Positions 1 through 64,000 of a DNA stretch of 64,000 nucleotides are shown here, piece after piece. Each line of letters opens with the position of its first letter. Within the stretch, counting starts at the first letter, position 1. The notes below the pieces were generated by a model. The model saw only the letters and a list, made by a program, of their open reading frames with translations. It had not been told where the DNA came from and ran no database searches. The stretch comes from a virus (taxonomy: Duplodnaviria > Heunggongvirae > Uroviricota > Caudoviricetes). A program made the translations under genes and the position numbers. The stretch lies in the IMG/VR virus record IMGVR_UViG_3300011442_000002, positions 11,825 through 75,824 of that record; one strand, written 5' to 3'.

Positions 1-47
1 GACTAGAAAGCCCTTGTCTAGTACCATGTTTGAACCAGAACCAGCCA

Positions 48-1169
48 TTACTTATCCGCCCCTTCCATAAGCTCCTGACGGTAACGGTTGTATAGATCCG
101 GGTTCTGTCGTGCAGCCTCTTCGAGCGCATCGCCAGCCGAAAGCTTCTGCTCAGACATAAGCTTCGCAGTGATCTCGTCAAACGACTTCTTAGCCGTCTT
201 GTGAGAACCATAGTTAACAGTAGCGCCAGCCCGCTCGCCCATTTCTACCAGGAACGAGTTACCACGCTTCATCTGCTCCATGAGCTTCCAGAAAGGCTCA
301 ATCAGACGGTCGTCTAGCTCCATCATGATGTCCTGAGCAAGCTTACGAGCAACCGGTGTAAGAACAATCTTAGACCGATCGAAATCTGCTAACTTAGCCG
401 CAATTTCAGCTTCCTTGAGCGACTTAGTGTTTGTTGCTAACTCAAGGTTCTGAGTCTCAACATACTTAATTAATGTCGCCACCAGTGGGTTGGATTCTGC
501 TAATTCCTTAAGCTCAGGAATGTCTGTTAGCTTCTTAGCTGCAGGATCTCCACCAGTAACTTTGGCTTCAGCAAGCTTAGTGGTTACCCCAGCAACAATC
601 TTGTTTAGGTCTTCATCGCTTAGTGTCATACTGTTACCCCCCTTCAGGGTATCGACAGTTTGTCCTGTAGCAGCAGCAATAAGGTCATAGGCCAAATCGT
701 ACGTTTCCTCAGAGAGGTTGATCGGTACGAGGTCCTTCATGAATGGCCGATTTGTTAGTGCACCACCAAGGATAACATCCTTGTGCTTGACACCCTGTGG
801 GTCTTCCCATTCATCGGTAAACTCTGAAGAGAAGTAACGCCATTTCTTGTCTTTGATAGCCTGTGCTGCGTCTTTAACCCATTCAACAAACAGCCATAGA
901 CCATCGGAACGAGCTTCGGCATCCTTTACCCAGCCGGCGGCAACATCTGCATTGTCATGAACATAGTTAATGCTTGGATCAACTGTGCCCCGAACCTTGT
1001 TTCTGACACTATCAGCGAAGTTCTTTGCGCGCTCCGCAGTAACATCAATAGTGCCATAAATCGGGTGCTTGTAGGACCCGATTCCAAGAGCATGAATCCA
1101 AGAACTATCTACGCCATTTGCTTCGTCGAAGGATAATACTCCGACATCCAGTACATAACTGGACTTCAT
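48..1169 (-). CDS. head assembly protein (putative prohead protease/scaffolding-like; coiled-coil C-terminus)
   Basis: 373 aa ORF lying after the portal gene in the late operon. The C-terminal half is predicted helical/coiled-coil. Function assigned from position and composition only. Confidence 0.4.
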   Translation of the reverse strand: MKSSYVLDVGVLSFDEANGVDSSWIHALGIGSYKHPIYGTIDVTAERAKNFADSVRNKVRGTVDPSINYVHDNADVAAGWVKDAEARSDGLWLFVEWVKDAAQAIKDKKWRYFSSEFTDEWEDPQGVKHKDVILGGALTNRPFMKDLVPINLSEETYDLAYDLIAAATGQTVDTLKGGNSMTLSDEDLNKIVAGVTTKLAEAKVTGGDPAAKKLTDIPELKELAESNPLVATLIKYVETQNLELATNTKSLKEAEIAAKLADFDRSKIVLTPVARKLAQDIMMELDDRLIEPFWKLMEQMKRGNSFLVEMGERAGATVNYGSHKTAKKSFDEITAKLMSEQKLSAGDALEEAARQNPDLYNRYRQELMEGADK

Positions 1170-1441
1170 TTGTTATCCCCTTTTCCCTTTACTTTGTTAA
1201 GGTTAGGGTTTTTACGGCGTGCTGCGGCTGAGGCGCGTCGCGCGGACGCTGCCAGGATGGCAGCAGCCTTATCGTATGGCAACCCTTGGTTTTTCGCAAT
1301 CCTCTGTGCGTTTTGTTTGAATCCGCGCACCATTCGGTCGGACATCTCAATGACAGATTTCTGACGAACTGTCTCAACCGGTGGATTGAATTCCTTCAAT
1401 CTACGTTGGCGAACTGACACGGGAGGATCAGGTCTCATCAT
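1166..1441 (-). CDS. hypothetical basic protein
   Basis: 91 aa ORF translationally coupled between portal and head-assembly genes. Arg/Lys-rich C-terminus. Confidence 0.4.
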   Translation of the reverse strand: MMRPDPPVSVRQRRLKEFNPPVETVRQKSVIEMSDRMVRGFKQNAQRIAKNQGLPYDKAAAILAASARRASAAARRKNPNLNKVKGKGDNK

Positions 1442-1452
1442 ATCCTCACTTT

Positions 1453-3018
1453 CTACTTACCGCCTGATCGATCAGTTCCGGCATTCTGCCGTGGAACTCC
1501 CACAGGAGGTGTCGTTCTCTGTCTTGGCATACCAACTCTTGGTGGATGTATACTGTCCGCAGGGTTTGTAGTGTTTCCGGCTTGATTATGGGTAGAACCT
1601 GGAGAATTGTGCGTGCTACCATCTGCGTTAGTTACACTACCATCTGAATGTGGATTCTGTGGTGTCGCGATAATTCTTGCTGTCGATGGATCGGCTTGCG
1701 GTAGGTCGAGTTCTGTACGTAGGAACCGCTCTAACACGTCATCTGGTCGAATTGAATCTGTACCAACAAGGTTACGGAATGCAAACGACCATGTGCGTAG
1801 GTCTTCGTTTTCACCAATACGCCGAGCGCGTAGAATAGGGTAATGACCTTTATCGTAGTTGAAATCTACTAGCTGCTTAATGACATAACGATTGAAAGTT
1901 TCAGCTACAGTTGTCGCAATGTACCGTGTACCCTTGTAGAACATGTTCATCGAATCTTCTTTAGCATTCGAATCCCGATAGAATGGAGCAATAATGTTCT
2001 GCATAATCTGGTCATTGTGGTGCTCAATAGAAGGTAGACAATCTACCGGCTGACCTTCTAGCTTAGCAAATGCAACTTCCCAGTTAATAGGTACGGTAAT
2101 GTGCGCACGCTCATTGGTACGGAGGTTTCGACCTAAATCATCAGCTAAGGTCCGGTCCTGGCTGGTGTAACCTAAAGGTAGCTTAATGATTGGTACGCCG
2201 ATACCGTGACGTTCTTTCTGAATTGCATCAATTTTGTACAGAGTGTCCTTGTAGAAGTAGTGCTTATAGGCGGAACGTAGAATCGAAATTCCACGCATAT
2301 CACCGCCTTCTTGCTCTAGAACGAAGACAACCAACTTTTCAATTGGAATCCCGATAGCTTCAAAGTTGTTGAGTTCACTTGGGTCCATAATAATGCCGTC
2401 TGGACCACCAGCACTATCGTAAACCCATTCCTGAATGTCTAGTGGGTGCCTTGGTGCTAACTTCTTAAGAATAATCTTACCATCATCGTCAAAGCCAAAA
2501 ACTTTCTCCAATGGCATGTATCCGTACTCACACATTAGCAATGCGTCTTCGAGTACTCGGTGCCATGGTGTGTTTAGCTTGTTGAATAGGTTGTCTGAGA
2601 CAAAATCGGCAATTTCTTTGTCAATTTTGCTGTCACTAAATGGATCTACGAACCATCTAGCCGCCATCACAGGTGTTTTTAGCAGTCTAAGTGCACCACG
2701 AATGGTACCATCTGCTCGTTTCATGTCATAGTACTTGCGAATTCCGAGTTTGTCTCTTAATTCCCCAACTCGTTCTTCGCGTGTCCATGCGGTAAACGGT
2801 GATGGCGAAGCGTAACCCATTTCGCGTACTGCGGCGCCAAGAGCTAGCTTAGGATCACGCTCAGCTAAAACAATATATGAACCGTGCACGGGATCATATA
2901 CCGTCGAAACTATGTCGTAATTGTTGTAAGCTTCACCAAGAGTCATTGACTCAATTTTTTCGCCAATGCGCTCTTCAATACTGGAAATGATCTCTTCATC
3001 AGTTGCGGCAGTCATCAT
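1453..3018 (-). CDS. portal protein
   Basis: 521 aa ORF immediately after terminase large subunit. Size and position are typical of SPP1-type portals. Confidence 0.55.
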   Translation of the reverse strand: MMTAATDEEIISSIEERIGEKIESMTLGEAYNNYDIVSTVYDPVHGSYIVLAERDPKLALGAAVREMGYASPSPFTAWTREERVGELRDKLGIRKYYDMKRADGTIRGALRLLKTPVMAARWFVDPFSDSKIDKEIADFVSDNLFNKLNTPWHRVLEDALLMCEYGYMPLEKVFGFDDDGKIILKKLAPRHPLDIQEWVYDSAGGPDGIIMDPSELNNFEAIGIPIEKLVVFVLEQEGGDMRGISILRSAYKHYFYKDTLYKIDAIQKERHGIGVPIIKLPLGYTSQDRTLADDLGRNLRTNERAHITVPINWEVAFAKLEGQPVDCLPSIEHHNDQIMQNIIAPFYRDSNAKEDSMNMFYKGTRYIATTVAETFNRYVIKQLVDFNYDKGHYPILRARRIGENEDLRTWSFAFRNLVGTDSIRPDDVLERFLRTELDLPQADPSTARIIATPQNPHSDGSVTNADGSTHNSPGSTHNQAGNTTNPADSIHPPRVGMPRQRTTPPVGVPRQNAGTDRSGGK

Positions 3019-3380
3019 TCACCTCCCTTCGACTTCATAATAAAGAACGGAAGCACATAAAAATGCCCCGGATAACCAATGGTAAACGTTGGTGGCTTGG
3101 TGTTCATCAATTCAATGAATCGAATTTGTTGCTCAACTGAAAAATGTTGGAAATAGCATTTATTATTGTCTCTATCACCAATACTTACGTAAATTTTGTA
3201 ATTTTTGTCTGTCGGTCCAAGTTCACATCTATGGTCCTCCGCCATTGCTCTCAATAGAATTTCGGGATTCAACGAGCCGCAGTATGAACAAGTGTTATCA
3301 GCACGCCACTCGTCACTATCCGGGTAGCGCCAGTTTCCTGGGTTTTCTGCCCGTCTAGGACAAACTAGTTTCTCTGTCAT
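3015..3380 (-). CDS. hypothetical protein (CxxC pair)
   Basis: 121 aa ORF overlapping the terminase stop by 4 nt. Contains CPRR...CSYCG. Confidence 0.4.
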   Translation of the reverse strand: MTEKLVCPRRAENPGNWRYPDSDEWRADNTCSYCGSLNPEILLRAMAEDHRCELGPTDKNYKIYVSIGDRDNNKCYFQHFSVEQQIRFIELMNTKPPTFTIGYPGHFYVLPFFIMKSKGGE

Positions 3381-4792
3381 GCGAAGTTCATTCCTGACGT
3401 GAAATAGCCTGTGGCTGGCAACTGAGTCATATCCGCTGCATTTACCATTTCACTCAAGCTCATAATCGAACCAAGCTTGAAAATGTGCATCAATCCGTAT
3501 CTTAAAGCATCTAAAGCGTGGTCGTCATACTTCTGCGCATCCTCACGAGGGTTACGAGGTTTACTGCCCGAACTCGCGGATACCGCACGGTAGTTGTTGA
3601 ATTCACGAATTAGGTCGCCGCATGACGGGTCCACGAACAGCCAGGGCTCATCGATCGGCGTCCCAAATTCGTCCGCCTCACCAACCGTCTGCGTCCGCAA
3701 AAATCCTTTTACCAAATCTATCCCTTCTCGCCAGTTTGACTTTGAAAGCGGGTCAGAAAGGCAAGGAGAGAATGTCGCAGATACAGTAGCAGTAGCCTCA
3801 GGGTCGGCCGCATCACCAAAGCATAAATCAATTTTGTAACCATCAGGCTGTGGTCGCATCTTCATTTCTTCTAAGAACACCGAAAGCCGAGTATGTGTCT
3901 TGTAATGAATACGCCAAACATGAACTCGGTCCATCGGGTCAATCTGAAACTCTACTGCGGCCATCGGGTTAACAAAACCCCAGTCGAAAGCTATGTAGTT
4001 CTTCCAGGCTGGGTTATACTTACAAGCCTTAACATGAGTAACTTCATCCCATTCCGAGTAAATCTTACCCATGAACGAGGTAAAGTCTGCGGCAATTTCT
4101 TGCAGGAACCACTCATAAGGCATAGTACGCTGCAATAGCAAAATTTCTGGGTCTTGCTCGCCACCAGGGTAAATAACTTTATTTTCCCACGATGGAAACC
4201 GCCACGATTCATAATCTTCAAACAGCGGGTTACGACCCAACTGCCAAAGGTCGTGAATCCAGTTTTGACCTTCAGGTGTAGTACTAAATGTCGCACTACC
4301 ACGTCGGTCGGCTAATGCGGGTCTAATGTACCGGTCCCAAGTTTCCTTAGTGTGCTTAGCAGCTTCGGCCATAATTACGTAATCAAGCGCATCGCCAACC
4401 AGCGTCTCCGGTCGGTCCGCGCTTCGCACCTCTAACCGCGTATTCCAAGGGAACTCGATGTACATATCGCCAGCACGCTTATTAAACGCTTTTCTGACAG
4501 TTTTTTCCTTGCCAAGACCCAATTTTACAATCATGTCTTGCCAAATAACCCGGAATTCCTTCTCACCAAGGTCATAAGTTGGACCAACAATCCAAATGTG
4601 CTTATTCGGTACCATTAATAGAGGCTCAGCTTCCCGAGCCCCCATAAATGTCTTACCAAATCGGCGGCCACACACCGGAATCTTGAATCTAGCCTTACTC
4701 CGGTGAAAAAGCCATTGCCTATCGTGTGGCTCATAGCCGATATGCGCAAAGTATCTTTCCTTCGATACCGCACGCACGGCTTCAATAGTCAT
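3377..4792 (-). CDS. terL: terminase large subunit
   Basis: 471 aa. Has an N-terminal P-loop-like motif (KIPVCGRRFGKT) with acidic motifs downstream, and a C-terminal nuclease-like region. Confidence 0.7.
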   Translation of the reverse strand: MTIEAVRAVSKERYFAHIGYEPHDRQWLFHRSKARFKIPVCGRRFGKTFMGAREAEPLLMVPNKHIWIVGPTYDLGEKEFRVIWQDMIVKLGLGKEKTVRKAFNKRAGDMYIEFPWNTRLEVRSADRPETLVGDALDYVIMAEAAKHTKETWDRYIRPALADRRGSATFSTTPEGQNWIHDLWQLGRNPLFEDYESWRFPSWENKVIYPGGEQDPEILLLQRTMPYEWFLQEIAADFTSFMGKIYSEWDEVTHVKACKYNPAWKNYIAFDWGFVNPMAAVEFQIDPMDRVHVWRIHYKTHTRLSVFLEEMKMRPQPDGYKIDLCFGDAADPEATATVSATFSPCLSDPLSKSNWREGIDLVKGFLRTQTVGEADEFGTPIDEPWLFVDPSCGDLIREFNNYRAVSASSGSKPRNPREDAQKYDDHALDALRYGLMHIFKLGSIMSLSEMVNAADMTQLPATGYFTSGMNFA

Positions 4793-4801
4793 AGCTACTC
4801 A

Positions 4802-4942
4802 TTAATTGGTTAAGAAGGTAATTGCGATAAACATAAAGCCAAGTAACATCAAGTTAATTCTTGGCACAACAACGCCAAAGGCACCTAATGCGAAGCTAAC
4901 CGCAGCTAAGAACCAGAGAACCCAATCTAAGGTAATAGTCAT
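4802..4942 (-). CDS. small membrane protein (46 aa)
   Basis: Unlisted short ORF, MTITLDWVLWFLAAVSFALGAFGVVVPRINLMLLGFMFIAITFLTN. Two predicted TM helices. It fills the gap before terminase. Confidence 0.3.
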   Translation of the reverse strand: MTITLDWVLWFLAAVSFALGAFGVVVPRINLMLLGFMFIAITFLTN

Positions 4943-4973
4943 ATCGGTTCCCTTCTATTTCCCAGTTGGCGAA

Positions 4974-5339
4974 TTACAACCCCACAGGTGGCAGCAGCCC
5001 TAAAATTCGCGAGTTTCGCCATATGTCGCACTCATATTCAGGCTCACCGGGTCGCCAAGTACGCCAATTTATTACATCACAAGCTGGACAGTTAACCATG
5101 TATTGTTCTACGAACGAGCTAGGGTCGCGGACTTTGCGTGTTTTATGTTGTTTAATAATCTTCAACCAAAGTCCGGTCGGTACTTGAAACATACCTTCAC
5201 GTTCCAGTTGGTCGGCGAGCATTTCATCCATGGTAATTTTCCTGGTCTCTTTCCACTCTCTCAGTTTCATGCTGGTGTATGCGCTAAAGTACCATCGGCA
5301 AATACCCAAGTACTTGCAGCTAAGGCACCAGTGGCCCAA
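4974..5339 (-). CDS. hypothetical protein (zinc-ribbon-like CPACD...ECD)
   Basis: 121 aa ORF in the late operon. Confidence 0.4.
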   Translation of the reverse strand: MGHWCLSCKYLGICRWYFSAYTSMKLREWKETRKITMDEMLADQLEREGMFQVPTGLWLKIIKQHKTRKVRDPSSFVEQYMVNCPACDVINWRTWRPGEPEYECDIWRNSRILGLLPPVGL

Positions 5340-5860
5340 ACTGGCTTACTAGTACTAGAATTCCAGACTTGCTTACCGGCTACCTTATCTGTAGTGTTAA
5401 TTGCGTTAGCAATAGCAGTTAAATTAGCTGTAGTTGCAGTAACTACGGCATCACCGGCTATTCTAGCCGCCGTTTCGGCAGTCATTTGGCCGGTGGTCGC
5501 ATAGGTACTAACCGCAGTAACAGTAGCACTAGGAAAAATATCCGCGAACTCTAACGTCGACAAGTCATCGGTTTCGATTACGCAATAACCATCTTCAGAC
5601 CAGACACCAGTTCGTACAAATACTGAGTAAGACCAACCTGTGGGCGTTACGCCAGCTTCATCGCTTACCGGTAAAGCTATAGTAGCTTCACCACTAGCAT
5701 CTAAAGTTGCCGTGTAAGTTCCTGGAGCCAATACCATGGCATCAGTTGAGTCATATAGTGCGTATTGGTTAACAAATCTCACAACGCCACTCGCGGCGGT
5801 CCCCGTCGGCGCGTCCACAATCATAATGTGAACGTCGCGAGTGGCAACCGGTAGTGCCAT
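5267..5860 (-). CDS. hypothetical Ala/Thr/Gly-rich protein (possible structural)
   Basis: 197 aa ORF. The low-complexity A/T/G-rich composition resembles virion or decoration proteins. Confidence 0.4.
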   Translation of the reverse strand: MALPVATRDVHIMIVDAPTGTAASGVVRFVNQYALYDSTDAMVLAPGTYTATLDASGEATIALPVSDEAGVTPTGWSYSVFVRTGVWSEDGYCVIETDDLSTLEFADIFPSATVTAVSTYATTGQMTAETAARIAGDAVVTATTANLTAIANAINTTDKVAGKQVWNSSTSKPVWATGALAASTWVFADGTLAHTPA

Positions 5861-6177
5861 TACGTCATCACAGTAGTCTGGTGCACGGTAAACTGAGCCA
5901 CGGAGGCCGTAACCGTAATCTTACAATATGGCGCCAAAGCAGTAATCGTCGATGGCGTGTTATTCGTCAGGGATGGCGTGGTAGTAAACGCCGTATTAGT
6001 ACCATCCATAGACCAAGTTAACGTCATGGCATAGGTACCAGTAGTATGAGTCTTGGTAACGGTAAACGTCTTCGCCGGCAACCGCAAGAAACCCGAGTCT
6101 TCTGATGCCGCGCTCAGCAACGTATGGTTCTCGTAGAGTACCGTCGCTCTAGCGAGTTCCTTATCATATACGGCCAC
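5860..6177 (-). CDS. hypothetical Thr-rich protein
   Basis: 105 aa ORF, coupled (ATGA overlap) to the next gene. Confidence 0.35.
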   Translation of the reverse strand: MAVYDKELARATVLYENHTLLSAASEDSGFLRLPAKTFTVTKTHTTGTYAMTLTWSMDGTNTAFTTTPSLTNNTPSTITALAPYCKITVTASVAQFTVHQTTVMT

Positions 6178-6185
6178 TACTTACC

Positions 6186-6737
6186 TCAAATCTTCTGGTA
6201 AGTGCCAGCAGTAATACCCGGCAGAACACCCGTCGTCGCTGCATGTCCAGCATAAGGAGTCCGAAATGCTGCATTAAAGTCCGCAGTCGGCGCAGCCCCG
6301 GATGGCGTATCCGCTCCGGTATCAGTATACAGGACGGTCGGCGCAGTAATCGTATTCATCAACAGGAACGAACCACCGGTGCGTCCATAAATCTTATAAG
6401 ATGTCGCGCCAGCCACCGTCGCCACTGTCAACGCCACACTTGACGTCGCGCCACCAGCAACATACGAGTTAGATGCTGCACTTAACGCACTTTCCACGCC
6501 ATCTTTTACATACGTGTTCTTGTACGTATAAGTAGCAGCAGCTAGAGTACCACCAGAAGCCGATCCAACAGCAACGGGAGCAGCAGGCGCGTCACCTTGT
6601 CCACCTGTTAGAATAACGGCCATGGACTCGCCATTTGTCCGGCGGTAAATGACATTATCACCTCTAAAACCACGCTTTACGGCCATTTTCCCTCCATCGA
6701 CGTATTTAAATATGCCCATTAAGTATTTAGAACCCAC
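6186..6737 (-). CDS. hypothetical Ala/Gly/Thr-rich protein (possible structural)
   Basis: 183 aa ORF. Confidence 0.4.
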   Translation of the reverse strand: MGSKYLMGIFKYVDGGKMAVKRGFRGDNVIYRRTNGESMAVILTGGQGDAPAAPVAVGSASGGTLAAATYTYKNTYVKDGVESALSAASNSYVAGGATSSVALTVATVAGATSYKIYGRTGGSFLLMNTITAPTVLYTDTGADTPSGAAPTADFNAAFRTPYAGHAATTGVLPGITAGTYQKI

Positions 6738-6770
6738 AGGCAGGGAGGGTACCCGCCATCATAAGTTGAC

Positions 6771-7106
6771 TTATGACTTTAGGTAACCCTCAGCCTCATC
6801 GACCACTTTCTCATAAATGTCATCCCAAGCGTGCTTGCCACCAACATCTAGGCCGCGCTCGGCAGGACCCATTGTGCGTTCAACAATATACTTTGCGGCG
6901 TTAAACCGAATCATTTCTGTTGTTGAGTAGGTCGCAAGATGACAAATGGCCATGGTTGAAATGGGCAGAGCTTCTTCAAATAGCCGTTTTGCAGTAATCT
7001 GTGGCGTATCTGTTGACTCTAATGCCCGCTCCATAGTCAGGTTTCTCAGCGCCGTGGTCGGGTCCCACTCTGTTGGATCGATCGGCGGACGATCAGGATT
7101 GGTCAT
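6771..7106 (-). CDS. hypothetical protein (first gene of leftward late operon; possible small terminase)
   Basis: 111 aa, first ORF after the divergent control region. The size is compatible with TerS but there is no direct motif evidence. Confidence 0.3.
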   Translation of the reverse strand: MTNPDRPPIDPTEWDPTTALRNLTMERALESTDTPQITAKRLFEEALPISTMAICHLATYSTTEMIRFNAAKYIVERTMGPAERGLDVGGKHAWDDIYEKVVDEAEGYLKS

Positions 7107-7317
7107 TGGTTGTCACCCCCTCAAGAGACCTTAAAGCCAGAATACGTCAGTCAGAGCAGAATGTCCACCGTGACGGAAAATGAACACTTCAATTTTACTT
7201 CGCAAAATATTTGGACATTGTAATGTCAATTTTCTGACACTTAAAAACTTTCTTGATCTACGTGAAACGCTCCAAAATGTCCATTTTATACCTTTTATCT
7301 TAATATAGTTACTTTTG

Positions 7318-7760
7318 TTATATTATGCCCGATTTTTCCTCCCCCCAATATGGGGATATGTCCGAAATGTCCGATTTGCTCCACCCTGTCCGGATTTGTA
7401 CGGATGTGTGCCGATTTGTCCACATATAGGGGGGCCAAACGGGCATGTCCGATTTATCCACATTTAGCCGGCCTGTGACGTAAATCACAGTCGGAAATAT
7501 GGTGATATGTCCGATTTGGTAGGGGGGATATACCCCCTTTACCCCATATGTCCGATTTGTCAGAAAGGTCGTATATGGGGGGATATGCCCATTGTGCCCT
7601 GTTTTGCCCCGATTTAGCACGCCCGAAATGTCCGATTTATGCGGATTTATGCCCATATGGGGGACATTTTTTACCGGACATGTCCGATTTGTCATACTTT
7701 GTCCTATTTTAGGGGGGCGAAATTATCGGGACAAACCACCACAAAACGGACATTTCCACC
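7318..7760. promoter_or_regulatory. divergent control region: ORF-free array of ~10 ATGTCCGATTT(G) motifs that flips orientation near 7700-7745
   Basis: Top-strand copies of ATGTCCGATTTG (7358-7694) change to AAATCGGACAT (from 7744). A CGGACATGTCCG palindrome lies at about 7674. The region sits between the leftward late genes and the rightward early genes. Confidence 0.6.
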
Positions 7761-7952
7761 CAAACCCGGACATGCTATGCTTATAGTATAACTAAAGGCG
7801 CGGAACGGTAATATCGGACACTTCCGACAATCCGGGGAAACCAAGCCAAATCGGACATTGATAACTAAATAGTGACGAACCGGGCGAACCGGGCAAAACC
7901 CCCAAGTCTCCCCTATCCGGCATGTCCGACAAAATCGGACAAAGGAGACAAA

Positions 7953-8111
7953 ATGGTACAAAGACGGACAAAGTGGTGGGAATACTGCTCAAACTGCTCA
8001 AATCGGGTAGAAGCTCCCAAAACGGACAATCCGACCGAAACCATGCTAGAATGTAGGAATTGCGGCAAAACGGAGAAAGTGGACATAACCTCCCAAAGCC
8101 GCGCAGAGTAG
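7953..8111 (+). CDS. early small protein (CxxC...CxxC zinc ribbon)
   Basis: The start is reset to the ATG preceded by cATGTCCGACAAAATCGGACAAAGGAGACAAAATG. 52 aa, with CSNC...CRNC. Confidence 0.5.
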   Translation: MVQRRTKWWEYCSNCSNRVEAPKTDNPTETMLECRNCGKTEKVDITSQSRAE

Positions 8112-8218
8112 GACAAAGCGGACATGCCGGACAGAAGGGACTTGGGGGACAAAAAGGGAAAATCCGGATCTAAGAGGCTATGTCCGACAAATCAGAAAAA
8201 TCGGACATAGGAGACAAA

Positions 8219-8377
8219 ATGGAAGATTTCACCGGAATTGGGACTGAAACGGACAATTGGTACAAGTCGGACCAACACGACAATCTGCCCGAAGGGGACG
8301 TTTGCGACGAAGGGTGCGATTGGTGCCTAGGGGACGGATCGGAGATAATACTCATCCTGGACGAAACGGACATCTAG
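8219..8377 (+). CDS. early small acidic protein
   Basis: ATG preceded by ATGTCCGAC..CGGACATAGGAGACAAAATG. 52 aa. Confidence 0.5.
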   Translation: MEDFTGIGTETDNWYKSDQHDNLPEGDVCDEGCDWCLGDGSEIILILDETDI

Positions 8378-8486
8378 TCTAAAAGGCACAAAACGGACAT
8401 AGCCTCCTAAATCCGGATTTTCCTGGACTTACCACCTCTTACCGTACATGTCCGATAATTCGGGAAAATCGGACATAGGAGACAAA

Positions 8487-8696
8487 ATGGAAAAATTCGG
8501 GCGTATCGTCGCATATTACGACAATTCGGTCGGAGTGCCGCAAATCGGACTTTTCGTCGGATATGAGGCATATGGCACAAATTGGACATTCTACCCGAAT
8601 CAGTGCATAGCTGACGGAATGGACAAAAACGGCATAAGGTACCTAGAGGGCGATTTGGGATTTATCGGAGGAATTCCGGCAATCCTGGCAAACTAG
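8487..8696 (+). CDS. early small protein
   Basis: Same start-associated motif (ATGTCCGATAATTCGGGAAAATCGGACATAGGAGACAAAATG). 69 aa. Confidence 0.5.
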   Translation: MEKFGRIVAYYDNSVGVPQIGLFVGYEAYGTNWTFYPNQCIADGMDKNGIRYLEGDLGFIGGIPAILAN

Positions 8697-8786
8697 GACA
8701 AAACGGACATGTACGGCAAAAGGTGGTAAGTCAGGCTATCCGGGTATAAGCGCATATGTCCGACAAAACGGACATAAGGAGACAAA

Positions 8787-9059
8787 ATGCACATTTACGA
8801 CCTTAAGTGCGAAGAGACCAAAACGGACATCTCGGGCATAACAGTCAAAAGTGGGCAAAAGGTGGTAATCGTACGATTGCTGACAATTTCGTACACAGTG
8901 GACGTTAAGGACCTTCTGGACGATTGCGACGTAACGGAGATTTCGCTCAAACAGCTCATAACGGGCGAAGAGCGCGAAAACGACATTACGGTCAAAATGG
9001 AATATTGGGACGAAGCGGAAATTGGGGACGATCTAGTCATTTCGGCCGAAGTACTCTAA
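8787..9059 (+). CDS. early small acidic protein
   Basis: Preceded by ATGTCCGACAAAACGGACATAAGGAGACAAAATG. 90 aa. Confidence 0.55.
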   Translation: MHIYDLKCEETKTDISGITVKSGQKVVIVRLLTISYTVDVKDLLDDCDVTEISLKQLITGEERENDITVKMEYWDEAEIGDDLVISAEVL

Positions 9060-9129
9060 ACCACCCAAATCGGACATATGCGCCTATATCCGGATAGCTC
9101 CCGACGGGAGATATGTCCGTTTTGCCCGG

Positions 9130-9206
9130 TTTGTCGTTTTGTAATTACAAAGGTGTAATTTGTGCCTTGTGCCCGAATTGCACCATTGTAATTACAAAAC
9201 GACAAA
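9130..9206. repeat. 77-bp near-perfect palindrome (21-bp arms TTTGTCGTTTTGTAATTACAA, plus inner GGTGTAAT/ATTGCACC)
   Basis: The arms at 9130-9150 and 9186-9206 are exact reverse complements. The palindrome is flanked by CGGACAT motifs on both sides. Confidence 0.8.
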
Positions 9207-9436
9207 TCGGACATTACGGACATATACGACAAGTCGGAAAAAACGGATAAATCGGGCATTTCCGCCCATATGGTGGCGTATGCGTATGCAGTCCTAAATA
9301 ATTGGACATTTCCGTGCCGATCGGTGACTTTCGGACATTTTGGACAAAAACCACTATATGGGGGGAAAAAATGATTATCCGGATCTAACAGGCTATGTCT
9401 GGCCAAAAGGGACAAATCGGACAAGAGAGGCCAAAA

Positions 9437-9679
9437 ATGGACATTTGGGCTGAACTCTGGCCAATTCCCCACGTAAACGGCAAAACGCACAAATCGGTCG
9501 TAAGGTCGGTTTCCGCTCAAATTAGTGTCTTTGCGACAATCGAGGACATTTACCACAGAGTGGTCAAATCGGGCATTGCGGACGATGACGACGTTTTGGC
9601 GACTACTAGGGCAATTCGGACAGTTCGGGACAATATCCGTAAAACGGTCGAAGGCGGACGAAAGGAACTAACGGCATGA
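9437..9679 (+). CDS. early small protein
   Basis: ATG after a variant motif (ATGTCTGGCCAAAAGGGACAAATCGGACAAGAGAGGCCAAAAATG). 80 aa. Confidence 0.45.
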   Translation: MDIWAELWPIPHVNGKTHKSVVRSVSAQISVFATIEDIYHRVVKSGIADDDDVLATTRAIRTVRDNIRKTVEGGRKELTA

Positions 9680-9859
9680 AACAGACATTCAGGAAAATCC
9701 TGACAAACGGCGCAATCCTGGTGATTAGCTTCTTTATCGGGATATACCTGGGCACAAGGCACTAATGAGCTAAACCAGACATAGCCTGCTAAATCCGGAT
9801 AATCAGGATATACCAGCTCTAAACGCATATGTCCGGTAAAACGGACAAAGGAGACAAAA

Positions 9860-10156
9860 GTGTACGTACAGGATGAAAAGCAACGTAACGTCGGAAATCT
9901 GGACATTCCGGACGGATGGGCCGGAACGTACGATACCTCGCGAATGTGGACAATTATCCACGTAATGCCACAAATCGGGGCATTGGTGACATACCAGGAC
10001 CAAGCGTACCAAATCATCCGAACCGAGACACATCAGGAGGAAGACGTAAATCCGCGCATTACGACCTTTTGCGTCATTGTTCGCATTGACGACGAAGGGG
10101 ACCAATTGGACATAGAGTCCATAATGGTCAAAGCGGACGAACTGACTCTTATCTAG
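9860..10156 (+). CDS. early small protein
   Basis: GTG start after ATGTCCGGTAAAACGGACAAAGGAGACAAAAGTG. 98 aa. Confidence 0.45.
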   Translation: MYVQDEKQRNVGNLDIPDGWAGTYDTSRMWTIIHVMPQIGALVTYQDQAYQIIRTETHQEEDVNPRITTFCVIVRIDDEGDQLDIESIMVKADELTLI

Positions 10157-10254
10157 CAAAAAGGGTAAAACGGACATATGCGTCTAAAGCTGGTATATCA
10201 GGCTATACCCGTTCTAACTCTGCATGTCCGGACAAAACTGGACAAGGAGTACAA

Positions 10255-10518
10255 ATGTACGTAAACGTGGGTGCAAGGGACGTAAGCAACAATAAGGACA
10301 TTCCCACCAAATCGGACCTTAAGGGACGAATGGTGAATTACCCCCAAACCGTCGAATTGTACGTAACTGACGCATTTGGGCCAAATGCAGGCAAAGTGGT
10401 CATTGGCGACAATCTGGAGATTGGTGTCAAATACACCGTAACCGGACCAAACCCGTACACAAGCCGCAAATGGTATGCAACGGTCGAAAAGACTGTTAAG
10501 GGTATCAAAGTAAGCTAA
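10255..10518 (+). CDS. early small protein
   Basis: Preceded by ATGTCCGGACAAAACTGGACAAGGAGTACAAATG. 87 aa. Confidence 0.5.
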   Translation: MYVNVGARDVSNNKDIPTKSDLKGRMVNYPQTVELYVTDAFGPNAGKVVIGDNLEIGVKYTVTGPNPYTSRKWYATVEKTVKGIKVS

Positions 10519-10597
10519 CCCACACAAATCGGACATGCAGGGCTAAAACGGGTATATCCGGATTTAAGGTGACATGTCTCCACAAAAGGAGACAAAA

Positions 10598-10846
10598 ATG
10601 GGCATAAGTGTAGGAACCATCTTCAAGTGGTTGGATTCGGACAATCCAGACGATTCGGCTGAATCCTGCCTAGATGGGCAATGTGTGGGCAAAGTAACCG
10701 AAATCATAGAAAACCCGGACAATACGGACAAACCGTCTGTATCGGTCAAATGGTGGGAAATGTGTAAACTTCACCACGAAATCGATCCAAACGGGACAGG
10801 TCCGTACGATCTGAGTTATATCTGGCAAATCGGACAACTTTACTAA
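10598..10846 (+). CDS. early small protein
   Basis: ATG after ATGTCTCCACAAAAGGAGACAAAAATG. 82 aa. Confidence 0.45.
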   Translation: MGISVGTIFKWLDSDNPDDSAESCLDGQCVGKVTEIIENPDNTDKPSVSVKWWEMCKLHHEIDPNGTGPYDLSYIWQIGQLY

Positions 10847-11130
10847 AACACATCAAATGGGGACATGTCACCCTATATCCGGATATATTCGACTGTCAGG
10901 AACCCGACAGTACGAAATGTCCGGTTAGCACCATAAGTCGGTTTTGTGTGTGCTATACTGGAAGAGTGGCCCAAATCGGGCAAGAAAGCATCAAATCAGA
11001 CATTTTGGGGCATATGCATATGCAGTCCTCAAAAATTGGACAAACTGCAACCAGTCGGATATTGATAACTAAATACGGACATGTCTGGATATATGGGGGC
11101 GTGGCCTGATTTCTACACTTTGGAGACGAT

Positions 11131-11418
11131 ATGTGGGAATATGGCTACACTGATCCTTTTTCAGCCGAAAACGACACCATTGAAGTCTTTTGGGGCGAAG
11201 CATCCTCATTTGTGACGGCTTTGGGCGAATTGTGCGAGAATGTCGAGAAAATGCTCAATGATGCGGAACCGTACCAAATTTCCCATTATGAGCAGGTTCT
11301 CGCGGAAATTCGGACAATTCTCTCAGATCCAGCATATGCGGAAGATCCGGACCAATGGGAAGATATGGAGTTTACGGACGATATCGGAGAAATCGTATAT
11401 TACCTGATCGAACTGTAA
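11131..11418 (+). CDS. early small acidic protein
   Basis: 95 aa, with GGAGAC SD. Lies downstream of a TGCTATACT promoter-like module. Confidence 0.5.
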   Translation: MWEYGYTDPFSAENDTIEVFWGEASSFVTALGELCENVEKMLNDAEPYQISHYEQVLAEIRTILSDPAYAEDPDQWEDMEFTDDIGEIVYYLIEL

Positions 11419-11500
11419 AAATCGGACAGATCAGGCCATACCCCTTTATATCCAGATATGTCTAGCTTTAGACTGCCATGTCCTTAGAAATGAGGACAAA

Positions 11501-11770
11501 ATGGACTTAACGCCTAGTTCGTTCGAAATCAGGGAATACATGGAAAAACAGCCTGGTTTCGGAGAAATCGACTCAAACCTCCAACATGCTATCATTTCGG
11601 ACATTCGGCACAGAATGGCTGCAAGTGTAGAATATTGGCGCACATGGGGCGAATTCGTGCTAAACTACGTAAATTGGGTCAATGAGTACATTACCGCATT
11701 TTCCGTCACACCTGCGGGCATGTGGGAACAATGGGGCGTAATGCTCAGAGACCTCTATTTAGGTAGATAA
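11501..11770 (+). CDS. early small protein
   Basis: 89 aa. Preceded by ATGTCC...GGACAAAATG. Confidence 0.5.
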   Translation: MDLTPSSFEIREYMEKQPGFGEIDSNLQHAIISDIRHRMAASVEYWRTWGEFVLNYVNWVNEYITAFSVTPAGMWEQWGVMLRDLYLGR

Positions 11771-12056
11771 CCACAACAAACGGACATGGCAGGCTAAAAC
11801 TGGACATATCACCACAATAGCCACTGTCAGATACCTGACATGTAGAAATGTCCAATTGGCACTATAAATGCCGATCGGGTATGCTATACTTAGTGTAGGC
11901 GGGCGGAACTGCCAGCAAACCCCACAGGGCAGGACAAACCCGCAAAAATCGGACATTCTCACCTAAATATGGCTTTATTGCACCTTCAGGTAGAAAAAGT
12001 GCAGGATGGGACAAACCATCCCATCCTGTGCTTTCCCTACCTGAAAGGGGCCTAAG

Positions 12057-12650
12057 ATGGCAAACGAGAAGACTCCTATCACAAAGGTACAAAAAGGACG
12101 AAGGTGGGCAACCGCTACTTTGGTGCTTACCGGACTTTTCTCAATTTGGTTTAATGTCCGTTCTGGTAAGATTGCGGCAGAACCGATCCTTTTCTCCGCT
12201 ATGCCAGTTGTGGTACTGTTTCTCACGATTCACCTGATTAGTTACCTTAATCCCCGTAAGGGCATGCATAAGGTACTTGTCTACTTTGGATTGGGTATGG
12301 TGTCAATTGTCGCATTTGGGATGTCTGGCTTCCATTTGTACACGGAAGCGATCAAAAACGGACAAATCTGGATTATTGCGATAACCTACCCATTCATCGT
12401 AGATGTGCCAAGTGTGATTTCTGCGGTAATTTTGGTCGAAAAGGTGCCAGTCGCGCGAGCGGTGACACAACCGGCAAACCCGGCGAAAAAGACAGTTCCG
12501 GCAAAAAAGGCTAGTCCTACTAAGGCTACCGCAACCCCAACAAAACGGACATCTAGCCCGAAAGCGACAATTCCGGTAAAACCCGAAGTAACGTTCAGAA
12601 CGCCTGATATCCTGACAGATCCGTTGGAAAGGGAGTTTCTTAGCGCTTAG
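12057..12650 (+). CDS. integral membrane protein with C-terminal Lys/Pro/Thr-rich tail
   Basis: 197 aa with about 4 predicted TM helices, then PAKKTVPAKKASPTKATATPTKR. A roughly 170-nt structured leader lies upstream. Confidence 0.55.
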   Translation: MANEKTPITKVQKGRRWATATLVLTGLFSIWFNVRSGKIAAEPILFSAMPVVVLFLTIHLISYLNPRKGMHKVLVYFGLGMVSIVAFGMSGFHLYTEAIKNGQIWIIAITYPFIVDVPSVISAVILVEKVPVARAVTQPANPAKKTVPAKKASPTKATATPTKRTSSPKATIPVKPEVTFRTPDILTDPLEREFLSA

Positions 12651-13422
12651 GTGCATTTAGTGCGATTCTGGCATTTTGGACATTCCACTCAGAGTGTCAG
12701 AATCGTGCTATGTCCACCTAAACCAACTAAATCCAACTTAAAAGGGACAGATCATGCCAAAGAGTACGAAGTTGACGATTAGGCAAATTCGGGCATTTAA
12801 TAGCTTTTTGGACAAACTCCTCAAAGTTACCGAATCCGCTGACTTAGCACATCTGTACGAAAGTGCCAAGATCAGCGGTGCCCAAATCGGACAAACGGTA
12901 CTTAAGGGATAGGACGGACAATGCGGATCAAACCGTATGCAATTATCTCAATAATCGTAATAGCCGTATATGCATCCATAGCTGTCCTTTCCAGGATCTA
13001 GCTCGCATTACGGTCAGATCGCCCATTTCCGCACATTAGGCGCGATCCGTCGGATATGGTCCTAAAAAGCCCATATCCGCACGGTCCGGGGCCTAAACCG
13101 GACATTTACACCTCAAATACCACAGAAAGGTACAAAAATGTTCAACACTGACACTTCGGTTGATGAGCACCTAGAAGCGGCGTATGAGGCGCAATCGGAC
13201 AGTTCGTACGAACCGTACGGATACGGGTCAGACTACGCGGACCCGGACGATTACGACGATTACGACGAAGAGGACGATTCAGACGAAGAGGACGAAGACG
13301 ACATCTAGTACCAACCCCACCATTTAGGCAGATTTGGTGTGAGATAGGTCTAGTCCACCTATCTCATGCCATGTCCACCTAAATCGGCACAAAACTACCA
13401 AAACCGGAGAGGATCGGACAAA

Positions 13423-13611
13423 GTGACACGAAAACACTATATCCTTCTAGCTCGGACAATTAGGGCTCAGATGGAGAAATACGACTATCCGGACGATACG
13501 CGCGAACTGGACGCAATCCGGGCATTAGTCAACGAACTGTGCATAACGCTCAAAGCGGACAATCAAGACTTTGACCGCGAAAAGTTCCAAAAAGCTACAA
13601 TTCACTTCTAA
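13423..13611 (+). CDS. early small protein
   Basis: GTG start after GGAGAGGATCGGACAAAGTG, in frame with listed ORF 13366. Confidence 0.4.
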   Translation: MTRKHYILLARTIRAQMEKYDYPDDTRELDAIRALVNELCITLKADNQDFDREKFQKATIHF

Positions 13612-13839
13612 CAACCACATATTCCCCAAAAGGGACGATCATGGTCGTATTGGTACATATGTACCAATACGTGCCATGGGCGCCTCTAATTTCCAAAATG
13701 CCTATACCTAGGCAGAGACACCCAAAAGGCACCAAACCCGCTCAGCGTGGCCCACAACGGGCGAACGGCACCAACCACGCTGAGCGGACCAATGCCCACC
13801 AACCAAGATCAACAGACCACCTAGCAGAAAACGGACAAA

Positions 13840-14076
13840 ATGGACATTTCCCCACACAATCCGCCAATGCCAGTTACCACCAAAAAAGCCACAAAGAGGA
13901 AGAAGTACCCGAAAGGCGGGTCAATGCGGGCACCTAACGCAATCGCCGCGATTTACTCGGATAACACATATGCCGTGATCGCGGACGAAGCTACCGAAAG
14001 GCGGCTAAGTGCGTACGGACCGCCTACAGACACCCGAAAGGCTGGATACAACTTCATTTGGGGCGAAGTGAACTAA
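13840..14076 (+). CDS. early small basic protein
   Basis: 78 aa. Preceded by AAACGGACAAAATG. Confidence 0.45.
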   Translation: MDISPHNPPMPVTTKKATKRKKYPKGGSMRAPNAIAAIYSDNTYAVIADEATERRLSAYGPPTDTRKAGYNFIWGEVN

Positions 14077-14782
14077 TCGGACATGTCCGGACATGAGGAC
14101 CCAATCTCCACCAAATCCCTCATGTCCGGACAATCCGACCTATATTTAACCATACCACCTGTATTCCTCAAGAATTGGGGCAATCCGCCTCCATTCGGTC
14201 ATTCGCTTACCTATCGGACCCAAATATGTATACCGGGGATACCTCTTTCTATCACTCGCTGAGTGGGGGTCGTGGTCACGTGGAATCCCACCAAATCGGA
14301 CATACCGCCAATAGCAGCGTGTTTGCCACGAGTCACCACACAGTCAGCATCTTCACTACTCTACTACTCCTATTTTTTCCTTGTTTCATTTAAGCAATGA
14401 CTACATACTTAATACAAACGTCTGTTCGAATCAAAACGGACAAAACAATATATCTACGGAAGTTAATGGTATACCTTATCTCTCGCACACACCGGCAATT
14501 TGGACATTTTCATGCCACTGTCTTGTTCTAGAACAGACGTTCCAATGCCTTATCTAGGTAGAGCGCTTCAGGACTCGTAAAAATTTGGATATTACGACTC
14601 AACATCACAAATGTCCGAATTTTTTGCTATAGTGTGGACCTTAATCGCTAAACGTAGATAAGGGATTGGCCCGGTAGAGATCAACTTTGTCTCAATCGTG
14701 ACCAGTGCTAACATAGGTAGCTAGCCGCGCCAATGACATAAAACGGTCAACACGTAGCAACTACCCACATACGGAGCGTAAC

Positions 14783-15715
14783 ATGCCAGTATGGCCTAAT
14801 AACCGCGCAATAATAATTTCACACCCAATTTACGGCAAAGGCCTCGAACCTGAACGTTTAGGACACATGTCGACGGAACTCTGCCAATGGCTCAAGTATA
14901 AGCTTGATGAACAAACCGCAATAGATGCTGACGAAACGGACGCATTAGGATTTAAGCAATTTTTCACACAACCAACCATTAACGCATTTACCACCCGTAG
15001 CCTGATTTCTGCGATCAGAGGTTACTCACCTAGCCTATGCTACGAAAACGGACGTTTAACCAACCGTGGCATAGAAACGGCAAAAATAGCAAGAGCCATA
15101 ATTATGGACAAAGAGAACCTAGGAGCGCACGATATCCTAGACTTGACAAAGATTACCAGAACGGAAGATTTGTTCATAACCGGCGAAGTCACAATAAGAC
15201 AGGCCGCACTACTCAAAATGATTTATAACGCCGTACTCGACGCAGAAGCGAACGATAGGCGCGAATTGGACAAAGAGTACCAAGCACTCTTACAAGGCAA
15301 TAACCAGCAACGGAACGAAATTACCCAAACACAGCAAATGGCGCTTTTAGCCAAAAATAACCAAGATAGTACGAATGGCACAGACTACACAAACAGCAGA
15401 GAAAGCGCAAAAGATACAACAGAGATCGAAGGTGATTTAACGGACATTTTTCGCGTAAGTGAACGAACCAACGAAACTCAGCCATTACAGGCCATAACCT
15501 TTAATTTGGGTGCTGGCCAGCGTCGGCAGGGTTATGTTCCAACAGCGATTTTTGTCCAAAAAACTCGTAATGACCTAAGAAACCTAGTAAAGTACGGTTT
15601 GGTCGATTTACGGGCACATGTCCAAGGTGTCCGTGGTCGACCGAAGCACGTGGTACGCGCCAGTCCAACCGGAGTGATCATGGTGGCCGACCTGGTTCGC
15701 CAGGACGTGATCTAA
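14783..15715 (+). CDS. hypothetical protein (Gln-rich central region; basic C-terminus RGRPKHVVR)
   Basis: 310 aa ORF downstream of a roughly 700-bp noncoding region containing palindromes. Confidence 0.5.
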   Translation: MPVWPNNRAIIISHPIYGKGLEPERLGHMSTELCQWLKYKLDEQTAIDADETDALGFKQFFTQPTINAFTTRSLISAIRGYSPSLCYENGRLTNRGIETAKIARAIIMDKENLGAHDILDLTKITRTEDLFITGEVTIRQAALLKMIYNAVLDAEANDRRELDKEYQALLQGNNQQRNEITQTQQMALLAKNNQDSTNGTDYTNSRESAKDTTEIEGDLTDIFRVSERTNETQPLQAITFNLGAGQRRQGYVPTAIFVQKTRNDLRNLVKYGLVDLRAHVQGVRGRPKHVVRASPTGVIMVADLVRQDVI

Positions 15716-15942
15716 GATCAACAGGGTTCGACGCGCTGTCAAAAAATTCTTAGAAAAAATCTTGGAGAAACGGACATAAACTGTTGCGGCTGGCCGTTAT
15801 ACCTGTTAGAATGGGACATGCAAGCGAGCACAGAGCGAGCAAAGCCCACAGGTAGCGGCCAGCCCGCGACACAAGACGGCCGAGCACATCTCTAAGGGAT
15901 CTTGATGAGAGAAAAATAAGTCAAGATTTTTTAGAAATGTAC

Positions 15943-15971
15943 TTGACACTTGTCAGTGCATGAGGTATACT
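15943..15971 (+). promoter_or_regulatory. sigma70-type promoter (TTGACA-17-TATACT)
   Basis: Consensus -35 TTGACA at 15943-15948, a 17-bp spacer, then -10 TATACT at 15966-15971. It lies about 55 nt upstream of the 16026 start. Confidence 0.6.
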
Positions 15972-16025
15972 TTAAAGTGGAAACAAAGTACTACCCAAAA
16001 AACAATGATCTCGAAAGGATCAAAA

Positions 16026-16772
16026 ATGACAAATTCACTTGATCTGTTTGACGGACTTGACACCAGCGATTCGCAGGGTGCCCCTGTGGGATCTGTTGGT
16101 AACGGTGCGCCAGATTCTGCCACTACTGAAATTGACAACTCAACAAGTGGTTCTACTGAGTCTGCGGACGCAGAGTCTTCTCCTGTGGAGACTGTCGCGC
16201 AGATTCCCGACGGAGTGATGTCCGTCACGGAATTCGCCGCTTTCATGACCCAAACCCTCATGAAAGCAAAGTTTGAGGCAGGCGAAGACCTTGATATGTC
16301 TGAGTACGTGGTTCCACAGGCCGTGTACCAGACTGTTAAGGCTCAGAAAGACCGAATCCCGCACGTTCTCGTAAAGGGTCCGGACGACGCTGAGGCGCGC
16401 GTTTACATTCTTAAGGCTGAAGCTACCGCATGGTGGATTGAGCGTAAGGATCGACTGTCTACTCGCGGACAGGGCGCAGCGCGTGCCAGTTCTCGTACTC
16501 CCGAGGACAATCTGTCTCTTCTAGGTGCAGCAGTAGAAAAGTCGCTCTACGCGCAGGCTCGCCAGGCAATGTGGGTCGAGCGTACGGAGCAGGCTGCCAA
16601 GCTTGTAGAGAAGTACAAGCAGTTCCTTTCCGATGCAAAGATCGAAGAGGCGACTGTTGAGCTTGCAATTCAGGAGGCGACCACTCGGTACCACGCTGAG
16701 CAGGCCGCTAAGGAAGCGGAAAAGGCGAAGAACACTAAAAAGGGCAAGTCCGCCCAGACTGACGAGGATTAG
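16026..16772 (+). CDS. hypothetical acidic Ser/Thr-rich protein with helical Lys/Glu-rich C-terminus
   Basis: The start is reset to the ATG after the AAAGGA SD, rather than the listed 15960. Confidence 0.5.
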   Translation: MTNSLDLFDGLDTSDSQGAPVGSVGNGAPDSATTEIDNSTSGSTESADAESSPVETVAQIPDGVMSVTEFAAFMTQTLMKAKFEAGEDLDMSEYVVPQAVYQTVKAQKDRIPHVLVKGPDDAEARVYILKAEATAWWIERKDRLSTRGQGAARASSRTPEDNLSLLGAAVEKSLYAQARQAMWVERTEQAAKLVEKYKQFLSDAKIEEATVELAIQEATTRYHAEQAAKEAEKAKNTKKGKSAQTDED

Positions 16773-16820
16773 TCGAAATGCAATAAGTCAGTGCCTAACT
16801 GACTAAAATCAACTAAGGTG

Positions 16821-16853
16821 GGTAGGGTACTCAGTTTGACTGAGTACCCTACC
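16821..16853 (+). terminator. 14-bp perfect hairpin (GGTAGGGTACTCAG/CTGAGTACCCTACC)
   Basis: Lies directly after the 16772 stop. There is no U-tract. Confidence 0.45.
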
Positions 16854-16975
16854 GCTTGCGTTAAGGACGTGACAAAGTTCACACTATACCTAAAATCTAC
16901 GATTTTAGGGGACTTAACGCCCAAATGTACAAAAAGGCATTAAAAGCACATTAAACAGTAATAACCTAACAAAAA

Positions 16976-17017
16976 GGACAAAGGACAAAGGACAAAGGAC
17001 AAAGGACAAAGGACAAA
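16976..17017 (+). repeat. (GGACAAA)x6 tandem repeat abutting a start codon
   Basis: Six perfect 7-bp units end 2 nt before the ATG at 17020. Each unit contains an AAGGA SD-like core. Confidence 0.8.
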
Positions 17018-17019
17018 AA

Positions 17020-17232
17020 ATGGCTATTTTCGCATTTATTGGGATTATTCTGCTGGGACTCGGTTTCAGTGCGCTTGCTTCGCTCGCGCTTGGGTGGGTA
17101 TTCATGATTTTGGTGGGTATCATTCACGCTGAGTGGTTGCCCGGCGTGCCGACGATCGGCTACTGGTGGGCAGTCCTGTGGGCAGTCCTGATCCGTGTCT
17201 GCACGACGGCGGATTACACCGCAGAGAAGTAA
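17020..17232 (+). CDS. small membrane protein (2 TM; holin-like topology)
   Basis: 70 aa with two hydrophobic helices. Confidence 0.5.
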   Translation: MAIFAFIGIILLGLGFSALASLALGWVFMILVGIIHAEWLPGVPTIGYWWAVLWAVLIRVCTTADYTAEK

Positions 17233-17258
17233 AAACAGGCATTAACCCCTAAAAAGGG

Positions 17259-17311
17259 CACTCAGTACTATAAGACTCAAAAGGTCCGATTAGTACTGAG
17301 TGTCCTTTTTT
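17259..17311 (+). terminator. Rho-independent terminator
   Basis: 11-bp stem CACTCAGTACT/AGTACTGAGTG followed by TCCTTTTTT. Confidence 0.65.
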
Positions 17312-17361
17312 GGCGTTATATACTTGAAGTCCTCAATAATTGGACTATTTAGGAGCGATCC

Positions 17362-17637
17362 GTGACAACTTACAAATTCGGGCTAGTTTACACCAATGGG
17401 ACGAGTATTAGCCAAGGTGGGCATAGCTGGCAAGAAATTATAAACTTATTGGTCGGGATATACCAAACGGCCAATAATGAGCAGGTTGCTAAGTTAGTTA
17501 TCAGCAATGAGCAATTTGTCTATGACCCGGCTACTGAGGTAGGCTTACAGCGACAGTTAGCGGCTCGCAAAGCTGGCGTTCAGTATGTCGGAGTTGAAAA
17601 ACTTGACATGAAAGCAAAGGAAGAAAAGAAAACATGA
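17362..17637 (+). CDS. hypothetical protein
   Basis: 91 aa ORF with a GTG start. Confidence 0.4.
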   Translation: MTTYKFGLVYTNGTSISQGGHSWQEIINLLVGIYQTANNEQVAKLVISNEQFVYDPATEVGLQRQLAARKAGVQYVGVEKLDMKAKEEKKT

Positions 17638-17879
17638 TGCAAGAAATTCCAAGTCTGGCACAAATACTTTACATGGTGGCCCTACTAGGATCTCTAGGAA
17701 CTCTGATTGCTGTTGGGATTCTAGTAGGACACTTTCGCAAGCACTTAGATTGACTGAAAATAATTAGTGGTTTTGCTCGGTACTCGACGTGCTAATGCAA
17801 CTCATTGCTAACGATAGGTCGAGTACCGTGTTATTCAACTAACTATATTAACCCAAGCAATACCACAGTTAGGAGAAGA

Positions 17880-18170
17880 TGGTTGTATGTTCCCGATGAT
17901 TGGCGCACGGCTTGTTATGACCACACAATTACCGCACACAAAGTAAGCTTTACTAAGAAACTCTTGTGCTGCACCTGTGGGATTACTGGCTGGAATCCAC
18001 ATCAACTATGGGCAGGCCATGTTAATGCAGAGAACGAGGCTAGAGCATTCCTAATGACGATAGAAACCCGGAAAGCTGACCATATGGCTAAACGTGTTGC
18101 TGAGGAAAAAGCGAGAGTAAAAGCTAGAATGGCAGGAACTACTACAGGTAGAAGCCGTTATTATGATTAA
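17880..18170 (+). CDS. hypothetical Cys-rich protein
   Basis: In-frame TTG start after AGGAGAAGA, preferred to the listed 17805 ATG, which has no RBS. Confidence 0.35.
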   Translation, partial: WLYVPDDWRTACYDHTITAHKVSFTKKLLCCTCGITGWNPHQLWAGHVNAENEARAFLMTIETRKADHMAKRVAEEKARVKARMAGTTTGRSRYYD

Positions 18171-18257
18171 ATGCTTGGTTGCGTTGCATTGTCCAGGAAA
18201 TAGAAACATCCTGGGCAGTGTTGCACAACTAAACAAATGGACAAACAGAAAGGCAAT

Positions 18258-18635
18258 AAAATGGAACTTTCTGAGTACAAACTTCCTGTTGGCAATGAGT
18301 CGACACACGAATACTACAAATACTCATATTACTATGAGGCACTGGAAATTTTGAATCCAGATGCAGGACCATGCATTACGTGTGATAAGCCGATGGTTCG
18401 GCTTAGAGCAAAGCAGTTTATCAATCACAATGAAGTGAAGTACACGCAGATTTCGGATATTATGTACGCGCACGCGGACGGCAGCGAGCCGCATGCAGGA
18501 TTTTATAATCATCCTAAGGCAAAGTGTCCAGATTGCTCGCAGTATGGCACGCTCACGACACAGCAGCTACCTTATGGCGATTTGACTACTTGTAGTCATT
18601 GCCATCAGCAGAGTTATTTCCCGATTGGCGATTGA
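18258..18635 (+). CDS. zinc-finger protein (multiple CxxC)
   Basis: CITCD...CPDC...CSHCH. Start chosen after the AAAGG SD. Confidence 0.45.
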   Translation, partial: KMELSEYKLPVGNESTHEYYKYSYYYEALEILNPDAGPCITCDKPMVRLRAKQFINHNEVKYTQISDIMYAHADGSEPHAGFYNHPKAKCPDCSQYGTLTTQQLPYGDLTTCSHCHQQSYFPIGD

Positions 18636-18729
18636 TTTAGTACAAAGCGGTCGTTACAGGTTCGATTCCTGTGGCGACCACGCACGTTAGTTGTAAATGG
18701 ACAATAGAACAACGAAGGGAATTGATAAA

Positions 18730-18975
18730 ATGGGTAAGAACGCTACTTCAACAACTGAAATCGTGAATGACACAACTAGGCTTTTGGCTGAGATTCGCGC
18801 GCAGATTAGTGTTATGCGAGAACGAATCGGGACACCTGGCGATCGAGTCAATTACGTTGCTTCCGGGCAACTTGTAACGGACACGACTAAGCTGATGGAC
18901 CGAATTAGCACGCTAGATGCTGGTCTGACGGTAGGCGAGGATTTGCCACGGGACTGGATGCTAATTCACGACTAA
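18730..18975 (+). CDS. hypothetical protein
   Basis: Start after the AAGGGA SD. Confidence 0.4.
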   Translation: MGKNATSTTEIVNDTTRLLAEIRAQISVMRERIGTPGDRVNYVASGQLVTDTTKLMDRISTLDAGLTVGEDLPRDWMLIHD

Positions 18976-19052
18976 GTGAATAGTTGGTTGCGTTGCATTG
19001 TGCTCATGGCAACATGAGCGCAGTGTTGCACAACCAAACAGAAAGGTAAGAA

Positions 19053-19295
19053 ATGTACTTTAAGTTCAAGTATAAGACTAATGGCGGACACACGCATTAC
19101 CGTCTGTTCGCTGGAAATAATGAGTTTGCCCTAGGACTTGCTGGTCCTAGTCAAACTCTAAGAAATGAAGAATGGGAAGCTTTTAAGTACATTTTAGAGG
19201 CTGGCACCATTCCAGATTTAGATACAGCTCAAGAAATAAACTTGGAACAGAATAACACTGTAGAGTTTGTCGAACAGGATGGCTGGCTATGGTAG
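19053..19295 (+). CDS. hypothetical protein
   Basis: 80 aa ORF. Confidence 0.45.
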   Translation: MYFKFKYKTNGGHTHYRLFAGNNEFALGLAGPSQTLRNEEWEAFKYILEAGTIPDLDTAQEINLEQNNTVEFVEQDGWLW

Positions 19296-19555
19296 ATCCT
19301 ACGGTACCAAATGGCATTACCCGTGAGGAATTTTTCATTCTAGTAACTCGCGCGGTTAATTCAGGACTGAATCCTGATAGGTTTTGGGCGCGCGTGCTAG
19401 AACTGCAAGATCGAGTTAGGCTCTACCAAGCCTGGTACATTGAATCAAAAGAGGTAGTGGCTCAAATTCTTAAAGATGAGCCGTTACCAGGCGAACGTAG
19501 TAGTGAATGGCCTTATCCTAAGGTAAGGCCGATTAAGGATAATCCACAAGCTTAG
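19289..19555 (+). CDS. hypothetical protein
   Basis: 88 aa ORF overlapping the previous stop. Confidence 0.45.
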   Translation: MVDPTVPNGITREEFFILVTRAVNSGLNPDRFWARVLELQDRVRLYQAWYIESKEVVAQILKDEPLPGERSSEWPYPKVRPIKDNPQA

Positions 19556-19852
19556 TGTAACAACTTGCCCTGTGGGCACTCTGTTAGCATTCAGATATGT
19601 AAATGTGTCTGTTTAGCTCGCGCAGTGCCCACAGGTAGCAGGTAGAGCGCTAGACCGGCCACGCCGCGCGCTCAGCGCCACGCTCCCGCGCTCGAATTTA
19701 ATTTATGTCTGGACGGTAAGGGTCAAGCCGTGGTAAAATAATTTCAGACGATGAGTGCAAGATTCACAGCTAGATTGCTGATTTAGGTATAATTCGGACA
19801 TACCGAACAAATTATACCTAACTGAACAATTTAGACAATAAGGACAAGAAAA

Positions 19853-20179
19853 ATGGCAGACATTGTCGTTCAGTATAGCATTGAATATTTTGCTTTCAAC
19901 CGGAAACCTAAATCCAACAAAGGTAAGACGGACAAACAGCACGATTGCCTATTCAATGAGCCTATTACGCTTTTTGGTGAAGGTCAATATGCATTAAACC
20001 GCGCTCAGCAATGGGTGCATGATGCAAATTTGGTTCGCTACGAAAAGCGGAATGCTGATGGCGTAGGTTTGGAACTAGATAACTTCTATGGTGAATTTAT
20101 TGACATAGAAGTTAGAAGCCAAGTTATTGTGCGGTTCCCATACCAAGTAGTGGAAGAAAAAGAAAAGGACGAAAGCTAA
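19853..20179 (+). CDS. hypothetical protein
   Basis: 108 aa. A TATAAT-containing hairpin lies upstream. Confidence 0.45.
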   Translation: MADIVVQYSIEYFAFNRKPKSNKGKTDKQHDCLFNEPITLFGEGQYALNRAQQWVHDANLVRYEKRNADGVGLELDNFYGEFIDIEVRSQVIVRFPYQVVEEKEKDES

Positions 20180-20321
20180 TTGTTCAACATGGTGCAGAAC
20201 GTGCCCTAAGTGTGCACACCAACCATTTGGAAACGCATAGAACGCCGTATGCGGGTGTGCACACCTAAGGTACGTTCTGCGCCGTGTTGTCCAATTACAA
20301 CAAGTCGAAAGACAGGACAAA

Positions 20322-20774
20322 ATGGAACTAGAAAAAGAGATTTACATGACCGACGATGACCTAACGGTTGTTGTCGGTACATACGTTAGACGTAACATGC
20401 AAAACACAGACTGTGATGTTTGTGGAGGTTTGATAAATGATCACGCATGGATTGCGCTTGGTGATCCGGACGGGCGCGTAGTAAAGTGCTCAAACCGCAA
20501 TGAAAAGCCAAGTGCAAGCCTAAGCTTTACTGAATATGTTGCATATAACGAGTATGGTGGCGTTGTGATGACATTTCCGCGGTTCCAGTTGGAATCGTGG
20601 TTGCTGGATTTCAACAGTAATGGCCGCCTAGCTCGTGGTTGTTGGGAGTTTATGAAAATGGACGAGGCTGGCGTTAAGGTTATTTGCGCTAGACTTTCTC
20701 CTGGTAAAACTCTCGATGGTAAAGATAACAATTGGAAAAGTTGGCAGTACACCTTTGTACCAAAACTATACTAA
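20322..20774 (+). CDS. hypothetical protein
   Basis: 150 aa. Preceded by GGACAAAATG. Confidence 0.45.
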   Translation: MELEKEIYMTDDDLTVVVGTYVRRNMQNTDCDVCGGLINDHAWIALGDPDGRVVKCSNRNEKPSASLSFTEYVAYNEYGGVVMTFPRFQLESWLLDFNSNGRLARGCWEFMKMDEAGVKVICARLSPGKTLDGKDNNWKSWQYTFVPKLY

Positions 20775-20793
20775 CAAAGGATAAAAACTGAAA

Positions 20794-21261
20794 ATGAAGA
20801 CTGCGATTATCGGCACAGTTATTCTACTGTTGCTAACGGCTGGCTCGTGTGACAAGACTGAGGGTAAGGCTAGTGAAATTTACCCTGGTTACACGTTTCC
20901 GGCTGATGTTCCACCAGGCTGTGTTGAGCCAGTAAAGCAAGGATTAGATTGGGTAACACTACATGCGCAATCTACCGATCCTCAGCTATCTGTTACTGTT
21001 TCGACGGAATCCGCAGAACAAAGTGTAGTGGACACAAAAGGACGTTATTTCCCGACTGGTGAGGTAGTAGAATCACCATTCTGTTCGTCCGTTCACTATC
21101 GGCCTGGTAAGCCGGTGTCTGTTATTATTAGGGCATCGTCGATTAACCGCAACCCGGCAGAAGTTGTTACTTGCTTCATTAAGAACAGGTTTGGTACTGT
21201 TCTTAATCAGTCAGTAGTATCTGGAAGTTCGCAAGCGGTTTGTAGCGTTACAGTTTCATAG
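20794..21261 (+). CDS. putative lipoprotein
   Basis: Signal peptide with lipobox (LLTAGSC). Confidence 0.5.
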   Translation: MKTAIIGTVILLLLTAGSCDKTEGKASEIYPGYTFPADVPPGCVEPVKQGLDWVTLHAQSTDPQLSVTVSTESAEQSVVDTKGRYFPTGEVVESPFCSSVHYRPGKPVSVIIRASSINRNPAEVVTCFIKNRFGTVLNQSVVSGSSQAVCSVTVS

Positions 21262-21335
21262 ACTGAATGTTCTGCATGGTACTCAGCAAAACTGAGTACC
21301 GTGTTCTTCATTCAGAAAATAGAATTGGAGAATCA

Positions 21336-21605
21336 ATGACTGAAACTACCGAAGTAAAAATGATGATGTTGTTTTGCAAGGGTTGTAGTGATATCTTTGC
21401 AATTCCATCTCGACGTGGTCGACCGCCCGAGTTCTGCAAGAATTGTGCTAAAAAGGACGAACTAGGCGAGCTACCAATAACAGAAACAGAGATTGAGAAG
21501 AAAGCTGATTTGCGTGCGGCTGCTGAGGCTAGGGTAGATCGGCTAGAAATGATGCTAAGAAGTACAGGTAACCACATTTCGCAACACCGCGACAAGTGGG
21601 AATAG
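21336..21605 (+). CDS. zinc-ribbon protein
   Basis: CKGC...CKNC. Start after the GGAGAA SD. Confidence 0.4.
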   Translation: MTETTEVKMMMLFCKGCSDIFAIPSRRGRPPEFCKNCAKKDELGELPITETEIEKKADLRAAAEARVDRLEMMLRSTGNHISQHRDKWE

Positions 21606-21619
21606 AAAGAGGTTAGAAA

Positions 21620-21853
21620 ATGGAAGACGTCTTTGTTGCGATTTACCCACTAAGCATGGGTAACCCGTCGAACAAGTTTCGTGTTGCCCGTAAGGTTAAC
21701 TGGCAGAAGTTCCTGGATAAGGAAACTGATGATTACCAGTTTACCGAGTTTGACAATTTGGCTGGCGCACTTGCTAGTCGAGACAAGCTAAACCATGATG
21801 CTGCTAAGAAAGCTAAGGTTGTTGTAGAAGACGAAGCGACCGAAGCGGCATGA
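21620..21853 (+). CDS. hypothetical protein
   Basis: 77 aa. Confidence 0.4.
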   Translation: MEDVFVAIYPLSMGNPSNKFRVARKVNWQKFLDKETDDYQFTEFDNLAGALASRDKLNHDAAKKAKVVVEDEATEAA

Positions 21854-22105
21854 GGTACTTAGTAGAGATTGAAGTAGAAGACAAGGAAGAACTTCCGCCA
21901 GATGCTCAAGATATTGATTTGAAGGATTTTCTGACGGATCACTTGTATGATCTCACTAAGCATCACGACGCCACTAAGTGGACTATCAAAGTTAAAAATG
22001 TGTCTCCTAAGTACATGACATATTAGTGACGTTACATTGTGCCTGTGGGCTTGCCTACAGACACAGTGTTGCATCACTAAAATGGAATCCGAGAAAGGAC
22101 AGAAA

Positions 22106-22835
22106 ATTGTCAGAGGAAAACAGCACAAATAAATGGCGTGAGATTGTTGAAAAACTTATGGCGAAAGCCGAAGATAAGGCAACAACTCAAGCCGAACGTG
22201 ATGCGATTGTAGATAAAGTAACACACTTAATGGCCAAGTTTGGCATTGAGCAAGATATGCTTAGAGCACAACGAAATGAAACTCCTAAGGTTGATATGCG
22301 CAGACTTATTGTGCACGCACCGTTTAGCCTTAAGAAAATGCTTATGCTCAACGCAATTGCCAAAGCTTTTGGTTGTTATGTGGTTAGGTCCGAAGAAAAA
22401 GCTAATGTCTTCGGTGTTCAGGAAGATATTGAGCGAGTGTTTATGTTATACTTCTCGCTCGTTATCCAGCTTATTACTGCAATGGAAGGTGCACAGGCAG
22501 AAAAGCCAGCATATGTGCACACTAGAACGTTTAACACTTCCTTTGTAGAAGGATATGTTGCTACTGTAATACAAAGAGTTAACGATGCTGCCGCTCGTGC
22601 TAGAGAAGATGTTAAAGCATCAGCGGCTGGTAGTGGTATGGAGCTAGTGCTGATTAATAAGGCACAGCTAGTTAAGCACGCAGTACATGATATATTTCCT
22701 AGGCTATCAAACATTAGAACTTCAACTAGTGTTAATAGTCGAGAAGGATACAACTCTGGTAGAGCCGCTGGTATGCGCGCCGATCTAGGTGGCACCAGAA
22801 TCGGACAAACGGCACGCCGAGAGATTGGAAACTAA
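22106..22835 (+). CDS. DUF2786-like protein
   Basis: N-terminal KLMAKAEDKATTQAERDAI..LMAKFGIE helical motif typical of DUF2786. TTG start after AAAGGA. Confidence 0.4.
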
Positions 22836-22836
22836 G

Positions 22837-23025
22837 ATGGCTGATCTAAGATCAATTCCAAAAGACGAACTACGGATAATGTTTGTAAAAGCTGCCCGTA
22901 GGGTATTTCTTCGTGATGTTGAGGCTAGAAAGCGAGCTAGAATGCATGAAATTGCTTTTCAGACTGGACTTTCTGTCGAAGGGGTATCAGGAATTTGGGA
23001 AATCGAAGATATGACTAGCGCTTAG
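22837..23025 (+). CDS. hypothetical protein
   Basis: 62 aa. Confidence 0.35.
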   Translation: MADLRSIPKDELRIMFVKAARRVFLRDVEARKRARMHEIAFQTGLSVEGVSGIWEIEDMTSA

Positions 23026-23098
23026 TGGCATTGCATGATACTCAGCTTGTCTGAGTATTGTGTTGTACCACTAAGAAAACTAACAAAAAGGACTAGAC

Positions 23099-23437
23099 AT
23101 GAAGGTACTAATAGTAAGGCCAATTTCAGATGAGGTAACTGCTGAAATGGTTGATGTTGATGTTAATCTAGAATGGCTGCAAAAGACCGTTGGTGGTAAC
23201 ATAGAACTCGTTTCCAGTGGATCTTTTGCTAGCTGGAATGCTTATTGTAATGAAGAAGGAAAACTGCTTAGGTTGCCGGTCAATGAAACAGCAACTCTTT
23301 TTGCTGAAGAACTTGGTTGGTTGGGTATTGGTGATGTACTAGTGGGTAATGTGGTTTTTCTCGGTCCTGCTGATAACTTCGGAGAAGATACCGCAGTGCC
23401 CGAGTGGCTGTTAGAGCAGTTTTTCCGTAATCGTTAG
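23099..23437 (+). CDS. hypothetical protein
   Basis: 112 aa. Confidence 0.45.
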   Translation: MKVLIVRPISDEVTAEMVDVDVNLEWLQKTVGGNIELVSSGSFASWNAYCNEEGKLLRLPVNETATLFAEELGWLGIGDVLVGNVVFLGPADNFGEDTAVPEWLLEQFFRNR

Positions 23438-23502
23438 TAGCATTGCATGGTACTCAGAGTAATCTGAGTGCTGTGTTGTACTACTAAGGAGAATGGACAA
23501 AA

Positions 23503-23673
23503 ATGAAACCAAAAATTAGCATTAGTCCAGAAGCACGAAAAGCTATTGGTGATGCTCAAAGCCGTTACCAAGAAATGTGTGAAAACCTTTATTCGGAAAT
23601 GGTTTATGAGCTATCTATGCGCTTAGGTCTGGAATACGATCTTGTAGAAAGAGTTCTAGACGAGGAGTTTTAA
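23503..23673 (+). CDS. hypothetical protein (56 aa)
   Basis: Unlisted ORF after AGGAGAATGGACAAAAATG. Confidence 0.35.
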   Translation: MKPKISISPEARKAIGDAQSRYQEMCENLYSEMVYELSMRLGLEYDLVERVLDEEF

Positions 23674-23776
23674 TGAAGTGTATAATTTGTAAGGCAAAGG
23701 AAAAGGATGGCGTAATCACGCACACTAAGACGTGTCCTGATTATGGACATAAAGATCACGAAACCAAGGTTCAATC

Positions 23777-23968
23777 ATGAAAAAGGACCCACAGGATGTC
23801 GGCTTAGACATTTTTCTTGATGACTGTGATCATCCTGAAGGTTATACTGATGAGCCGGTTGATTGTGACCATGTTCATCCAGCGTATTTCACACCTTGTG
23901 TAAAGCCATATCTTCATACTGATACGTTACATGAAGATAGTAATGCAAATACATGGTGGGAAGCTTAA
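23777..23968 (+). CDS. hypothetical acidic protein
   Basis: 63 aa. Confidence 0.4.
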   Translation: MKKDPQDVGLDIFLDDCDHPEGYTDEPVDCDHVHPAYFTPCVKPYLHTDTLHEDSNANTWWEA

Positions 23969-24026
23969 CTCGTGTTGATCATACTAGGCTTGACCTAGTA
24001 TGGTCATCCCAAGTTAAAGGAGAAAA

Positions 24027-24332
24027 ATGGTAAAACTAACAAGTAACAGGCCAAAACTATCTCGACCACCTCGTATGGTTGCTAATAACTCTACAACGAG
24101 AATGTCTGCACCAATGGATTGTGCTCATTGTAGTAGATTAATGAATAACTTTGCTGGTGGTTACAGTCGTGGACCAACGGGTCAAGTTTTGTGTCATCCT
24201 AATGCCACAGGCCGACCAGATTGCTACAAACTAGTAACTGTTTACAATCACGAAGTTCCTTGTACTGGCACAGTATGTTATGAAGATAACCATGATTTTA
24301 TGGAATACGTAGAAGGATACAAAAATGGGTAG
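24027..24332 (+). CDS. hypothetical protein
   Basis: 101 aa. Confidence 0.45.
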   Translation: MVKLTSNRPKLSRPPRMVANNSTTRMSAPMDCAHCSRLMNNFAGGYSRGPTGQVLCHPNATGRPDCYKLVTVYNHEVPCTGTVCYEDNHDFMEYVEGYKNG

Positions 24333-24771
24333 TTCTCCTAGTGGAATTCTGGTCTATGGGTATGACTTGGGTGGACCAGACTTTTGGAAGTTACAAGGTA
24401 CTACCGAAACTGGAGATTACTACAACTTTCCAGGTTTTGAAGGTCGACGTTTTAACGCAAATGATGAATATTTTGAGGACAGGCTGCTAGCTTTGGTTGG
24501 TATTCCTGACCTTGAGAATAGCACGTTTAAGCAACGTAATGAAGCAAAAGCGAAACTAGAAGTTGGTATTGAGAGATATGGCTCTTACGAGTACCCAAAT
24601 TACCTGCTAGGGGTTAAGCCTTTGCATGTTGTTTGGGATTACGGAGCTAAGCCGATCAATATTGATCTCGACCACGCTGCTAATATGAAGCTAGATGCCG
24701 CACTTGAGGTACTTAATATTACACCAATACAACTGGTACCTCGCTGGATTCTGGCTTGCTTTTACGGTTAA
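24325..24771 (+). CDS. hypothetical protein
   Basis: 148 aa. Confidence 0.45.
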   Translation: MGSSPSGILVYGYDLGGPDFWKLQGTTETGDYYNFPGFEGRRFNANDEYFEDRLLALVGIPDLENSTFKQRNEAKAKLEVGIERYGSYEYPNYLLGVKPLHVVWDYGAKPINIDLDHAANMKLDAALEVLNITPIQLVPRWILACFYG

Positions 24772-24837
24772 TTGCATTGCATGGTACTCAGCTCAGTCTG
24801 AGTACTGTGTTGTACAATTAACAGAAATGGAGTATTA

Positions 24838-25152
24838 ATGTCTCATAGTATTGAAACCACCAATCTGGTTATTCACCACAATTCTGACTATTCCGGATGT
24901 ATCTCTTTTAGCATTCCTGAAATAACTATGTACAATGCTGAAACTGCTGGACCAAATTTGACTGGTCCACGAATTGCGTATCATCCTAATGCAATTGGTG
25001 GCGATGATGCAATTGATGGCGAGTATGTGGTTTATATTCCGTTTCAGGATCTAAGAACTCTCTTCGCACACTATGTGCGCGATAGGGTTCAAGATCGTCT
25101 TGATGAAATAACAGATGATGATTTGCTAGATATTACAACTGCGCTACTTTAG
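24838..25152 (+). CDS. hypothetical protein
   Basis: 104 aa. Confidence 0.45.
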   Translation: MSHSIETTNLVIHHNSDYSGCISFSIPEITMYNAETAGPNLTGPRIAYHPNAIGGDDAIDGEYVVYIPFQDLRTLFAHYVRDRVQDRLDEITDDDLLDITTALL

Positions 25153-25218
25153 TTGCATTGCAGCCGACAGGTCTTGCACCTGTGGGTTGTTGTACAACTA
25201 ACAGAAAGGACAAAAAAC

Positions 25219-25434
25219 ATGATTGTTAGTGACCATCTAGAAAACATATTTCCACATTCAATTACTGATAGTCCAATGGTTGTACAACTTGCGATTTCAA
25301 ACTTGGTTCGAACTCCTGCGCCTATGTTTGCGGTCACAGTAGATATCAACGATAACCGGAAATGGACTTTATGGTTATCAGACAACAGCTTTAAGTACAT
25401 TCAGCACTTCACAGGCACTTTGGATCATGCTTAA
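25219..25434 (+). CDS. hypothetical protein
   Basis: Start after AGAAAGGACAAAAAACATG. Confidence 0.4.
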   Translation: MIVSDHLENIFPHSITDSPMVVQLAISNLVRTPAPMFAVTVDINDNRKWTLWLSDNSFKYIQHFTGTLDHA

Positions 25435-25654
25435 TCGATCAGCTTCAATTGATCAAGGCTCTGACCTGGGCAAATAGGATTTTTCAGTAAACCCTTGACA
25501 GCTTAGGTCAGTGCCTGTATGGTTTGATTACCAACGTGATGACAGTTCCCTGACGGAATGTCAACTAGTGCCTTGACAATTAAAGATTTATTAGACCATG
25601 CGCGCCCAAAGGGTTTTATGTCCATTTTACCTTTCGGTAGCTGCGCGTGTGTAT

Positions 25655-25680
25655 ACCATGGCATGAGACATGGTATACTG
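25655..25680 (+). promoter_or_regulatory. extended -10 promoter candidate (TGgTATACT) inside a 10-bp inverted repeat, upstream of the tRNA island
   Basis: GTATACCATG...CATGGTATACTGTAAT. Confidence 0.35.
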
Positions 25681-26017
25681 TAATGCCAAGTAATTAGCTG
25701 TTAGGGGTAACGGCTAATTGTAGGATGGCTGGCTCCTTATGGCGAAAAGTCCAGCCACATACTTTACTACTAAATGGATGCAAAAACGTAGGGGTGCGCG
25801 TGGATAACGCAACTTAAACGACACTGTGGTGTGCCCTACTAAGCAATGTGACAGTCGTATGGTACCGGAAGAGATTTTCGGACATCCCCGTTGAGGACAT
25901 GAAACAAAGACTGTCATATTTGCAATTTACGGTTGTGTGAAATATTAGGGACCGTAAATTGTTGGGGCGCGTGACCTAATACTAGAACTACACGAAACCC
26001 GCTCCACCAAAATAGTC

Positions 26018-26089
26018 GGACGCATAGCTCAGTGGAAGAGCATCGCTCTTACAAAGCGAGGGTCATAGGTTCAAATCCTATTGTGTCTA
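26018..26089 (+). tRNA. tRNA-Val (TAC)
   Basis: Hand-folded cloverleaf. D-arm GCTCAGTGGAAGAGC, anticodon stem TCGCT/AGCGA with loop CTTACAA, T-arm ATAGGTTCAAATCCTAT. Confidence 0.55.
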
Positions 26090-26324
26090 CAACAAATAGT
26101 GTTAGATCATTGACACTCAAAAAGTAATGATAAAAAATTTTTGGTGAAACCCCGGTAATTGATGTCGTTTAGGACTTAGTTATCGGGTTGCTGACCAAAA
26201 ATTGCGACGATAGCAACTAAAGGTTCCATTTTGAAGCCGCTGCCGCCCAGTAGACAATGATCTACTCCGTAGGTGATGGAAGAAGAGTTGCACTTATTAT
26301 CCTCCGAGCATTGGAGGTGACAAA

Positions 26325-26699
26325 ATGGGTACAAAAGCAAATTACGAAACAATGAACTATGCAGCCCGACGCGAGAGAATGGATAAATCGCGCCGTGCTG
26401 GACAACTTAACCGAATATATCGACGTGATGGTGGTATCTGTCAACTCTGCCACAGACCATGTAGTAGAGCCGATGCATCCCGCGATCATATCAAAGACTT
26501 TGCACTGTGTACTCCAGAAGAAGCAAAAGATGATGACAACATGGTACTTGCACACAAAGAGTGTAACAACAACAAGCATCACAAACCTGGACACAGTGTA
26601 GATGTTCGCGATAGAAATTCACACCTAAGCTTCACAATTCAAGAAGCATTTCCAGATTTTAAGTGGAATATAACAGATTTGCCTTCTGAGTCGGATTGA
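26325..26699 (+). CDS. HNH endonuclease (free-standing, homing-type)
   Basis: CQLCH...DHI...H..CNNNKH motif set. A sigma70-like promoter lies upstream and a terminator hairpin downstream. Confidence 0.65.
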   Translation: MGTKANYETMNYAARRERMDKSRRAGQLNRIYRRDGGICQLCHRPCSRADASRDHIKDFALCTPEEAKDDDNMVLAHKECNNNKHHKPGHSVDVRDRNSHLSFTIQEAFPDFKWNITDLPSESD

Positions 26700-26758
26700 A
26701 TCGATTATCTAATTACGAGTTCGAATCTCGTTATTGGTACCCGAAAGGTTTGCCAATA
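26688..26758 (+). ncRNA. modular structured RNA element, family copy 1 (GAGTCGGA...GATTATCT + T-arm-like hairpin)
   Basis: Shares the core with elements at 26910, 27146, 27226, 28896, 31057 and 31652. Overlaps the last codons of the HNH gene. Confidence 0.35.
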
Positions 26759-26850
26759 GCACGACGCATGGTAGCGTCAGCACGCGGCAACTAGTGTTTG
26801 TAGCGTGTTAGAAACAACGGTCGATTCTAAAACATATTCAGAAGCTAGTT

Positions 26851-26883
26851 CTACAGTAGTGTTCCGGCACTACTGTAGTTTTC
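26851..26883 (+). terminator. Rho-independent terminator
   Basis: 11-bp perfect stem CTACAGTAGTG/CACTACTGTAG followed by TTTTC. Confidence 0.6.
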
Positions 26884-26909
26884 ATTGTCAGACTTAGGGC
26901 TGACTTTAA

Positions 26910-26975
26910 ACACGGGTCGAACGTTAACGGTTATCTGGCAGAGAATCTTCCGTTAACAATAACATATCCGTGTCC
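26910..26975 (+). ncRNA. modular structured RNA element, family copy 2
   Basis: GGGTCGAACGTTAACGGTTATCTGG...CCGTTAAC, enclosed by ACACGG/CCGTGT. Confidence 0.4.
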
Positions 26976-27145
26976 TTAAGCTTGTTAGTGGATGCGACGC
27001 AATTCCGTTATTGGGTGTCGTAAGCGTACAGTGGAGGACAAGGTACGCATAATACAGTGTGCTAGTTGAGTCGACAGTAACGTCTACATTGTGAACAGTC
27101 GATAGTTATGCTTGTAGAGACTTAGCACACTTCTTAACTTAGCTT

Positions 27146-27190
27146 GGGTCGAAAGTAGTCGGTTATCTAACATATTGCTTCCCGACTACA
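27146..27190 (+). ncRNA. modular structured RNA element, family copy 3
   Basis: GGGTCGAAAGTAGTCGGTTATCTAAC...CCGACTAC. The stem covaries relative to the other copies. Confidence 0.4.
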
Positions 27191-27225
27191 CGCACATACT
27201 ATATCTAAGCGCTGAATTAAAGTTC

Positions 27226-27285
27226 GGGTCGAACGTTGATTGGTTAGCCTATTAAGCCGCTGGTTCCGGGTTCGAATCCTAGCAG
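27226..27285 (+). ncRNA. modular structured RNA element, family copy 4 (with GGGTTCGAATCC T-loop-like segment)
   Basis: GGGTCGAACGTTGATTGGTTAGCC...GGGTTCGAATCCTAG. Confidence 0.3.
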
Positions 27286-27361
27286 AGATTTAGTTATCTC
27301 TGTAGCTCAATTGGTAGAGCAGCGAAAACCCCGATCAACATACACACATCCGAACTATCCC

Positions 27362-27434
27362 ACCCACATAGCTCACCGGATAGAGCATCACACTACGAAT
27401 GTGAGGGTTGTAGGTTCAATTCCTACTGTGGGTA
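27362..27434 (+). tRNA. tRNA-Arg (ACG)
   Basis: Acceptor ACCCACA/TGTGGGT, anticodon loop CTACGAA, T-arm GTAGGTTCAATTCCTAC. Confidence 0.6.
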
Positions 27435-27590
27435 CGCAAGGAAATCGTGTCCGGCCGACATAGAAGGAATCGTGCATCGCCGATATTAATATGAAGGATG
27501 CACAAATTTTTCCAAATAGATGGCTTCGCGTCACTAGATGGAAAGTCAGTGAAGCCACCGGCACTGAATAAACTCTACCGGTGGCGCCTT

Positions 27591-27665
27591 GTGTCTTAAG
27601 TGTAATGGTTTGCACGAGAGCTTCCAAACCTCTTTGAGTGGGTTCGATTCCTACAAGACGCGCCA
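27591..27665 (+). tRNA. tRNA-Trp (CCA), CCA 3' end encoded
   Basis: Acceptor GTGTCTT/AAGACGC, anticodon loop TTCCAAA, T-arm GTGGGTTCGATTCCTAC. Followed by GCCA. Confidence 0.45.
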
Positions 27666-27723
27666 CAATTAAAAACACGGGACAAAGACATTACTCCAGA
27701 AAACAACTAAGTTCAGGAGTATG

Positions 27724-28885
27724 GATGAGTCAAGTAAAAAGAAGTACAAAGCTGGCGTTATCAGTAGTTCTCGCGTCAGTTCTAATCGCAATCGGATTTG
27801 CAGCTAGTGCTAGTGCTGCTCCATCTGGTTTGCAAGCAAGATTACAACTAGCAGAGGATAACCTGGCAAATTGCCAGTTATTGGCTTCTAATGCGACAGG
27901 TAACCAACTAACTAGAGCACAAAATTGTGTAGCAGATAACCAAGCGATCATTAACCTGATCAATGCTCAGTTAAATCCTACACCTGTACCAAGCACTAGT
28001 AGTACGTCACCTGCGCCTAGTGTGACGGTAACAACACCGGCACCTAGTACAACAACTCCAAGTCCTAGTCCTACTGTTACAACGCCGACACCTACACCAA
28101 GTCCCACAGGGCCGTCTACTACTCTGAAGAATTGCTTTAATTATCTTCACCAGTGTGGATATCCCGACCATGGCGATACCGGTGTACCAGTTGGCACAGT
28201 CTTAACTACGTATACTGGACCGGAAACGATTACCGTAGCTGGCACAGTTATCAATGGCAAGTCCATGAAATGTGTCAACATCAAGGCAGCAAATGTAGTG
28301 ATCCGCAATTCTAAGATCACTGGACCATGCTTCTACGGTGTTGAAATGATTAGTGGTTCTTTGCTTATTGAGTACAGCGAAGTAACCTGTGTTGATGGCA
28401 CTGGTACAGGCATTGCAGATGATGGCTTTACTGCAAGTCATGTATATGTTCATGATTGTGAGAATGGCTTTAGCTTAGGTAGCAACAATATAGTTCGCGA
28501 TTCTTATATTTCGGCTCGCGAAGCTACCTCAGCAGGTCATGGCGATGGTATTCAATCGGTTTCAGCAACAAACGTAACTATTCAGCACAACACGTTTGAC
28601 CTGTTTAACCCGGTAACATCGTCCATTATCATGGACAACCTGACGATGAAGAATCTTTTAGTTCGAGATAACTTCGTTTCGTCTGGTGCACTTACAATTT
28701 ATTGTCCAGAAGCTACTTCAAGCAACGTACAATACATTAACAACCGGTTCTATGGCCCAGTCGGTAACACAAGTATTGATCCACGACGACCGGCTTATGG
28801 TTATACTGATGGTTGCAACGTTGCGGCATTTATTTGGGTAGGAAACTACCGTGACTATGATTTAGGTGTAGTTAACAAGAGTTAA
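27724..28885 (+). CDS. secreted protein: signal peptide + Thr/Pro/Ser-rich linker + right-handed beta-helix (pectate-lyase-like) domain
   Basis: Start reset to MSQVKRSTKLALSVVLASVLIAIGFAASASA (signal peptide), then PTPVPSTSSTSPAPSVTVTTPAPSTTTPSPSPTVTTPTPTPSPTGPST, then NxxI/V-rich beta-helix repeats. Confidence 0.5.
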
Positions 28886-28895
28886 ACGTTGATAT

Positions 28896-28960
28896 GGGTC
28901 GGATGTTGTCGGTTATCTAACTATTATTAGAAGGTATGGGTTCGACTCCCATTGTGAAGC
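28896..28960 (+). ncRNA. modular structured RNA element, family copy 5 (with T-arm hairpin ATGGGTTCGACTCCCAT)
   Basis: GGGTCGGATGTTGTCGGTTATCTAAC immediately after the stop of the secreted-protein gene. Confidence 0.4.
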
Positions 28961-29139
28961 TGTGGAGCAATAAAAACCCGATAACGAAAATTTATCCATA
29001 TCTCATAAGCTGCACCGGGCGCCTTGGCTGGTATACCAATCCCCGTGTGCGTAATTGCTCACACTGGTTACTATGGTGGAGATCACAGGCTTGAAACCAT
29101 ATAGCTCCTAGGAAGCTAGTAATCCAGTGTGGGCATCAT

Positions 29140-29212
29140 GCCGCTTTATCCTAATGGACTAAGGAACCACTCTTCCAAAGTGGGTACGCGGGTTCGATTC
29201 CCGCAAGCGGTT
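29140..29212 (+). tRNA. tRNA-Gly (TCC)
   Basis: Acceptor GCCGCTT/AAGCGGT, anticodon loop CTTCCAA, T-arm GCGGGTTCGATTCCCGC, discriminator T. Confidence 0.6.
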
Positions 29213-29302
29213 CGCCTTTTTACTGCGAAGTTATGGCTAGTTGGTAAGTGTGTTCCAAATCTCCAAAAGGGTTTTGGGTCAGATCAAACACTTACCAACG
29301 AT

Positions 29303-29385
29303 AGAAGATTGCCAGAGTGGCTTATTGGGTTGGTTTGCTAAACCAATGAGGGTAACCTCCACAGGTTCGAATCCTGTATCTTCTG
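29303..29385 (+). tRNA. tRNA-Ser (GCT)
   Basis: Type II. Anticodon loop TTGCTAA, variable hairpin GAGGGTAACCTC, T-arm ACAGGTTCGAATCCTGT. Confidence 0.6.
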
Positions 29386-29684
29386 CGTCCAGTTTACCAG
29401 TTCTGTAACTTAGGGTTTGTAAAGACTGGTCGTCCAATCTGTTTTGGCACAGTAATTGTGGTCAGACGCCTAAATGACGTACAATATCGGTGTCGCAGAC
29501 AAGTTTCTTTGCTGGTTTCTTTAACTGTGGTTAGTCAATAAAGAAACCAGCACCCAAACGAGGTTGTAAGTATACGATAACCGTGAGGTATTCGTACGGC
29601 GTGCGCACACTAAAATTCCCTTATGCAGCTAGGTGCAGCCCAGGGGTAAAGATAAGCCGTTCCTAGCAGACTTACAACTTCTTT

Positions 29685-29765
29685 GCCGACATGGCGGAAT
29701 GGCAGACGCGCTAGATTTAGGTTCTAGTATCTTCGGATGTGCGAGTTCAAGTCTCGCTGTCGGTA
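29685..29765 (+). tRNA. tRNA-Leu (TAG)
   Basis: Type II. Anticodon loop TTTAGGT, variable hairpin ATCTTCGGAT, T-arm GCGAGTTCAAGTCTCGC, discriminator A. Confidence 0.6.
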
Positions 29766-29963
29766 CATGAAAAGATGGTTTAATAAGCAGTTTCCATACA
29801 TGCGACGTTGTGAAAAGAAGTGGTGCTTTAAGGGCCAAACCTATGGTGGACATTGTTATTTACATGCATCAAGTTGGTATGGTGTATAGACGAGGGTGCC
29901 ACGTATAAGAGAGTTTACCTCTCCTGGATTTCTAGACCAGATATGTGAAGGTGGCACCTTTGG

Positions 29964-30039
29964 CATTCTATAGCTCAACAGGCAGAGCGGCTGGCTGAAT
30001 TATGGCCGGCGGATTCAGGTTCGAGTCCTGATAGGATGG
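29964..30039 (+). tRNA. tRNA-like (possible Phe GAA; imperfect anticodon stem)
   Basis: Acceptor CATTCTA/TAGGATG, D-arm GCTCAACAGGCAGAGC, T-arm TCAGGTTCGAGTCCTGA. The anticodon arm pairs poorly. Confidence 0.3.
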
Positions 30040-30299
30040 CATTACGACATGGTGATTCCCAGTAGTCTGACTCTGAGGGGTGATCAGATTACTGCAAAAT
30101 ATGTCGTCTTATGCGAATATCACCGAGACGCATAAGGGTGTAGAAGAAGCGACCAAATTGGCGAGGGCTTCCATGTTGGCTAGGGATGAGGCTAACCTTA
30201 AATAAAAGAATAATCCATATTGAAGCGAAAGCAGACCATTTACCGTTAATTGTTACTTGTTTCTACTGTGTCTGTTTTCGCCCGCGAAAAAGGATTGGT

Positions 30300-31040
30300 A
30301 TGAACAGGAATCGATTAGTCGCGACCTTGCTGTCGGGCTTAATCACGATAGGAATTTTGGGTCTTCCGACTCATGCATTTGCAGCGCAAAGCCCACAGGC
30401 AGCAGCGCCAGTAAGTAGCATAACGGAAGTAGCCAATCTTTCAACTAGTGTAGAGAATAAGACAGTAGCTAGCGATACGTCGGTAACTGTTACCCCGTAT
30501 CCTTCGCCTTATGGCAGTCTTTCTGGTATTTCACAGGCTTTCTATGGCGACATTAGTCACTGGCCGGGCCTATGCTCATCCAATGGCATCGCGAATTGTG
30601 ACCTTCTTTATGTTGGTCAGTCAATTAGAGTTCCTACTACTGCACCTGTGGGTCCGGCCCCTGCACCGGCGCCCGCTCAGGCACCAGCAAACAATTCTAG
30701 TAGAGCACAGAGAATTGTAAACTATGCTCTAGCGCAGGTTGGCAAACCTTATGTTTGGGCAGCGGCTGGTCCATATGCCTTTGACTGTTCAGGTTTGGTA
30801 ATGCGTGCACTAGAGCAGGTTGGTGTATATGTTCCACACCAGGATCAATCAATTCTGTATTCTGGTCAAGGCTATGCAGTATCGCGTGACAATCTTCAGC
30901 CAGGTGACATCGTTTGGCCGTACAACGGCCATGTCTTTGTTTACATTGGCAATGGTAAGATTGTAGAGGCAGCCAACCCGGCTCAAGGTGTGATTGTTAA
31001 CAACCTTTACTCGTTTATGGCTGCTCGCCGGTACGTATAA
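30300..31040 (+). CDS. secreted LysM + NlpC/P60 peptidoglycan endopeptidase
   Basis: Signal peptide MNRNRLVATLLSGLITIGILGLPTHAFAAQ. LysM (GISQAFYGDISHW...LLYVGQSIRVP). NlpC/P60 (FDCSGLV...H). Start reset from the listed 30186. Confidence 0.6.
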   Translation: MNRNRLVATLLSGLITIGILGLPTHAFAAQSPQAAAPVSSITEVANLSTSVENKTVASDTSVTVTPYPSPYGSLSGISQAFYGDISHWPGLCSSNGIANCDLLYVGQSIRVPTTAPVGPAPAPAPAQAPANNSSRAQRIVNYALAQVGKPYVWAAAGPYAFDCSGLVMRALEQVGVYVPHQDQSILYSGQGYAVSRDNLQPGDIVWPYNGHVFVYIGNGKIVEAANPAQGVIVNNLYSFMAARRYV

Positions 31041-31056
31041 ATTAATAGGCTTGGAT

Positions 31057-31099
31057 GGGTCGGATCTTATCGGTTACCAATCATATAAACCCGATAAGC
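31057..31099 (+). ncRNA. modular structured RNA element, family copy 6
   Basis: GGGTCGGATCTTATCGGTTACCAATC...CCGATAAG, directly after the stop of the NlpC/P60 gene. Confidence 0.4.
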
Positions 31100-31120
31100 A
31101 AATAAAATACCTATCCAACT

Positions 31121-31205
31121 GGAGAGTTAGCCTAGTGGCCTAAGGCGCCAGTCCTGAAAACTGGAGAAGGTAACACTTCCGTGGGTTCGAATCCTACACT
31201 CTCTG
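31121..31205 (+). tRNA. tRNA-Ser (TGA)
   Basis: Type II. D-arm GCCTAGTGGCCTAAGGC, anticodon loop CCTGAAA, T-arm GTGGGTTCGAATCCTAC, discriminator G. Confidence 0.6.
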
Positions 31206-31236
31206 CGCAAGGTCCCTACTATAGGGAGGAAAATGG

Positions 31237-31632
31237 ATGGCAGATGTTAATATAAGCCTGGATTTCTCAGGATTGCCACCCACCGTAAGTGCTGTCCATG
31301 TGCACATTGAATATGCACACGGGTTAGAAGCGAAAATCGACGCGATTGGAGTACAAGTGTCAGAGCTTGACGACGCCGTAGCTGCTGTAAATGCGCAGAC
31401 TTCGGAGATTCTCGTTAACACTAACGAGCTAGTTAAGGATGTTACTCGACTCATTGAGCAGGGTGACACTTCCGCCGCGCTAGCTGAGCTACAGACGATT
31501 TCTACTAACCTAGAGACAGCTAACGCTGCACTCGTAACGACAGACCAGGCAGTAGAAGTAGCTTCTCCGGAAACTCCTGCTACGCCAGAACCAACCCCAG
31601 TAGTAGCGCCATCGGTAATCGACGAGCTGTAA
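31237..31632 (+). CDS. hypothetical coiled-coil protein
   Basis: 131 aa. Confidence 0.45.
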   Translation: MADVNISLDFSGLPPTVSAVHVHIEYAHGLEAKIDAIGVQVSELDDAVAAVNAQTSEILVNTNELVKDVTRLIEQGDTSAALAELQTISTNLETANAALVTTDQAVEVASPETPATPEPTPVVAPSVIDEL

Positions 31633-31651
31633 AATCAAAGCTTAGCTGTTG

Positions 31652-31740
31652 GGTCGAAGTTAATTGTTTATCTCAGATAGTTTAAAGGGTAAAACAATCC
31701 TCATTGAGGGTTAATGTCGGTTCGAATCCGACTCTGAAAT
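31652..31740 (+). ncRNA. modular structured RNA element, family copy 7 + T-arm hairpin (GTCGGTTCGAATCCGAC); candidate Y-RNA-like ncRNA next to the Ro60 gene
   Basis: GGGTCGAAGTTAATTGTTTATCTCAG with stem ATTGTTT/AAACAAT, then CCTCATTGAGGG, then a T-arm. Confidence 0.4.
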
Positions 31741-31776
31741 TCGTAACGATTACAACACATATCCAATAGTCCTTTG

Positions 31777-31871
31777 GGGACACATGGGTCCACTAGTATA
31801 TTTCTGATCAACTAGTGAGCGTGGGCATGATCAGACCTACGATGATAGGGTTCGAGTCCCTATGTCTCCAC
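31777..31871 (+). ncRNA. tRNA-like ncRNA (acceptor-like stem + T-arm, extra internal hairpin); candidate YrlA-type tRNA-like domain
   Basis: GGGGACA...TGTCTCC acceptor-like pairing. T-arm TAGGGTTCGAGTCCCTA. Internal CACTAGT...ACTAGTG hairpin. No canonical anticodon arm. Confidence 0.35.
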
Positions 31872-32107
31872 ATGAAAGTGCAAAATGATGCAAAAACACT
31901 AATACAAGCACTTGATCTTTTACACGAAGATTTACCTTGTGAAGGTAACATCGAAAAAGAATTTTGTAGTAGATGTATTCATCTTAGGCCAACTTTGGTT
32001 GCATACGTTGAGTCATTGCCACAATGGCAGCTTGGTTTGGTAGTACTTATAATAATTCTAAAATCTCTATACACAATCGTAATATATCCCTTTAGGAGGG
32101 GTCGACT

Positions 32108-33706
32108 ATGGCTAACTCAGCATTCTCCCGTGCGTTAGGCACTCCAGCAATTCAGACCGAAAAGGCTCGCCCGGATCAGGTCGAGAACAACGCTGGTGGA
32201 TTTGTTTTTGAGGTGTCTGACCAGGCACGGCTTGAGCGCTTTTTAATTCTCGGCACTGATGGTGGAACGTACTATACGTCTGAGAAGAAGCTCACTAAGG
32301 AAAATATCGCGTTTTTACAGGACCTTATTGAGCGTAACGAAGACCTAGTAATCGACGTTGTGCGTGCAGTATCCATGGGTGGACGTGCTTACCGTAACTC
32401 TGCGGCAATCTTCACTGTTGCTGCTTTGTTTACCTACGGTAAGGAAAAGTCTTCTCAGCTAGTTGAGGATGTTTGCCGCACTGCGACGCACCTGTTTGAG
32501 TTTGCTGAGTACGTAGAACTACTTGGTGGTTGGGGACGTTCTAAGCGTCGCGCCGTTGCCGAGTGGTACACTAACAAGACACCAGAAGCATTAGCTTATC
32601 AGGTAATTAAGTATCGTCAGCGCAATGGTTGGTCTCACCGCGACCTTCTACGTTTGTCCCACCCTGTGGGCCTTAACAAGCGGGTAGGCAATTTCATTAC
32701 TGGTGAGGACAAGCGTCCTGCTGCTAGTACTACTGACGAAGAAGATTTGGGCATTATCCGTGCTTTCAAGTTTGCACAGGAAGCTCAGTCATTTTCTGAA
32801 TTGAAGAATATGGCGCTAACCGAGCGTAGTCTACCTTGGGAAGCTGTACCTACGGAGTTCCACAAGAATGTCGAACTTTGGAAGACTCTTTTCTACAATG
32901 GTGCGCTCAAAGGTCAAGCCCTTCTGCGTAATATTACTCGCTTGGCTCGTTTGGGCGCTTTTGACGATCTCGTGTTTGCTCGCGATTTCGCTGATGGACT
33001 TCTTAACGAGGAAATGATTAAGCGTACCAAGCTACACCCGATTCAGTACTTGCTTGCACTATCGGTACACCAGATAGGTCAGGTTGATCGTAAGCTTCAC
33101 GTTAGAACTAAGGATTGGCGCGAGTCACACATCATTGTAGATGCACTTAATGAGGGATTCTACAAGGCATTTAGCTATGTAGAGCCAGCAAATAAGCGCA
33201 CTATGATCGGTCTCGATGTTTCAGGATCTATGTCTAGTAGTGCTCTTGGATTAGAACTTAGCTGTGCGCAAATTGGTGCAGCTATGTCTATGTCAATTGC
33301 TCGTACTGAGCCTTACTATGCAATTATGGGCTTCAAGAACAAGTTAACAGACCTTGGTATCACTGCTAGCATGGATCTGAACAGTGTGTTGCAGCGTACT
33401 GAAAACCAAACTTTTGGTAGCACTGATTGTTCGCTACCAATTCTTTACGCACAGATGAACAACATCGCAATTGATACCTTTGTCATTATGACCGACAATG
33501 AAACTTGGTTTGGTAGTGTGCATCCATTCATAGCGCTCCGTGATTATCGACAGAGAACTGGTATTGATGCAAAGCTAGTGGTAGCAGGACTAACGACAAC
33601 TGAATTCACTATTGCAGATCCTCGCGATCGTGGTATGCTAGATGTAGTTGGTGCTGATGCTAACCTTCCAAAGCTTGTTTCCGAATTCAGTGCAGGCAGG
33701 ATTTAA
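32108..33706 (+). CDS. rsr: Ro60 / TROVE-domain protein with C-terminal vWA (MIDAS DxSGS) domain (Rsr-like)
   Basis: LERFLILGTDGGTYY is a TROVE signature. C-terminal GLDVSGSMSS. The size (532 aa) is typical for Ro60 orthologs. Confidence 0.65.
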   Translation: MANSAFSRALGTPAIQTEKARPDQVENNAGGFVFEVSDQARLERFLILGTDGGTYYTSEKKLTKENIAFLQDLIERNEDLVIDVVRAVSMGGRAYRNSAAIFTVAALFTYGKEKSSQLVEDVCRTATHLFEFAEYVELLGGWGRSKRRAVAEWYTNKTPEALAYQVIKYRQRNGWSHRDLLRLSHPVGLNKRVGNFITGEDKRPAASTTDEEDLGIIRAFKFAQEAQSFSELKNMALTERSLPWEAVPTEFHKNVELWKTLFYNGALKGQALLRNITRLARLGAFDDLVFARDFADGLLNEEMIKRTKLHPIQYLLALSVHQIGQVDRKLHVRTKDWRESHIIVDALNEGFYKAFSYVEPANKRTMIGLDVSGSMSSSALGLELSCAQIGAAMSMSIARTEPYYAIMGFKNKLTDLGITASMDLNSVLQRTENQTFGSTDCSLPILYAQMNNIAIDTFVIMTDNETWFGSVHPFIALRDYRQRTGIDAKLVVAGLTTTEFTIADPRDRGMLDVVGADANLPKLVSEFSAGRI

Positions 33707-33912
33707 TGTCAACATTAATTGATGCAGATGAAGAAGTAGTTGTAACTGATGCATATGGAAATAAGGCAAATGTAAGCTACGAAGACGCACTAGATATTGC
33801 TCAATGGTATGAGCTTGACAAGCATGACAAGCTTCATCCAATGACAATAGCAACCATAGTAGCTGCATTGATTACATGTGTATTTTCGCTGTCTGTGGCA
33901 ATTTTGCTATAA
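33706..33912 (+). CDS. small protein with C-terminal TM helix
   Basis: 68 aa. Coupled to the Ro60 stop. Confidence 0.4.
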   Translation: MSTLIDADEEVVVTDAYGNKANVSYEDALDIAQWYELDKHDKLHPMTIATIVAALITCVFSLSVAILL

Positions 33913-34127
33913 CTCCTGCTGTCTGCACTGCAGCAGGATTGCTGGCCAGTTTAGAATACCTCCACTTATTCGAAGACTGCGTTTGACACTATTATTAGAT
34001 TGGGATAGGATCTGATAGTCCCCGCTATCCCTAGTTCCGACCGGCTAGTTGAACTAGGCAATCTAGTATTAGGGCAGGGTGAGCCTGCGGCTAACCATAT
34101 GACCAGCACATAGAGGTTAGCACCTAA

Positions 34128-34200
34128 GCTTCCGTACTCCAATGGCAGAGAGAGCCGACTTAAAATCGGTACAGTATGGGTTCGACTCCCATGGGAAGCA
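34128..34200 (+). tRNA. tRNA with anticodon TAA (Leu-type anticodon) but type I (short variable arm)
   Basis: Anticodon stem GCCGA/TCGGT, loop CTTAAAA, T-arm ATGGGTTCGACTCCCAT. One G-G mismatch in the acceptor. Confidence 0.4.
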
Positions 34201-34201
34201 C

Positions 34202-34414
34202 ATGAACGAACAAGCATTTGAAGAAATGGCAAAACTTTTGGGTCATCAAGTGAAAATAACTCTTTCCTGGGAAGATTCACAATCAATCATTATTGGTAAT
34301 TTCTTTGGATTAGACATCGAAGGTAGTGCTGTCGTAGATACTACCGAAGGTAGACGATACGTTTGGCCTGTGTTATTTGTAGAACATCTTGATTCATGTA
34401 AACATGCATCATGA
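34202..34414 (+). CDS. hypothetical protein
   Basis: Start reset to the ATG just after the tRNA. Confidence 0.35.
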   Translation: MNEQAFEEMAKLLGHQVKITLSWEDSQSIIIGNFFGLDIEGSAVVDTTEGRRYVWPVLFVEHLDSCKHAS

Positions 34415-34418
34415 GAAT

Positions 34419-34490
34419 GGCCCCATTGAGTATTGGTTAGCTTTGCGCTCTTTCACAGCGTAGGACAGGGTTCGATTCCCTGTGGGGCTA
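34419..34490 (+). tRNA. tRNA-Glu (TTC)
   Basis: Acceptor GGCCCCA/TGGGGCT, anticodon loop CTTTCAC, T-arm CAGGGTTCGATTCCCTG. Confidence 0.55.
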
Positions 34491-34595
34491 CGGTAGTACG
34501 TACGGCTCATACCCGTACGTTGCTGCAAGCGGATCACAGTCCGCGCCTGGCAACAGATGAAACTGCTGTGTACAGTGTAATTGAGCCAGGTTTAA

Positions 34596-34669
34596 CGGGA
34601 TATGGCGCAGTTTGGCAGCGCGCTTGCTTTGGGAGCAAGAAGTCGTAGGTTCGAATCCTACTATCCCGA
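34596..34669 (+). tRNA. tRNA-Pro (TGG)
   Basis: C1-G72 pair, anticodon loop TTTGGGA, T-arm GTAGGTTCGAATCCTAC, discriminator A. Confidence 0.6.
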
Positions 34670-34852
34670 CATGTTAATAGAAGATGTAGGAATTAGATTA
34701 GTAACCTCCAATAAACAGCTAACGTACACAGAGCTTTTAGCTTTTCTAAAAGCTATATCTGATCGTAAGATGGAAGCTTGTATGATCTATATAAGGGAAA
34801 ATGGGTTAGAAACTGTAATAGGAAATAATCTAGGGTCGAAGACGGACTAGAT

Positions 34853-35038
34853 ATGTTTATAGTACATCTAGCAGTTGACGAAGCACCAGAACTTACAGTT
34901 TGTGGAATTCCATGGCAAGATTGGCAAGCACCAAGATACGCAAAACATATCACCCTACTTGGTAGGGTGCCAGCAACTGGTGATTTGTTGCACTTTTGTG
35001 ACAAGTGCAGAGCTAGTCTGTTCATCACTGGTGAATAA
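34853..35038 (+). CDS. hypothetical Cys-containing protein
   Basis: 61 aa. Confidence 0.35.
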   Translation: MFIVHLAVDEAPELTVCGIPWQDWQAPRYAKHITLLGRVPATGDLLHFCDKCRASLFITGE

Positions 35039-35238
35039 TTAAATATGGGTTAGTGCCAGAGGTCTGGCAGGCAGTCTGTAAAACTGCTGCACATAGTGCA
35101 ATGTAGGATCGTTACCTACCTGGCCCACAAATCGTGTCTGACATATACATGATATCCACACGAGAGTTACTACTCCGGACGCGCTGCATAGTAACCAAGC
35201 TAGTGGTAAAAAGAGTAACGTGCTTAATATGTCACTTT

Positions 35239-35312
35239 GGGGAATTGGCGCAATCTGGCAGCGCAGGACCTTTGCAAGGTCAAGGCTATCGGTTCAAATC
35301 CGATATTCTCCA
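35239..35312 (+). tRNA. tRNA-Ala (TGC)
   Basis: G3-U70 pair present. Anticodon loop TTTGCAA, T-arm ATCGGTTCAAATCCGAT. Confidence 0.6.
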
Positions 35313-35412
35313 CGATGTGCCTGACATATGCACGTGCCTATAATGACGTAGCAATTAGCGGATATGCTACCGCTCAATAAATAGGGATGGGACCGCTCCT
35401 AATATGTCACTT

Positions 35413-35485
35413 GTGACCATACCATAACGGCTAATGGACTACCCTGTCACGGTAGGATATGAGGGTTCGAATCCCTTTGGTCACG
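35413..35485 (+). tRNA. tRNA-Asp (GTC)
   Basis: Perfect acceptor GTGACCA/TGGTCAC, anticodon loop CTGTCAC, discriminator G. Confidence 0.65.
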
Positions 35486-35619
35486 CGCAATTATTGGTGA
35501 GGGAATGTCGACGGACATGATGGTAGTGGAGTTTTTAGATGGGTCAGGTACGGTAGGCTCTCCGTAGGATGCATACGAAAGAGATCGTACACGACAGTAA
35601 CCTTGATTGCTAAGTCCCA

Positions 35620-35688
35620 TATGAGCTTATGGTAAAGCTCCAACTTCGCGGCGGGATGTAGGTTCGAATCCTACTATGGGACCGTGGA
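35620..35688 (+). tRNA. tRNA-like (acceptor TCCCATA/TATGGGA + T-arm; anticodon arm not foldable)
   Basis: GTAGGTTCGAATCCTAC T-arm and AGCTTATGGTAAAGCT D-arm, but no canonical anticodon stem. Confidence 0.25.
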
Positions 35689-35881
35689 TGCAGAACTAGT
35701 AGTTATTCATTTGATAGATTTCGATGGCAGATTTGGTGACCATCCAGTTGCTTGCAATGGTGCAGTAGCTGGAGATAAAGCCATAACTATCGAACAAGCT
35801 AAAGATCCTGAAAATCAGATGTTTTTTAATTGTCCGAAATGCTATGAAATATTCACTGGAGAAAAGCCAAATGGCGAATAA
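35684..35881 (+). CDS. hypothetical protein (CPKC)
   Basis: 65 aa. Confidence 0.4.
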   Translation: MDAELVVIHLIDFDGRFGDHPVACNGAVAGDKAITIEQAKDPENQMFFNCPKCYEIFTGEKPNGE

Positions 35882-36074
35882 CAATGATTTTCAGATTGAA
35901 CTGCGAGCGCTACTTGGAAAGCACATGATCGACATATATTGCCGCACTCGTGATGTAACTTTAGTAGATTACATCGTAGCATGTCTTACTGCTTATCGAA
36001 GGGCGTTCTTAGAAACAAAGGATTTAGAAGCAGCTAGTTCTAGGGCCGCAGATAACATTTCCGATCCGACATAG
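35871..36074 (+). CDS. hypothetical protein
   Basis: Start reset to MANNNDFQ. Confidence 0.35.
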   Translation: MANNNDFQIELRALLGKHMIDIYCRTRDVTLVDYIVACLTAYRRAFLETKDLEAASSRAADNISDPT

Positions 36075-36137
36075 CTCAGTTGGCAGAGCGCTGCACTGTT
36101 AATGCGGATGTCACAGGTTCGAGCCCTGTTGTCGGAG
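36065..36137 (+). tRNA. tRNA-Asn (GTT)
   Basis: Acceptor TCCGACA/TGTCGGA perfect. Anticodon loop CTGTTAA, T-arm ACAGGTTCGAGCCCTGT, discriminator G. Confidence 0.65.
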
Positions 36138-36167
36138 CGCAAGTTTAACAAACTAGGAGAATTTATA

Positions 36168-36440
36168 ATGGCTGGTGAAGACCTTCAGGCACAGTACAAT
36201 CATCTTCTATGGCAGCTTGGACAGCTACATGAGGAAGCTAAGATTGCTGGCCAGGTTTATCAGGAAAAGCTAAAGGCAATTCGTAAGCGCAGTGAGAAGC
36301 TAAACGAGCATTTGCATAGTCTAGGTTCGGCTATTCGCAAACGGCATACCCCACAGGTGGCCGGTGTAGCGGGTCGATTTCCGCAGGAACAATTGGTTGA
36401 TCCGCGTTCTGACTGGAGTTCCTCGAACGTAGGCGGATAA
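36168..36440 (+). CDS. hypothetical coiled-coil protein
   Basis: Start after the AGGAG SD (MAGEDLQAQ). Confidence 0.4.
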   Translation: MAGEDLQAQYNHLLWQLGQLHEEAKIAGQVYQEKLKAIRKRSEKLNEHLHSLGSAIRKRHTPQVAGVAGRFPQEQLVDPRSDWSSSNVGG

Positions 36441-36474
36441 TATATGAACAGTTAACGAGTCCTAAGGAGGACAT

Positions 36475-36837
36475 ATGTTAAAGGTTCATATATGGTCGCA
36501 CAAAGATGGTGACCACCTAGCAGTTGTTGAAGTACCATGGTGGCATGATATTCTTGATTGGTTGTTTACCAAACTATTTTGTCCTTGCTGTGGGTTTTCT
36601 GGTTGGTTATCTGGAAAAGCAGAATGGTTAGAAATCTTCTTTTGGAAACTATCTAATCATTTAAGTAACTTTACCTGGAAACTTGAAAAAGAGTTGTACA
36701 AAACGCCAATCGAGTCTGGCTGTGTTGCTACTCGGACAATATTTGATCCAAAATCATCTTGTTGGCGTGACAATTGTGATGTTTGTTGGGCTGAGCGAGA
36801 GGATGCATATTCTCATGAAGCGAGGCGCGAAGAGTAG
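36475..36837 (+). CDS. Cys-rich hypothetical protein
   Basis: 120 aa. Contains CPCCGFSGW...CWRDNCDVCW. Confidence 0.45.
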   Translation: MLKVHIWSHKDGDHLAVVEVPWWHDILDWLFTKLFCPCCGFSGWLSGKAEWLEIFFWKLSNHLSNFTWKLEKELYKTPIESGCVATRTIFDPKSSCWRDNCDVCWAEREDAYSHEARREE

Positions 36838-36994
36838 AACTAAAAAAGCTCTACGCGATCAAGCCAACAGCAAGGCCAGAGTTAAACTCCAAAAACAGGT
36901 ACGCGATTGGTTGAAATCGCCAAAGACAGCATTAGATGATAACCAATCAGTACCTGCCCAACATAGACATTCTGTACTGTGGGATGTTGGATGA
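36806..36994 (+). CDS. small basic protein
   Basis: Internal start of listed ORF 36683, after the GAGAGG SD. Confidence 0.3.
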   Translation, partial: HILMKRGAKSRTKKALRDQANSKARVKLQKQVRDWLKSPKTALDDNQSVPAQHRHSVLWDVG

Positions 36995-37254
36995 AAGACT
37001 TTGATTTTGAAGCATTCATGGCTAGGGCGTTGCGCAATGAGCTAGAAGCGCAACGCCCAAGACAATGCTCAGAAACAATTAGTGGTTATCATGATACCAC
37101 AGATCGTCTAGGTAAATGTTGTTTGTGTCGTAAGAAAATCACTAAGGGTGATCGACAGCCAGATCCAGACCTTAAACATAAATCTAATCTAGTACTTGCT
37201 TACGAGTATTTTTATGATCCAAACTATGGTGATAGTGTATATGACCTATACTAA
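36979..37254 (+). CDS. hypothetical Cys-containing protein
   Basis: 91 aa. Confidence 0.4.
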   Translation: MGCWMKDFDFEAFMARALRNELEAQRPRQCSETISGYHDTTDRLGKCCLCRKKITKGDRQPDPDLKHKSNLVLAYEYFYDPNYGDSVYDLY

Positions 37255-37262
37255 TTGAATAT

Positions 37263-37333
37263 GCCCTCGAAGCATTAAGGTGATGCTCCGGACTTTTAAT
37301 CCAGAGAACGCGGATCAATACCGCGCGAGGGTA
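37263..37333 (+). tRNA. tRNA-Lys (TTT), atypical T-loop (ATCAATA)
   Basis: Acceptor GCCCTCG/CGAGGGT, anticodon loop CTTTTAA. The T-stem CGCGG/CCGCG pairs, but the loop lacks TTC. Confidence 0.4.
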
Positions 37334-37345
37334 CGCAACCATAAT

Positions 37346-37417
37346 TGAGCTATGGTCTAATTGGCAGGACGACGGATTTTGATTCCGTTGGTTTAGGTTC
37401 GAATCCTAGTGGCTCAG
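37346..37417 (+). tRNA. tRNA-Gln (TTG)
   Basis: U1-A72 pair, anticodon stem ACGGA/TCCGT, loop TTTTGAT, discriminator G. Confidence 0.6.
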
Positions 37418-37588
37418 CGTGAAAACATTTGAGCTTGTCGAAAAGCTACATGAGCTTATGCGACAAACCGGTAAGGGTGGTCGAGAAATTCAAATCATAT
37501 CCGATGATGGATATGTTCTCGACATTGTCCAAGCTAAATTTGATCCAGAAAATGAGAAGTTTTTCCTAATCACTGAGGAAGCAGAATA

Positions 37589-38521
37589 ATGGCCTGGGAA
37601 TTTTGGTTTACGATCGTTTTTGCTGTATTAGCTTTTTTTGTTTATAGGATTAAGATTTCTTCACGAGCCAATCTTAAGCAAGCTAATGAAAATGGTACAC
37701 GAGAAGAGAAAAACAAAGCAACAGTTATTAGTGCTGGATCTTCAACACTGTTTGCAATTGCAGCAGGATTAGCCGGACTGTTCTTTTTCTTCTCAATTGC
37801 TTACGCAGTGCCAGTACGCAACGTAGGTATTGTTACCTCGTTTGGCAATCCCACAGGTAGAATCACTGGCAGCGGACTTAAGTTTGTGCTTCCATGGCAA
37901 AAGGTAGCAGACTTTGACGCCTCAGTACAGTTCTCTGATCATACTGGTGCCGACCATTGCACGACAGTTCGTATTGGTTCACTTGCTACGGCTTGTGTAG
38001 AAAATCGAATTGGTTGGCAGGTATTAGAATCAGCAGCACCAAGACTGTACCGTGACTACAAGGGATCTTTTGATAACCTTAAGAATAACTTGGTAGAAAC
38101 CAAGTTCCAAAATGCCCTTAATGCGGTGTTCGCCACATATAACCCGTTATCACAGGTAAATATTGCTACTGGACAAACCTCGTTCGATGGTGCTAAGCTT
38201 AGTCAAGAGCTTGAAGCCGAGCTAAATCGCACCATTGGTAGCGATATCAAAATCCTTACAGTATCTGTGCCACTCGTGCATCACGATGAAAAAACTGAAG
38301 CTAATATCAAGGCTTTCCAGGACGTGATTGCTAAGGCTAGAATTCTAGATCAGCAGCTAGCCAATGCCCAAAAGGAAAAGGCAATTGCAGACCTTCAGGC
38401 TGTATACCTAACTACTGAATACATTCAGAACAAGTGTATTGAAGAGTCAGTTAAGATGGGTGTACCTCCTGGACTATGTCTAGTTGGTGGTCAAGCTATC
38501 GTAGACACGAGGAAACCATGA
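37589..38521 (+). CDS. SPFH/band-7 (prohibitin/stomatin-like) membrane protein
   Basis: N-terminal TM segments, then VPVRNVGIVTSFGNPTGRITGSGLKFVLPWQKV and a coiled-coil tail. Confidence 0.5.
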   Translation: MAWEFWFTIVFAVLAFFVYRIKISSRANLKQANENGTREEKNKATVISAGSSTLFAIAAGLAGLFFFFSIAYAVPVRNVGIVTSFGNPTGRITGSGLKFVLPWQKVADFDASVQFSDHTGADHCTTVRIGSLATACVENRIGWQVLESAAPRLYRDYKGSFDNLKNNLVETKFQNALNAVFATYNPLSQVNIATGQTSFDGAKLSQELEAELNRTIGSDIKILTVSVPLVHHDEKTEANIKAFQDVIAKARILDQQLANAQKEKAIADLQAVYLTTEYIQNKCIEESVKMGVPPGLCLVGGQAIVDTRKP

Positions 38522-38685
38522 ACAAAGCTGAACTAGAACGTGCACTAAAGAGAGTTACTGGTATGGCTCTTAAGAAGGTTGTAGTTAATTTGGGCGATGA
38601 TTTGCTAAGTGACATTGATCATGTGTATTTCGATGAAGCACTCGGTTGTGTAGTAATTGTACCAGCTTCTACCATTGAAGCCTAA
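38518..38685 (+). CDS. hypothetical protein
   Basis: Internal ATG (MNKAELERALK), coupled to the SPFH gene stop. Confidence 0.35.
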   Translation: MNKAELERALKRVTGMALKKVVVNLGDDLLSDIDHVYFDEALGCVVIVPASTIEA

Positions 38686-38885
38686 TCATGGGTATAGCTG
38701 ATGATAATTACAAGCGACAGGTTGTTCGTGAAGCTGTAGCTCAATCAGCTTGGGACTTAGTTAATCAACTACCACTTGATCTTACAACCTTGATTGAGCA
38801 AGACATAGTTACTACGCAGGCACTAGCTGATTATTGGCTAGAAGAGTTAGAAAAACTAGTTTAGCACAAAGGGCTTCGGCCCCAT

Positions 38886-38959
38886 GCGCCTAAGCGGACT
38901 GGTGGTCCGGAAATGTCTTATAAGCATTTTGAAGTAGGGTTCGATCCCCTATGGGCGTA
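38886..38959 (+). tRNA. tRNA, anticodon TAT (Ile-type AUA reader?); low confidence
   Basis: Acceptor GCGCCTA/TGGGCGT with 2 G-U pairs, D-arm CGGACTGGTGGTCCG, anticodon loop CTTATAA, T-arm TAGGGTTCGATCCCCTA. Confidence 0.35.
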
Positions 38960-38961
38960 CA

Positions 38962-39335
38962 TGGACAATCTACTATTGATAATTGGTCAGGTAGCTTACG
39001 TAGTAAGACTTTTGTGGATAACTTCAGCAATAATGCTTGAGCTAAATAGTAGCAAAAGACTCTTTAATAAAACCAATTTACCATATAAATACTTTCTGGT
39101 AATGTTTGCGGAACTAAAACCATTTTATCTTCCAGCAATCATGTTTATGATGGCAAAAGAAATTGGTACTCACACTACCAATTGGTTTTCTCCTATAGAT
39201 TATGCATGTGCCATAATTCTGTATCATCTTTTGAAGAACGTTGACGAAGATGATAGATGGAAGAAGCGCCGAAAGAAACTAACAGAGAAAGTAAAAGCGT
39301 TTGGCGGTAGGCTAGTGGTTGTACCAACCAGTTAA
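38962..39335 (+). CDS. membrane protein
   Basis: Start after the tRNA (MDNLLLIIGQ). Several TM helices and a basic tail. Confidence 0.4.
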
Positions 39336-39348
39336 GATAGGTGACCAA

Positions 39349-39693
39349 ATGAAAATGGTGTCTATACCAGAAGAAGAACTTGAGAGACTTAAGTCTAAGA
39401 ACAGGCAACAAGCTCGGGAAATTCGTATAATTCAGGAAGCCCTTAGAGCTAAAAATTTAGACCTTGATGCCATGCATTTTGTTTGGTGTGATGGTGGCTG
39501 TTCGCGTGGCGTTCATCGTTTCTCAGAAACGATTCTTACTGAGGAAATGATCCTTAGAGCCGAACGAAACACTAAACGTCTTCGCAGGTGGTACAACACG
39601 GTAAAATGGCGAATGACTACGTTTCCAACAATGAGTCAATGGCACGACAGTTATGCTAAACGTGCTGCTGCTAGAACAGATTTGCCGGTGTAG
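39349..39693 (+). CDS. hypothetical protein
   Basis: MKMVSIPEEE start after an SD-like region. Confidence 0.4.
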   Translation: MKMVSIPEEELERLKSKNRQQAREIRIIQEALRAKNLDLDAMHFVWCDGGCSRGVHRFSETILTEEMILRAERNTKRLRRWYNTVKWRMTTFPTMSQWHDSYAKRAAARTDLPV

Positions 39694-39755
39694 CTCAGTG
39701 GTAGAGCAACCGCCTTGTAAGCGGTAGGTCAACAGTTCAATCCTGTTCTCCGGCT
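39684..39755 (+). tRNA. tRNA-Thr (TGT)
   Basis: D-arm GCTCAGTGGTAGAGC, anticodon stem ACCGC/GCGGT, loop CTTGTAA, T-arm AACAGTTCAATCCTGTT. Confidence 0.55.
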
Positions 39756-39756
39756 C

Positions 39757-40095
39757 ATGTCAATACCAATGAAACCAAATGATCCAGCCTATTGGCTATT
39801 AGATGCACCAAAACACTATTCAATTCCTAAGGTATATCTAGAGAGTTGTTACATTTGTCGCGACCCTGAGTTTATGCTTATGGGTATGCCGCTATGTCGC
39901 ATCTGTTGTGTTTGCAAGAAACTTAAAGAAAATCTAAGCACAGACGTTCCTATCAATCCTAAAGCCCCACAGGCACTAGTTGTTGTGCCTGGCTATGGAC
40001 ATATTCCGGCCGATGGTTCAGCTTGTGATTTCTGTAAACATGAGTGCGATCCTGGTGATCCCGAATGTGATTATTATGATGGAGAAGCAAGATGA
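39757..40095 (+). CDS. Cys-rich zinc-finger protein
   Basis: Multiple CxxC motifs. Confidence 0.45.
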   Translation: MSIPMKPNDPAYWLLDAPKHYSIPKVYLESCYICRDPEFMLMGMPLCRICCVCKKLKENLSTDVPINPKAPQALVVVPGYGHIPADGSACDFCKHECDPGDPECDYYDGEAR

Positions 40096-40391
40096 AAAAG
40101 TTCTTTGGATTTCTACTATGTGTACTAGCACTCGTGTTGGTAATTTGGCTTGACTTGATTATATTTTTCATTGGTGGAATTAACCAAGTTATTGATGGCT
40201 TCGACGCAAATCCAAACTCAGTACATGACATCGTTTGGGGCTTTATCAAGGTACTCCTGTTCACTGGTTTTGGTTCTGTAGCAGGATTCTTTATTGGTAT
40301 GGGCGGTTTGGTTTTGCTATTCAGTGGTTCAAGAAAAGCAAAAGCCAGTGAATTTCGACCACGATCTATGAAAATATTTCCGCGGCCATGA
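40092..40391 (+). CDS. membrane protein
   Basis: 99 aa with 3 TM helices. Confidence 0.45.
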   Translation: MKKFFGFLLCVLALVLVIWLDLIIFFIGGINQVIDGFDANPNSVHDIVWGFIKVLLFTGFGSVAGFFIGMGGLVLLFSGSRKAKASEFRPRSMKIFPRP

Positions 40392-40759
40392 CTAATGCTA
40401 AACGAAAAGATCCTAGAAAGCTTAAAGGCACAATAGCTGGACCTGGCGGTCCACATGATCTAGGTGCAGTTATCGTCGATACTACCAATGGAATTGTACT
40501 AGATCAGGTTGATGTTTCTACCATTGACCGAGAAGAACAAGGTAAAGAATCTATAATCGCATTGGTTCTTGGTGGTAGAATTATTCGCACACAAGATCGT
40601 GCAGAAGTACTGTTCATGTTCGGCACCGACGGTGCAGCATCTATCATCACTGAACTTATTGCACTAATGGGTCGTGCCACAGGTATCAACGCAGAACAAT
40701 TACTAACAGATGTTGTCGAACGTATGACTGAGCTACGTGAAGAAGGTAACCTAGAGTGA
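40388..40759 (+). CDS. hypothetical protein
   Basis: 123 aa. Confidence 0.45.
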   Translation: MTNAKRKDPRKLKGTIAGPGGPHDLGAVIVDTTNGIVLDQVDVSTIDREEQGKESIIALVLGGRIIRTQDRAEVLFMFGTDGAASIITELIALMGRATGINAEQLLTDVVERMTELREEGNLE

Positions 40760-40901
40760 TTCCTTCTGATACGATTCTTACCATAGTACTGATATTATGG
40801 TTGATTGCTGCTGTTGTACTTTTTGTAATAGCTTTAGTAAAAACTATAGACTACCTCACTGGTCGTGACGATGACGACGATGAAGGTTACTAAATAAATT
40901 A

Positions 40902-40975
40902 GCGCATGTAGGCAAACTGGCAAAGCCGCTGATTTCAAGAATCAGTGTTTGCGCGTTCAACTCGCGTCATGCGTA
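40902..40975 (+). tRNA. tRNA with anticodon CAA (Leu-type) but type I
   Basis: Acceptor GCGCATG/CATGCGT, anticodon stem CTGAT/ATCAG, loop TTCAAGA, T-arm GCGCGTTCAACTCGCGT. Confidence 0.4.
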
Positions 40976-41111
40976 CGTTGCCCGGACGTTAATGGGATAA
41001 CTCAGTGTCATAGGCTGTTCAGCTCTACTACTGGCCAATAGCGCTATTAACCTTTAGTACCTGTCTAAGCTGAGGTAAGGGTGAGATTCGTCAACTCCCC
41101 CATCACCATAA

Positions 41112-41184
41112 GCCCACATAGCTCAGCGGAGAGAGCAGAGCCCTTCTAAGGCTAAGGTCGCAGGTTCGATCCCTGCTGTGGGCA
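41112..41184 (+). tRNA. tRNA-Arg (TCT)
   Basis: Perfect acceptor GCCCACA/TGTGGGC, anticodon loop CTTCTAA, T-arm GCAGGTTCGATCCCTGC, discriminator A. Confidence 0.65.
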
Positions 41185-41315
41185 CATGCCATGTCAACAT
41201 TGTGGAAAAGAGTTTGATCCAATCAAGCATCGTTGGCTCTGTCCATGGTGCAAAACAAAGAACACTTGTTGCGAATATAAACTAAACAAAATGGACATAG
41301 AAGAAAGGAGCTAAA

Positions 41316-41618
41316 ATGCCAATTCCTCTAAATACTAAACCATATTGCAACTGTGCTGAACGTGGACAATGGCAGCGCCAGGACGGGTATACTCTCGATG
41401 GTTCTAGCGGTACATGGGTCCATTGGAGGTGCAGGAAGCCATCTAAAATGAATTGGGAACGACGTCAACGAGGCGACCAGCCTATCCCGCAGCCGAAATT
41501 AATTGAGGACATATATCAAGAAGAGCGTGACTATGAGCTTAGAAAAGTGTCAAGAGTAGTCATTGCAGAAGAATTAGATTGGAGTAATGAAAGTGAAGAC
41601 GATTACGACTATGACTGA
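41316..41618 (+). CDS. hypothetical protein
   Basis: 100 aa with a CxC...C cluster and an acidic tail. Confidence 0.4.
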   Translation: MPIPLNTKPYCNCAERGQWQRQDGYTLDGSSGTWVHWRCRKPSKMNWERRQRGDQPIPQPKLIEDIYQEERDYELRKVSRVVIAEELDWSNESEDDYDYD

Positions 41619-42096
41619 TAATGAAAACGATGTGACTTACGAGCATATTCGTCAGTCTAATCTAATCGAAGGGGTTATCGACCCAAAAGAAATAGATCAG
41701 AGTATGATGGCTTGGAGATATATTAGAGACTTTCAAGGTCCATTAACTTTTGAAGAAGTACTAACCATACATAACATGGTCATGATTAACCTATTGCCGC
41801 AGGAACGTGGTGGCGCAGGTTCACTAAGAATGTGTAATGTGACGGTAGGCGGCCGAATGTGTCCACACTATCGTGAGGTAAAAGAGCAGCTAGCACATTG
41901 GCTAGATGAAATGCAGTTATACATGCATCGTTCGAAGCCTAAAGACATGCACATAAAGTTCGAATACATTCATCCGTTCGTTGATGGTAATGGTAGAACT
42001 GGTAGAATGTTAATGTGGTGGCATGAGCGTAAATTAGGTTTGAAACCAACACTACTAACATTCGAAGATCGTTACAAGTATTATGCTTGGTTCTAA
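41587..42096 (+). CDS. fic: Fic/Doc family protein (class II, with N-terminal SxxIEG inhibitory motif)
   Basis: HPFVDGNGRTGR matches the Fic core HxFx(D/E)GNGRxxR. The N-terminal QSNLIEG matches the (S/T)xxIEG alpha-inh motif. Confidence 0.7.
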   Translation: MKVKTITTMTDNENDVTYEHIRQSNLIEGVIDPKEIDQSMMAWRYIRDFQGPLTFEEVLTIHNMVMINLLPQERGGAGSLRMCNVTVGGRMCPHYREVKEQLAHWLDEMQLYMHRSKPKDMHIKFEYIHPFVDGNGRTGRMLMWWHERKLGLKPTLLTFEDRYKYYAWF

Positions 42097-42189
42097 TTTC
42101 TAGAAAAGAATATAAATTGATACAGCTAAATGCATGGATTCGTGTCAGCCTCTTGACAGTCAGTCGAGTGTCTGACAGAATTCATGCTA

Positions 42190-42263
42190 TGCCGTCGTAG
42201 CTGAGTGGTATAGCTAAGGACTCTTAATCCTCAGACGTAGGTTCGATTCCTACCGACGGTACC
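42190..42263 (+). tRNA. tRNA-Lys (CTT), CCA encoded
   Basis: Acceptor GCCGTCG/CGACGGT, anticodon loop CTCTTAA, T-arm GTAGGTTCGATTCCTAC, then ACCA. Confidence 0.55.
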
Positions 42264-42288
42264 ATAAATTCTAAGATAAGGAGATAAC

Positions 42289-42414
42289 ATGGAAATCGGA
42301 GAGCACGTTAAACGTGTAGTGTTTGAACCAATTGATATCGAACCGATTATTGTTGAACCGGTGCCCCTTCCCGAGAAAATCCCACAGGAAGCGGAACTTG
42401 CTGATGCCAAGTGA
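42289..42414 (+). CDS. small protein (41 aa)
   Basis: Unlisted ORF after AAGGAGATAACATG. Confidence 0.3.
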   Translation: MEIGEHVKRVVFEPIDIEPIIVEPVPLPEKIPQEAELADAK

Positions 42415-43207
42415 TTACGGCGGTATTGATACTATAGTGCCAGGCCGATTACGTACGTTTAGGCTTTGGCGAATCAATCCGTACGAAATGAAGATTACTG
42501 CTTTGAATCGTACAGATTGGCCAATTGATAAACCACTAAAGGCTGAGTGTAGGAACCGAGTTTATGCCACTGACATTGCTGGCCATGCGGTTCCTAGTTC
42601 TGCCTGTACCTGTGGGATTTACTCCAGATACGACCCAAATGATCTTTATGATTTAGCACAACACGGAAAATATCCTGAGGACATCTTCGTTGTAGGTGCT
42701 CTATCCAATTTTGGTGCCATTGAACTAGGTACTCGTGGTTGTAGATCACAATATGGAATGATCGAAGCCTTAGCACCAGTGAGTAATCTTAATTGGGAAA
42801 TAACATTAGGTACTGACAATGTGATGGAATCGCAAGAAATAATTCGTCAGGTCGTTAGCAGTTATCATGTGCGACTATATAAAAACTTGACAGACTTAAC
42901 TCATGATTTTCCAAAAGAAGATTTGTCTGCTCTTGGCATTCAGCAAGCAAGAGAAAAGCAAGTAGACAAAGCTGCAATGAATAGTCTGGCTATGATTTCT
43001 AGTATGCCTGCTTCGGCTATCACTTCGATAATAGAAAGCGTTACCAAAGCCGCCGAAAATATTTCTAGACAATTTGCTGGTAATTACTATTTCAGTATAG
43101 ATCCAGCAACTGGTTCAATGTCTCGCACATACCAAATCTTGGCCAACTCTTCTTATCTTTACTACACGCCAAACCAACCACCATTCAACCCTTATATCGG
43201 AGCCTAA
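42403..43207 (+). CDS. hypothetical protein
   Basis: Start reset to MPSDYGG. Confidence 0.4.
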
Positions 43208-43208
43208 T

Positions 43209-43439
43209 ATGAACAACAATATGGCTCTAGTGGAGGCGGTAAATAGACTAAACGATGTAGAAAAAGAATATAAGAAAGTACGTGAAGAAGTTGCAAACTT
43301 ATTAAGTAAAGCCGCAGAAACACAACAAGTAACTAACTTATCAAGACTAACTGGAATTAACCGAACAACTATCTACTGGTTAATAAATACTTGGAGCACA
43401 AGAAATGAAAACGGAAGTACACGAAGTCGATCTGGCTAA
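43209..43439 (+). CDS. small HTH DNA-binding protein
   Basis: LSRLTGINRTTIYWL helix-turn-helix. Confidence 0.5.
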   Translation: MNNNMALVEAVNRLNDVEKEYKKVREEVANLLSKAAETQQVTNLSRLTGINRTTIYWLINTWSTRNENGSTRSRSG

Positions 43440-44277
43440 GGCAAAAGATTGGATTGAAAAGAATCTACCCTACACACGCGGTGTAGACGGTACTAATCGA
43501 CCAATCAGTAAGCGTAAAGTAAATCAGTATGCCATTGATATGCTTCGTGGAAACTGGAAGCTAACTCACCAAGGAATTGCATTTGCTGTTGCTGGACTTC
43601 TAAAGGATGGTCAGCATAGGCTTCTAGCACTTATTCAGGCTGCTGAAGAAGGTGCAATAGACGGCGATGAGATCCTAAAGCCTAAGCCTAGAATCAAAAT
43701 TCCAATGCAGGTTACCTTTGGCCTAGATGATACCACATTTGAGGTTCTAGATACTGGGTTGCCTCGTTCTGCGAATCAGGTTCTAGCAATTGCTGGCTAT
43801 AACAATACTACTTATGTAGCCGCGGCAGCCAGACTTCTTTACATGTTTGAAGGTTATGAGTTTAGGCACTGGAAGACTACTCGTGCTACTAATCATGACG
43901 TGTTGAAGGTTGTGCGCGACACTCGCATTGATGAATATATCACACCAATTACACCACTAAAGCCTATTGGTTTTATCATTCCTGCTACCGCAGTAGGGTA
44001 TTACGTCTGTGAAAAGGCTATGCCTACCGGTCCGCACGAGGAATGGCTTTATGGTTTGAAGAATGGTGAAAGTATGCGGGCTGACGATCCTTGTTTGGTT
44101 TTCCGAAACTACATAATTAGATCCAAAGGTCAGCCAAAGGTTCGTCGCGATGCGTACATGCATTTGGCACTGTACATCATTGCCTGGAATGACTATGTGG
44201 CAAAGAAGCGTCGTAGCGTAATTTCTTGGCGCAGTACGGCGAGTGAATTCCCAAAGCCGTACACAATCGAAAAGTAG
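43405..44277 (+). CDS. ParB-like nuclease / DGQHR-domain protein
   Basis: NWKLTHQGIAFAVAGLLKDGQHRLLAL carries the DGQHR signature. Confidence 0.55.
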   Translation: MKTEVHEVDLAKAKDWIEKNLPYTRGVDGTNRPISKRKVNQYAIDMLRGNWKLTHQGIAFAVAGLLKDGQHRLLALIQAAEEGAIDGDEILKPKPRIKIPMQVTFGLDDTTFEVLDTGLPRSANQVLAIAGYNNTTYVAAAARLLYMFEGYEFRHWKTTRATNHDVLKVVRDTRIDEYITPITPLKPIGFIIPATAVGYYVCEKAMPTGPHEEWLYGLKNGESMRADDPCLVFRNYIIRSKGQPKVRRDAYMHLALYIIAWNDYVAKKRRSVISWRSTASEFPKPYTIEK

Positions 44278-44281
44278 AAAA

Positions 44282-44785
44282 ATGGAATCAGAAACCGAAC
44301 CTAACAAGGAAAATAATAAATTTAGTTCAACCATGTTCAACAACGCATTACAAGTACTGAGTTCGTTAAGAGCGAAAGCTAAGGTTGAGTCGGCCGGTAC
44401 GCTGATTGAGCTTGGTTATCCAATTACTGATCCAGAAGAATCAGTGTTGATTTATCGTGGCTTCTCTACCAAAGACGCTGAGGATACCAGACTATTAGCT
44501 TCTAGCGTTTCACACGCAATGCGACTGCTTAAAGCTATGCGTGCGTTGACTCTGCTAAAAACTGGTTCTCGTGGTAATCCTAGCATTTATCTGATTCATT
44601 ACACACCAACAGTAGAGCAGTTTGAAGCTTTTAGAAGTAGAAGCTTTGCGCTGGAGCGACAGATTGCTCCTAATAGTTATGAAAGTATGGTTAATTCATT
44701 AGAAAGTCTGCGTATCGAATTGCACGAACTAAGGCGCAGAGTTGAAGACCTGGAAAGGAATACCGTTGTCAGACACAACATATGA
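44282..44785 (+). CDS. hypothetical coiled-coil protein
   Basis: Start after AAAAATGG. Confidence 0.4.
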   Translation: MESETEPNKENNKFSSTMFNNALQVLSSLRAKAKVESAGTLIELGYPITDPEESVLIYRGFSTKDAEDTRLLASSVSHAMRLLKAMRALTLLKTGSRGNPSIYLIHYTPTVEQFEAFRSRSFALERQIAPNSYESMVNSLESLRIELHELRRRVEDLERNTVVRHNI

Positions 44786-45068
44786 AGAAGCTCGACGCTG
44801 TCCAAGATGTGAAAATCCTGGATTAGAAGTTAGCTCAGTGCGTAGACGTGAAGGCGGAAAGCTAACAACGTTTGAATGTAGAAATCCTCCGTGTAGGTGG
44901 TATAACACGCCTTACGTGGTCCAAATTAATGCTGATGGTTCTATTCCGGAAGCTACCATGGATCACATTAAGAGTTTTCCCAAAGTTCCAGATAGAACAG
45001 ACGCGGTACAATTACAGATGCAGCGTTTGTATGATCAAACACTCACCGGAGGTGAGACTAGACTCTAA
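44766..45068 (+). CDS. zinc-ribbon protein
   Basis: CPRCENPG...CRNPPC. TTG start after GGAAAGGA. Confidence 0.35.
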   Translation: MSDTTYEEARRCPRCENPGLEVSSVRRREGGKLTTFECRNPPCRWYNTPYVVQINADGSIPEATMDHIKSFPKVPDRTDAVQLQMQRLYDQTLTGGETRL

Positions 45069-45080
45069 GGATATAGGAAA

Positions 45081-46484
45081 ATGCAGTTATTTCCATTTCA
45101 AGCTGAAGCTGTTAAAAAATTAGAAAAAGTCCGGTCAGTCCTTATTGGCGATGACATGGGACTTGGAAAAACATTCGAAGCTATTGGATTAGATTTAGTA
45201 AGAAGATCATGGTTTCCAGACCTTAAGTTGAAAACTATTATTGTATGCCCGTTAGCAATGGTGTCCACTTGGACTAGGGCATGGTTCCAATGTGCAGATG
45301 ACTTACGTATTCTTCCTATTAACAACAAGGATAGAACACACTTTCTAGATGAACTTCAACAGGACAATTACGACATTTTTATTTGTCATTGGCCTGTCTT
45401 GCGCATCATTGAAGAAGAATTAGCTGCCGTAAACTGGTTTCATGTCATTGCCGACGAGGCACACGCATTGCAGAATAGAAAATCAAAGCAAAGCAAGGCA
45501 CTTAAGCTAATTCCCACTGGTTACAAGACTGCACTAACTGGTACTCCAGCTTTCGATAAGCCGGATGATTTGTGGAGTCTACTCAATTGGCTATATCCAA
45601 AGTTTTGGTCTAGCTACTGGGCTTACTACAATGATCACATCATCTTTGAAAACTTCAATGGATACAAAACCGTCATTGGTGTAAATAATCCTGAGAAGCT
45701 ACAAGCCGAAATGGAACCATTTTACGTTAGACGGCTTAAAGAAGATGTACTGACTGATCTACCAGAAAAGTACTACACAGAAATTCGAGTGGACCTACAC
45801 CCGCAACAAGCTCGTGCTTACAAATCCATGAAAGATAATATGCTTGCTTGGATTGGTGATCACGAACATGAAGCGGTAGTAGCACCAGTTGTTATTGCAC
45901 AGCTAACAAGACTACAACAGTTTGCTTGCGCGTTCGCTGTAGTAGATGAAGAAAAGCAGAAAATGGTGCTCTCTGAACCATCGAGTAAGCTCGATGCGAT
46001 CATTGAAATCATAGAGTCCACAGGGCAGCAAGTTGTCGTGTTTAGTCAGTTTGCCCAAATGGTTAAGCTACTAGCCACGCGACTTGAGAAGAAAGGCATT
46101 ACCTGTGGGAAATTCATTGGTGAAACCCCTGCCGACGAACGCGCGAGAATTATATCTGGCTTTCAAGAGGGCAAGATTCAAGTATTTGCTGGAACTATAT
46201 CCGCAGGCGGTGTTGGGATTACGCTCACAGCAGCAAGTACCGTTATATTCATTGATAGGTCTTGGTCTAATGCCCTTAACCTCCAAGCCGAGGATAGACT
46301 ACACAGAATTGGACAAAAGTCTGCTGTCCAAGTCATTGATATAATCGCTAACGATACCATTGATGCTCGCCGTATTAAGGTTATTCAGCAGAAGTGGTCA
46401 TGGATTAAGCGTCTCATTGGAGATACTAAGGTAGATCCAACCGCTGAAGACTTCGAAGAGGTAGATGATGACGAAGAAGGCTAG
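45081..46484 (+). CDS. SNF2-family helicase
   Basis: DDMGLGKT (motif I), IADEAHALQN (motif II DEAH), and a C-terminal helicase domain. Confidence 0.7.
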   Translation: MQLFPFQAEAVKKLEKVRSVLIGDDMGLGKTFEAIGLDLVRRSWFPDLKLKTIIVCPLAMVSTWTRAWFQCADDLRILPINNKDRTHFLDELQQDNYDIFICHWPVLRIIEEELAAVNWFHVIADEAHALQNRKSKQSKALKLIPTGYKTALTGTPAFDKPDDLWSLLNWLYPKFWSSYWAYYNDHIIFENFNGYKTVIGVNNPEKLQAEMEPFYVRRLKEDVLTDLPEKYYTEIRVDLHPQQARAYKSMKDNMLAWIGDHEHEAVVAPVVIAQLTRLQQFACAFAVVDEEKQKMVLSEPSSKLDAIIEIIESTGQQVVVFSQFAQMVKLLATRLEKKGITCGKFIGETPADERARIISGFQEGKIQVFAGTISAGGVGITLTAASTVIFIDRSWSNALNLQAEDRLHRIGQKSAVQVIDIIANDTIDARRIKVIQQKWSWIKRLIGDTKVDPTAEDFEEVDDDEEG

Positions 46485-46695
46485 CAACAGTGAAAATCTT
46501 GAGTTGAGACATATTCTGGAATCAGTTCTAAATACTAAAAGTCGTGAAAATGCTTCTAATACACCAGATTTTATCTTGGCAGAATACATGCTAAACTGCT
46601 TGGAAGCATACGAAAAGGCAGTATTGGCTAGAGCTATCTGGTTTGGTCGCATTGATTCTCCAGGAGAAGGTTCTATTCCATACCTAGGAGGTTAG
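46465..46695 (+). CDS. hypothetical protein
   Basis: 76 aa. Confidence 0.4.
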   Translation: MMTKKASNSENLELRHILESVLNTKSRENASNTPDFILAEYMLNCLEAYEKAVLARAIWFGRIDSPGEGSIPYLGG

Positions 46696-46696
46696 T

Positions 46697-46996
46697 GTGT
46701 CTAGAATCATTATGCAAAAAACAGTTACCGTACCCGAACAAACTATTATGTCTCCTGAAGAAGTAGTTTTATGTGATATTTGTAAGAGAGTAATATATCC
46801 AGAAGATTTACCGGAACATGCTTCCGAAGATTTATACGCACAGCGACTAGAGATTTATGCCAATCCAGAATCGTGTGTAAACAGTCGAGCAAAGTTCGAT
46901 TTATGCGGACCATGCTTCGAACCTATTTGGACAAAGATTTGTCTAGCTATTGGTGCAAATCCAGACGATGAATTAAGAATCGGCGATGACGACTAA
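46697..46996 (+). CDS. hypothetical Cys-containing protein
   Basis: GTG start after AGGAGG. Confidence 0.45.
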   Translation: MSRIIMQKTVTVPEQTIMSPEEVVLCDICKRVIYPEDLPEHASEDLYAQRLEIYANPESCVNSRAKFDLCGPCFEPIWTKICLAIGANPDDELRIGDDD

Positions 46997-47165
46997 GGAA
47001 CACGTCCTGTCAATAAGGATGTACAAAGAAGACTTTGAGGTATTAAAATCTTTAGCTGAAGCTGAGAAAATAAGTGTATCTGAATTAGTATTAAGAGTTA
47101 TCAATAAGGAATACTTAGGACAAGTAATCGAAGATCGGGAGCGTTATTGGTATGGACATGCTTAA
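46986..47165 (+). CDS. ribbon-helix-helix (CopG/Arc-like) DNA-binding protein
   Basis: Unlisted 59-aa ORF. LSIRMYKEDFEVLKSLAEAEKISVSELV matches an RHH fold. Confidence 0.4.
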   Translation: MTTKEHVLSIRMYKEDFEVLKSLAEAEKISVSELVLRVINKEYLGQVIEDRERYWYGHA

Positions 47166-47466
47166 CGTAACTTTGCTGCTGGTAGGTGCTGCCATTGGAT
47201 GTATAGCTGGAATTTGTTTAGTATTTCTCATTCTTGGCAAGGCTGGCCGAGCAAAGGCATTTGGTATTAATCAACCAAAAGAGCCAATAACGTTTGAACT
47301 TTATGATCACCTGCAACAGGTCGATGTAACAATGCATGGAAACAAGATTTTTTCTGGCAAGCTTTATAGGATGAGTTTTGACTATTCAACCACTGATCCT
47401 GGATCTATGCAATTGCAACTAATGCCAAACAGTGCACTATTGGAAAGGGCAAGGGTATCGTTGTGA
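47152..47466 (+). CDS. small membrane protein
   Basis: N-terminal TM helix. Confidence 0.4.
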   Translation: MDMLNVTLLLVGAAIGCIAGICLVFLILGKAGRAKAFGINQPKEPITFELYDHLQQVDVTMHGNKIFSGKLYRMSFDYSTTDPGSMQLQLMPNSALLERARVSL

Positions 47467-48797
47467 CTTTAGCAGTAGATCCAAATGTGCAGTGGTATAT
47501 CGACAACAAACTAACAGAGCAGATTCACACATCTGGTCGTAAAGCATTTCGCGCGTGTCGACGTCGCTGGGACTGGGTATATCGCGAAATGTATTATCCG
47601 CTGGTGACTCCTGAGCCGTTGGAGTTCGGTACGGCTTTTCACAAAGCGATGGAGACGCTGTACGAACCAAGAATGTGGGCAAGTCCGCTCTTTGTTCGTC
47701 GTGATTTAGCTTTAGTAGCTTTCAAGCGTGAATGCGAAAAGCACCTAAAGGAATACCAAAAGCTGAATCCAGATCCTGACGTTACAATCCTTGAGTCATA
47801 CAAGTCTCGTATTGAGCTTGGCTTGAACATGTTGCGCTATTACTGCGAAACAGTTTCGCCGCTCTACGACAACAATTGGACACCCGTACGAGTAGAAGTC
47901 TCATTCGAGGTACCAATTAAGAATCCTGATACTGGTGAACAACTCTGGTGCAAATGTAATCAGTGTTGGTCTAGGTTCTATAAATTCGCTACTAAAAATG
48001 ATGTACAAACTGTTGAGTTTGGTGCCGGTGACGAAGCCCAAAAGATCGACTTTGATCGTAGTTGGACTAACAGTTCTGGACAAGTCTCATATACGCGAGA
48101 CCACCTAGAAAACGGTGAGCACCAGTTTATTAGCTGGCGAGGCTTACCAGTAACCTACGGCGGTCGACTAGACGCACTATTCCAGGATTCACTAAATCGT
48201 TACTGGATTGCCGATTGGAAGACTACTTCCCGTCTACTAGATGAAGACCAGGAATCTTCGTTCCTTCAACTAGATGACCAGATCGTGTCGTACCTGTGGG
48301 CTTTGTACCAGTATGGCATTCAGTGCGCCGGATTCGTTTATGTGGAAATCAAAAAGAATTATCCACAACCACCAGAGCGCCTATCTAGACTTTACAAAGG
48401 TAGAGCTTTCTCCACTAACAAAGACTTCATGACTACTCATGACATGTTTCTTGCTACCGTGCAGAAAGAAGATAATGCTGCCTGGCAAATGGGTCTCTAT
48501 GATGACCACCTTCTAAGACTAAAAACCGAAGGTCCAAGGTTTACCCAAAGACACCAGATTCACAAGAACATGCACGAAATCGAAGAGGCTGGTAAAGTCA
48601 TTGCTTATGAAGCAATGGACATGATTGGTCAACCAAGAATTTATCCTCAGCCTGGTCGATTTAGCTGTAACTGGTGTCTATTCAAGCAGCCATGCTTAGG
48701 CAAAAACATGGGTGAAGATTATCTGTATACTCTCGATACCCTATTCGAGCGCAAAACCCTACACTACTGGGAACAGAAGGAAGCGAGTACAGACTAA
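47463..48797 (+). CDS. PD-(D/E)xK nuclease, Cas4/RecB-family exonuclease with C-terminal Cys cluster
   Basis: C-terminal CNWCLFKQPC plus an upstream Cys suggests an Fe-S cluster. The overall family resemblance is judged from memory. Confidence 0.5.
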   Translation: MTLAVDPNVQWYIDNKLTEQIHTSGRKAFRACRRRWDWVYREMYYPLVTPEPLEFGTAFHKAMETLYEPRMWASPLFVRRDLALVAFKRECEKHLKEYQKLNPDPDVTILESYKSRIELGLNMLRYYCETVSPLYDNNWTPVRVEVSFEVPIKNPDTGEQLWCKCNQCWSRFYKFATKNDVQTVEFGAGDEAQKIDFDRSWTNSSGQVSYTRDHLENGEHQFISWRGLPVTYGGRLDALFQDSLNRYWIADWKTTSRLLDEDQESSFLQLDDQIVSYLWALYQYGIQCAGFVYVEIKKNYPQPPERLSRLYKGRAFSTNKDFMTTHDMFLATVQKEDNAAWQMGLYDDHLLRLKTEGPRFTQRHQIHKNMHEIEEAGKVIAYEAMDMIGQPRIYPQPGRFSCNWCLFKQPCLGKNMGEDYLYTLDTLFERKTLHYWEQKEASTD

Positions 48798-48986
48798 TGG
48801 ATACAATAGCTGGGTTTGAGATTCGTCGTGGTGAAGACAGTGGTGGTTACTGGTACGTGTGCACGTCTGACGGTGGTTATGATGCAACTGGAGAAACAAT
48901 CGAAATTGCTTTGTCAAGATTAATTGTCGTATTACACGAAGTTGTATTAGAAAACACACGAATAATGTCAGGAAAGTAGCTGAATA

Positions 48987-49430
48987 GTGACATATACAGT
49001 TGGTATTACCGCAACTAGAAAAGGACTAACTAGCAGTCAGTTACATACTGGTATTGGTATATTGCGCGATATAAGCATGGTAAACGATATCTATGGGCCA
49101 ATTAGACTAGCACAAGGTTGCTGTGTTGGTGGCGATGAGCAATTAACAATAATTGCATACACATTTGGCTGGAAAATTGTTGCTCATCCACCAGAGAGAA
49201 CTCAGTATTTTTCGCAGATAGCTTATGAACTAGCACGGATAACTCATGTTCGTAAGCCATATCTATTTCGCAATCAAGATATAGTTGATAGTTGCAATGA
49301 GCTATTAGCTTTTCCAGAAACCGAAACAGAGGAACTTCGTTCTGGTACTTGGGCAACCATTAGGTATGCTAGAGATCGTGTGTTTAAGCCATATCGGATA
49401 GTATTGCCAGATGGAGGAATTACAAAGTAA
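48987..49430 (+). CDS. hypothetical protein (possible Rossmann-like nucleotide-binding fold)
   Basis: 147 aa. GxTATRKG...GGDE...HPPE. Confidence 0.3.
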   Translation: MTYTVGITATRKGLTSSQLHTGIGILRDISMVNDIYGPIRLAQGCCVGGDEQLTIIAYTFGWKIVAHPPERTQYFSQIAYELARITHVRKPYLFRNQDIVDSCNELLAFPETETEELRSGTWATIRYARDRVFKPYRIVLPDGGITK

Positions 49431-49789
49431 TGGATGATATTAAGATCAACAAAGAAATTGCTAATTGGGTTGAGAACAATTTCCGAGCCGAAACTCGTGC
49501 GACCATTACCTTAGGTATTGCCGAAGAAGCCGGCGAGGTTTGTCGTGCTGTACTAAAACAGCAGCAAGGTATCCGTGGTACTTACGAAGAATGGGATGAG
49601 GAAATTAAGAAGGAGCTTGCTGATGTTTATATCAAGCTCGTACATTTGGCCTCATTCATCGGTTGGGATCTATCAAAACTAATTGAAACTCGTTGGATAG
49701 AAATTCAAAAGCGCGACTGGATCAAAAATCCCACAGGGCACGGTATAGAAAAGTACGACTATGAGACTGAGGGTCTTGGTGGCACATGA
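49430..49789 (+). CDS. mazG: MazG-like nucleotide pyrophosphohydrolase
   Basis: GIAEEAGEV and ELADV motifs (EExxE). Confidence 0.6.
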   Translation: MDDIKINKEIANWVENNFRAETRATITLGIAEEAGEVCRAVLKQQQGIRGTYEEWDEEIKKELADVYIKLVHLASFIGWDLSKLIETRWIEIQKRDWIKNPTGHGIEKYDYETEGLGGT

Positions 49790-50720
49790 GCGAATGGCAT
49801 GAGCCGTTCTTGGTAGAGTTTTCTGGTGGCCCGATTCCTGGTAAAAGACTTACTGATGACTCAGTAGTCTCTTGGCCATTACCAGAATCCATAGTATTAG
49901 CTGAAGATGGCGGCGAGTATGTTCGTACATCTATGTCGATTTTAGGTCCTCAAACTGAAGATTCATATGTTGTTCGAGGCGCCACCTATAGATGGAAGCC
50001 AAACAGATGAAAAAGCCACTAGACCCATTCACTAGAATTGCTAACGATCTAAACGAAACTAGAATGAAGCTCTGCGCTTATTTAGCTGACGAAGAAGAGA
50101 CTTGCGATTGTAAGCATGGTGTTGATATGACCGTAGATTTGCGTCGTGATGAGCGAAATGGTTGTCCCGAACTTAGAGAACTTGTCAAAATATACAGAAA
50201 CCAGGCAAAGAATAATGTTTAGCTCTCAGCTTAATGCTTTCATCACACTTGCACTGCTAGGTCTGATTGCGGTGAGTACTGTAGCCGCTGTTATCTATCG
50301 ATTTGGTAAGTCAGAATGATTCAGGTTTTAGCTCAAGAAACGGACGGAATCGCGTGAGAGTTAATGCAGATACCTTAGTTTCTATTGCACAAAAAATGGT
50401 TAAGCTTGAGCAAATAGACATAATCGTGGCCTCCTTTGAAGTTAATGGTTTTACTTGTACAGTTGAAACCACAGATAGTCAGATGGAAGGTAGAACTTAC
50501 TATCTGACTGGCCTCGTAAAGAAGGTATAATGTCAGTTTGTGATCCTTGTAAAAAGGCTCCACATACTTCTCAACCAGAAGAGTGTCGTGGTAGCACTTG
50601 GTGTGATTGTCAACACAGAATTGCACCTAAGCCAATTGTCTACGCACCAATACTGCCAGAAACAGTTATAGAGATTCCAGTTATAGAACTAGTTGAGCCA
50701 ATCGAAGGGAAATTTTAGCA

Positions 50721-50990
50721 ATGGCTATTGGTAGTGGTAGCTATGTACGTGTAACAGAACCAGATGTTTCCAAACCAGAAAAGGATGCGATTGTGGAAAA
50801 CACCAATTCACTCAAGATGACCGAAGAACCTGTGAAGAGCCTAGATGAGGTTCCGGCTGAGTCTGCCTATGACAACATCGTTGCTGACAGCAATGATGAA
50901 GAGGATGAGGACGACGAAGATAATTTTGAAGATGATGAAGACGATGATGAGTATGAAGACGAAGATGATGAGGACGACGAAGACAACTAG
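50721..50990 (+). CDS. highly acidic protein (Asp/Glu-rich tail)
   Basis: C-terminal DEEDEDDEDNFEDDEDDDEYEDEDDEDDEDN. Confidence 0.5.
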   Translation: MAIGSGSYVRVTEPDVSKPEKDAIVENTNSLKMTEEPVKSLDEVPAESAYDNIVADSNDEEDEDDEDNFEDDEDDDEYEDEDDEDDEDN

Positions 50991-51127
50991 AAAGCCAAAT
51001 CGGACATCGACGATGTTTGATTTGTAGGCTCTTGCGCGGCTCTGACCTGCGGTGTTAGACTGAGTAACCTTAAGAAAACTCAAGCGAAAATCGCCAATTC
51101 GGACAAAAGTCTTATTAAGGACATTGA

Positions 51128-51889
51128 ATGTCTCTGACTACCATCGCAGGTTTACCAATTCTAAGGGTTACCGAACACCCGACGATCTTCAACCTTCTTA
51201 TTTATGGAGAGTCGGGTACTGGTAAAACTACTTTGGCCGGTTCATCTGATGAAGTACCAGAAATGCGCAAGGTTCTATTCCTTGACGTAGAAGGTGGTAC
51301 TTTATCCATCAAGGATAAATTTCCTAACGTTGAATCCGTCCGTATTAAAAACTGGGTAGACATGCAGAGTGTCTACAACGAGCTATATGCTGGCAACCAT
51401 GGGTTCAGGACCATTGTGTTGGATAGCTTAACAGAAATCCAAAAAATGTCTATGGATACTGTTATGCGTAAACTGGTTGAACAGCATGAGGAGCGCGATT
51501 CGGATGTTCCAGGCATCCGTGAATGGAATATCAACATTGAACAAACTAGAAAGTTTGTTCGATCGTTCCGCGACCTACCAATAAACACGATCTTCACTGC
51601 ATTATCGAGACAAGACAAAAATCCTAGAACCGGAGCGATTAGAACTAAACCATATCTATCTGGTAAAGTTGCTGACGAGGTTGCAGGATTTCTCGATGTA
51701 GTTGCATACTTGTATACCAAGGAGGTAGAAGGAGAAAACAAGCGTATGCTATTGTGTGGAGCTACTCAGGATGTCGTTGCTAAAGATCGCACAGACAGAT
51801 TACCAGTAGTTATCCAATCACCAAACATGACCACAATCTGGAAAGCTGTAAAGGGAATAGTGAGCGAAGATGCAACCACTGAAGGTTAA
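51128..51889 (+). CDS. Sak4-like RecA-fold ATPase
   Basis: Walker A GESGTGKTT, 253 aa. Followed by a DUF669-like gene. Confidence 0.6.
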   Translation: MSLTTIAGLPILRVTEHPTIFNLLIYGESGTGKTTLAGSSDEVPEMRKVLFLDVEGGTLSIKDKFPNVESVRIKNWVDMQSVYNELYAGNHGFRTIVLDSLTEIQKMSMDTVMRKLVEQHEERDSDVPGIREWNINIEQTRKFVRSFRDLPINTIFTALSRQDKNPRTGAIRTKPYLSGKVADEVAGFLDVVAYLYTKEVEGENKRMLLCGATQDVVAKDRTDRLPVVIQSPNMTTIWKAVKGIVSEDATTEG

Positions 51890-52331
51890 TTTCTCAAGTA
51901 ACGAAGCCGAATCAACTGTTCGGGAAATCCCACCATCTGGTGAATATCTAGTAGCTGTTACTGACGGCGAAATCAAGGAAGTTAAGCCAGGCCGGAAGAA
52001 CACTGGCAAGCCGTTTTGGCAGCTAAAGATGGTTATTCAAAATGGTACGTATGGTGGAACCAGCCTAATGTGTTCAGTCATGCTTTTTGATGGCGCGCTT
52101 TACACATTCTCTCAGCTTATGAAAGCTCTCGGATACGACGTTACTTCTGGTGACTTCCTCGTTCCGGAACTTGACGAAGTTATTGGTAAGAACGTGAACG
52201 TTCGTGGCTACAAGATGCCAGCAAAGACACTACCCGATGGTACTGAGCTTACTGAGCGTTTTGAAATTCGTGGGTTCAAGCCAGCCAGTCAGCCGAGCAA
52301 GCAGGCAGGAAATTCTTCTCTACTTCCCTAG
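51870..52331 (+). CDS. DUF669-like protein (putative ssDNA-binding partner of Sak4)
   Basis: Position and size, and synteny with Sak4. No strong motif. Confidence 0.35.
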   Translation: MQPLKVNFSSNEAESTVREIPPSGEYLVAVTDGEIKEVKPGRKNTGKPFWQLKMVIQNGTYGGTSLMCSVMLFDGALYTFSQLMKALGYDVTSGDFLVPELDEVIGKNVNVRGYKMPAKTLPDGTELTERFEIRGFKPASQPSKQAGNSSLLP

Positions 52332-52415
52332 CAAATGCCTGAGTAATTAGTAGCCAATCCATAGGTGAAATCTCGTCGCCTATGGGTTGGCTTATTACTT
52401 CCCAAAGGGGTAGAT

Positions 52416-54665
52416 ATGACTCATTACTCCACTTTCAGGGAAGCGGTAGAACACACAGTAGAACGTCGTCGAGACTTCTTTAGACTTATTTTTGGCAATG
52501 AGTCTGGCTTCGTATGCATCTCATATAAGAGTCATCTCGATAATACTATGCGAGAGCGGTTTTTCGAGTATCCAGCACAGCTAGACGAAATGTGTACGGA
52601 TATCGACAAGGTCGCATTGACTCTTACACATGTATACTTTTGCCCACAATTATTCATTGACCCAAATTTTAGGCGAGGCCCTAATGGCAAGAGCGCAAGA
52701 GTCAAAGAGAATGTAAAAACTTGTACTGCCCTGTGGGCTGATCTAGATACGTGTAACCCACAACATTTACAAGTTCCGGCATCTATTGTTGTTCAATCGA
52801 GTCATGGAAGATGGCAGTCATTTTGGCGTTTAGACACGCCATTAGAACCGTTAACCGCAGAGTCTATCTGCCTAAAGATAGCATATTTTCATGCAGCTCA
52901 AGGTGCAGATCGTAGTGGCTGGGACCTAACGCAGTTAATGCGTGTTCCGTATACACCAAACTACAAGTATGGTGATCTACAAACTGCACCCATTGTCACA
53001 GTAACCTCAACAAATACTGCCCTTTATCGCGAATCTGACTTCGACGTTTATCCGGCCTATAACGCATTAAAGTTTATCGATGACCAGATGCCCCTAAAGG
53101 AAAACCTCCCACAGGAGGACCCATTAGACATCATGCAGCGTTATCGTAATCAGCTAAACCCAAAGGCTTTCCTTCTCTATGATGAGACACCAGTAGAAGG
53201 TCAAGACTGGAGTGCGACTTCTTGGTTACTTGGTAAGCTTCTATGTGAAGCGGGTTTAACTCAAGAAGAAACATTTATGGTGATGCGGCAAGCGCGCTGC
53301 AATAAATACGCGCGTGATCGTCGACCAGATTCCGCGTTATGGGCTGAGATAAAGAAACTGTTTGTAAAAGAAATTGAAGAACATAACCTAGTTCCTACAC
53401 CTACTGCTGTCATTCCAGAAATGCTCAGCGAAGCTGAAACTCGAATGGTGCAAGCAAGAGAGACTTTTGTTGAACGATACATAAAATGGGCTTCTGAACT
53501 CACCGATGCTTCTCCACAGTATCACCAGGCCGGCGCGTTCATTATTCTTAGTGCACTTATTTCTGGCGCGTTGCGTTTGCCAACCTCATTCGGAACAATC
53601 ATTCCAAACCTATGGTTCATGATTCTAGCCGATACTACTCTAACTCGTAAAACCACTTCTATGCGCACCGCTATGAGCCTGCTAGAGCAGGTGAGCCCAA
53701 GTGCGGTTATGGCTACTGACGCCTCACCTGAGGGTATTCTTTCTGGAATGCGGGACAGAGCTAAGCAACCATCTATTTACTACCGTGATGAGTTTGCTGG
53801 ATTACTTGAAGCCATCACGCACAAAGAATACATGGCAGGAATGGCTGAGACGCTCACTAAGCTTTATGATGGCGACTCACTAAAACGTCTCTTGCGCAAA
53901 GAGGAAATCAAAATCAACAACCCAATTTTCATCATGTACACTGCTGGAACTAAAACTAGAATTCAAGACCTACTAACCGAAGGTCACATTGATACTGGCT
54001 TTATTCCAAGATTCATCTTTATTACTGCGGTTGCTGATCCGGCCCGGGTACGTCCGGTAGGTCCGCCAGTAGCCATGAAAGAGGATGAGAAGCAGCGTAT
54101 TATTGAGGAAATGAGCGATATAAATTTCCGTTACAACAGTCCACGTTTAGTGATAATGAGTGATGGAAAAACTAGTGGTAATTTAAAGCCAGAGTTTGAA
54201 GCAGAGTTAACCCAAGAGGCTTGGGATCGCTACAACCTATTCGAGAGCACCTTAACAAATGCTGCACTAGAAACTGGTTTGTCATATCTGACTCCAGTAT
54301 ACGACCGGCTAGCTAAGTCAATGTTAAAGGCAGCTATGCTATTGGCAGCATCTAATCAAGGTGAATCAGGAAAGGTAGTTATTGGTCTAGACGACATTCT
54401 TCATGCAATCTATTACACAAAGCATTGGTTTATCTATGCTAGTGAAATTGTCAATGGTATTGGCAAGAGTCATGATGAACGAGTCATGGACAAAATTGTT
54501 GAGTACGTGCAATCATCTGGTAAGATTGGCGTAGCTCGCGCAGACATCATGAAGAGATACAGACTAGATCACCGTCGCGCTGAACTACTACTAACAACGA
54601 TGACGCAACGACGAGTTATCTTCATGAACCAATACCAAGGACAACCTAGATATTTTGGTGGATGA
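52416..54665 (+). CDS. primase-polymerase (AEP/PrimPol domain) protein with large C-terminal domain
   Basis: ALWADLD (hhhDhD) and SHGRWQSFW (sGxGxH-like) motifs. No Walker A seen in the C-terminus. Confidence 0.45.
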   Translation: MTHYSTFREAVEHTVERRRDFFRLIFGNESGFVCISYKSHLDNTMRERFFEYPAQLDEMCTDIDKVALTLTHVYFCPQLFIDPNFRRGPNGKSARVKENVKTCTALWADLDTCNPQHLQVPASIVVQSSHGRWQSFWRLDTPLEPLTAESICLKIAYFHAAQGADRSGWDLTQLMRVPYTPNYKYGDLQTAPIVTVTSTNTALYRESDFDVYPAYNALKFIDDQMPLKENLPQEDPLDIMQRYRNQLNPKAFLLYDETPVEGQDWSATSWLLGKLLCEAGLTQEETFMVMRQARCNKYARDRRPDSALWAEIKKLFVKEIEEHNLVPTPTAVIPEMLSEAETRMVQARETFVERYIKWASELTDASPQYHQAGAFIILSALISGALRLPTSFGTIIPNLWFMILADTTLTRKTTSMRTAMSLLEQVSPSAVMATDASPEGILSGMRDRAKQPSIYYRDEFAGLLEAITHKEYMAGMAETLTKLYDGDSLKRLLRKEEIKINNPIFIMYTAGTKTRIQDLLTEGHIDTGFIPRFIFITAVADPARVRPVGPPVAMKEDEKQRIIEEMSDINFRYNSPRLVIMSDGKTSGNLKPEFEAELTQEAWDRYNLFESTLTNAALETGLSYLTPVYDRLAKSMLKAAMLLAASNQGESGKVVIGLDDILHAIYYTKHWFIYASEIVNGIGKSHDERVMDKIVEYVQSSGKIGVARADIMKRYRLDHRRAELLLTTMTQRRVIFMNQYQGQPRYFGG

Positions 54666-54963
54666 AATGTCATATTTTGGCGTGAGAGTATTACACAATA
54701 TGTCTCACATAACAGTAAAAATTCATGGACCTCTTGATCACATTGTAGTAAATACACATGACCTAAGAGAGGTAGCTAACGGATTAATAAAATCTTACGT
54801 TACTACCAACTTACCAGAAATTTGTAATAGATTGTCTAGTGATATCCGTGATCGATATTGCGATGGCGATGAAATGGTTTGGGTAGAAGTAGAAATACTT
54901 GCTAGTACAGGCGTTATGTATGGAACATCAGCAGAAAAGGTGTTAGTAACTTAGGAGTGCATA

Positions 54964-57258
54964 GTGCGCAAGCACCCTCTTGCTAATTGCGAAGAATGTG
55001 TATTCAGAACTGCACCATTCGTGCCTACCCAAAACCCGCAACCAAGAGCTAAGTTAGCAGTTGTTGGTGAAGCTCCTGGCTCGTATGAAGCTGCTCGTGG
55101 TATTCCATTTACTGGTCCATCTGGTAGATTACTAGATCAGGTACTGGAACATCATGGATATGCTCGTGCTGATGTTATGGTTACCAATATTTGTCTTTGT
55201 CGTCCTGCTGATAATTCTGATCCTCCTAAGTCTGCGGTAGCCTGCTGCAAGCCACGACTGGACGCTGAGCTAGCTGCTAGCGGCGTAGAAAAGATTTTAG
55301 CGGTAGGTGGTACGGCAGCAAGCGCGCTCATCGATCCAAAAAGAAAAATCTCATCCTTGCGCATTGGCCCACCAAAACCATATATTGAGAATCCCGACAT
55401 TGAGGTTGTAGCATCATGGCATCCAGCTTATTGCTTACGTGCTCCTGATGCATTCCCATCATTCGTATCGGATACTGCCAAACTTCGTGGTACTACTTAC
55501 AAAGAGTGGCACGCGCCAGACTATCGAGTCTTCGACAATGAAGTAGCAGTAGAAGCTATCGCGAGACTTTTCCCTCTTGAAGGTCCGATTGTCATTGACA
55601 TCGAAACCGGGATGGAGAAGGATGATAGTTATGAACATCCAGATCAGCACAACCTGCTCTGCATTGGCGTAGCTTATGCGAAGAACAAGGTTGTGGTGTT
55701 TGGTGAGAACGCGCTTAAGATAGAGTCTGTCCAAAAGGCGCTTGGTAACTATCTCCGCACTAGACCGATTATTGCTCACAATGGCAAATCTGATCTAGCA
55801 GGCTTGCGTCCAATTTTTGGCATTCTCAAGCTTTATGCTGACACCATGCTGATGTCCTATGCCTTAGATGAGCGACCCGGACATCATGCACTTGGTAAAC
55901 TTGGCATTGAGATTCTAGGTACGCACGACTGGAAAGCCGCTTTCAAGAAGCTAATCCCCACAGGTGGCAACTATGGTTCGCCGCCTCGGTCAGCGCTCTA
56001 CAAGTATAATTCTATTGACTGCGGTGTAACCTGGGATTTGGCTGAGTATTTCAAAACCAGGATGGGTGACCGTGAAACCAGACAACATCTGTTCCAGGTT
56101 CAAGCAGCTAATGCTGTCATTGATCTCGAACTTGCAGGAATCTCTTTCGACACTGAGTACAGTGTTGAATTACAAGAACTCCTCGAAAAAGAACTCTACG
56201 AACTAGAGGTTAAAATCTCTGGTGTTACTGGCCGCAATCTTAATCCTCGTTCACCTATGCAAATCATGAAGTGGTTTGCCGATAACGGTGTTGGACTCAA
56301 AACCACACAAGCTGATGTCCTAGAGAAGGTATTAGAAAAGGCAATAGTACCAGCAAAAATCAGAGAGTTCATTGAACTACTTCTTCTGCACAGAAGACGG
56401 ACTAAGCTAAATGGTACTTACGTTAAAGGGTTCCAGAAGCGAATCCATCTTGGAAAAGTTTACACCACGTATACACTTCACGGAACAACGTCCGGTCGAC
56501 TGGCATCAAAAAATCCAAACATGCAAAACATTGTCCGCGACAAACGCATTAAGCACCAGTTCACCGTTGAACGTGAAGGTAACGTTCTTATACAGGTGGA
56601 CTATAAGCAGGCCGAAGGTCGGGTCATTACGACGTTGGCGCGTGATGAATATTTAGCTAGTCTGTTCCGTGATCCAAGCAAAGACATTTTCAATGATATG
56701 TGTGCGCAGATTTATGGTGAAGGTAAGTATGACAAAGAAGAACGAGTCAAGATCAAGTCTGTATTCTACGGACTAGCTTACGGTCGTGAAGCCGCTTCCA
56801 TTGGTCAAGAACTTGGAATAACGCTAGAAGAAGCTAAAGAACTTCTTTACAACTTCAAAGCACTGATTCCAGCTACTGTCGCTTGGCAAGCAGCTACTAC
56901 ACATAAGGTACTTTCCGGCGAGGATCTTCTTACCCCATTTGGTCGTAAGCGCTCGTTCTGGCTAGTTACCGATCAAAACAAGAAAGATGTTGTTAACGAA
57001 GCATTGAGTTTCTTACCACAATCTATTGCTTCTGACATTTGTCTAACTGCTCTTATCGCACTTCAACCACAATTAGCTGGACTTGCTACAACTAGACTGA
57101 CCATTCACGACGCGATGATTTTTGAGACGAGAGCCGAAGATGCTGATACGGTTATCAGAATTGCTACAGAAGCTATGGTCGCCTCAGGTCAAGCTTTCAC
57201 CGACTATGTCCCGTTCACCGTCGACGCAAGTGTCGGAACAAGATGGTCAGAACTCTAG
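54964..57258 (+). CDS. DNA polymerase I-like (family A) with N-terminal family-4 UDG-like domain and 3'-5' exonuclease domain
   Basis: N-terminus GEAPG..E...PFTGPSG (family-4 UDG motifs). VIDIETGME (exo). DYKQAEGRV (motif A), KIKSVFYGLAYG (motif B), HDAMIFE (motif C). Confidence 0.7.
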   Translation: MRKHPLANCEECVFRTAPFVPTQNPQPRAKLAVVGEAPGSYEAARGIPFTGPSGRLLDQVLEHHGYARADVMVTNICLCRPADNSDPPKSAVACCKPRLDAELAASGVEKILAVGGTAASALIDPKRKISSLRIGPPKPYIENPDIEVVASWHPAYCLRAPDAFPSFVSDTAKLRGTTYKEWHAPDYRVFDNEVAVEAIARLFPLEGPIVIDIETGMEKDDSYEHPDQHNLLCIGVAYAKNKVVVFGENALKIESVQKALGNYLRTRPIIAHNGKSDLAGLRPIFGILKLYADTMLMSYALDERPGHHALGKLGIEILGTHDWKAAFKKLIPTGGNYGSPPRSALYKYNSIDCGVTWDLAEYFKTRMGDRETRQHLFQVQAANAVIDLELAGISFDTEYSVELQELLEKELYELEVKISGVTGRNLNPRSPMQIMKWFADNGVGLKTTQADVLEKVLEKAIVPAKIREFIELLLLHRRRTKLNGTYVKGFQKRIHLGKVYTTYTLHGTTSGRLASKNPNMQNIVRDKRIKHQFTVEREGNVLIQVDYKQAEGRVITTLARDEYLASLFRDPSKDIFNDMCAQIYGEGKYDKEERVKIKSVFYGLAYGREAASIGQELGITLEEAKELLYNFKALIPATVAWQAATTHKVLSGEDLLTPFGRKRSFWLVTDQNKKDVVNEALSFLPQSIASDICLTALIALQPQLAGLATTRLTIHDAMIFETRAEDADTVIRIATEAMVASGQAFTDYVPFTVDASVGTRWSEL

Positions 57259-57265
57259 AACTGTA

Positions 57266-57541
57266 ATGGAATATGATGACGAAGATCATTTAGTCATCAA
57301 TCATCCATGCCCGAAATGCGGCAATAGTCCAGTCTTAGTAATGTTGACTTGTCATACGTATCAACAGTCAGGCCACTGGGTATCTTGTATGCCATGTTCT
57401 AGTGCTGGCGTCATCTTCTGCAATGAGGAAGATTGTGATTGGGCAGGTTATTATTGGGGCATTAATCCCAAAAATCCTCGTGCCGCAAACAATGAGAACT
57501 ATCGTCCAGAATGGCTTATCGGAGATTGGCCTTGGTCATGA
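57266..57541 (+). CDS. Cys-rich zinc-binding protein
   Basis: Internal ATG of listed ORF 57122. CPKCG...CMPC. Confidence 0.4.
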   Translation: MEYDDEDHLVINHPCPKCGNSPVLVMLTCHTYQQSGHWVSCMPCSSAGVIFCNEEDCDWAGYYWGINPKNPRAANNENYRPEWLIGDWPWS

Positions 57542-57698
57542 CACCAATTAAATGCTTTCGAGTTAGAGGATTAGAGTTTTATACAGAGGATTACGCTGGT
57601 AAACGAGAACTAATTTGTATTGCTTTAAGTCCTGGAAAACTAGAATGGTTAATATCCGCTGTAAGAGCCTTTCACAGTAGCGTTAAGGATCTTAAGCA

Positions 57699-58043
57699 AT
57701 GGGAGGAGGACTGAGACCAATTGACATTCATTGTGGATTCACTATAGAATCTAAAGTCTGTGGCAAGAAACCTGTAATTAGACACATGCTCTTTGTAAAA
57801 GATTCTGGCGATGAAGAACATCGTAGTGGATATGCGTGTGAATATCACGAAAATGTTGTTGGCTCAGATGTTGTCCTTATGTACCATCCTGTGGGTCTGT
57901 TTTGCAGCAAGCCTGATTCTGTATGGTCATTTGAAGTCAACGAATGTATAGTTACCTATGAAAATTTTGAGTTGGCACTACTTGGTACAACTACTTTCGC
58001 TGAGGATATCATAAAGGAAATTGAGAATGCCGGATCAGAATAG
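57699..58043 (+). CDS. hypothetical protein
   Basis: 114 aa. Confidence 0.45.
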   Translation: MGGGLRPIDIHCGFTIESKVCGKKPVIRHMLFVKDSGDEEHRSGYACEYHENVVGSDVVLMYHPVGLFCSKPDSVWSFEVNECIVTYENFELALLGTTTFAEDIIKEIENAGSE

Positions 58044-58296
58044 TACATGTCCAACTTGTGGCACCATCAGAATGAAGTTTGATCCTCCACTATATTTTGA
58101 AGCACAAGAGATATGTGGTAAACCAATTAGAGCGTTTATTAAAATGTATAGTAGCGATTTAGAACAAGAATTCACGGTAGTAGAAGTGAAAAATACTCAT
58201 TGTGTAAACTACAGTGGACATGAAAATTCTAAAAATCCAAAACAGCGTGGACATTACTTTCTAATAGAAGAGTTGGTACATTCTGATGTTGATTAA
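58021..58296 (+). CDS. zinc-ribbon protein
   Basis: CPTCGT. Confidence 0.4.
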   Translation: MRMPDQNSTCPTCGTIRMKFDPPLYFEAQEICGKPIRAFIKMYSSDLEQEFTVVEVKNTHCVNYSGHENSKNPKQRGHYFLIEELVHSDVD

Positions 58297-58461
58297 GATC
58301 ACCATACAAGAACAAACAACTCCCGAAAATGCGACAGCTGTTACATATTGGGATACTGTAAATGAGCTTATTTCCAGTAACAAAAAGGTGATTGCAGGAA
58401 CGTTACGTTTAATTGCTGATTCCTACGATCCACCAGCACTTCCAACGAAAATTCATAGATC

Positions 58462-58719
58462 ATGAAAACCTACGTGTTTGCTGGTAACCGTAGACACTTC
58501 GAGGTTTGGTGTCGATTAAATAACATTGATCCACGTAACCCAACATTCGTCTATGTTGCACATCCAATCCAATTAGCAGGATTGACTCTAGACGATGCTA
58601 AGTTTGAGTATTACGAAACGTGGAGAGAACATCCGAATTGGCCCGCGTATTACGTGGCTATGCGTGCAATAGAGTCCATCGGTCGCACTAAAGGAGAAAC
58701 AAGTGGACCAACCAGTTAG
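58462..58719 (+). CDS. hypothetical protein
   Basis: 85 aa. Confidence 0.4.
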   Translation: MKTYVFAGNRRHFEVWCRLNNIDPRNPTFVYVAHPIQLAGLTLDDAKFEYYETWREHPNWPAYYVAMRAIESIGRTKGETSGPTS

Positions 58720-59044
58720 CATTTGGTACAAGCTTATTAAGCTAGATCCTGCGGTTTTCCGTGGACTTATTGTAGCAATGGCTGCACTTTTGGCATCAGT
58801 TGGCGTAGCAATTTCTCCGGGCGTACCCGATGCAGTCATCGGCTTTTTTGTAGTTTTGGTGCCTATCGTACAGGCCCTGTGGACCCGTCCAGCCGTCACA
58901 GCCAATGCCCGGGTTGCCGTCCTAGTACCAGATCCGGTAAACAATCCGCAAATAATCGAAGCAGGAGCAGCTATTACTACAGCACCAGATGCTGAAATTA
59001 TTACTGCTGCAACTGCCAATCCTAAGGAAACACCGAATGCCTAA
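58703..59044 (+). CDS. membrane protein
   Basis: 113 aa with 3 hydrophobic helices. Confidence 0.4.
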   Translation: MDQPVSIWYKLIKLDPAVFRGLIVAMAALLASVGVAISPGVPDAVIGFFVVLVPIVQALWTRPAVTANARVAVLVPDPVNNPQIIEAGAAITTAPDAEIITAATANPKETPNA

Positions 59045-59255
59045 TTTACTAACTGTTGATAACGAAGTTTTAACCATGTTTTGTGGTTGCTGCAAGTGCT
59101 GTTTGGCTAGTTCTACCCACTGTGGCACTTGTCATGTTAAGAAGTCTATTAAGCAGCTATGTGGTTGTGGCGGCTGTGAAGCAAAAGCTCTTGACTACCT
59201 TGAGCGTGAAGAAAGCCGTAGAGAGCGGTTAGAGTCTCTGAGGAAGATTAAGTAA
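59037..59255 (+). CDS. Cys-rich small protein (CGCCKCC...CGTCH...CGCGGCE)
   Basis: Internal ATG of listed ORF 58989. 12 Cys in 72 aa. Confidence 0.4.
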   Translation: MPNLLTVDNEVLTMFCGCCKCCLASSTHCGTCHVKKSIKQLCGCGGCEAKALDYLEREESRRERLESLRKIK

Positions 59256-59256
59256 A

Positions 59257-59541
59257 ATGACCAATGAAGGTTCATCACCAAACCAGTATGTGATCAAAGA
59301 AGACGCAATCACAGCTATACAAATGACCAGCGATAACACATTGGCAGTACTTGACTTTCTAAATTCTCATCAGATTGAATATTCATATGACGAAATTAAA
59401 AGTGGAGGAATGATAATAGTTTATACAAGCAATGGTCCAATCGTTATGTTACCAGGCTGGTGGTTATTTGTAGATAATGAAGGTAAATATCCAAGAGTAT
59501 TCAATGATGAAATTTTCAGAAAACACTACACACTTAGGTAG
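59257..59541 (+). CDS. hypothetical protein
   Basis: 94 aa. Confidence 0.45.
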   Translation: MTNEGSSPNQYVIKEDAITAIQMTSDNTLAVLDFLNSHQIEYSYDEIKSGGMIIVYTSNGPIVMLPGWWLFVDNEGKYPRVFNDEIFRKHYTLR

Positions 59542-59544
59542 GTT

Positions 59545-60000
59545 GTGTTGGCAGATATAGTTGCATTAGATCCTGGACTAACCGTTGGTATTGCTAGCCT
59601 AGTCGATAATCGGTATGTTACACAGCAATTGGTTCCTGCCAACTATCCACATCCACATGAGACATTATTCGATGTTCTAACAGAACTACAACCTAAGGTT
59701 CTCCTGTATGAACGCTTTGATTTTCGCGCAGCTAAAAATGGCGTAGTATTAACAGGTGTCGAATATATTGGTGTGATTAGATTATACGCACAATTAAAGT
59801 GCATAGAAGAAATTGCGATATCACCGAGTGATGGTAAGGCATTCTGGAATAACGATAAGCTTAAGGCTCTTGGCATTTATCCAATTAGGCCAGTGCTGCC
59901 ACACGCTACCGATGCGTTAAGAATTTTGCTCACCCATCGCATGAAAACTGATGAGAACTTCAAAAAGGAAATTCTCGAGAATTTACGCAATGTGCTATAA
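59545..60000 (+). CDS. RuvC-like Holliday junction resolvase
   Basis: LDPGLTVGIA N-terminal motif and C-terminal HATDALRIL. Confidence 0.55.
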   Translation: MLADIVALDPGLTVGIASLVDNRYVTQQLVPANYPHPHETLFDVLTELQPKVLLYERFDFRAAKNGVVLTGVEYIGVIRLYAQLKCIEEIAISPSDGKAFWNNDKLKALGIYPIRPVLPHATDALRILLTHRMKTDENFKKEILENLRNVL

Positions 60001-60005
60001 AGCGA

Positions 60006-60041
60006 GATGGGTAGCTGAATGTTCAGCTACCCATCTTTTTT
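60006..60041. terminator. bidirectional Rho-independent terminator between convergent units
   Basis: 14-bp perfect stem GATGGGTAGCTGAA/TTCAGCTACCCATC with TTTTTT after it. On the other strand it has a short A/T-rich run. Confidence 0.65.
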
Positions 60042-60059
60042 CTATTCATATGTAGATCC

Positions 60060-60431
60060 TTAGTTGCTTATTAATGAAATCGCTCCGACTATCATGCCAA
60101 ATACAACTCCAATACCAGCTATTGCAGCTAATACTTTTTGCCAAGGTGACCAAGCAGTTACCGATTGAGCACGTCTAGCTTCATCTGCATCTTTTAGGGC
60201 TGATGCCGTAGCTATAACCGTAGCTGCTGATGCAGTAGCTTTATCACTTAAACGTTGAACTTCTAAAATCATAATATTTTGTCGAGCCAAGAACTGGTCT
60301 AGTGTACCAGCAATTCTATCCAGACTGCCGTTAATCGAAGAAAAATGCTTATCATGGCCGGCTAGTCTGGTAGCTACTTCGCCAGCAATTACCCCGCGAT
60401 CGTAGCCTTCTTGCACACTCTCATCTGTCAT
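60060..60431 (-). CDS. lysis-cassette protein with C-terminal TM anchor
   Basis: 123 aa. C-terminal hydrophobic helix. Confidence 0.4.
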   Translation of the reverse strand: MTDESVQEGYDRGVIAGEVATRLAGHDKHFSSINGSLDRIAGTLDQFLARQNIMILEVQRLSDKATASAATVIATASALKDADEARRAQSVTAWSPWQKVLAAIAGIGVVFGMIVGAISLISN

Positions 60432-60729
60432 TTATCGGTTTCCTAGCTTCTAGTTGGTATTTTATCAGTAAAGCTACCTGCGACCATACTAATACCGATA
60501 TTAGTATGAGCACAATCACCCAACCTATAGTTCTCCACCGTTCTTCAATATATCTACTAAACAGTGCATATATGAATGACACAGCAAAACCAGACATGAA
60601 AGACAGCATGTGTCTTCCTATATGATCTCTCCATGGAGGCGGTTTGGTTAAGAAAGCATATATAAAACAGAAGGTCAAAAACCCAAATATCACTACCCAC
60701 AGGAACAGGTCTAGTAACGTGTCAGCCAT
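60421..60729 (-). CDS. holin-like membrane protein (3-4 TM)
   Basis: 102 aa, multi-TM, with a charged C-terminus. Confidence 0.45.
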   Translation of the reverse strand: MADTLLDLFLWVVIFGFLTFCFIYAFLTKPPPWRDHIGRHMLSFMSGFAVSFIYALFSRYIEERWRTIGWVIVLILISVLVWSQVALLIKYQLEARKPINDR

Positions 60730-60955
60730 GATTTACCCTCCCGAAGGAACGGCCAATTTCCTCGGTATATCTGTCAACCTTATAGCTAACACGTCTGGCG
60801 CTTGCAGCCGCTTTAGCTATTTCTTTACTCTTGGCTCTAGTTTGGGCTAGCTTACGTTCAGCGGCTTTAAGTCTTAACTCTGCTAGGTCAAAATTTTCAT
60901 CTTGCTCAGCTTCGATTTCAGTACACGACTTCTTTCCAAATGGCCACCACTTCAT
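60722..60955 (-). CDS. hypothetical protein
   Basis: 77 aa. Confidence 0.35.
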   Translation of the reverse strand: MKWWPFGKKSCTEIEAEQDENFDLAELRLKAAERKLAQTRAKSKEIAKAAASARRVSYKVDRYTEEIGRSFGRVNHG

Positions 60956-61257
60956 GATGAAACAACCCTTTCGCCTATTCTAGGCGGTAGCGCGTCTATC
61001 ATTCCATGTGCACGCGATACCTCTAGAATTTGGTCGAACTTGCTGTCTAATAAGTCACTCCGGGCGTCGAGTTTCTCATTGATCTGTTCGAGCTTAGCTA
61101 TATACGCATCCTTGTCTTTTAACCGTTTCTCTTTCTCTTCTAGGAGTATTTCGACAGACCTTCTGGTATACAGTTGGGCTCGAAAAAATCCTATAAAGAG
61201 TAGGACCAGAAACATACCTCCAAATCCAAAGTTTACAAAGTAAAGGGCGTCAGGCAC
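60952..61257 (-). CDS. membrane-anchored coiled-coil protein
   Basis: N-terminal TM followed by a coiled coil. Confidence 0.4.
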   Translation of the reverse strand: MPDALYFVNFGFGGMFLVLLFIGFFRAQLYTRRSVEILLEEKEKRLKDKDAYIAKLEQINEKLDARSDLLDSKFDQILEVSRAHGMIDALPPRIGERVVSS

Positions 61258-61274
61258 ATTTCACCAACTATACG

Positions 61275-61904
61275 CTAAAGCGGTTGGACGAACAGACTTC
61301 TATCATCAAAGTTGGCGGTAAAAGATGTAACAGGTAAGGTTGACGCGCGGTAAACTAATTTGAAGGTAGTAGCTCCTGGTGTCAATCCAGTGAAATAATA
61401 GTTGCTACCCATCTTAACATTTCGAACAATGATGTCTGCACCTGCTAGTGCTGGTGCTTGGTGATAATCGGAAAGCGTTAACCAAGTAGAAGTACCAAAA
61501 TCATCTGGTGATTGTGTGTTAGCACCACTCAAGGCCACACCCACACTTCCGGTCCCAGCAAAGTGTGTACTATCTAGCTGGTAAATGATAATAGATGCCC
61601 ACATAATCCAGCATTTACCACTATCGCCAATTGTTACAGTAACAGATGGACCAACGTTACCTGTCGTTGGATCACCGTGATAGGAAGTACCAGCACCAGG
61701 ATAGGTTTTAGTGCACGCAGTGCTATCCAATGCACCACGACCACCAAAAACAATTGTTGATAACGCTACTGAATTGCCATCCTGGTCCATTGCTGTGTTT
61801 TGTGCCTGTGGGTTTCTTTCTAGTCGGCCTAACCGACGTTCCAAATCTTTAATTTTGTCAACGATATCTTGAGGTTCGTTTCTATACCTACCCTCTACGG
61901 TCAT
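61275..61904 (-). CDS. tail fiber/collar-like protein (N-terminal coiled coil, Gly-rich)
   Basis: DIVDKIKDLERRLGRLERN then Gly/Thr-rich beta region. Confidence 0.35.
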   Translation of the reverse strand: MTVEGRYRNEPQDIVDKIKDLERRLGRLERNPQAQNTAMDQDGNSVALSTIVFGGRGALDSTACTKTYPGAGTSYHGDPTTGNVGPSVTVTIGDSGKCWIMWASIIIYQLDSTHFAGTGSVGVALSGANTQSPDDFGTSTWLTLSDYHQAPALAGADIIVRNVKMGSNYYFTGLTPGATTFKLVYRASTLPVTSFTANFDDRSLFVQPL

Positions 61905-62989
61905 AGGTCTGGATCTCCTTCGAATACTAATTCGACTTCTTCGGTAGCGCTAGAAGACTGAGGCGTTAACGACCATTTGAGTAATCTCTTACTTGCTGAG
62001 AAGCCATTACCAGGATTACGAGCATCTTTGATAACAATTTTACAGAGATCACCTAGACCATAGCTACCAAATTCTGGTGTTAGATTGGCTTTAACGTTCA
62101 TTTTGATTATAGACATAGGCGGATTACGAGATAGTCCTTCTTGTGCTGCTAAACCATCTGCCAAAGTTTGACTACTTACATCTTTTCTATTAACATCTGC
62201 ATCCCAAATTAGTGAACCTTCGGCAATTGCAGTCGTATTTGTATAAGTTCCAACAATCATTCCTGAACCTTCACCAGCACCAATAACATAAATATTTGTA
62301 CCAGCATCTGCCATTGGTTCGGTAAGGTAATATTGAACTATGTTGCCTGGATATTCAAATACAGTCATACCAATAGATGCACCAGTACCAAGTGTTGGAT
62401 AACCAATCAGTAGGTCTTTACGATATAACGATCCATCCTTGGTAATACCTATATACCAGTCAAAGCCATTAACCCCACTAGCAATCGAAGACATAACATT
62501 ATCGTAGTACTTGAAATCAGTAGCTAAAATTGCTAAATCAATTGGAACTACAGATGTAAAGCTACTTGGTACGTTAACGTTAGCATTGCCGCCAGTAGGC
62601 GTTTGCATCTGTATCCAGAGATCACGAAAAATGTTTCTCTGCTCTTGTGCTGTATATGTTAGATCAGAACGAATCAGTCGTTTTCTTGGATAATTATCAA
62701 AGCTTAATGCATATAGCTGGACGGATTTAGATTGCGCTGAGTATACTCGACTCCAAATATAGCCATGCCAAATAGGAATACCATTGCGTTCACAAGTAAC
62801 CCAGGTACGTCCTGGAATACATGCAGATAACAAAGTATCGTTATCTTTGCCTGTTTGATCTAACTGGAAAGTACCCTGCAGGGCGCCACCGACGTTTATC
62901 GTCATATCCATGATGACGCCATACAGAGCTATCTCTTCGATGACTTGCTCAGTTCGAAGAGTACCAAATATGTATCGGTAGTCAGTCAT
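61901..62989 (-). CDS. hypothetical late protein (possible minor tail / lysis accessory)
   Basis: 362 aa. Confidence 0.35.
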   Translation of the reverse strand: MTDYRYIFGTLRTEQVIEEIALYGVIMDMTINVGGALQGTFQLDQTGKDNDTLLSACIPGRTWVTCERNGIPIWHGYIWSRVYSAQSKSVQLYALSFDNYPRKRLIRSDLTYTAQEQRNIFRDLWIQMQTPTGGNANVNVPSSFTSVVPIDLAILATDFKYYDNVMSSIASGVNGFDWYIGITKDGSLYRKDLLIGYPTLGTGASIGMTVFEYPGNIVQYYLTEPMADAGTNIYVIGAGEGSGMIVGTYTNTTAIAEGSLIWDADVNRKDVSSQTLADGLAAQEGLSRNPPMSIIKMNVKANLTPEFGSYGLGDLCKIVIKDARNPGNGFSASKRLLKWSLTPQSSSATEEVELVFEGDPDL

Positions 62990-63978
62990 TACTCAATAGG
63001 CTCATTTGCACCAGTAGTACCACTAAACTTGTGCTGATGTGGTCCGCCAGGACCAGGAAGACCACCAGCAAATGTACCGATATCCATACCCCATATGTCC
63101 ATATCAGCAGGAGTGAATTGCTGAGGTGTCTTACTGCCAACCTCTGTTGTTACGGTTAGCGGCATTGGCCGACCACCACGCTGATACCAGTAAGCCATAT
63201 CATCACGTTGCTTTGTCGTCACAAGCTGACGTAATGTACCATCACTGAGCCAGATTGTGCCATCAGTGCAATACACAAATACTGGATACATTTCTGTCTC
63301 CTCTGCTTCGGAACCAAGTACCGTCATTAGTTCAGTTAGTGTGCCACGATAAGCGTTAGCATCACATGTGGTTTGATTTCCTATATTTGTATTGGAGCCA
63401 TATTGCAAGAATAATGGTGTTTGTCCACTATATGCTTGCCAGCGCTTGATATCATTGTTACCAGGATATACGCTTCTATAATGTCCAACTGGGTTCCCGC
63501 CGTAGGCAGAAGCCCACAGGCGGTACGTTAGGCCGGTGAGGCTGTTCCCATATAACCATTGTGGCGCGTAGGCAATTACCTTGGCTGGTTTAACTCCGTG
63601 TACACTGACTAATCGATCCCCGAAAGCTTGAATTTCTGCCAATGTAGGTGCACTTGGCATGTAGTCAAACTTTTCGGCATCGATTTGTAGAATGAAACAT
63701 GGGTGCTCACGCCACCATGGTGTATCCTGATTTAGAATCTCAACAAACCAGTCAACCTGATCAGCTACCGAGCCAGGGTGGTTTACGAAATATGCACCAA
63801 GAACTGGAATACCTAAGTTCTTTGCATTGTTTAGTGACTGAGCATACTCTCTATCATAGTAAGAGTGGTGCCCTTCACCAGCTTTGTGTGTATAGTAATC
63901 AATGCCATCACGTACCGTTGGCTGGTCATCGTAGTTAGAAGCATCCCAACCAAATGTAGTATCGTTAGCTCCCATCAC
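62989..63978 (-). CDS. GH25 muramidase (endolysin)
   Basis: N-terminus DASNYDDQ...DGIDYYTHKAGEG is typical of glycoside hydrolase family 25. Confidence 0.55.
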   Translation of the reverse strand: MMGANDTTFGWDASNYDDQPTVRDGIDYYTHKAGEGHHSYYDREYAQSLNNAKNLGIPVLGAYFVNHPGSVADQVDWFVEILNQDTPWWREHPCFILQIDAEKFDYMPSAPTLAEIQAFGDRLVSVHGVKPAKVIAYAPQWLYGNSLTGLTYRLWASAYGGNPVGHYRSVYPGNNDIKRWQAYSGQTPLFLQYGSNTNIGNQTTCDANAYRGTLTELMTVLGSEAEETEMYPVFVYCTDGTIWLSDGTLRQLVTTKQRDDMAYWYQRGGRPMPLTVTTEVGSKTPQQFTPADMDIWGMDIGTFAGGLPGPGGPHQHKFSGTTGANEPIE

Positions 63979-64000
63979 TCACCTCCGGCTGTTGCCAATC

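Follow-up and report, generated by a model that had tools for sequence, protein, structure and literature searches.

Seven probable Y RNA genes of varied build upstream of a Ro60 ortholog in a phage

The 64,000-nt stretch of phage DNA analysed here (the window) carries seven structured RNA elements, c1 to c7, which are in all likelihood Y RNA genes whose products partner the Ro60/Rsr ring protein encoded by the same phage (32108-33706). The set is a large and varied new addition to the known Y RNA family and not a new RNA class. All seven copies lie on the + strand within 26683-31770; they are given here, as predicted, with two neighbouring features.

26683-26844, +: c1, long Y RNA and YrlA variant from the descriptor scan; outer stem UUCUGA/UCAGAA, core GUCGGA, inner stem UUGAAUCGA/UCGAUUCUA, then UUAUCU; fold z -4.68.
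26851-26878, +: terminator-like hairpin immediately 3' of c1, 12 bp followed by UUUUCAUUGU; a consensus match only.
26910-26973, +: c2, short YrlB-like Y RNA; outer stem ACACGG/CCGUGU, core GUCGAAC, inner stem GUUAACGG/CCGUUAAC; model R1 57.4 bits, E 1e-11; fold z -3.2.
27142-27210, +: c3, short YrlB-like Y RNA; outer stem GCUUGG/CUAAGC, core GUCGAAA, inner stem GUAGUCGG/CCGACUAC; R1 48.2 bits, E 2e-9; fold z -2.4.
27221-27356, +: c4, canonical YrlA-type Y RNA; outer stem GUUCGG/CCGAAC, core GUCGAAC, inner stem GUUGAUUGG/CCGAUCAAC; fold z -3.0.
27258-27326, within c4: permuted tRNA-like domain of T-arm, closed acceptor hairpin and D-arm.
28891-29002, +: c5, Y RNA with reduced tRNA-like module, YrlA variant; outer stem GAUAUGG/CCAUAUC, inner stem GUUGUCGG/CCGAUAAC.
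31051-31118, +: c6, short YrlB-like Y RNA; outer stem UUGGAUGGGU/AUACCUAUCCAA, core (C)GGAU, inner stem CUUAUCGG/CCGAUAAG, loop start UUACC; R1 47.3 bits, E 3.5e-9; fold z -3.2.
31645-31770, +: c7, Y RNA stem around a tRNA-like cloverleaf; outer stem GUUGG/CCAAU, core GUCGAAG, inner stem UUAAUUGUU/AACGAUUAC; fold z -2.9.
32108-33706, +: rsr, full-length Ro60 ortholog of 532 aa, presumed protein partner of c1-c7.

The motif GGGTCGRA occurs seven times in the window against 2.0 expected, a count reached in none of 100 shuffles. Six of these matches lie on the + strand from 26914 to 31658; the seventh, at 34833, falls within a coding region and looks like chance, and at 26688 the block of c1 reads GAGTCGGA. 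An earlier note on this DNA had described a seven-member family with covarying stems and two blocks common to all copies. The family and the first block, of GGGTCGRA type, were borne out, whereas the second block is exact (GGTTATCT) only in c2, c3 and c5 and reads GATTATCT, GGTTAGCC, GGTTACCA or GTTTATCT in the other four. The gap between the two blocks is constant at 7 nt (8 nt in c4). A strict descriptor, combining the motif with an inner stem paired at 8 or more of 9 positions, an outer stem paired at 6 of 6 and UUAY, returned six sites, every one of them on the + strand, where dinucleotide shuffles (n=60) gave 0.57 on average; c7 was missed solely because of its loop offset. Minimum-energy folding gave the two-stem architecture in every copy (z -2.1 to -4.7), and the expected 3' partner strand of the outer stem was located in all seven. 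Three of the four stem pairs proposed in the earlier note were verified as pairing (GTTAACGG/CCGTTAAC, GTAGTCGG/CCGACTAC and CTTATCGG/CCGATAAG), whereas the fourth, ATTGTTT/AAACAAT of c7, had been misassigned and lies within the D-arm of the tRNA-like domain; the inner stem of c7 in fact pairs with AACGATTAC at 31745-31753.

The copies share one order of parts: an outer stem, GGGU(C)GRA with a bulged C, an inner stem of 8-10 bp and a UUAUCU-type loop start, followed by a variable module, the 3' strand of the inner stem, an 8-14 nt loop rich in A and C whose last bases are AYAU (in c6, AUAC), and the 3' strand of the outer stem, which closes each RNA on itself. A bulged helix, 5'-GGGU(C)G-3' with 3'-CCUA-U-5', is conserved at the top of the outer stem; above it lie the unpaired RA on the 5' side and the A/C-rich loop on the 3' side; in c1, a closing pair GA..UC compensates for the usual GG..CC. 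What the inner stem encloses is a swappable module that varies among copies. It is a plain loop in c2, c3 and c6; c1 holds an expanded version with a T-arm, an acceptor-like hairpin, a D-like hairpin and one extra hairpin; and c5 has a V hairpin, a T-arm (AUGGG-UUCGACU-CCCAU) and a mini D-like hairpin, with no acceptor hairpin.

Covariation of the stems was seen among the paralogs, among orthologs in a syntenic metagenomic phage and among about 100 relatives. Across 39 elements, 88.8% of cells are paired, compared with 62% in shuffles, and the covariation score of 0.745 fell to 0.16 or less when the partners were slid. Pair 10-61 connects the N of GNCGRA with the 3' strand and had no part in element selection; it is U-A in 32 elements, C-G in seven and unpaired in none. 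A second, independent set of 69 model matches, drawn from rsr loci fetched by protein alone, gave 95.9% of cells paired and a covariation score of 0.77 against at most 0.16, with pair 10-138 being C-G in 51, U-A in 18 and unpaired in none. These data also bear on the reading that the copies are repeated DNA sites (miniature mobile elements, homing-endonuclease targets or recombination sites) with incidental RNA structure. Short exact blocks are common to the copies, and HNH endonuclease ORFs abut c1 and, in the syntenic metagenomic contig L069, the c2-like copy. Against this, the paralogs are only about 40% identical in the variable stem columns and pairing is retained nonetheless; G-U pairs are kept at the fixed positions 9-62 and 12-60, which is explicable only for RNA; and the window copies together with 134 of 134 model matches in rsr loci lie on one strand relative to rsr. 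Reading the flanks by eye, we noticed neither terminal inverted repeats nor target duplications. Given the strand bias and the conserved G-U pairs, we regard the DNA-site reading as refuted and its probability as negligible.

The T-arm hairpins that had been noted in four copies are present in c1, c4, c5 and c7, and the region holds at least 22 tRNA genes, as would suit decayed or duplicated tRNA genes strewn without function in a tRNA island. In c7 the complete tRNA-like cloverleaf (31670-31742) has the canonical order, a real D-arm and an acceptor stem of 7-8 bp stacked on the Y stem; ARAGORN calls it 'Asn(att)' and the Rfam tRNA model scores it at 44 bits with a shortened anticodon loop. 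U33 is absent from its anticodon loop, UCAUUGA. However, c2, c3 and c6 contain no tRNA-like part, the common stems, GGGUCGRA and UUAUCU are not tRNA features and the stems covary, and the arm order of c4 is the YrlA permutation rather than that of a tRNA. Moreover, L069, whose Rsr is 70% identical and whose tRNA order is the same, also has seven elements, and among them c4, c5 and c7 have orthologs whose changes are compensatory. Those of c5 (L069 2411-2531) and c7 (L069 5383-5517, here L069-G) are altered in this way in 9 of 27 and 8 of 29 pairs, respectively, while keeping their structure, which is unexpected of pseudogenes; L069-G retains the enclosed-cloverleaf orientation and an aberrant anticodon loop, as in c7. 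The pseudogene reading is thus largely refuted, and we consider it very improbable.

According to Chen et al. 2014 (PMC4201824), bacterial Y RNAs have two hallmarks: GNCGAAN0-1G close to the 5' end and, after it, a conserved YUAY. Copies c2, c3, c4 and c7 match the former exactly, whereas c1, c5 and c6 read GUCGGAU, where the fifth position of the motif is G rather than A, a point against assignment as Y RNAs; about half of the relatives have this GNCGGA version. Y RNAs of phages have been known since 2014, when 355 putative YrlAs were reported from 276 genomes (254 bacteria and 22 phages, among them the Bxz1/ET08-type mycobacteriophages of the Bxz1 group; PMC4201824), and their binding to a phage Ro60 was demonstrated in 2025 (PMC12135203). 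Copy c4 agrees with YrlA (RF02553) in its 5' motif, paired 5' and 3' ends, YUAY after the stem, permuted T-arm, closed acceptor hairpin and D-arm (UAGCUCA..GGUAGAGC), and position upstream of rsr on the rsr strand. It matches the Rfam model over positions 23-87 (T, AS, D) at 39 bits (E 1e-5), below the gathering cut-off of 69, and none of the seven window copies attained the gathering cut-off of any Rfam family. In the same-position element of Bxz1, which scores 32.5 bits, outer stem, GCCGA core, inner stem and GGUUACC are laid out as in c4. Six viral contigs hold YrlA-type elements with the layout and length of c4. The variants depart further, c1 by its extra hairpin and non-canonical D-like arm and c5 by lacking the acceptor hairpin, and the presence of seven paralogs itself sets this phage apart from YrlA systems.

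The short copies c2, c3 and c6 resemble YrlB, other short bacterial Y RNAs and Yrl1/Yrl2 of Thermus phage phiLo in their stem-bulge-stem build, CGAA motif and lack of a tRNA-like domain; outside the motif the sequences are unrelated, and the window copies have a strongly conserved GGUUAUCU/GGUUACC loop start. The YrlB and Yrl1/Yrl2 genes adjoin rsr. The phiLo Ro60 binds these two phage-encoded RNAs and forms with them and host PNPase a RYPER-like complex (NAR 2025, PMC12135203), an experimental result. In Deinococcus radiodurans Yrn1, the tRNA-like part is oriented opposite to that of YrlA, and the D-like and T arms flank an anticodon-like arm whose loop is aberrant (PMC4201824). By description, c7 and L069-G share this orientation and the aberrant anticodon loops, c7 being a complete cloverleaf where Yrn1 has only partial D-loop features.

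The likeness to metazoan Y RNAs proposed in the earlier note also gained support from models. Metazoan Y RNAs (RF00019) and nematode sbRNAs (RF01656) share with the window copies the bulged-C helix of the Ro site (GGUC(C)GA/UUGACU compared with GGGU(C)GA/UAUCC), GG at the upper stem end and a UUAUC loop start (Rfam consensus GGUCCgAagguaGUGGGUUAu). With 38.1 bits, a phage relative (L028, 4076-4149) attains the gathering score of the sbRNA model, which is 38; c4 and c7 match that model weakly over its full length, at 17-20 bits. Rfam Y_RNA gave no match to c2 or c3 at E<10 and is absent from the matches listed for any window copy. In the window the 3' strand is longer and A/C-rich, the A of CGA is mostly unpaired, and c1, c4, c5 and c7 contain tRNA-like modules, which metazoan Y RNAs lack. 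Since its geometry matches both the metazoan helix and the published bacterial motif, the bulged helix, with G-N-C-G-R-A on its 5' strand, is a candidate Rsr docking site by homology.

The rsr product contains TROVE (Pfam, 2e-35) and vWA_Ro60 (3e-61) domains and matches D. radiodurans Rsr (2NVO, E 2e-100) and Xenopus Ro (1YVP, E 9e-97). Its gene starts 340 nt downstream of c7, whereas c1 to c4 lie 4.7-5.4 kb away (c4 at 4.75 kb), with protein genes and tRNAs intervening, a distance that exceeds the 4 kb limit used by Chen et al. and speaks against Y RNAs. Relatives found in other genomes lie on the rsr strand in every examined case. Among 49 viral contigs found through the DNA motif alone, at least 20 carry rsr within the retrieved stretch, and a covariance model trained on phage copies and run on 95 independently retrieved metagenomic and bacterial rsr loci found 91 sites, all 91 on the rsr strand. 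A further point against is that Streptomyces phage Annadreamy has such elements but no rsr gene, so they would there use host Rsr or have an Rsr-independent role.

An alternative is that the copies are cis-acting processing, stability or termination signals on tRNA-island or mRNA transcripts, such as 3' end protectors of preceding genes or leaders regulating rsr, instead of free trans-acting Y RNAs. As had been noted for three copies, c5, c6 and c7 start 5-15 nt past stop codons; c1 overlaps the final codons of the HNH ORF and covers its stop (26697-26699), and the terminator-like hairpin follows it. A 5' leader would also fit the R1 matches in rsr-bearing loci: all 43 share the strand of rsr, and 42 precede it by 43-1610 nt. 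Promoter-like sites were not enriched (15 against 15.9 expected), which lends no support to independent transcription units. However, the elements have no U-tracts of their own, close packing behind stop codons is general across the tRNA island, and the same core is found on either side of rsr in bacteria, as well as in arrays of 2-5. Furthermore, elements so built are discrete Rsr-bound RNAs in Salmonella, Deinococcus, M. smegmatis and phiLo (PMC4201824, PMC12135203). We therefore judge a purely cis role unlikely, and a cis role and the release of Y RNAs are mutually compatible.

Identification as Y RNAs is favoured by the match to the published Rsr motif, the helix around the bulged C, which covaries just as expected of a Ro-binding helix, and the nearby rsr, in keeping with the candidate Ro60 ligands of the earlier note; its other suggestion, a new phage sRNA or processing-signal family, gives way to the known bacterial and phage class with YrlA and YrlB types. 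In the mechanism we propose, the RNAs would be co-transcribed with the neighbouring tRNA island, excised by tRNA-processing and other RNases and bound by phage Rsr. Their modules may gate the Rsr cavity and tether Rsr to partners, the main candidate being host PNPase, which would yield a RYPER-like degradation machine, and another being tRNA-recognising enzymes. Structured-RNA decay or quality control would thereby be redirected in the infected cell, plausibly to the benefit of the at least 22 tRNAs that the phage itself encodes.

Ro60 is a human autoantigen and a conserved protein of RNA quality control whose obligate partners are the Y RNAs; the Y RNAs of bacteria and phages are poorly catalogued. 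Near their 5′ end bacterial Y RNAs carry the motif GNCGAAN0-1G, which is related to the GGUCCGA bound by Ro60 in metazoans, and a conserved YUAY opens the next loop; those of the YrlA type also have a tRNA-like domain, composed of T-arm, closed acceptor hairpin and D-arm in this order (Chen et al. 2014, PMC4201824). Such RNAs adjoining rsr, the gene for the Ro60 ortholog, were described from 254 bacteria and 22 phages (PMC4201824). The seven GGGTCGRA-type elements of the window (c1-c7), for which a new phage sRNA family had been considered, are instead new members of this bacterial and phage Y RNA class, and represent neither a new family nor a new RNA class.

Y RNA elements, rsr and a neighboring hairpin in the window
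26683-26844, + strand: c1; T-arm, acceptor-like hairpin, D-like hairpin and one extra hairpin, a partial match to the YrlA domain order
26851-26878, + strand: terminator-like hairpin directly 3′ of c1 and 5′ of c2; 12-bp stem, then UUUUCAUUGU
26910-26973, + strand: c2; short form, YrlB-like, tRNA-like domain absent
27142-27210, + strand: c3; short form, YrlB-like, tRNA-like domain absent
27221-27356, + strand: c4; T-arm, closed acceptor hairpin, D-arm
28891-29002, + strand: c5; V hairpin, T-arm and mini D-like hairpin, a partial match to the YrlA domain order
31051-31118, + strand: c6; short form, YrlB-like, tRNA-like domain absent
31645-31770, + strand: c7; canonical-order cloverleaf
32108-33706, + strand: rsr; 532-aa ORF, full-length Ro60 ortholog with Pfam TROVE and Ro60 vWA domains

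GGGTCGRA occurs seven times in the window against 2.0 expected, six times on the + strand within 4.8 kb and a seventh time, at 34833, inside a coding region. Read from 5′ to 3′, each element opens with a 5-10 bp outer stem topped by GGGU. The C after it is bulged out, the next G pairs with U (with C in c4) and RA stays unpaired; then comes an inner stem of 8-10 bp, mostly ending in GG, after which the loop starts with UUAUCU (variants UUACC and UUAGCC) and continues into a variable module. On the 3′ side, the strand completing the inner stem is followed by 8-14 nt rich in A and C, which end in AYAU (AUAC in c6), and by a CC-N outer-stem 3′ strand. The earlier note had anticipated a 3′ partner strand, and the flanks of all seven copies indeed contain this second, outer stem with a defined 3′ strand. 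Its description of a GGGTCG(A/G)A block and a second block common to all copies applies less strictly, as the exact GGTTATCT is present in only three copies and four have one- or two-base variants. One of its four stem assignments was wrong: ATTGTTT/AAACAAT of c7 lies within the D-arm of the enclosed tRNA-like domain, and the true inner-stem partner is AACGATTAC (31745-31753).

Minimum-energy folding reproduced the architecture in all seven copies (z-scores -2.1 to -4.7), each time with the two ends joined in a stem and the motif displayed at a bulge or internal loop. Since dinucleotide shuffles gave as many matches (mean 13) as the window with an initial lax descriptor, the descriptor was tightened; the strict version found six window sites, all on the + strand, against a shuffle mean of 0.57, and missed c7 only because of a one-base loop offset. 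The GNCGAAN0-1G motif is matched exactly by c2 (GUCGAACG), c3 (GUCGAAAG), c4 (GUCGAACG) and c7 (GUCGAAG), and c1, c5 and c6 have GUCGGAU, i.e. R at the fifth motif position, a GNCGGA variant shared by about half of 39 relatives. YUAY at the start of the V loop reads UUAU in c1, c2, c3, c5 and c7 and UUAC in c6, the exception being UUAG in c4; the TTA columns are invariant in the alignment of the 39 relatives.

That the stems covary was borne out by several comparisons. The variable stem columns of the paralogs are only about 40% identical, yet the outer stem forms pairs 3-68 to 8-63 in 7/7 copies, with two to four pair types at each, and c1 has GA..UC in place of the usual closing GG..CC pairs. 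The rows used here were those of the 39-sequence alignment, in place of a seven-copy MAFFT alignment that misplaced the 3′ strands of c3 and c6. Relatives were collected by scanning viral contigs for GGGTCGRAN7GGTTATCT, which yielded 49 loci. By a rough estimate tens of matches to this 15.5-base pattern could arise by chance; most are nevertheless real, as judged from the matching inner and outer stems present in most of the loci and from their linkage to rsr. After trimming of the variable module, 88.8% of the cells pair in the 39-element alignment (62% in shuffles), and the covariation score is 0.745, compared with at most 0.16 when the partners are slid by 1-3 columns. Three pairs of which the element selection made no use behave accordingly: pair 10-61, through which the N of G-N-C-G-R-A pairs with the 3′ strand, is formed in all 39 elements (32 U-A, 7 C-G), and pairs 9-62 and 12-60 are always G-U or G-C, save a single non-standard cell at 9-62.

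A covariance model of the element core (R1) extended these results to loci retrieved through the Rsr protein alone. In the 69 best R1 matches from such loci 95.9% of the cells pair, and the covariation score reaches 0.77 against ≤0.16 for slid partners, the latter being the relevant comparison because this alignment was fitted to the model. The pair between N and the 3′ strand is C-G in 51 and U-A in 18 of them and unpaired in none, and is thus U-A or C-G in 108/108 sequences (39 + 69). The conservation of G-U pairs and the distribution on one strand only make sense at the RNA level. That c1-c7 are DNA repeats or mobile elements is scarcely credible, given the low paralog identity, the retained pairing including the G-U pairs, and the single strand occupied by all copies.

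All seven copies lie on the rsr strand, c7 0.34 kb, c6 0.99 kb and c5 3.1 kb upstream of rsr, and c1 to c4 at 4.75-5.3 kb; c5-c7 are inside, and c1 to c4 outside, the 4 kb cut-off of the original bacterial Y RNA screen. The encoded Rsr is alignable over the full length with the Rsr of D. radiodurans (2NVO, E 2e-100) and Xenopus Ro60 (1YVP), and its nearest counterparts are those of the phages Comrade, Gilson and Faust (53-55% identity). An rsr gene lies within the retrieved stretch of at least 20 of the 49 viral loci found by the motif scan. R1 gave 68 matches in the motif-selected loci; 43/43 in rsr-bearing ones are on the rsr strand, 42 of these 43 being located 43-1610 nt upstream of rsr. 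For an unbiased test, 95 loci (15 metagenomic and 80 bacterial or archaeal) were fetched through Rsr alone; a single Rsr protein as query found nothing in bacterial genomes, and an Rsr alignment retrieved the bacterial loci. At E<1e-3, R1 produced 91 matches in 57/95 of these loci, 91/91 on the rsr strand. With matches from many phyla, the 62-position core characterizes rsr loci in general. In the window R1 detects c2, c3 and c6 (E from 1e-11 to 3.5e-9) but not c1, c4, c5 and c7, whose long inserts the model is unable to span; these four rest on the descriptor scan, folds and orthologs. Motif, covariation and rsr linkage agree in supporting the earlier proposal that c1-c7 are Y-RNA-like and very probably candidate Ro60 ligands.

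Among the modules, that of c4 is the only one with the YrlA order (model positions 23-87 of Rfam RF02553), scoring 39 bits (E 1e-5), below the gathering threshold of 69 bits; YrlA-type elements with the length and arm positions of c4 are found in six viral contigs. Upstream of its Ro-like gene gp220, mycobacteriophage Bxz1 (AY129337, locus L054, ~3560-3904) carries a tandem of three Y-type elements, a YrlA flanked by two short ones, arranged internally like the window copies and not annotated in the record. Its element in the YrlA position reaches 32.5 bits against the cut-off of 69, and Bxz1 belongs to the phage group where YrlA was reported, indicating that the threshold excludes that very group. 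The enclosed domain of c7 is a canonically ordered cloverleaf (44 bits with the Rfam tRNA model), in the orientation described for Deinococcus Yrn1 by Chen et al. (PMC4201824). Its anticodon loop, UCAUUGA, has C at position 33, anticodon AUU and is shortened in the Rfam alignment, placing c7 outside a definition of tRNA by a 7-nt loop, U33 and a usable anticodon. Among 257 ARAGORN tRNAs of the loci covered by a scan for this design, c7 was the only one embedded in a Y stem. That the elements are tRNA pseudogenes is highly improbable, as three copies are without a tRNA part and the part common to all is not tRNA.

The Rfam search proposed as a check, run at gathering thresholds on the window and 10 related loci, returned only tRNA, tmRNA and one sbRNA match. 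The suggested resemblance to metazoan Y RNAs holds for the architecture (the Rfam Y_RNA and sbRNA consensus reads GGUCCgA...GUGGGUUAU) but not for the scores. No window copy reaches the gathering score of metazoan Y RNA (RF00019) or nematode sbRNA (RF01656); against the RF01656 cut-off of 38 bits, c4 scores 20.4 and c7 17.4, and c2 and c3, when searched by themselves, have no Rfam match at E<10. The sbRNA match, the only relative attaining that score (38.1 vs 38), is a short phage Y RNA upstream of rsr, ACGGGCCGAAG..GGGUUAUCU..ACUUGCCCGU, in IMGVR_UViG_3300037484_000333 (locus L028, 4076-4149, - strand), which scores 19 bits with the metazoan Y_RNA model. Rfam thresholds therefore miss every window copy and also the tested mycobacteriophage YrlA-type element.

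A syntenic metagenomic phage contig (L069) likewise has seven elements. Its Rsr is 70% identical to that of the window, and both share the tRNA order Arg-acg, Gly-tcc, Ser-gct, Leu-tag, Phe-gaa, Ser-tga.

Y RNA elements of L069
c2-like copy, 3′ of an HNH ORF
c4 ortholog before tRNA-Arg, without the acceptor hairpin
c5 ortholog (L069-C)
tandem array of four copies, the last being the c7 ortholog (L069-G)

L069-G, a second case of this design, has a Y stem around a canonical-order tRNA-like domain whose anticodon loop is aberrant, with 8 nt, and whose anticodon could not be assigned. Compensatory double changes affect 9/27 pairs between c5 and L069-C and 8/29 pairs between c7 and L069-G, the latter indicating that the unusual c7 design is under selection.

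The elements are set in a + strand island of 22 tRNAs between 26018 and 42264 (ARAGORN). Megablast of an 8 kb query against GenBank phages gave no near match, its sole return being a 60-nt tRNA-Leu. A Pfam scan of ten of the larger ORFs of the window identified replication and recombination functions and no RNA-repair genes, and a promoter scan found no enrichment. The hairpin at 26851-26878 is strong and the only clear terminator-like site within the Y RNA region. A cis role on neighboring mRNAs or on rsr expression, which has its main support in the placement of elements directly after stop codons and might coexist with Y RNA release, appears unlikely. Several other + strand features of the island deserve mention. 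Between c7 and rsr, a tRNA-like element (31775-31870) has a 7-bp acceptor stem GGGGACA/UGUCUCC, a good T-arm UAGGG-UUCGAGU-CCCUA and, in place of the D and anticodon arms, an irregular ~60-nt middle; neither ARAGORN nor the Rfam tRNA model called it, and its fold z-score is only -1.4. Rfam tRNA matches uncalled by ARAGORN lie at 27591-27662 (45 bits) and 35615-35682 (37 bits), and the L069 counterpart of the former was called as tRNA-Trp(cca). Between tRNAs and Y RNAs, the ORF-free, featureless stretches 27436-27590, 28990-29139, 29387-29684 and 30041-30299 could contain additional non-coding RNAs; the two that were folded gave z-scores near -2.2 to -2.3.

Phage Y RNAs are widespread in Streptomyces BE-cluster and related actinophages, and rsr-bearing phage records number 115 for Streptomyces and 212 for Mycobacterium. 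Streptomyces phage Annadreamy (NC_048719, 65.8-67.0 kb; loci L052, 5808-7026, and L009) contains at least 3-4 Y-RNA-like elements, unannotated and interspersed with its tRNAs. By tblastn and annotation its 125.7 kb are devoid of an rsr gene, which in the relative Comrade occupies the syntenic position. This suggests that the Annadreamy elements use host Rsr or have an Rsr-independent role. Large non-tRNA modules of 110-120 nt were observed in Y elements of three further loci (L049, 5283-5909 region; L050, 7658-7817; L043, - strand, 5449), those of L049 and L050 looking mutually related by inspection.

The nearest functional precedent for c1-c7 and Rsr is Thermus phage phiLo, whose Ro60 binds two phage Y-RNA-like RNAs with a CGAA motif and, with both RNAs and host PNPase, forms a RYPER-like complex (PMC12135203). 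Building by homology on the architecture, covariation, strand and position linkage to rsr and module diversity established here, the bulged helix and its 5′ strand would dock on Rsr, as paralleled by the Xenopus Ro-Y RNA structure and Deinococcus footprints cited in Chen et al. (PMC4201824). The modules may then gate Rsr or tether it to partners, and c1-c7 would be processed out of tRNA-island transcripts. A more tentative and rather doubtful extension is that interchangeable modules make the seven Y RNAs adaptors aiming one Rsr ring at different partners or substrates, with the RNAs of rsr-less phages capturing host Rsr/PNPase. Such adaptors would range from a plain loop through a permuted and several truncated tRNA mimics to a full canonical-order cloverleaf; the last of these, in c7, might be acted on by RNase P, RNase Z or the CCA-adding enzyme. 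Related phages that lost rsr, such as Annadreamy, keep the RNAs.

Full-text searching of the literature for Y RNA combined with Streptomyces phage brought up no relevant paper. Our results go beyond the literature searched in how numerous and varied the paralogs of one phage are and in their conservation in a relative, in a conserved Y RNA with a complete canonical-order cloverleaf, and in the unannotated elements of Streptomyces BE-cluster phages with their retention in rsr-less Annadreamy. One phage genome can hold seven Y RNA genes with at least four architectures, a set kept in a relative with seven copies. This offers a practical route to Y RNA annotation in hundreds of sequenced actinophages and a naturally occurring series of module variants with which the direction of Rsr by Y RNA modules could be tested. 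If the modules do act as such adaptors, phage Y RNAs would constitute a general, so far unannotated takeover of host RNA decay.

Follow-up and report, generated by a model that had tools for sequence, protein, structure and literature searches.

In the genome of a large uncultured phage of actinobacteria, two genes that we call A and B lie among tRNA genes, distant from the usual lysis genes. (We analyzed a stretch of 64,000 nucleotides of this genome, which we call the window.) We think that A and B are probably accessory envelope enzymes that are sent through the host's Sec pathway while the cell is intact, and that they are neither parts of the virion nor the principal endolysin. The simplest role for them would be accessory lysis. 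By analogy, they are most likely comparable to Tgl of the kayviruses or to exported endolysins.

Gene A (27725..28885, + strand) encodes a protein of 386 amino acids. Its start codon is an ATG at 27725, with AGGAG five nucleotides upstream, inside an open reading frame that is listed from a GTG at 27638. The first-pass annotation had put the start at 27724, which is out of frame: reading from there meets 34 stop codons. Public gene calls also start the gene at 27725 (P0001, 386 amino acids). The rest of the earlier description of this protein (a signal peptide, a linker rich in threonine, proline and serine, and a beta-helix) is borne out by the sequence, by Pfam, and by an AlphaFold model. 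(All features of A and B given below are on the + strand.) The signal peptide, as read from the sequence, spans residues 1-31 (27725..27817), with cleavage predicted between ASA and A. It is followed by a helical hairpin (residues 35-83; 27827..27973) with a Cys50/Cys68 pair; AlphaFold places the two helices at residues 35-56 and 59-83, with pLDDT of ~90. The hairpin motif ANCQLL…QNC is also found in homologs of A (P0002, P0031, P0037, and P0054). In the linker (residues 84-135; 27974..28129), 42 of 52 residues (81%) are proline, threonine, or serine, and pLDDT is ~50. The remainder of the protein is a right-handed beta-helix domain (residues 136-386; 28130..28882), as indicated by Pfam, AlphaFold, structural neighbors, and alignments. 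Both the fold and a match above the cutoff to Pfam's Beta_helix (PF13229; E = 4.8e-8, 33.2 bits, cutoff 25.9) place A in the right-handed beta-helix or pectate-lyase-like superfamily.

The beta-helix domain of A belongs to a family with 2,757 representatives at E ≤ 1e-3, and 92 of the 103 full-length representatives have an N-terminal hydrophobic segment. His272 is invariant in a broad alignment of 35 sequences. Asp259 and Ser260 are at least 90% conserved in that alignment and are invariant, as is Asp274, among the 12 closest homologs. The mature protein has ten cysteines, eight of them in the beta-helix domain; compared to the 12 closest homologs, five of these eight are invariant, and three more of the ten are at least 90% conserved. 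The ten cysteines and the linker look like hallmarks of an extracytoplasmic protein and would count in favor of export. By sequence, A does not belong to any defined family of polysaccharide lyases or glycoside hydrolases (PL31, PL6, GH28, GH87, or others). We found no homolog of A in 50,697 sequenced phage records (using tblastn) and no relative in a scan of IMG/VR, and the beta-helix domain alone had no relative in a sequence search of the PDB. A Foldseek comparison to viral structure models gave weak matches only, of which the best (E = 1.7e-6) was to an unnamed entry.

Gene B (30300..31040; 246 amino acids) is predicted, from Pfam, PDB, NCBIfam, and AlphaFold, to encode an exported-type peptidoglycan endopeptidase. 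The first-pass annotation had described a signal peptide, a LysM module, and an NlpC/P60 domain of the Cys-His type, and we agree with it. The signal peptide (residues 1-28; 30300..30383) was read from the sequence and is predicted to be cut between AFA and A. The LysM-like module (residues 60-111; 30477..30632) contains a Cys92/Cys100 pair. Its match to Pfam's LysM (PF01476; E = 1.3e-3, 19.1 bits) is just under the cutoff of 20.9, so its assignment relies on the fold and on homologs: AlphaFold predicts the beta-alpha-alpha-beta arrangement of LysM (strand 60-63, helices 74-82 and 85-94, strand 108-111; pLDDT 82-88), and more distant homologs of B have canonical Pfam LysM matches. The NlpC/P60 domain (residues 134-246; 30699..31037) is modeled with pLDDT above 90 and matches NLPC_P60 (PF00877; MEROPS C40) with E = 9.5e-17 and 61.3 bits (cutoff 23). 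Across 19 sequences, Cys163 and His211 do not vary, and position 222 is either glutamate or histidine. From knowledge of the NlpC/P60 family, we take Cys163, His211, and the third polar residue (Glu222) to be catalytic. Relatives of B in the PDB include 8er5 and RipC (8idc); the best match has E = 1.8e-20 and the RipC chain has E = 3.9e-16. The match to NCBIfam's RipC (NF038345; E = 1.1e-27) is far under the curated cutoff for full-length members. Overall, the intact catalytic cysteine and histidine and the modeled LysM-type fold would count in favor of an enzymatic role.

We scored the N-terminus of every open reading frame of at least 70 amino acids, in all six frames of the window, with a home-made heuristic (not SignalP). 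A and B had the top two scores (6.56 and 5.49), and the next score was 4.19. As judged from the sequences, both N-termini fit what is expected for cleavage by signal peptidase I after Sec export, with a positive n-region, an uncharged hydrophobic core, and an A-x-A site. The N-terminus of A is MSQVKRSTKLALSVVLASVLIAIGFAASASA, with APSG after the predicted cut, and its core is ~19 residues long. The N-terminus of B is MNRNRLVATLLSGLITIGILGLPTHAFA, which ends in HAFA and is followed by AQSP. About 40% of B's hydrophobic core (LVATLLSGLITIGILGL) is glycine, alanine, serine, or threonine, and a good AFA/A site comes after it. Because the core is fairly rich in glycine, serine, and threonine, this N-terminus may instead be a signal-anchor-release (SAR) segment or a membrane anchor. 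Export as a lipoprotein or by the Tat pathway was ruled out for both proteins, as there is no lipobox cysteine and no conserved twin-arginine motif. Signal-peptide-like N-termini are kept across homologs with 30-70% identity, and B's signal peptide is conserved in P0059-P0090.

As the first-pass annotation had noticed, both genes lie inside a tRNA island, and tRNAs found by ARAGORN and Rfam flank both of them. The island has 22 tRNAs and also encodes an HNH endonuclease. The part that encloses A and B (27362..31206, + strand) contains, in order, tRNA-Arg (at 27362), a tRNA found only by Rfam (27591-27662), and tRNAs for Gly (29140), Ser (29303), Leu (29685), Phe (29964), and Ser (31121). The + strand is the replication-gene strand: the arm that contains A and B also encodes a helicase, a primase, and a polymerase, while the virion genes occupy the - strand. 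The GC content and GC3 of A and B are like those of the rest of the phage genome (GC3 is 39% for B). No integrase family was found by PHROGs or Pfam scans of ~40 open reading frames from the window, including most of the larger ones. Scans for promoters (14 found versus 15.4 expected by chance) and terminators (12 found versus 7.2 expected) were close to chance and were uninformative about both the transcription unit and its timing.

Each gene is also followed directly by a Y-RNA-like element, which agrees with the earlier description. The element's motif, GTCGRA-N6-YGNTTAYC, occurs six times in the window, and no copies are expected by chance. The element after A (28891..29002, + strand) has its motif at 28898, 13 nucleotides past the stop codon, and folds into a long closing stem that encloses a T-arm-like hairpin. 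The element after B (31052..31117, + strand) has its motif at 31059, 19 nucleotides past the stop codon; it is a stem-only version (fold z = -2.5), and tRNA-Ser is next. In a related phage contig (L002), the element again follows both genes (14 nucleotides after B).

The window also includes a late or tail operon with a LysA-like (GH25-like) lysin (62989..63975, - strand; phrog_3084 endolysin, E = 1.5e-20). This protein shares 28-30% identity with lysin A from cluster J mycobacteriophages and from Rhodococcus phage ReqiPine5, and it does not have a signal-peptide-like N-terminus. Its gene has Dit/tail genes on one side and two "minor tail" genes on the other. An adjacent gene encodes a protein that, like A and B, has a signal-peptide-like N-terminus; it weakly matches GDSL-type esterases. 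Downstream of the tail genes are four small open reading frames (60060..61257, - strand), and the translations of three of the four have evident hydrophobic membrane segments. Family searches with the four gave no match, so we infer from their sequences that the membrane proteins are holin-like candidates. About 29-33 kb separate B from the LysA-like gene and the holin-like candidates, all of which are on the other strand.

Sequenced phage isolates contain no full-length counterpart of either A or B, and no close isolate of this phage was found: a megablast search of positions 27000-32000 against sequenced phages matched tRNA-Leu only. Relatives are found in other phage contigs. In L002, the order of A, B, a protein of 121 or 131 amino acids, and Ro60 is kept, with 50-66% protein identity, and the signal peptides of both A and B recur. 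(Another product of the island of L002 has a signal-peptide-like N-terminus and matches protease inhibitor family I36.) Both genes are also on a third phage contig, which has 63% GC, and overall the phage contigs with homologs range from 43 to 63% GC. The conserved gene order, the phage-like GC and GC3, and the wide range of GC content suggest that the genes are under selection. L004, a phage-like contig of 109 kb, contains a phrog_3084 lysin as well as both secreted genes. The more distant phage contigs that contain A and B do not have the tRNA island (L004 has one tRNA, and L005 and L007 have none), so the placement of A and B in a tRNA island is specific to this lineage. The content of the island also varies among relatives. 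The closest cellular copies of A and B are secreted proteins from Dactylosporangium and other Micromonosporaceae, and cellular homologs share the secreted architecture of A and B.

Given the separate lysin that is not secreted, the conserved signal-peptide-like N-termini, the folds of envelope enzymes, and the location away from virion genes, the best reading of these sequences is that A and B are exported from the infected cell and do not have a role in the virion. Export had been proposed by the first-pass annotation, and the signal-like N-termini, the enzyme folds, and the non-virion strand agree with it. But secretion signals on phage lysins were already known: they are established for Lys44 of phage fOg44 and for SAR endolysins (PMC6116005), and Kayvirus Tgl is another case (PMC7150955). 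The exported-type pair is real and conserved, yet it is a variation on known exported phage lysins.

Could B be the real endolysin? It would then be exported like Lys44, with the GH25-like protein acting as a virion entry lysin and A as a glycopolymer-cutting partner. Because the LysA-like gene is flanked by Dit/tail and "minor tail" genes, its product might be a tail-associated lysin, which would leave B as the true endolysin. Also, exported endolysins are well documented (PMC6116005), and the GDSL-like protein beside the LysA-like gene suggests that envelope enzymes are routinely exported. However, the GH25-like protein matches lysin A genes that are annotated as endolysins, L004 also has both types of lysin, and B, ~29 kb from the holin-like candidates and on the other strand, does not fit the Lys44 type of exported endolysin, which is a main endolysin within a holin-containing lysis cassette. 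We consider this scenario unlikely. Another idea, that of the first-pass annotation, is that A and B strip or alter receptor glycopolymers and the wall of the infected cell while it is alive, or of its neighbors; this, too, is doubtful. (We can speculate that this would block superinfection, keep progeny off debris, or open neighboring cells, hyphae, or biofilms.) Both genes are on the early or replication-gene strand, A has a depolymerase-type fold, and the I36-like protein in the island of L002 may indicate a broader repertoire of exported effectors. But an unrestrained endopeptidase that is expressed early would risk premature lysis, and the exclusion proteins Sp of T4, Llp of T5, and Ltp are inhibitors or lipoproteins rather than hydrolases. 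(For Ltp, see PMC3952083.) More broadly, it is conceivable, though unlikely, that this phage lineage makes a small secretome, comprising a glycopolymer-cutting beta-helix enzyme, an endopeptidase, an esterase-like protein, and, in a relative, a protease-inhibitor-like protein. Released before the infected cell dies, it would reshape the cell's surface or surroundings beyond any help with lysis, for instance by removing receptors, excluding superinfecting phages, or priming nearby cells or hyphae.

If the hydrophobic N-termini were not signal peptides, then A and B could be a tail depolymerase and a tail lysin within the virion. In sequenced phages, NlpC/P60 domains that resemble B's are mostly within tape-measure or tail proteins, and the structural neighbors of A include tailspikes. 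Yet the structural module does not include either gene and is on the opposite strand, and both proteins are small and stand-alone, with no domain for attachment to the particle. Together with the canonical cleavage sites, the linker typical of secreted enzymes, and the secreted architecture of the cellular homologs, this makes a virion role extremely improbable. It is also very unlikely that the genes are mere passengers from a host's secretome that bring no benefit to the phage. A tRNA island with an HNH endonuclease and with variable content may be prone to recombination, and the nearest copies in cells are secreted Micromonosporaceae proteins, which would fit a passenger origin. But the order of the genes is kept despite just 50-66% identity, their composition is fully phage-like, the catalytic residues and cysteines are intact, and the phage contigs that contain them span 43-63% GC.

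If A and B are accessory lysis enzymes, as we favor, then they would be transcribed along with the tRNA/Y-RNA-like island on the replication-gene strand. Their signal peptides would direct Sec export, and signal peptidase I would cut after ASA in A and after AFA in B. In mature B, the LysM-like module would bind peptidoglycan, and the RipC-type NlpC/P60 domain (Cys163-His211-Glu222) would cut stem peptides; B lacks the coiled-coil region that puts cellular RipC under the control of FtsEX. Mature A would use a compact beta-helix of the polysaccharide lyase or hydrolase type, held on its linker, to cleave a glycopolymer, either wall-associated or extracellular, of its actinobacterial host. As for exported endolysins and Kayvirus Tgl, A and B would probably be largely harmless as long as the membrane is energized. 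They would act fully once the holin-like proteins dissipate the membrane potential and the LysA-like lysin leaves the cytoplasm. The expected outcome is that the wall and the glycopolymer break down faster and progeny are freed. Receptors on the infected cell or on its debris might also be destroyed, either incidentally or as a different advantage for the phage.

Most of the exported phage lysins that are known serve as the sole endolysin of a small phage that infects Firmicutes or Gram-negative bacteria. Here, large uncultured phages of actinobacteria have a conserved pair of exported-type enzymes, one for peptidoglycan and the other probably for a glycopolymer, and the pair is encoded away from the lysis cassette. 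The beta-helix domain of A represents a large uncharacterized family, almost all of whose members have an N-terminal hydrophobic segment of the export or anchor type, so the phage copy is a compact and tractable entry point to the family's substrate. A and B are also candidates for enzymes that act on the cell walls of actinobacteria. If they do act before lysis, then this would be a case of a lytic phage that remodels the surface of its host from outside the membrane.

Among known systems, Kayvirus Tgl (from the group of Staphylococcus phage K) is an extra lysin that is secreted by Sec, and its gene can be transcribed by the host's RNA polymerase, like an early gene (PMC7150955). Like B, Tgl is a phage-encoded version of the secreted autolysins of hosts; it has a signal peptide, and its gene is separate from that of the major endolysin (PMC7150955). 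It also comes from a large lytic phage with a Gram-positive host, and the proposal is that it works alongside the main endolysin after the membrane is de-energized (PMC7150955). But Tgl resembles lytic transglycosylases and is encoded just a few genes from lysK, whereas B is a predicted LysM-NlpC/P60 endopeptidase, lies ~30 kb from the late lysin and in a tRNA island, and is paired with a second exported-type enzyme. The exported endolysins, among them Lys44 (from Oenococcus phage fOg44) and the SAR endolysins, are likewise muralytic enzymes with N-terminal secretion signals that are exported by the host's Sec system before lysis, as we predict for B (PMC6116005). These are main endolysins, encoded beside a holin in the lysis cassette; in contrast, our phage has a separate LysA-like lysin and B is elsewhere. 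RipC and RipA, which are cell-separation endopeptidases of actinobacteria (PDB:8idc and 3ne0; NF038345), share B's catalytic domain and its Cys-His-Glu type of site. They have a long coiled-coil region at the N-terminus, while B is phage-encoded and has a LysM-like module instead. For A, the systems to compare are the tailspike and capsule depolymerases of phages and lyases of the PL31 and PL6 families (PDB:6kfn, 6f7k, and 7dmk). In A, unlike in these, a signal peptide and a P/T/S linker precede a compact, putatively catalytic domain of ~250 residues; A does not have a domain for attachment to the virion and is encoded outside of the tail module.

The best-supported reading of genes A (27725..28885, + strand) and B (30300..31040, + strand) is that they encode Sec-exported accessory envelope enzymes. 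For gene A, the first-pass annotation placed the start at 27724, which is one base out of frame. The correct ATG is at 27725, with AGGAG upstream at a spacing of five nucleotides, and the public gene call agrees, giving a protein of 386 amino acids. (A longer, GTG-initiated ORF of gene A overlaps a tRNA reported only by Rfam, at 27591-27662.) The start of gene B, at 30300, was correct as annotated and has AAGGA upstream. Both proteins were said to have signal peptides, and their N-termini are consistent with this: that of A (MSQVKRSTKLALSVVLASVLIAIGFAASASA, with AP after the predicted cleavage site) has all three parts expected of a Sec-type signal, and that of B is MNRNRLVATLLSGLITIGILGLPTHAFA, followed by AQ. 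We also scored the n, h, and c regions and the A-x-A motif of all ORFs of at least 70 amino acids, in six frames. Across the whole window, this simple heuristic ranks A first (6.56) and B second (5.49), and the next ORF scores 4.19. Equivalent N-termini are found in nearly all full-length homologs of A and in all intact, correctly started members of the 33 closest homologs of B. In the beta-helix domain family, 92 of 103 full-length representatives have an N-terminal hydrophobic segment and 64 of 103 have a P/T/S-rich linker.

The Thr/Pro/Ser linker described for gene A is present (residues 84-135 are 81% Pro/Thr/Ser). The proposed beta-helix is supported by a Pfam Beta_helix match above the cutoff and by an AlphaFold model (35 homologs as input; mean pLDDT of 86.7), which predicts a helical hairpin at residues 35-83 and a beta-helix fold from about residue 175 on, with pLDDT >90. 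A PDB sequence search found no solved relative of this domain, and a profile of the 35-sequence family gave only a weak match to PL6. His272 is invariant in the broad 35-sequence alignment, and Asp259 and Ser260 are kept in 90% or more of its sequences. In the 12 closest homologs, Asp259, Ser260, Asp274, and five cysteines do not vary. The mature protein contains ten cysteines, a number that would fit an exported protein in oxidised form. We predict that A cleaves a polysaccharide.

The NlpC/P60 domain annotated in gene B is clear (NLPC_P60, E = 9.5e-17) and is modelled confidently by AlphaFold (134-246). For the annotated LysM, the Pfam profile falls marginally under its cutoff, but the AlphaFold model has a beta-alpha-alpha-beta topology at 60-111. 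All members of a 19-sequence alignment have Cys163 and His211, with Glu or His at position 222; B may act as an endopeptidase on stem peptides. Of the solved structures, 8er5 (a stand-alone NlpC/P60 domain) and 8idc (mycobacterial RipC) are its best relatives, and the NCBIfam match is likewise RipC, far under the full-length cutoff. Cellular RipC has a coiled-coil regulatory region, whereas B has a LysM-like module in its place, which is consistent with escape from host control.

The presence of these genes is real and conserved. L002, a related phage contig (14.5 kb, 45.5% GC), keeps the window's order: tRNAs, HNH, gene A (50% identity), tRNAs, gene B (65%), a 121-aa coiled-coil protein, and Ro60. 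(In the window, the protein after gene B, at 31237-31632 (+), is a predicted coiled coil of 131 amino acids with a Pro/Thr-rich tail; it lacks a signal peptide, and its Pfam hits are weak and sub-threshold.) L004, a more distant phage contig (109 kb, 63% GC), also carries both A and B, along with its own phrog_3084 lysin, and has one tRNA only in the region fetched. Other phage contigs carry A or B singly: L007, with a portal protein (E = 1e-229), and L005, with a tail protein. The reported placement in a tRNA island thus holds here and in L002 but is lineage-specific, and the non-structural position is general. Two more proteins are encoded in the L002 island, at 5964-6353 and 13875-14504: one matches peptidase-inhibitor family I36 (E = 1.4e-8) and has a signal-peptide-like N-terminus, and the other is a DUF5052 protein whose N-terminus is lipoprotein-like (FTSASA before the C).

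The phage has a large genome with GC of about 44%, and no sequenced phage is near it at the nucleotide level (a megablast of 27000-32000 matched only a tRNA-Leu). A 75.8-kb ENA metagenome contig carries the same sequence (ena:ERZ27267705:k141_773735; it spans the window only from about 14034 on and, by coordinate arithmetic, runs about 25.8 kb past the right end). The window must accordingly derive from another assembly, one that is longer or permuted or otherwise different, and combining the two puts the genome at no less than about 90 kb. The head protease, portal, and large terminase (48-4792, - strand) lie at the window's left end, minor tail proteins and a lysin-like gene (61275-63978, - strand) at its right end, and a siphovirus tail module (tube, 850-aa tape measure, and Dit genes) just beyond. 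Between them, the + strand from about 8 kb to 60 kb encodes small ORFs, tRNAs, a Ro60/TROVE protein, a helicase, an exonuclease, a Sak4-like protein, a primase, and a DNA polymerase. ARAGORN finds 22 tRNAs on this strand, at 26018-42264, and Rfam adds tRNA-like sequences at 27591-27662 and 35615-35682. The tRNA island also contains an HNH endonuclease gene (26325-26699, + strand; a homolog is at the same place in L002), which may contribute to gene turnover there, and an SPFH/Band 7 membrane-scaffold protein (37589-38521, + strand; Pfam E = 2.3e-14, PHROG "lipoprotein"). In L004, too, Band 7 is weakly matched, by a protein whose N-terminus is lipoprotein-like. Elsewhere, a 155-aa ORF (20794-21261, + strand) has a lipoprotein-like N-terminus (MKTAIIGTVILLLLTAG, then SC) and no family match.

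As had been noticed, a modular RNA element directly follows each gene, 13 nt past the stop of A and 19 nt past that of B. Its motif, GTCGRA-N6-YGNTTAYC, has six + strand copies (26690, 26916, 27148, 28898, 31059, and 31653), where chance predicts none; L002 has four, including one 146 nt after gene A and one 14 nt after gene B. The copies fold as a long closing stem around an insert that varies. The 5' strand common to all six (TGGGTCGAAAGTAGTCGGTTATCTAAC) resembles the Ro-binding strand of Y RNAs. Rfam's YrlA matches at 27258-27326, sub-threshold (39 bits versus a gathering score of 69), and a Ro60 gene lies 1 kb downstream of gene B (32108-33706, + strand). Given these three observations, the elements probably partner the phage Ro60 as Y-RNA-like molecules, whether or not they carry a tRNA-like insert. 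They may also help to process or stabilise the A and B mRNAs at their 3' ends. (ARAGORN's tRNA-Asn at 31670-31742 has an unusual anticodon, ATT, and overlaps the 31653 copy. It may therefore be the tRNA-like module of that copy and not a true tRNA.)

What else could A and B be? The first-ranked rival is that they destroy a receptor or act on the community. The first-pass annotation had proposed such roles, reasoning that lysins and depolymerases of virions normally lack signal peptides. That interpretation has partial support: export is likely, but the novelty was overstated, as exported cell-wall enzymes of phages are already known, and the ecological roles are speculative. Less likely is that B is the phage's true endolysin. 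A separate 328-aa, LysA-like (GH25-like) lysin is encoded at 62989-63975 (- strand), matches phrog_3084 "endolysin", and is 28-30% identical to lysin A of cluster J mycobacteriophages and Rhodococcus phage ReqiPine5. It has no signal-peptide-like N-terminus. Downstream of the tail genes are four small ORFs (60060-61257, - strand), three with evident membrane segments. The phage thus seems to carry a late lysis set of the conventional kind, probably this lysin and the small membrane ORFs, on the opposite strand to A and B and some 30 kb away. (The lysin sits between tail genes and could be a tail-associated protein.) Immediately upstream of the lysin gene and just outside the window, at 8994-9800 of L009, the DNA reaching past its right end (about 64176-64982, - strand), is a 268-aa protein with a strong signal-peptide-like N-terminus (IGSVASA, then AN) and a weak, under-cutoff match to GDSL lipase/acylhydrolase (E = 5.7e-5); the phage would thereby export a third envelope enzyme.

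Ranked lower still is that A and B are passenger genes. The nearest cellular copies of A (45-50% identity) are from Dactylosporangium roseum and MAGs of Micromonosporaceae and other Actinomycetota, and they too have a hydrophobic N-terminus and a P/T/S linker ahead of the beta-helix domain; the nearest cellular NlpC/P60 domains to B are actinobacterial as well. The GC and GC3 of both genes are the phage's own, so they are old residents. Least likely is that A and B are virion components. Among 50,697 sequenced phage records, A has no homologs (by tblastn) and B is matched in its catalytic domain only (coverage of at most 44%), mostly within tape-measure or tail proteins; A and B themselves lie away from the virion genes.

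The analysis shows how the domains of A and B are arranged, that both are conserved, that they lie outside the structural genes, and that the phage has a separate lysin. As accessory envelope enzymes, they would be exported by Sec and cleaved, and might be restrained until the membrane is de-energised, a principle established by exported endolysins (PMC6116005). The main points of interest are an uncharacterised family of secreted beta-helix proteins and, in uncultured actinobacterial phages, the pairing of two such enzyme genes away from a lysis cassette. The closest functional precedent is Tgl of Kayvirus, a Sec-secreted extra lysin that is modelled on host autolysins, is proposed to act with the main endolysin, and is encoded by a gene that can be transcribed like an early one (PMC7150955).

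Follow-up and report, generated by a model that had tools for sequence, protein, structure and literature searches.

The window (the whole 64,000-nt stretch of phage DNA that was analyzed) very probably encodes a Ro60-Y RNA ribonucleoprotein system, as judged from sequence and predicted folds, consisting of a Ro60 ring protein and seven Y RNAs on the same strand (table 1). The phage is uncultured and its closest cultured relatives are actinobacterial phages, with a portal identity of ≤33%. At the DNA level, no relative turned up among GenBank phages, where a tRNA-Pro was the sole match. The Ro gene and the Y RNAs lie in an array of tRNA genes whose order is conserved in four syntenic phages (L005 to L008). 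ARAGORN reported 22 tRNAs, one of which ("Asn att") is the interior of Y RNA Yf, and Rfam added one at 27591-27662, which gives about 22 real tRNAs where the original prediction had placed about 20 around Ro.

Table 1. Predicted features of the window, in order of position, with the basis of each call
Feature	Position	Strand	Basis
Co-oriented tRNA array, about 22 genes, holding Ro and all Y modules	26018..42264	+	ARAGORN, Rfam
Y RNA Y0	26683..26844 (with terminator-like hairpin, to 26888)	+	fold, descriptor, orthologs
Y RNA Ya, plain two-helix hairpin (ACACGGGU-CGAAC-GUUAACGG-UUAUCU...)	26909..26974	+	pattern, descriptor, fold
Y RNA Yb, plain two-helix hairpin (GCUUGGGU-CGAAA-GUAGUCGG-UUAUCU...)	27141..27211	+	pattern, fold, descriptor
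Y RNA Yc, canonical YrlA architecture	27221..27356	+	Rfam RF02553, fold z -2.9
Y RNA Yd, docking stem and insert with T arm alone (AUGGG-UUCGACU-CCCAU)	28891..29002	+	pattern, fold, descriptor
Y RNA Ye, plain two-helix hairpin	31052..31117	+	pattern, fold z -2.7, ortholog
Y RNA Yf, next to Ro	31646..31769	+	fold, ARAGORN, Rfam tRNA, orthologs
T95, tRNA-like ncRNA, 95 nt	31776..31870	+	exact parse, homologs, compensatory changes
Cys-rich small ORF, 88 aa from ATG	31863..32138	+	homologous ORFs in L007, L008
Ro mRNA leader element, AU-AUCCC-UUUAGGA-GGGGU-CGAC	32084..32106	+	sequence, MFE, covarying stems
Ro60/Rsr ortholog, 532 aa	32108..33706	+	Pfam, PDB matches, conserved MIDAS
Conserved structured RNA, about 190 nt	33934..34127	+	alignment with L007, L008

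The predicted Ro protein is a full-length Ro60/Rsr. It combines a TROVE HEAT-repeat ring with a Ro60-type vWA domain in which the MIDAS (DxSxS...T...D) is intact. The signatures from which a Ro60 ortholog had been predicted are in place, LERFLILGTDGGTYY of TROVE at residues 42-56 and DVSGSMSS of the MIDAS at residues 370-377, and the HMM searches proposed along with them gave strong matches to both domains in Pfam (TROVE PF05731, 2.4e-35, 123 bits where the cutoff is 23; vWA_Ro60 PF25045, 3.2e-61, 1-164 of the 165 profile positions covered). MIDAS residues D370, S372, S374, T439, D440, T462, and D463 are invariant across 25 relatives. From end to end, the phage protein can be aligned with the solved structures of Deinococcus radiodurans Rsr (PDB 2NVO; E 1.8e-100, query 15-531 against chain 17-533) and of Xenopus and human Ro60 (1YVP, 8.7e-97; 9NEN, 1.4e-96). 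By analogy, it may act in RNA quality control or in tRNA/rRNA processing.

The seven Y modules span 26683-31769, all on the + strand, which is that of Ro, and are interleaved with tRNA genes. In all seven, the 5' strand of helix 1 ends in G(G/A)GU and the 3' strand starts with AYYY after ..AYAU; helix 1 is followed by a 5' bulge (CGRAN), helix 2, and (G)UUAUC. The bulge and the (G)UUAUC correspond to GNCGAAN0-1G and YUAY, respectively, the motifs defined for YrlA-type Y RNAs by Chen et al. 2014 (PMC4201824). GNCGAAN0-1G is exact in Ya (GUCGAACG), Yb (GUCGAAAG), Yc (GUCGAACG), and Yf (GUCGAAG), and Y0, Yd, and Ye have a one-base variant, GUCGGAU(G/U/C). For YUAY, six of the seven modules have UUAUC or UUACC and Yc has UUAGC. 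MFE folds of all seven form the motif-bearing stem from paired 5' and 3' ends. Chen et al. also call for a tRNA-like domain in at least one Y RNA per species, and here the order of T arm, acceptor-like stem, and D arm is found in Yc (by Rfam alignment) and apparently in Y0, and is absent in Ya, Yb, Ye, Yd, and Yf. Distances to Ro are 0.34 kb for Yf, 1.0 kb for Ye, and 3.1 kb for Yd; Yc, Yb, Ya, and Y0 are 4.7-5.4 kb away, beyond the 4-kb criterion of the same authors. With its published YrlA motifs placed in the stem as expected, its position 340 nt upstream, and its orientation on the Ro strand, Yf fits the adjacent Y-RNA-like RNA that the original prediction had paired with Ro60.

The modules differ in what the docking stem carries at its distal end. 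Ya, Yb, and Ye carry nothing and are YrlB-like, and Yd carries a lone T arm. The stem of Yc bears a permuted tRNA mimic made of a T arm, a closed acceptor-like stem, and a D arm (GUAGCUCAAUUGGUAGAGC). Y0 probably has a YrlA-like permuted mimic: its docking stem, with GAGU-CGGAUU, encloses a T arm and a closed stem, then a D-like arm, along with one additional hairpin. Ye is laid out as UGGAUGGGU-CGGAU-CUUAUCGG-UUACC...CCGAUAAG-...AAAU-ACCUAUCCA. In Yf, stem 1 (CUGUUGGGU/AUCCAAUAG), the bulge CGAAG(U), and stem 2 (UAAUUGUU/AACGAUUA, then UAUCU) surround an unpermuted cloverleaf (31670-31742) of acceptor stem, D arm, hairpin, and T arm, and the MFE fold equals the centroid (z -2.3). The hairpin in the place of the anticodon arm has 6-7 bp and a 3-nt loop. 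ARAGORN reported this interior as tRNA-Asn(att) and Rfam scored it as a tRNA at 44 bits with a truncated anticodon loop; it lacks the 5-bp anticodon stem with 7-nt loop of a functional tRNA, and at the place of that loop Rfam aligns only 4 nt and the fold gives a loop of 3 nt. What was first described as a T arm joined to a GGGTCGAA...TTTATCT module lies at 31651-31733, and Yf, which contains it, is one of seven Y RNAs.

Orthologs in related phages preserve pairing across changes in sequence. Those of Yf (L005 8838-8972, L007 9262-9386, L008 9530-9658, L021 7454-7579) differ in their stem sequences. The ortholog of Ya (L007 4177-4252) shares stem 1 unchanged, and its stem 2 is wholly different yet paired. 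Orthologs were also found for Ye (L008 9060-9126) and Y0 (L005 2203-2356, L006 4958-5132). Each of the four syntenic phages has at least 5-8 Y modules, with compensatory changes in the stems.

Pattern and fold statistics also single out the docking module. The pattern GGGTCGRANNTNNNNNGTTAYC has five matches in the window versus 0.22 expected, one of them being the module at 31651-31733, with both helices pairing in all five, and a structural descriptor recovers the seven loci on the + strand only. Fold z-scores range from -2.3 to -3.6, the latter being that of Ya, for which 0 of 200 shuffles were equally stable. Across 30 modules from five phages, pairing over 17 pairs amounts to 98.4%, a percentage that is partly circular because the descriptor used for selection demands pairing, and double changes occur in 15 of the 17. 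The covariation score of these modules is 0.99, whereas shuffles score 0.28 and slid registers ≤0.22. The alignment was made from segments trimmed to a fixed length, since MAFFT misaligned the 3' halves of real short modules. A covariance model built from the trimmed modules did not recover the real ones (best true match 12 bits, E 0.9, amid noise) and is intolerant of real inserts; we therefore used the descriptor with a strand control. Over 92 Ro loci (921 kb), it gave 93 matches on the Ro strand and two on the opposite strand. A relaxed descriptor, with ∼14 chance matches per 64 kb, was left out of the counts.

Rfam recognizes these modules poorly. The gathering score of the YrlA model RF02553 is 69 bits; Yc matched at 39 bits (E 5e-7, model positions 23-87) and the other six modules had no match. 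A covariance-model match to Y RNAs, proposed as a check on the original prediction, was thus obtained from sister copy Yc and not from Yf. At the gathering score and at E≤10, Rfam returned nothing for Yf as a Y RNA, T95, the leader element, or the downstream RNA at 33934-34127. Three cultured actinophages that encode Ro score on a par with Yc or lower in the YrlA model (mycobacteriophages Bxz1, 32.5 bits, and Farewell, 36.6 bits; Microbacterium phage A3Wally, 40.8 bits), so that the gathering threshold excludes phage members generally.

The location of the modules could instead mean that they are not partners of Ro. They could serve the tRNA array as signals for processing or stability, whether as leader-trailer duplexes, sites for RNase III/E, or hairpins resembling terminators, or they could be tRNA genes in decay, with their nearness to Ro a by-product. 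Consistent with this, the modules sit between tRNAs, and a gap of only 3 nt separates Ye from tRNA-Ser(UGA), which starts at 31121. The L005 ortholog of Yf, like Yf itself, encloses a tRNA-scoring element (56 bits), a 12-bp terminator-like hairpin with a T-run follows Y0 on its 3' side (26851-26888, terminator scan), and the Rfam YrlA model misses six of the seven modules. However, helices that covary around a bulge of fixed sequence are unexpected for decaying genes, and three copies are without any tRNA-like part. Moreover, the invariant single-stranded motifs are exactly those of Ro-associated YrlA and YrlB (PMC4201824), and modules occur near Ro also in loci without large tRNA arrays and favor the Ro strand 93:2. 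We consider array signals or tRNA decay to be very unlikely and favor a set of Y RNAs that partner Ro.

The mRNA of Ro appears to carry its own copy of the Y-RNA docking site. The leader element ends 1 nt before the Ro AUG, is shaped like a Y-RNA stem 1, flanking motifs included, in circularly permuted form, and holds the SD sequence AGGAGG (32094-32099) in its loop and 3' arm. The same architecture, with covarying stems, precedes Ro in L005 to L009, L012, and L014. A strict motif for it is found in 35 of 84 phage or metagenome Ro loci versus 0.075 expected per window. A hairpin with CGRA precedes 30 of 77 Ro starts versus 12 of 690 other SD-preceded ORF starts (odds ratio of 36). The position of this putative mimic over the ribosome-binding site of Ro suggests feedback control, in which free Ro would repress its own translation through the leader and Ro synthesis would be tied to the supply of Y RNAs.

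Alternatively, the hairpin could be an ordinary structure of the initiation region that functions in SD sequestration, mRNA stability, or processing, its likeness to the docking site being coincidental and Ro not being autoregulated. We give this somewhat less than an even chance. The hairpin (MFE, AUCCCUU/GAGGGGU) is energetically unexceptional, with a z-score of only -1.2, and CGAAAGG overlaps generic purine-rich, SD-like runs. The strict motif is absent from about 55-60% of phage-type Ro loci, and leader stems match the Y stems of their own lineage no better than permutations do (2.88 vs. 2.80 matching bases, 692 of 2,000 permutations, not significant). A literature search found no autoregulatory operator for Ro60. 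Against coincidence, the enrichment at Ro starts is 36-fold over other SD-preceded starts of the same loci, and at least 14 different stem sequences retain pairing. The 3' arm of the leader ends in G(G/A)G(U/C), as helix 1 of the Y RNAs does, and AU is directly 5' of the stem in 28 of 35 hairpins, matching the ..ACAU before Y helix 1 even though it was not part of the search. We also considered whether the element is general to bacterial rsr genes. This is unsupported, as the motif is not enriched overall in bacterial rsr loci (11 of 71 vs. about 9 expected) and the clear cases among the 71 loci are from Nocardia and Polyangium only.

Between Yf and Ro is T95, which is exactly the 95-nt tRNA-like RNA with acceptor and T arm and no anticodon arm that had been described from the sequence. 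In T95, an acceptor stem of 7 bp that contains G3.U70 is accompanied by a discriminator A, two hairpins, and a T arm with GUUCGAGUC. T95 is without a D arm and a 7-nt anticodon loop, and its loops are 8-10 nt. The two hairpin loops are complementary (UCUGAUCA / UGAUCAGA) and could kiss. Homologs identified with nhmmer (L005 8977-9065, L021 7588-7671, L006 6812-6897) show compensatory changes in both hairpin stems. The Watson-Crick run between loops is 8 nt in the window and in L005 (1 of 5,000 shuffles), 6 nt of a different sequence in L006 (64 of 5,000), and only 3 nt in L021, which is not significant. By folding energy alone, T95 does not stand out significantly (z -1.2). An IMG/VR pattern scan for T95 returned the contig of L005 again and one chance match in coding sequence.

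T95 could act in translation and not with Ro, either as a tRNA that is degenerate or unusual or as an alanine acceptor resembling a mini tmRNA. The acceptor stem, T arm, and discriminator A are in keeping with this, as is G3.U70, the alanine identity pair, and related Streptomyces phages carry tmRNA. We nevertheless consider it unlikely. G3.U70 is present in three of four homologs and L005 has G3-C70, and in three of four phages T95 is directly between the Yf ortholog and Ro. Identification as a functional tRNA was rejected, as neither ARAGORN nor Rfam calls a tRNA and there is no D arm. Likewise, neither tmRNA nor permuted tmRNA was called (ARAGORN, RF00023/RF04321) by tools that detect the tmRNA of phage Comrade, and the 55-nt interior is too short for a tag ORF.

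Two other conserved features flank Ro. The original prediction saw no convincing ORF in the 470 nt upstream of Ro, but a conserved ORF of 88 codons is found there. Its product is Cys-rich in the N-terminal half (C-x8-C-x2-C-x-H) and hydrophobic in the C-terminal half, and the ORF overlaps T95 by 8 nt and the start of Ro by 31 nt. Homologs with 33-35% identity are directly upstream of Ro in L007 (9736-10008) and L008 (9751-10008) and are absent in L005 and L006. The alignment has 18 invariant columns, including C23, C32, C35, and H37; invariant Y72, R76, G77, and R78 are not independent evidence for a protein because the conserved leader hairpin encodes them. Downstream, a structured RNA lies between Ro (plus a 68-aa ORF) and tRNA-Leu(UAA). 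Alignment with L007 and L008 predicts 52 pairs, 16 of which have compensatory changes, and nhmmer found the RNA in those two phages only, plus a weak match in L021. A possible likeness of its GCUGGCCAG...GACCAGC to the metazoan Y stem involves imperfect pairing.

A model of how the components could work together can be patterned on D. radiodurans, S. Typhimurium, M. smegmatis, and Thermus phage phiLo. Y RNAs may be freed from transcripts of the tRNA array by tRNA-processing enzymes; Ye abuts a tRNA, and Y0 has its own predicted terminator. Ro would bind the docking helix, and the Y RNAs would gate the cavity of Ro and link it to a partner in the host, for example PNPase, thereby redirecting turnover of structured RNAs during infection. 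Which partner is selected possibly depends on the distal module. A fuller version, which we regard as possible though rather doubtful, is that a docking-site mimic controls Ro60, also for some Nocardia and Polyangium rsr genes, with Y RNAs and Ro mRNA competing for the protein, that interchangeable distal modules of the seven Y RNAs, diversified from one docking stem, route Ro to different partners, and that T95 is a further component.

Knowledge of what Ro60-Y RNA particles do comes mostly from a few model organisms, and the tRNA mimicry of bacterial Y RNAs still calls for an explanation. With one docking stem and four kinds of distal module in one genome, this phage group is a natural system for studying the function of distal modules. 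Two Y modules and the leader hairpin, all unannotated, are present in the cultured Streptomyces phage Comrade, and Peebs has the leader hairpin; the presence of the same elements in Comrade makes these ideas genetically testable. If the leader element is an operator of Ro, it would be the first feedback loop reported for any Ro60 and would offer a simple reporter assay for recognition of RNA by Ro. The Rfam YrlA threshold misses these phage members, and a model of the docking stem would annotate many more.

Features of the locus have parallels in other regulatory and phage RNAs. The operator of Escherichia coli thrS mimics the anticodon arm of tRNA-Thr, and ribosomal-protein operators mimic rRNA. 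The leader of Ro would be similar in that a copy of the ligand's recognition element covers the SD or start codon of the gene for the binding protein itself; it differs in being a putative operator, and a literature search found none reported for any Ro60. The tRNA gene cluster of phage T4 includes small stable RNAs of unknown function. As far as descriptions can be compared, T95 is like them in being tRNA sized, flanked by tRNAs, and inside a phage tRNA cluster, with acceptor-like ends, whereas the kissing hairpins and G3.U70 are its own.

Close parallels are found in YrlA and YrlB, Y RNAs that accompany Rsr in bacteria and in mycobacteriophages (Chen et al. 2014, RNA 20:1715; PMC4201824). 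As in those systems, a Ro60 ortholog is accompanied by same-strand ncRNAs with paired ends, GNCGAAN0-1G near the 5' end, and YUAY opening the next loop. Yc and probably Y0 have the T/acceptor-like/D domain of YrlA, and the short copies, like YrlB, have no tRNA domain. In contrast to the 2014 survey, which counted 355 YrlAs in 276 genomes (about 1.3 per genome), there are seven copies in one genome, spread over 5.4 kb among tRNA genes. The 5' strand alone can be recognized in YrlA, whereas both strands of helix 1 are conserved here (..AYAU-AYYY). A T arm alone and a whole unpermuted cloverleaf are additional module types, and all copies are under the gathering score of RF02553. Yf resembles D. 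radiodurans Yrn1 in that its D-like and T arms follow one another as in a normal tRNA and are separated by a shortened "anticodon" hairpin, and in both, the two strands of the Ro-binding helix are conserved (PMC4201824); compared by description, Yf differs in keeping a full acceptor stem, a canonical D arm, and YrlA-type motifs. Thermus phage phiLo has phiRo60 with Yrl1 and Yrl2, Y-like RNAs that bind phage Ro and host PNPase in vitro (NAR 2025; PMC12135203). According to the portion of that report consulted, it likewise has more than one CGAA-containing stem-bulge-stem RNA just upstream of a phage Ro60, with two RNAs versus the seven here, and that portion mentions no tRNA-array context, tRNA-like domains, or leader mimic. 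phiRo60 is distant from the phage protein described here, as it is absent from the tblastn and PDB matches. The core Ro60-Y RNA particle of phages is thus already known, having been published in 2014 (PMC4201824) and 2025 (PMC12135203), and the predicted array of Y genes, leader mimic, and kissing-loop tRNA-like RNA are new variants.

The ORF downstream of the Y-RNA modules encodes a Ro60/Rsr ortholog (Ro). The original prediction assigned this 532-aa ORF to the family, and the Pfam search it proposed is positive for both domains, with vWA_Ro60 (PF25045) matching over the whole profile (E 3e-61) and TROVE (PF05731) matching at E 2e-35. Residues 15-531 align with D. radiodurans Rsr (PDB 2NVO; E 1.8e-100), Xenopus and human Ro60 align equally well, and the MIDAS residues are invariant in 25 relatives. 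In tblastn searches, 358 GenBank phages have Ro-like proteins (Mycobacterium, 212; Streptomyces, 115; and others), the closest match being at 54% identity in Streptomyces phages of the Stanwilliamsviridae. The window also has genes for a Mu-like portal, terminase, PolA, and SNF2 helicase, and is identical to a 75.8-kb soil-type metagenome contig in ENA. Because the portal is ≤33% identical to its counterparts in Arthrobacter and Corynebacterium phages and no DNA-level similarity to GenBank phages was found, the sequence is taken to be from an uncultured phage with actinobacterial phages as its nearest cultured relatives.

Seven Y-RNA modules upstream of Ro share a single architecture. The module predicted next to Ro, GGGTCGAA...TTTATCT, is present and is a member of repeat family D5 in a repeat search. 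A sequence-only scan of the window for the pattern GGGTCGRANNTNNNNNGTTAYC yielded five matches, all on the + strand, versus 0.22 expected; reading and folding added two more divergent copies. In each module, helix 1 (8-10 bp; 5' strand ending in G(G/A)GU) is followed by a 5' bulge, CGRAN, and a helix 2 of 8-10 bp. On the 3' side of helix 2 are (G)UUAUC, a variable insert, and the return strand of helix 2, then a 7-13-nt loop ending in ..AYAU and the return strand of helix 1, which starts with AYYY. The bulge corresponds to the GNCGAAN0-1G motif and UUAU to the YUAY motif, both defined for Ro-associated YrlA and YrlB RNAs, the former being the proposed Rsr contact (Chen et al. 2014, PMC4201824). 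The modules differ in their inserts, which are of four types.

Features of the Ro region and their counterparts in related phages (window positions unless a relative is named)
Feature	Position	Strand	Description
Second leader-like element	13617-13645		ACAU-AUUCCC-caaaa-GGGA-CGAUC, directly before ATG 13641
Y0	26683-26844	+	insert: T arm, closed stem, D-like arm, extra hairpin; probably YrlA-type
Terminator-like hairpin	26851-26878		belongs to Y0
Ya	26909-26974	+	insert: plain loop
Yb	27141-27211	+	insert: plain loop
Yc	27221-27356	+	insert: permuted T/acceptor-like/D domain (YrlA-type)
tRNA	27591-27662		Rfam tRNA, 45 bits; missed by ARAGORN
Yd	28891-29002	+	insert: lone T arm
Ye	31052-31117	+	insert: plain loop
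Yf	31646-31769	+	insert: complete, unpermuted cloverleaf
T95	31776-31870		95-nt tRNA-like RNA
Small ORF	31863-32138		C-x8-C-x2-C-x-H motif, hydrophobic tail
Leader element	32084-32106		predicted mimic of the docking site
Ro	32108-33706	+	Ro60/Rsr ortholog
68-aa ORF	33706-33912		begins in the Ro stop codon (TAATG overlap); C-terminal hydrophobic segment
Structured RNA	33934-34127 (L007 11668-11849; L008 11631-11816)		~190 nt, conserved
tRNA-like gene	35613-35683 (L005 13080-13151; L006 16147-16221)		follows tRNA-Asp; acceptor, D, and T arms
Band_7 gene	37589-38521 (L001 15482-16414)		downstream of Ro, in tRNA array
Fic-domain gene	~41600-42100 (L001 19486-19989)		downstream of Ro, in tRNA array
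Yf ortholog	L005 8838-8972		contains tRNA-Phe(GAA) at 8864-8936
Mini tRNA-like element	L005 9070-9137		68 nt; acceptor GCAUGGA../..CCAUGCC, D and T arms, almost no anticodon arm
Rfam tRNA	L006 8756-8863		108 nt, 43 bits
Comrade Y modules	L009 (NC_048728) 8090-8340		one plain, one YrlA-type
Comrade leader hairpin	L009 8940-8976		AUAU-GCCCA-guu-UGGGC-CGAAAGG

Folding, conservation, strand bias, and the presence of modules in a cultured phage are four lines of evidence that these modules are more than chance matches. Minimum free energy folds reproduce both helices (z-scores of -2.3 to -3.6). The Rfam YrlA model aligns to Yc (39 bits; E 5e-7), a score that falls short of the gathering threshold, 69. 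Matches in the mycobacteriophages Bxz1 (32.5) and Farewell (36.6) and in Microbacterium phage A3Wally (40.8), used as controls, also fall below it; thus the threshold is uninformative for phage members. Four syntenic metagenomic phages (L005-L008) share the tRNA order, have a Ro 61-64% identical to that of the window, and under a stricter screen each have at least 5-8 modules, whose locations upstream of Ro correspond but whose helix sequences differ. When 30 modules are aligned in fixed register, 98.4% of cells are paired, but because the structural descriptor by which the modules were chosen demands pairing, the diversity of pairs is informative and this percentage is not. Double changes occur in 15 of 17 pairs, and the covariation score is 0.99 versus 0.28 for shuffled and ≤0.22 for slid-register alignments. 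Across 92 Ro loci (921 kb) of relatives from metagenomes and GenBank phages, the strict descriptor has 93 matches on the Ro strand versus 2 on the opposite strand. Many of these loci have 2-5 copies, and the seven of the window are at the high end of the range. In a survey of YrlAs, 355 were reported in 276 genomes (Chen et al. 2014, PMC4201824). In Streptomyces phage Comrade, two modules precede Ro by 650-900 nt and lie in a gap of the GenBank annotation; neither they nor the leader hairpin of this phage are annotated.

The arms of Yf are in the order that Chen et al. (PMC4201824) describe for D. radiodurans Yrn1. Its "anticodon arm" consists of 6-7 bp closed by a loop of 3 nt, explaining why ARAGORN calls a "tRNA-Asn(att)" and Rfam finds a truncated tRNA. 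In L005, the cloverleaf inside the Yf ortholog scores as an ordinary tRNA-Phe(GAA) (56 bits) and is a second Phe gene in that phage. This suggests that the Yf-type Y RNA evolved from a pre-tRNA, or still serves as one, with its leader and trailer pairing into the predicted Ro-docking stem.

The last ~25 nt before the AUG of Ro, AU-AUCCC-UUUAGGA-GGGGU-CGAC, resemble the same docking site. They combine helix 1 of the Y modules with both flanking motifs, ..AU on one strand and CGRA on the other, with a loop closing the helix at the end that carries the termini in a Y RNA, and with the Shine-Dalgarno sequence in this loop and the 3' arm. The design recurs before Ro in the four syntenic relatives, Streptomyces phages Comrade and Peebs, and Microbacterium phage A3Wally, with varying stems (AUCCC/GGGGU, ACUCC/GGGGU, GCCCA/UGGGC, AUCC/GGGU, GCUCG/CGAGC). 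A strict motif (5-bp hairpin, 3-9-nt loop, CGRA or CGAC immediately after) is in the expected interval of 35 of 84 phage-type Ro loci, versus 0.075 expected per interval, and is missing from more than half. At least 14 different stems are used, and AU, which the search did not require, precedes 28 of the 35. The motif is before 30 of 77 Ro starts; among the other ORF starts in these loci that follow an SD, it is before 12 of 690 (odds ratio 36; Fisher p 1e-23). Phylogenetically, the loci are not independent of one another. Bacterial rsr loci show no enrichment, with clear cases only in Nocardia and Polyangium, and no tracking of leader stems with lineage-specific Y stems was found. It is plausible, and we lean slightly toward the view, that this predicted mimic gives Ro feedback on its own mRNA; no published description of Ro autoregulation was found. 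The second leader-like element, before a 98-aa ORF of doubtful coding quality, could be another mimic or could be due to chance.

The 95-nt tRNA-like RNA predicted between Yf and Ro (T95) parses as such and has homologs. It has a 7-bp acceptor stem with G3.U70 and discriminator A, two hairpins (CACUAGU/ACUAGUG and CGUGGG/CCUACG), and a T arm. Searches with nhmmer found homologs in L006, in L005, and in a further relative, L021; in the latter two, nothing but the homolog lies between Ro and the Yf ortholog's end of the region. Both hairpin stems have compensatory changes, in L005 (GCUAGU/ACUAGC and CUCAGA/UCUGAG) and, with others, in L021 and L006. The loops of these hairpins are complementary over an 8-nt Watson-Crick run in the window and L005 (1 of 5000 shuffles) and over 6 nt of different sequence in L006 (64 of 5000); the 3 nt in L021 are not significant. 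Conserved arms, compensated hairpins, and complementary loops point to a conserved tRNA-like RNA whose loops are probably in contact. It is not a decoding tRNA or a tmRNA; neither ARAGORN nor Rfam calls it as either. Position is the one apparent link of T95 to Ro.

Other tRNA-like elements are nearby. In L005, the mini element sits between the T95 ortholog and Ro, where the window has a Cys-rich ORF. In the conserved tRNA-like gene that follows tRNA-Asp, the anticodon region is degenerate or short; the window copy escapes ARAGORN, which calls those of relatives "Leu(taa)" or "???". In the Rfam tRNA of L006, the acceptor, D, and T arms are normal and the anticodon arm contains ~40 extra nt; these could be an intron, or the whole could be a further tRNA-like ncRNA. 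The window tRNA missed by ARAGORN is assigned as tRNA-Trp(CCA) from its anticodon loop and synteny with relatives.

The 470 nt upstream of Ro had been described as lacking a convincing ORF. This is incorrect, since the small ORF there is conserved (L007 and L008 have ORFs in this position that are 33-35% identical to it). Downstream, the TAATG overlap suggests that the 68-aa ORF is translationally coupled to Ro; it has no Pfam match, and no counterpart was seen at that position in L005, L007, or L008. The structured RNA fills the gap from Ro and this ORF to tRNA-Leu(UAA), extending to the 5' end of that tRNA. Its RNAalifold structure has 52 predicted pairs, of which 16 show compensatory changes, and Rfam has no match. 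A band-7-like gene is also near Ro in Comrade and A3Wally, indicating a recurrent neighborhood.

The protein family, RNA motifs and predicted folds, conservation, and strand bias are established in this analysis, and published systems suggest how the parts may act. In D. radiodurans and S. Typhimurium, Ro is bound by Y RNAs, which tether it to PNPase, and YrlA is a substrate of tRNA enzymes. In vitro, the Ro of Thermus phage phiLo binds two Y-like RNAs encoded upstream of it and enters a complex with PNPase of the host (PMC12135203). By analogy with these systems, the Y RNAs of this phage would be freed from transcripts of the tRNA array and then loaded onto Ro, guiding it toward host factors for RNA decay or tRNA handling. 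A tRNA-Ser begins 3 nt after the end of Ye, and Y0 has its own terminator-like hairpin. No genes for RtcB, RNA ligase, or PNPase were seen among the window ORFs examined.

We found no earlier description of a seven-gene Y array in which one docking stem carries four types of distal module, of conservation of both strands of helix 1, of a leader mimic of the docking site, or of the T95 family. The core finding is of a known type, because knowledge of phage Ro60 dates from 2003, that of phage YrlAs from 2014, and that of a phage Ro-Yrl-PNPase complex from 2025 (PMC12135203).
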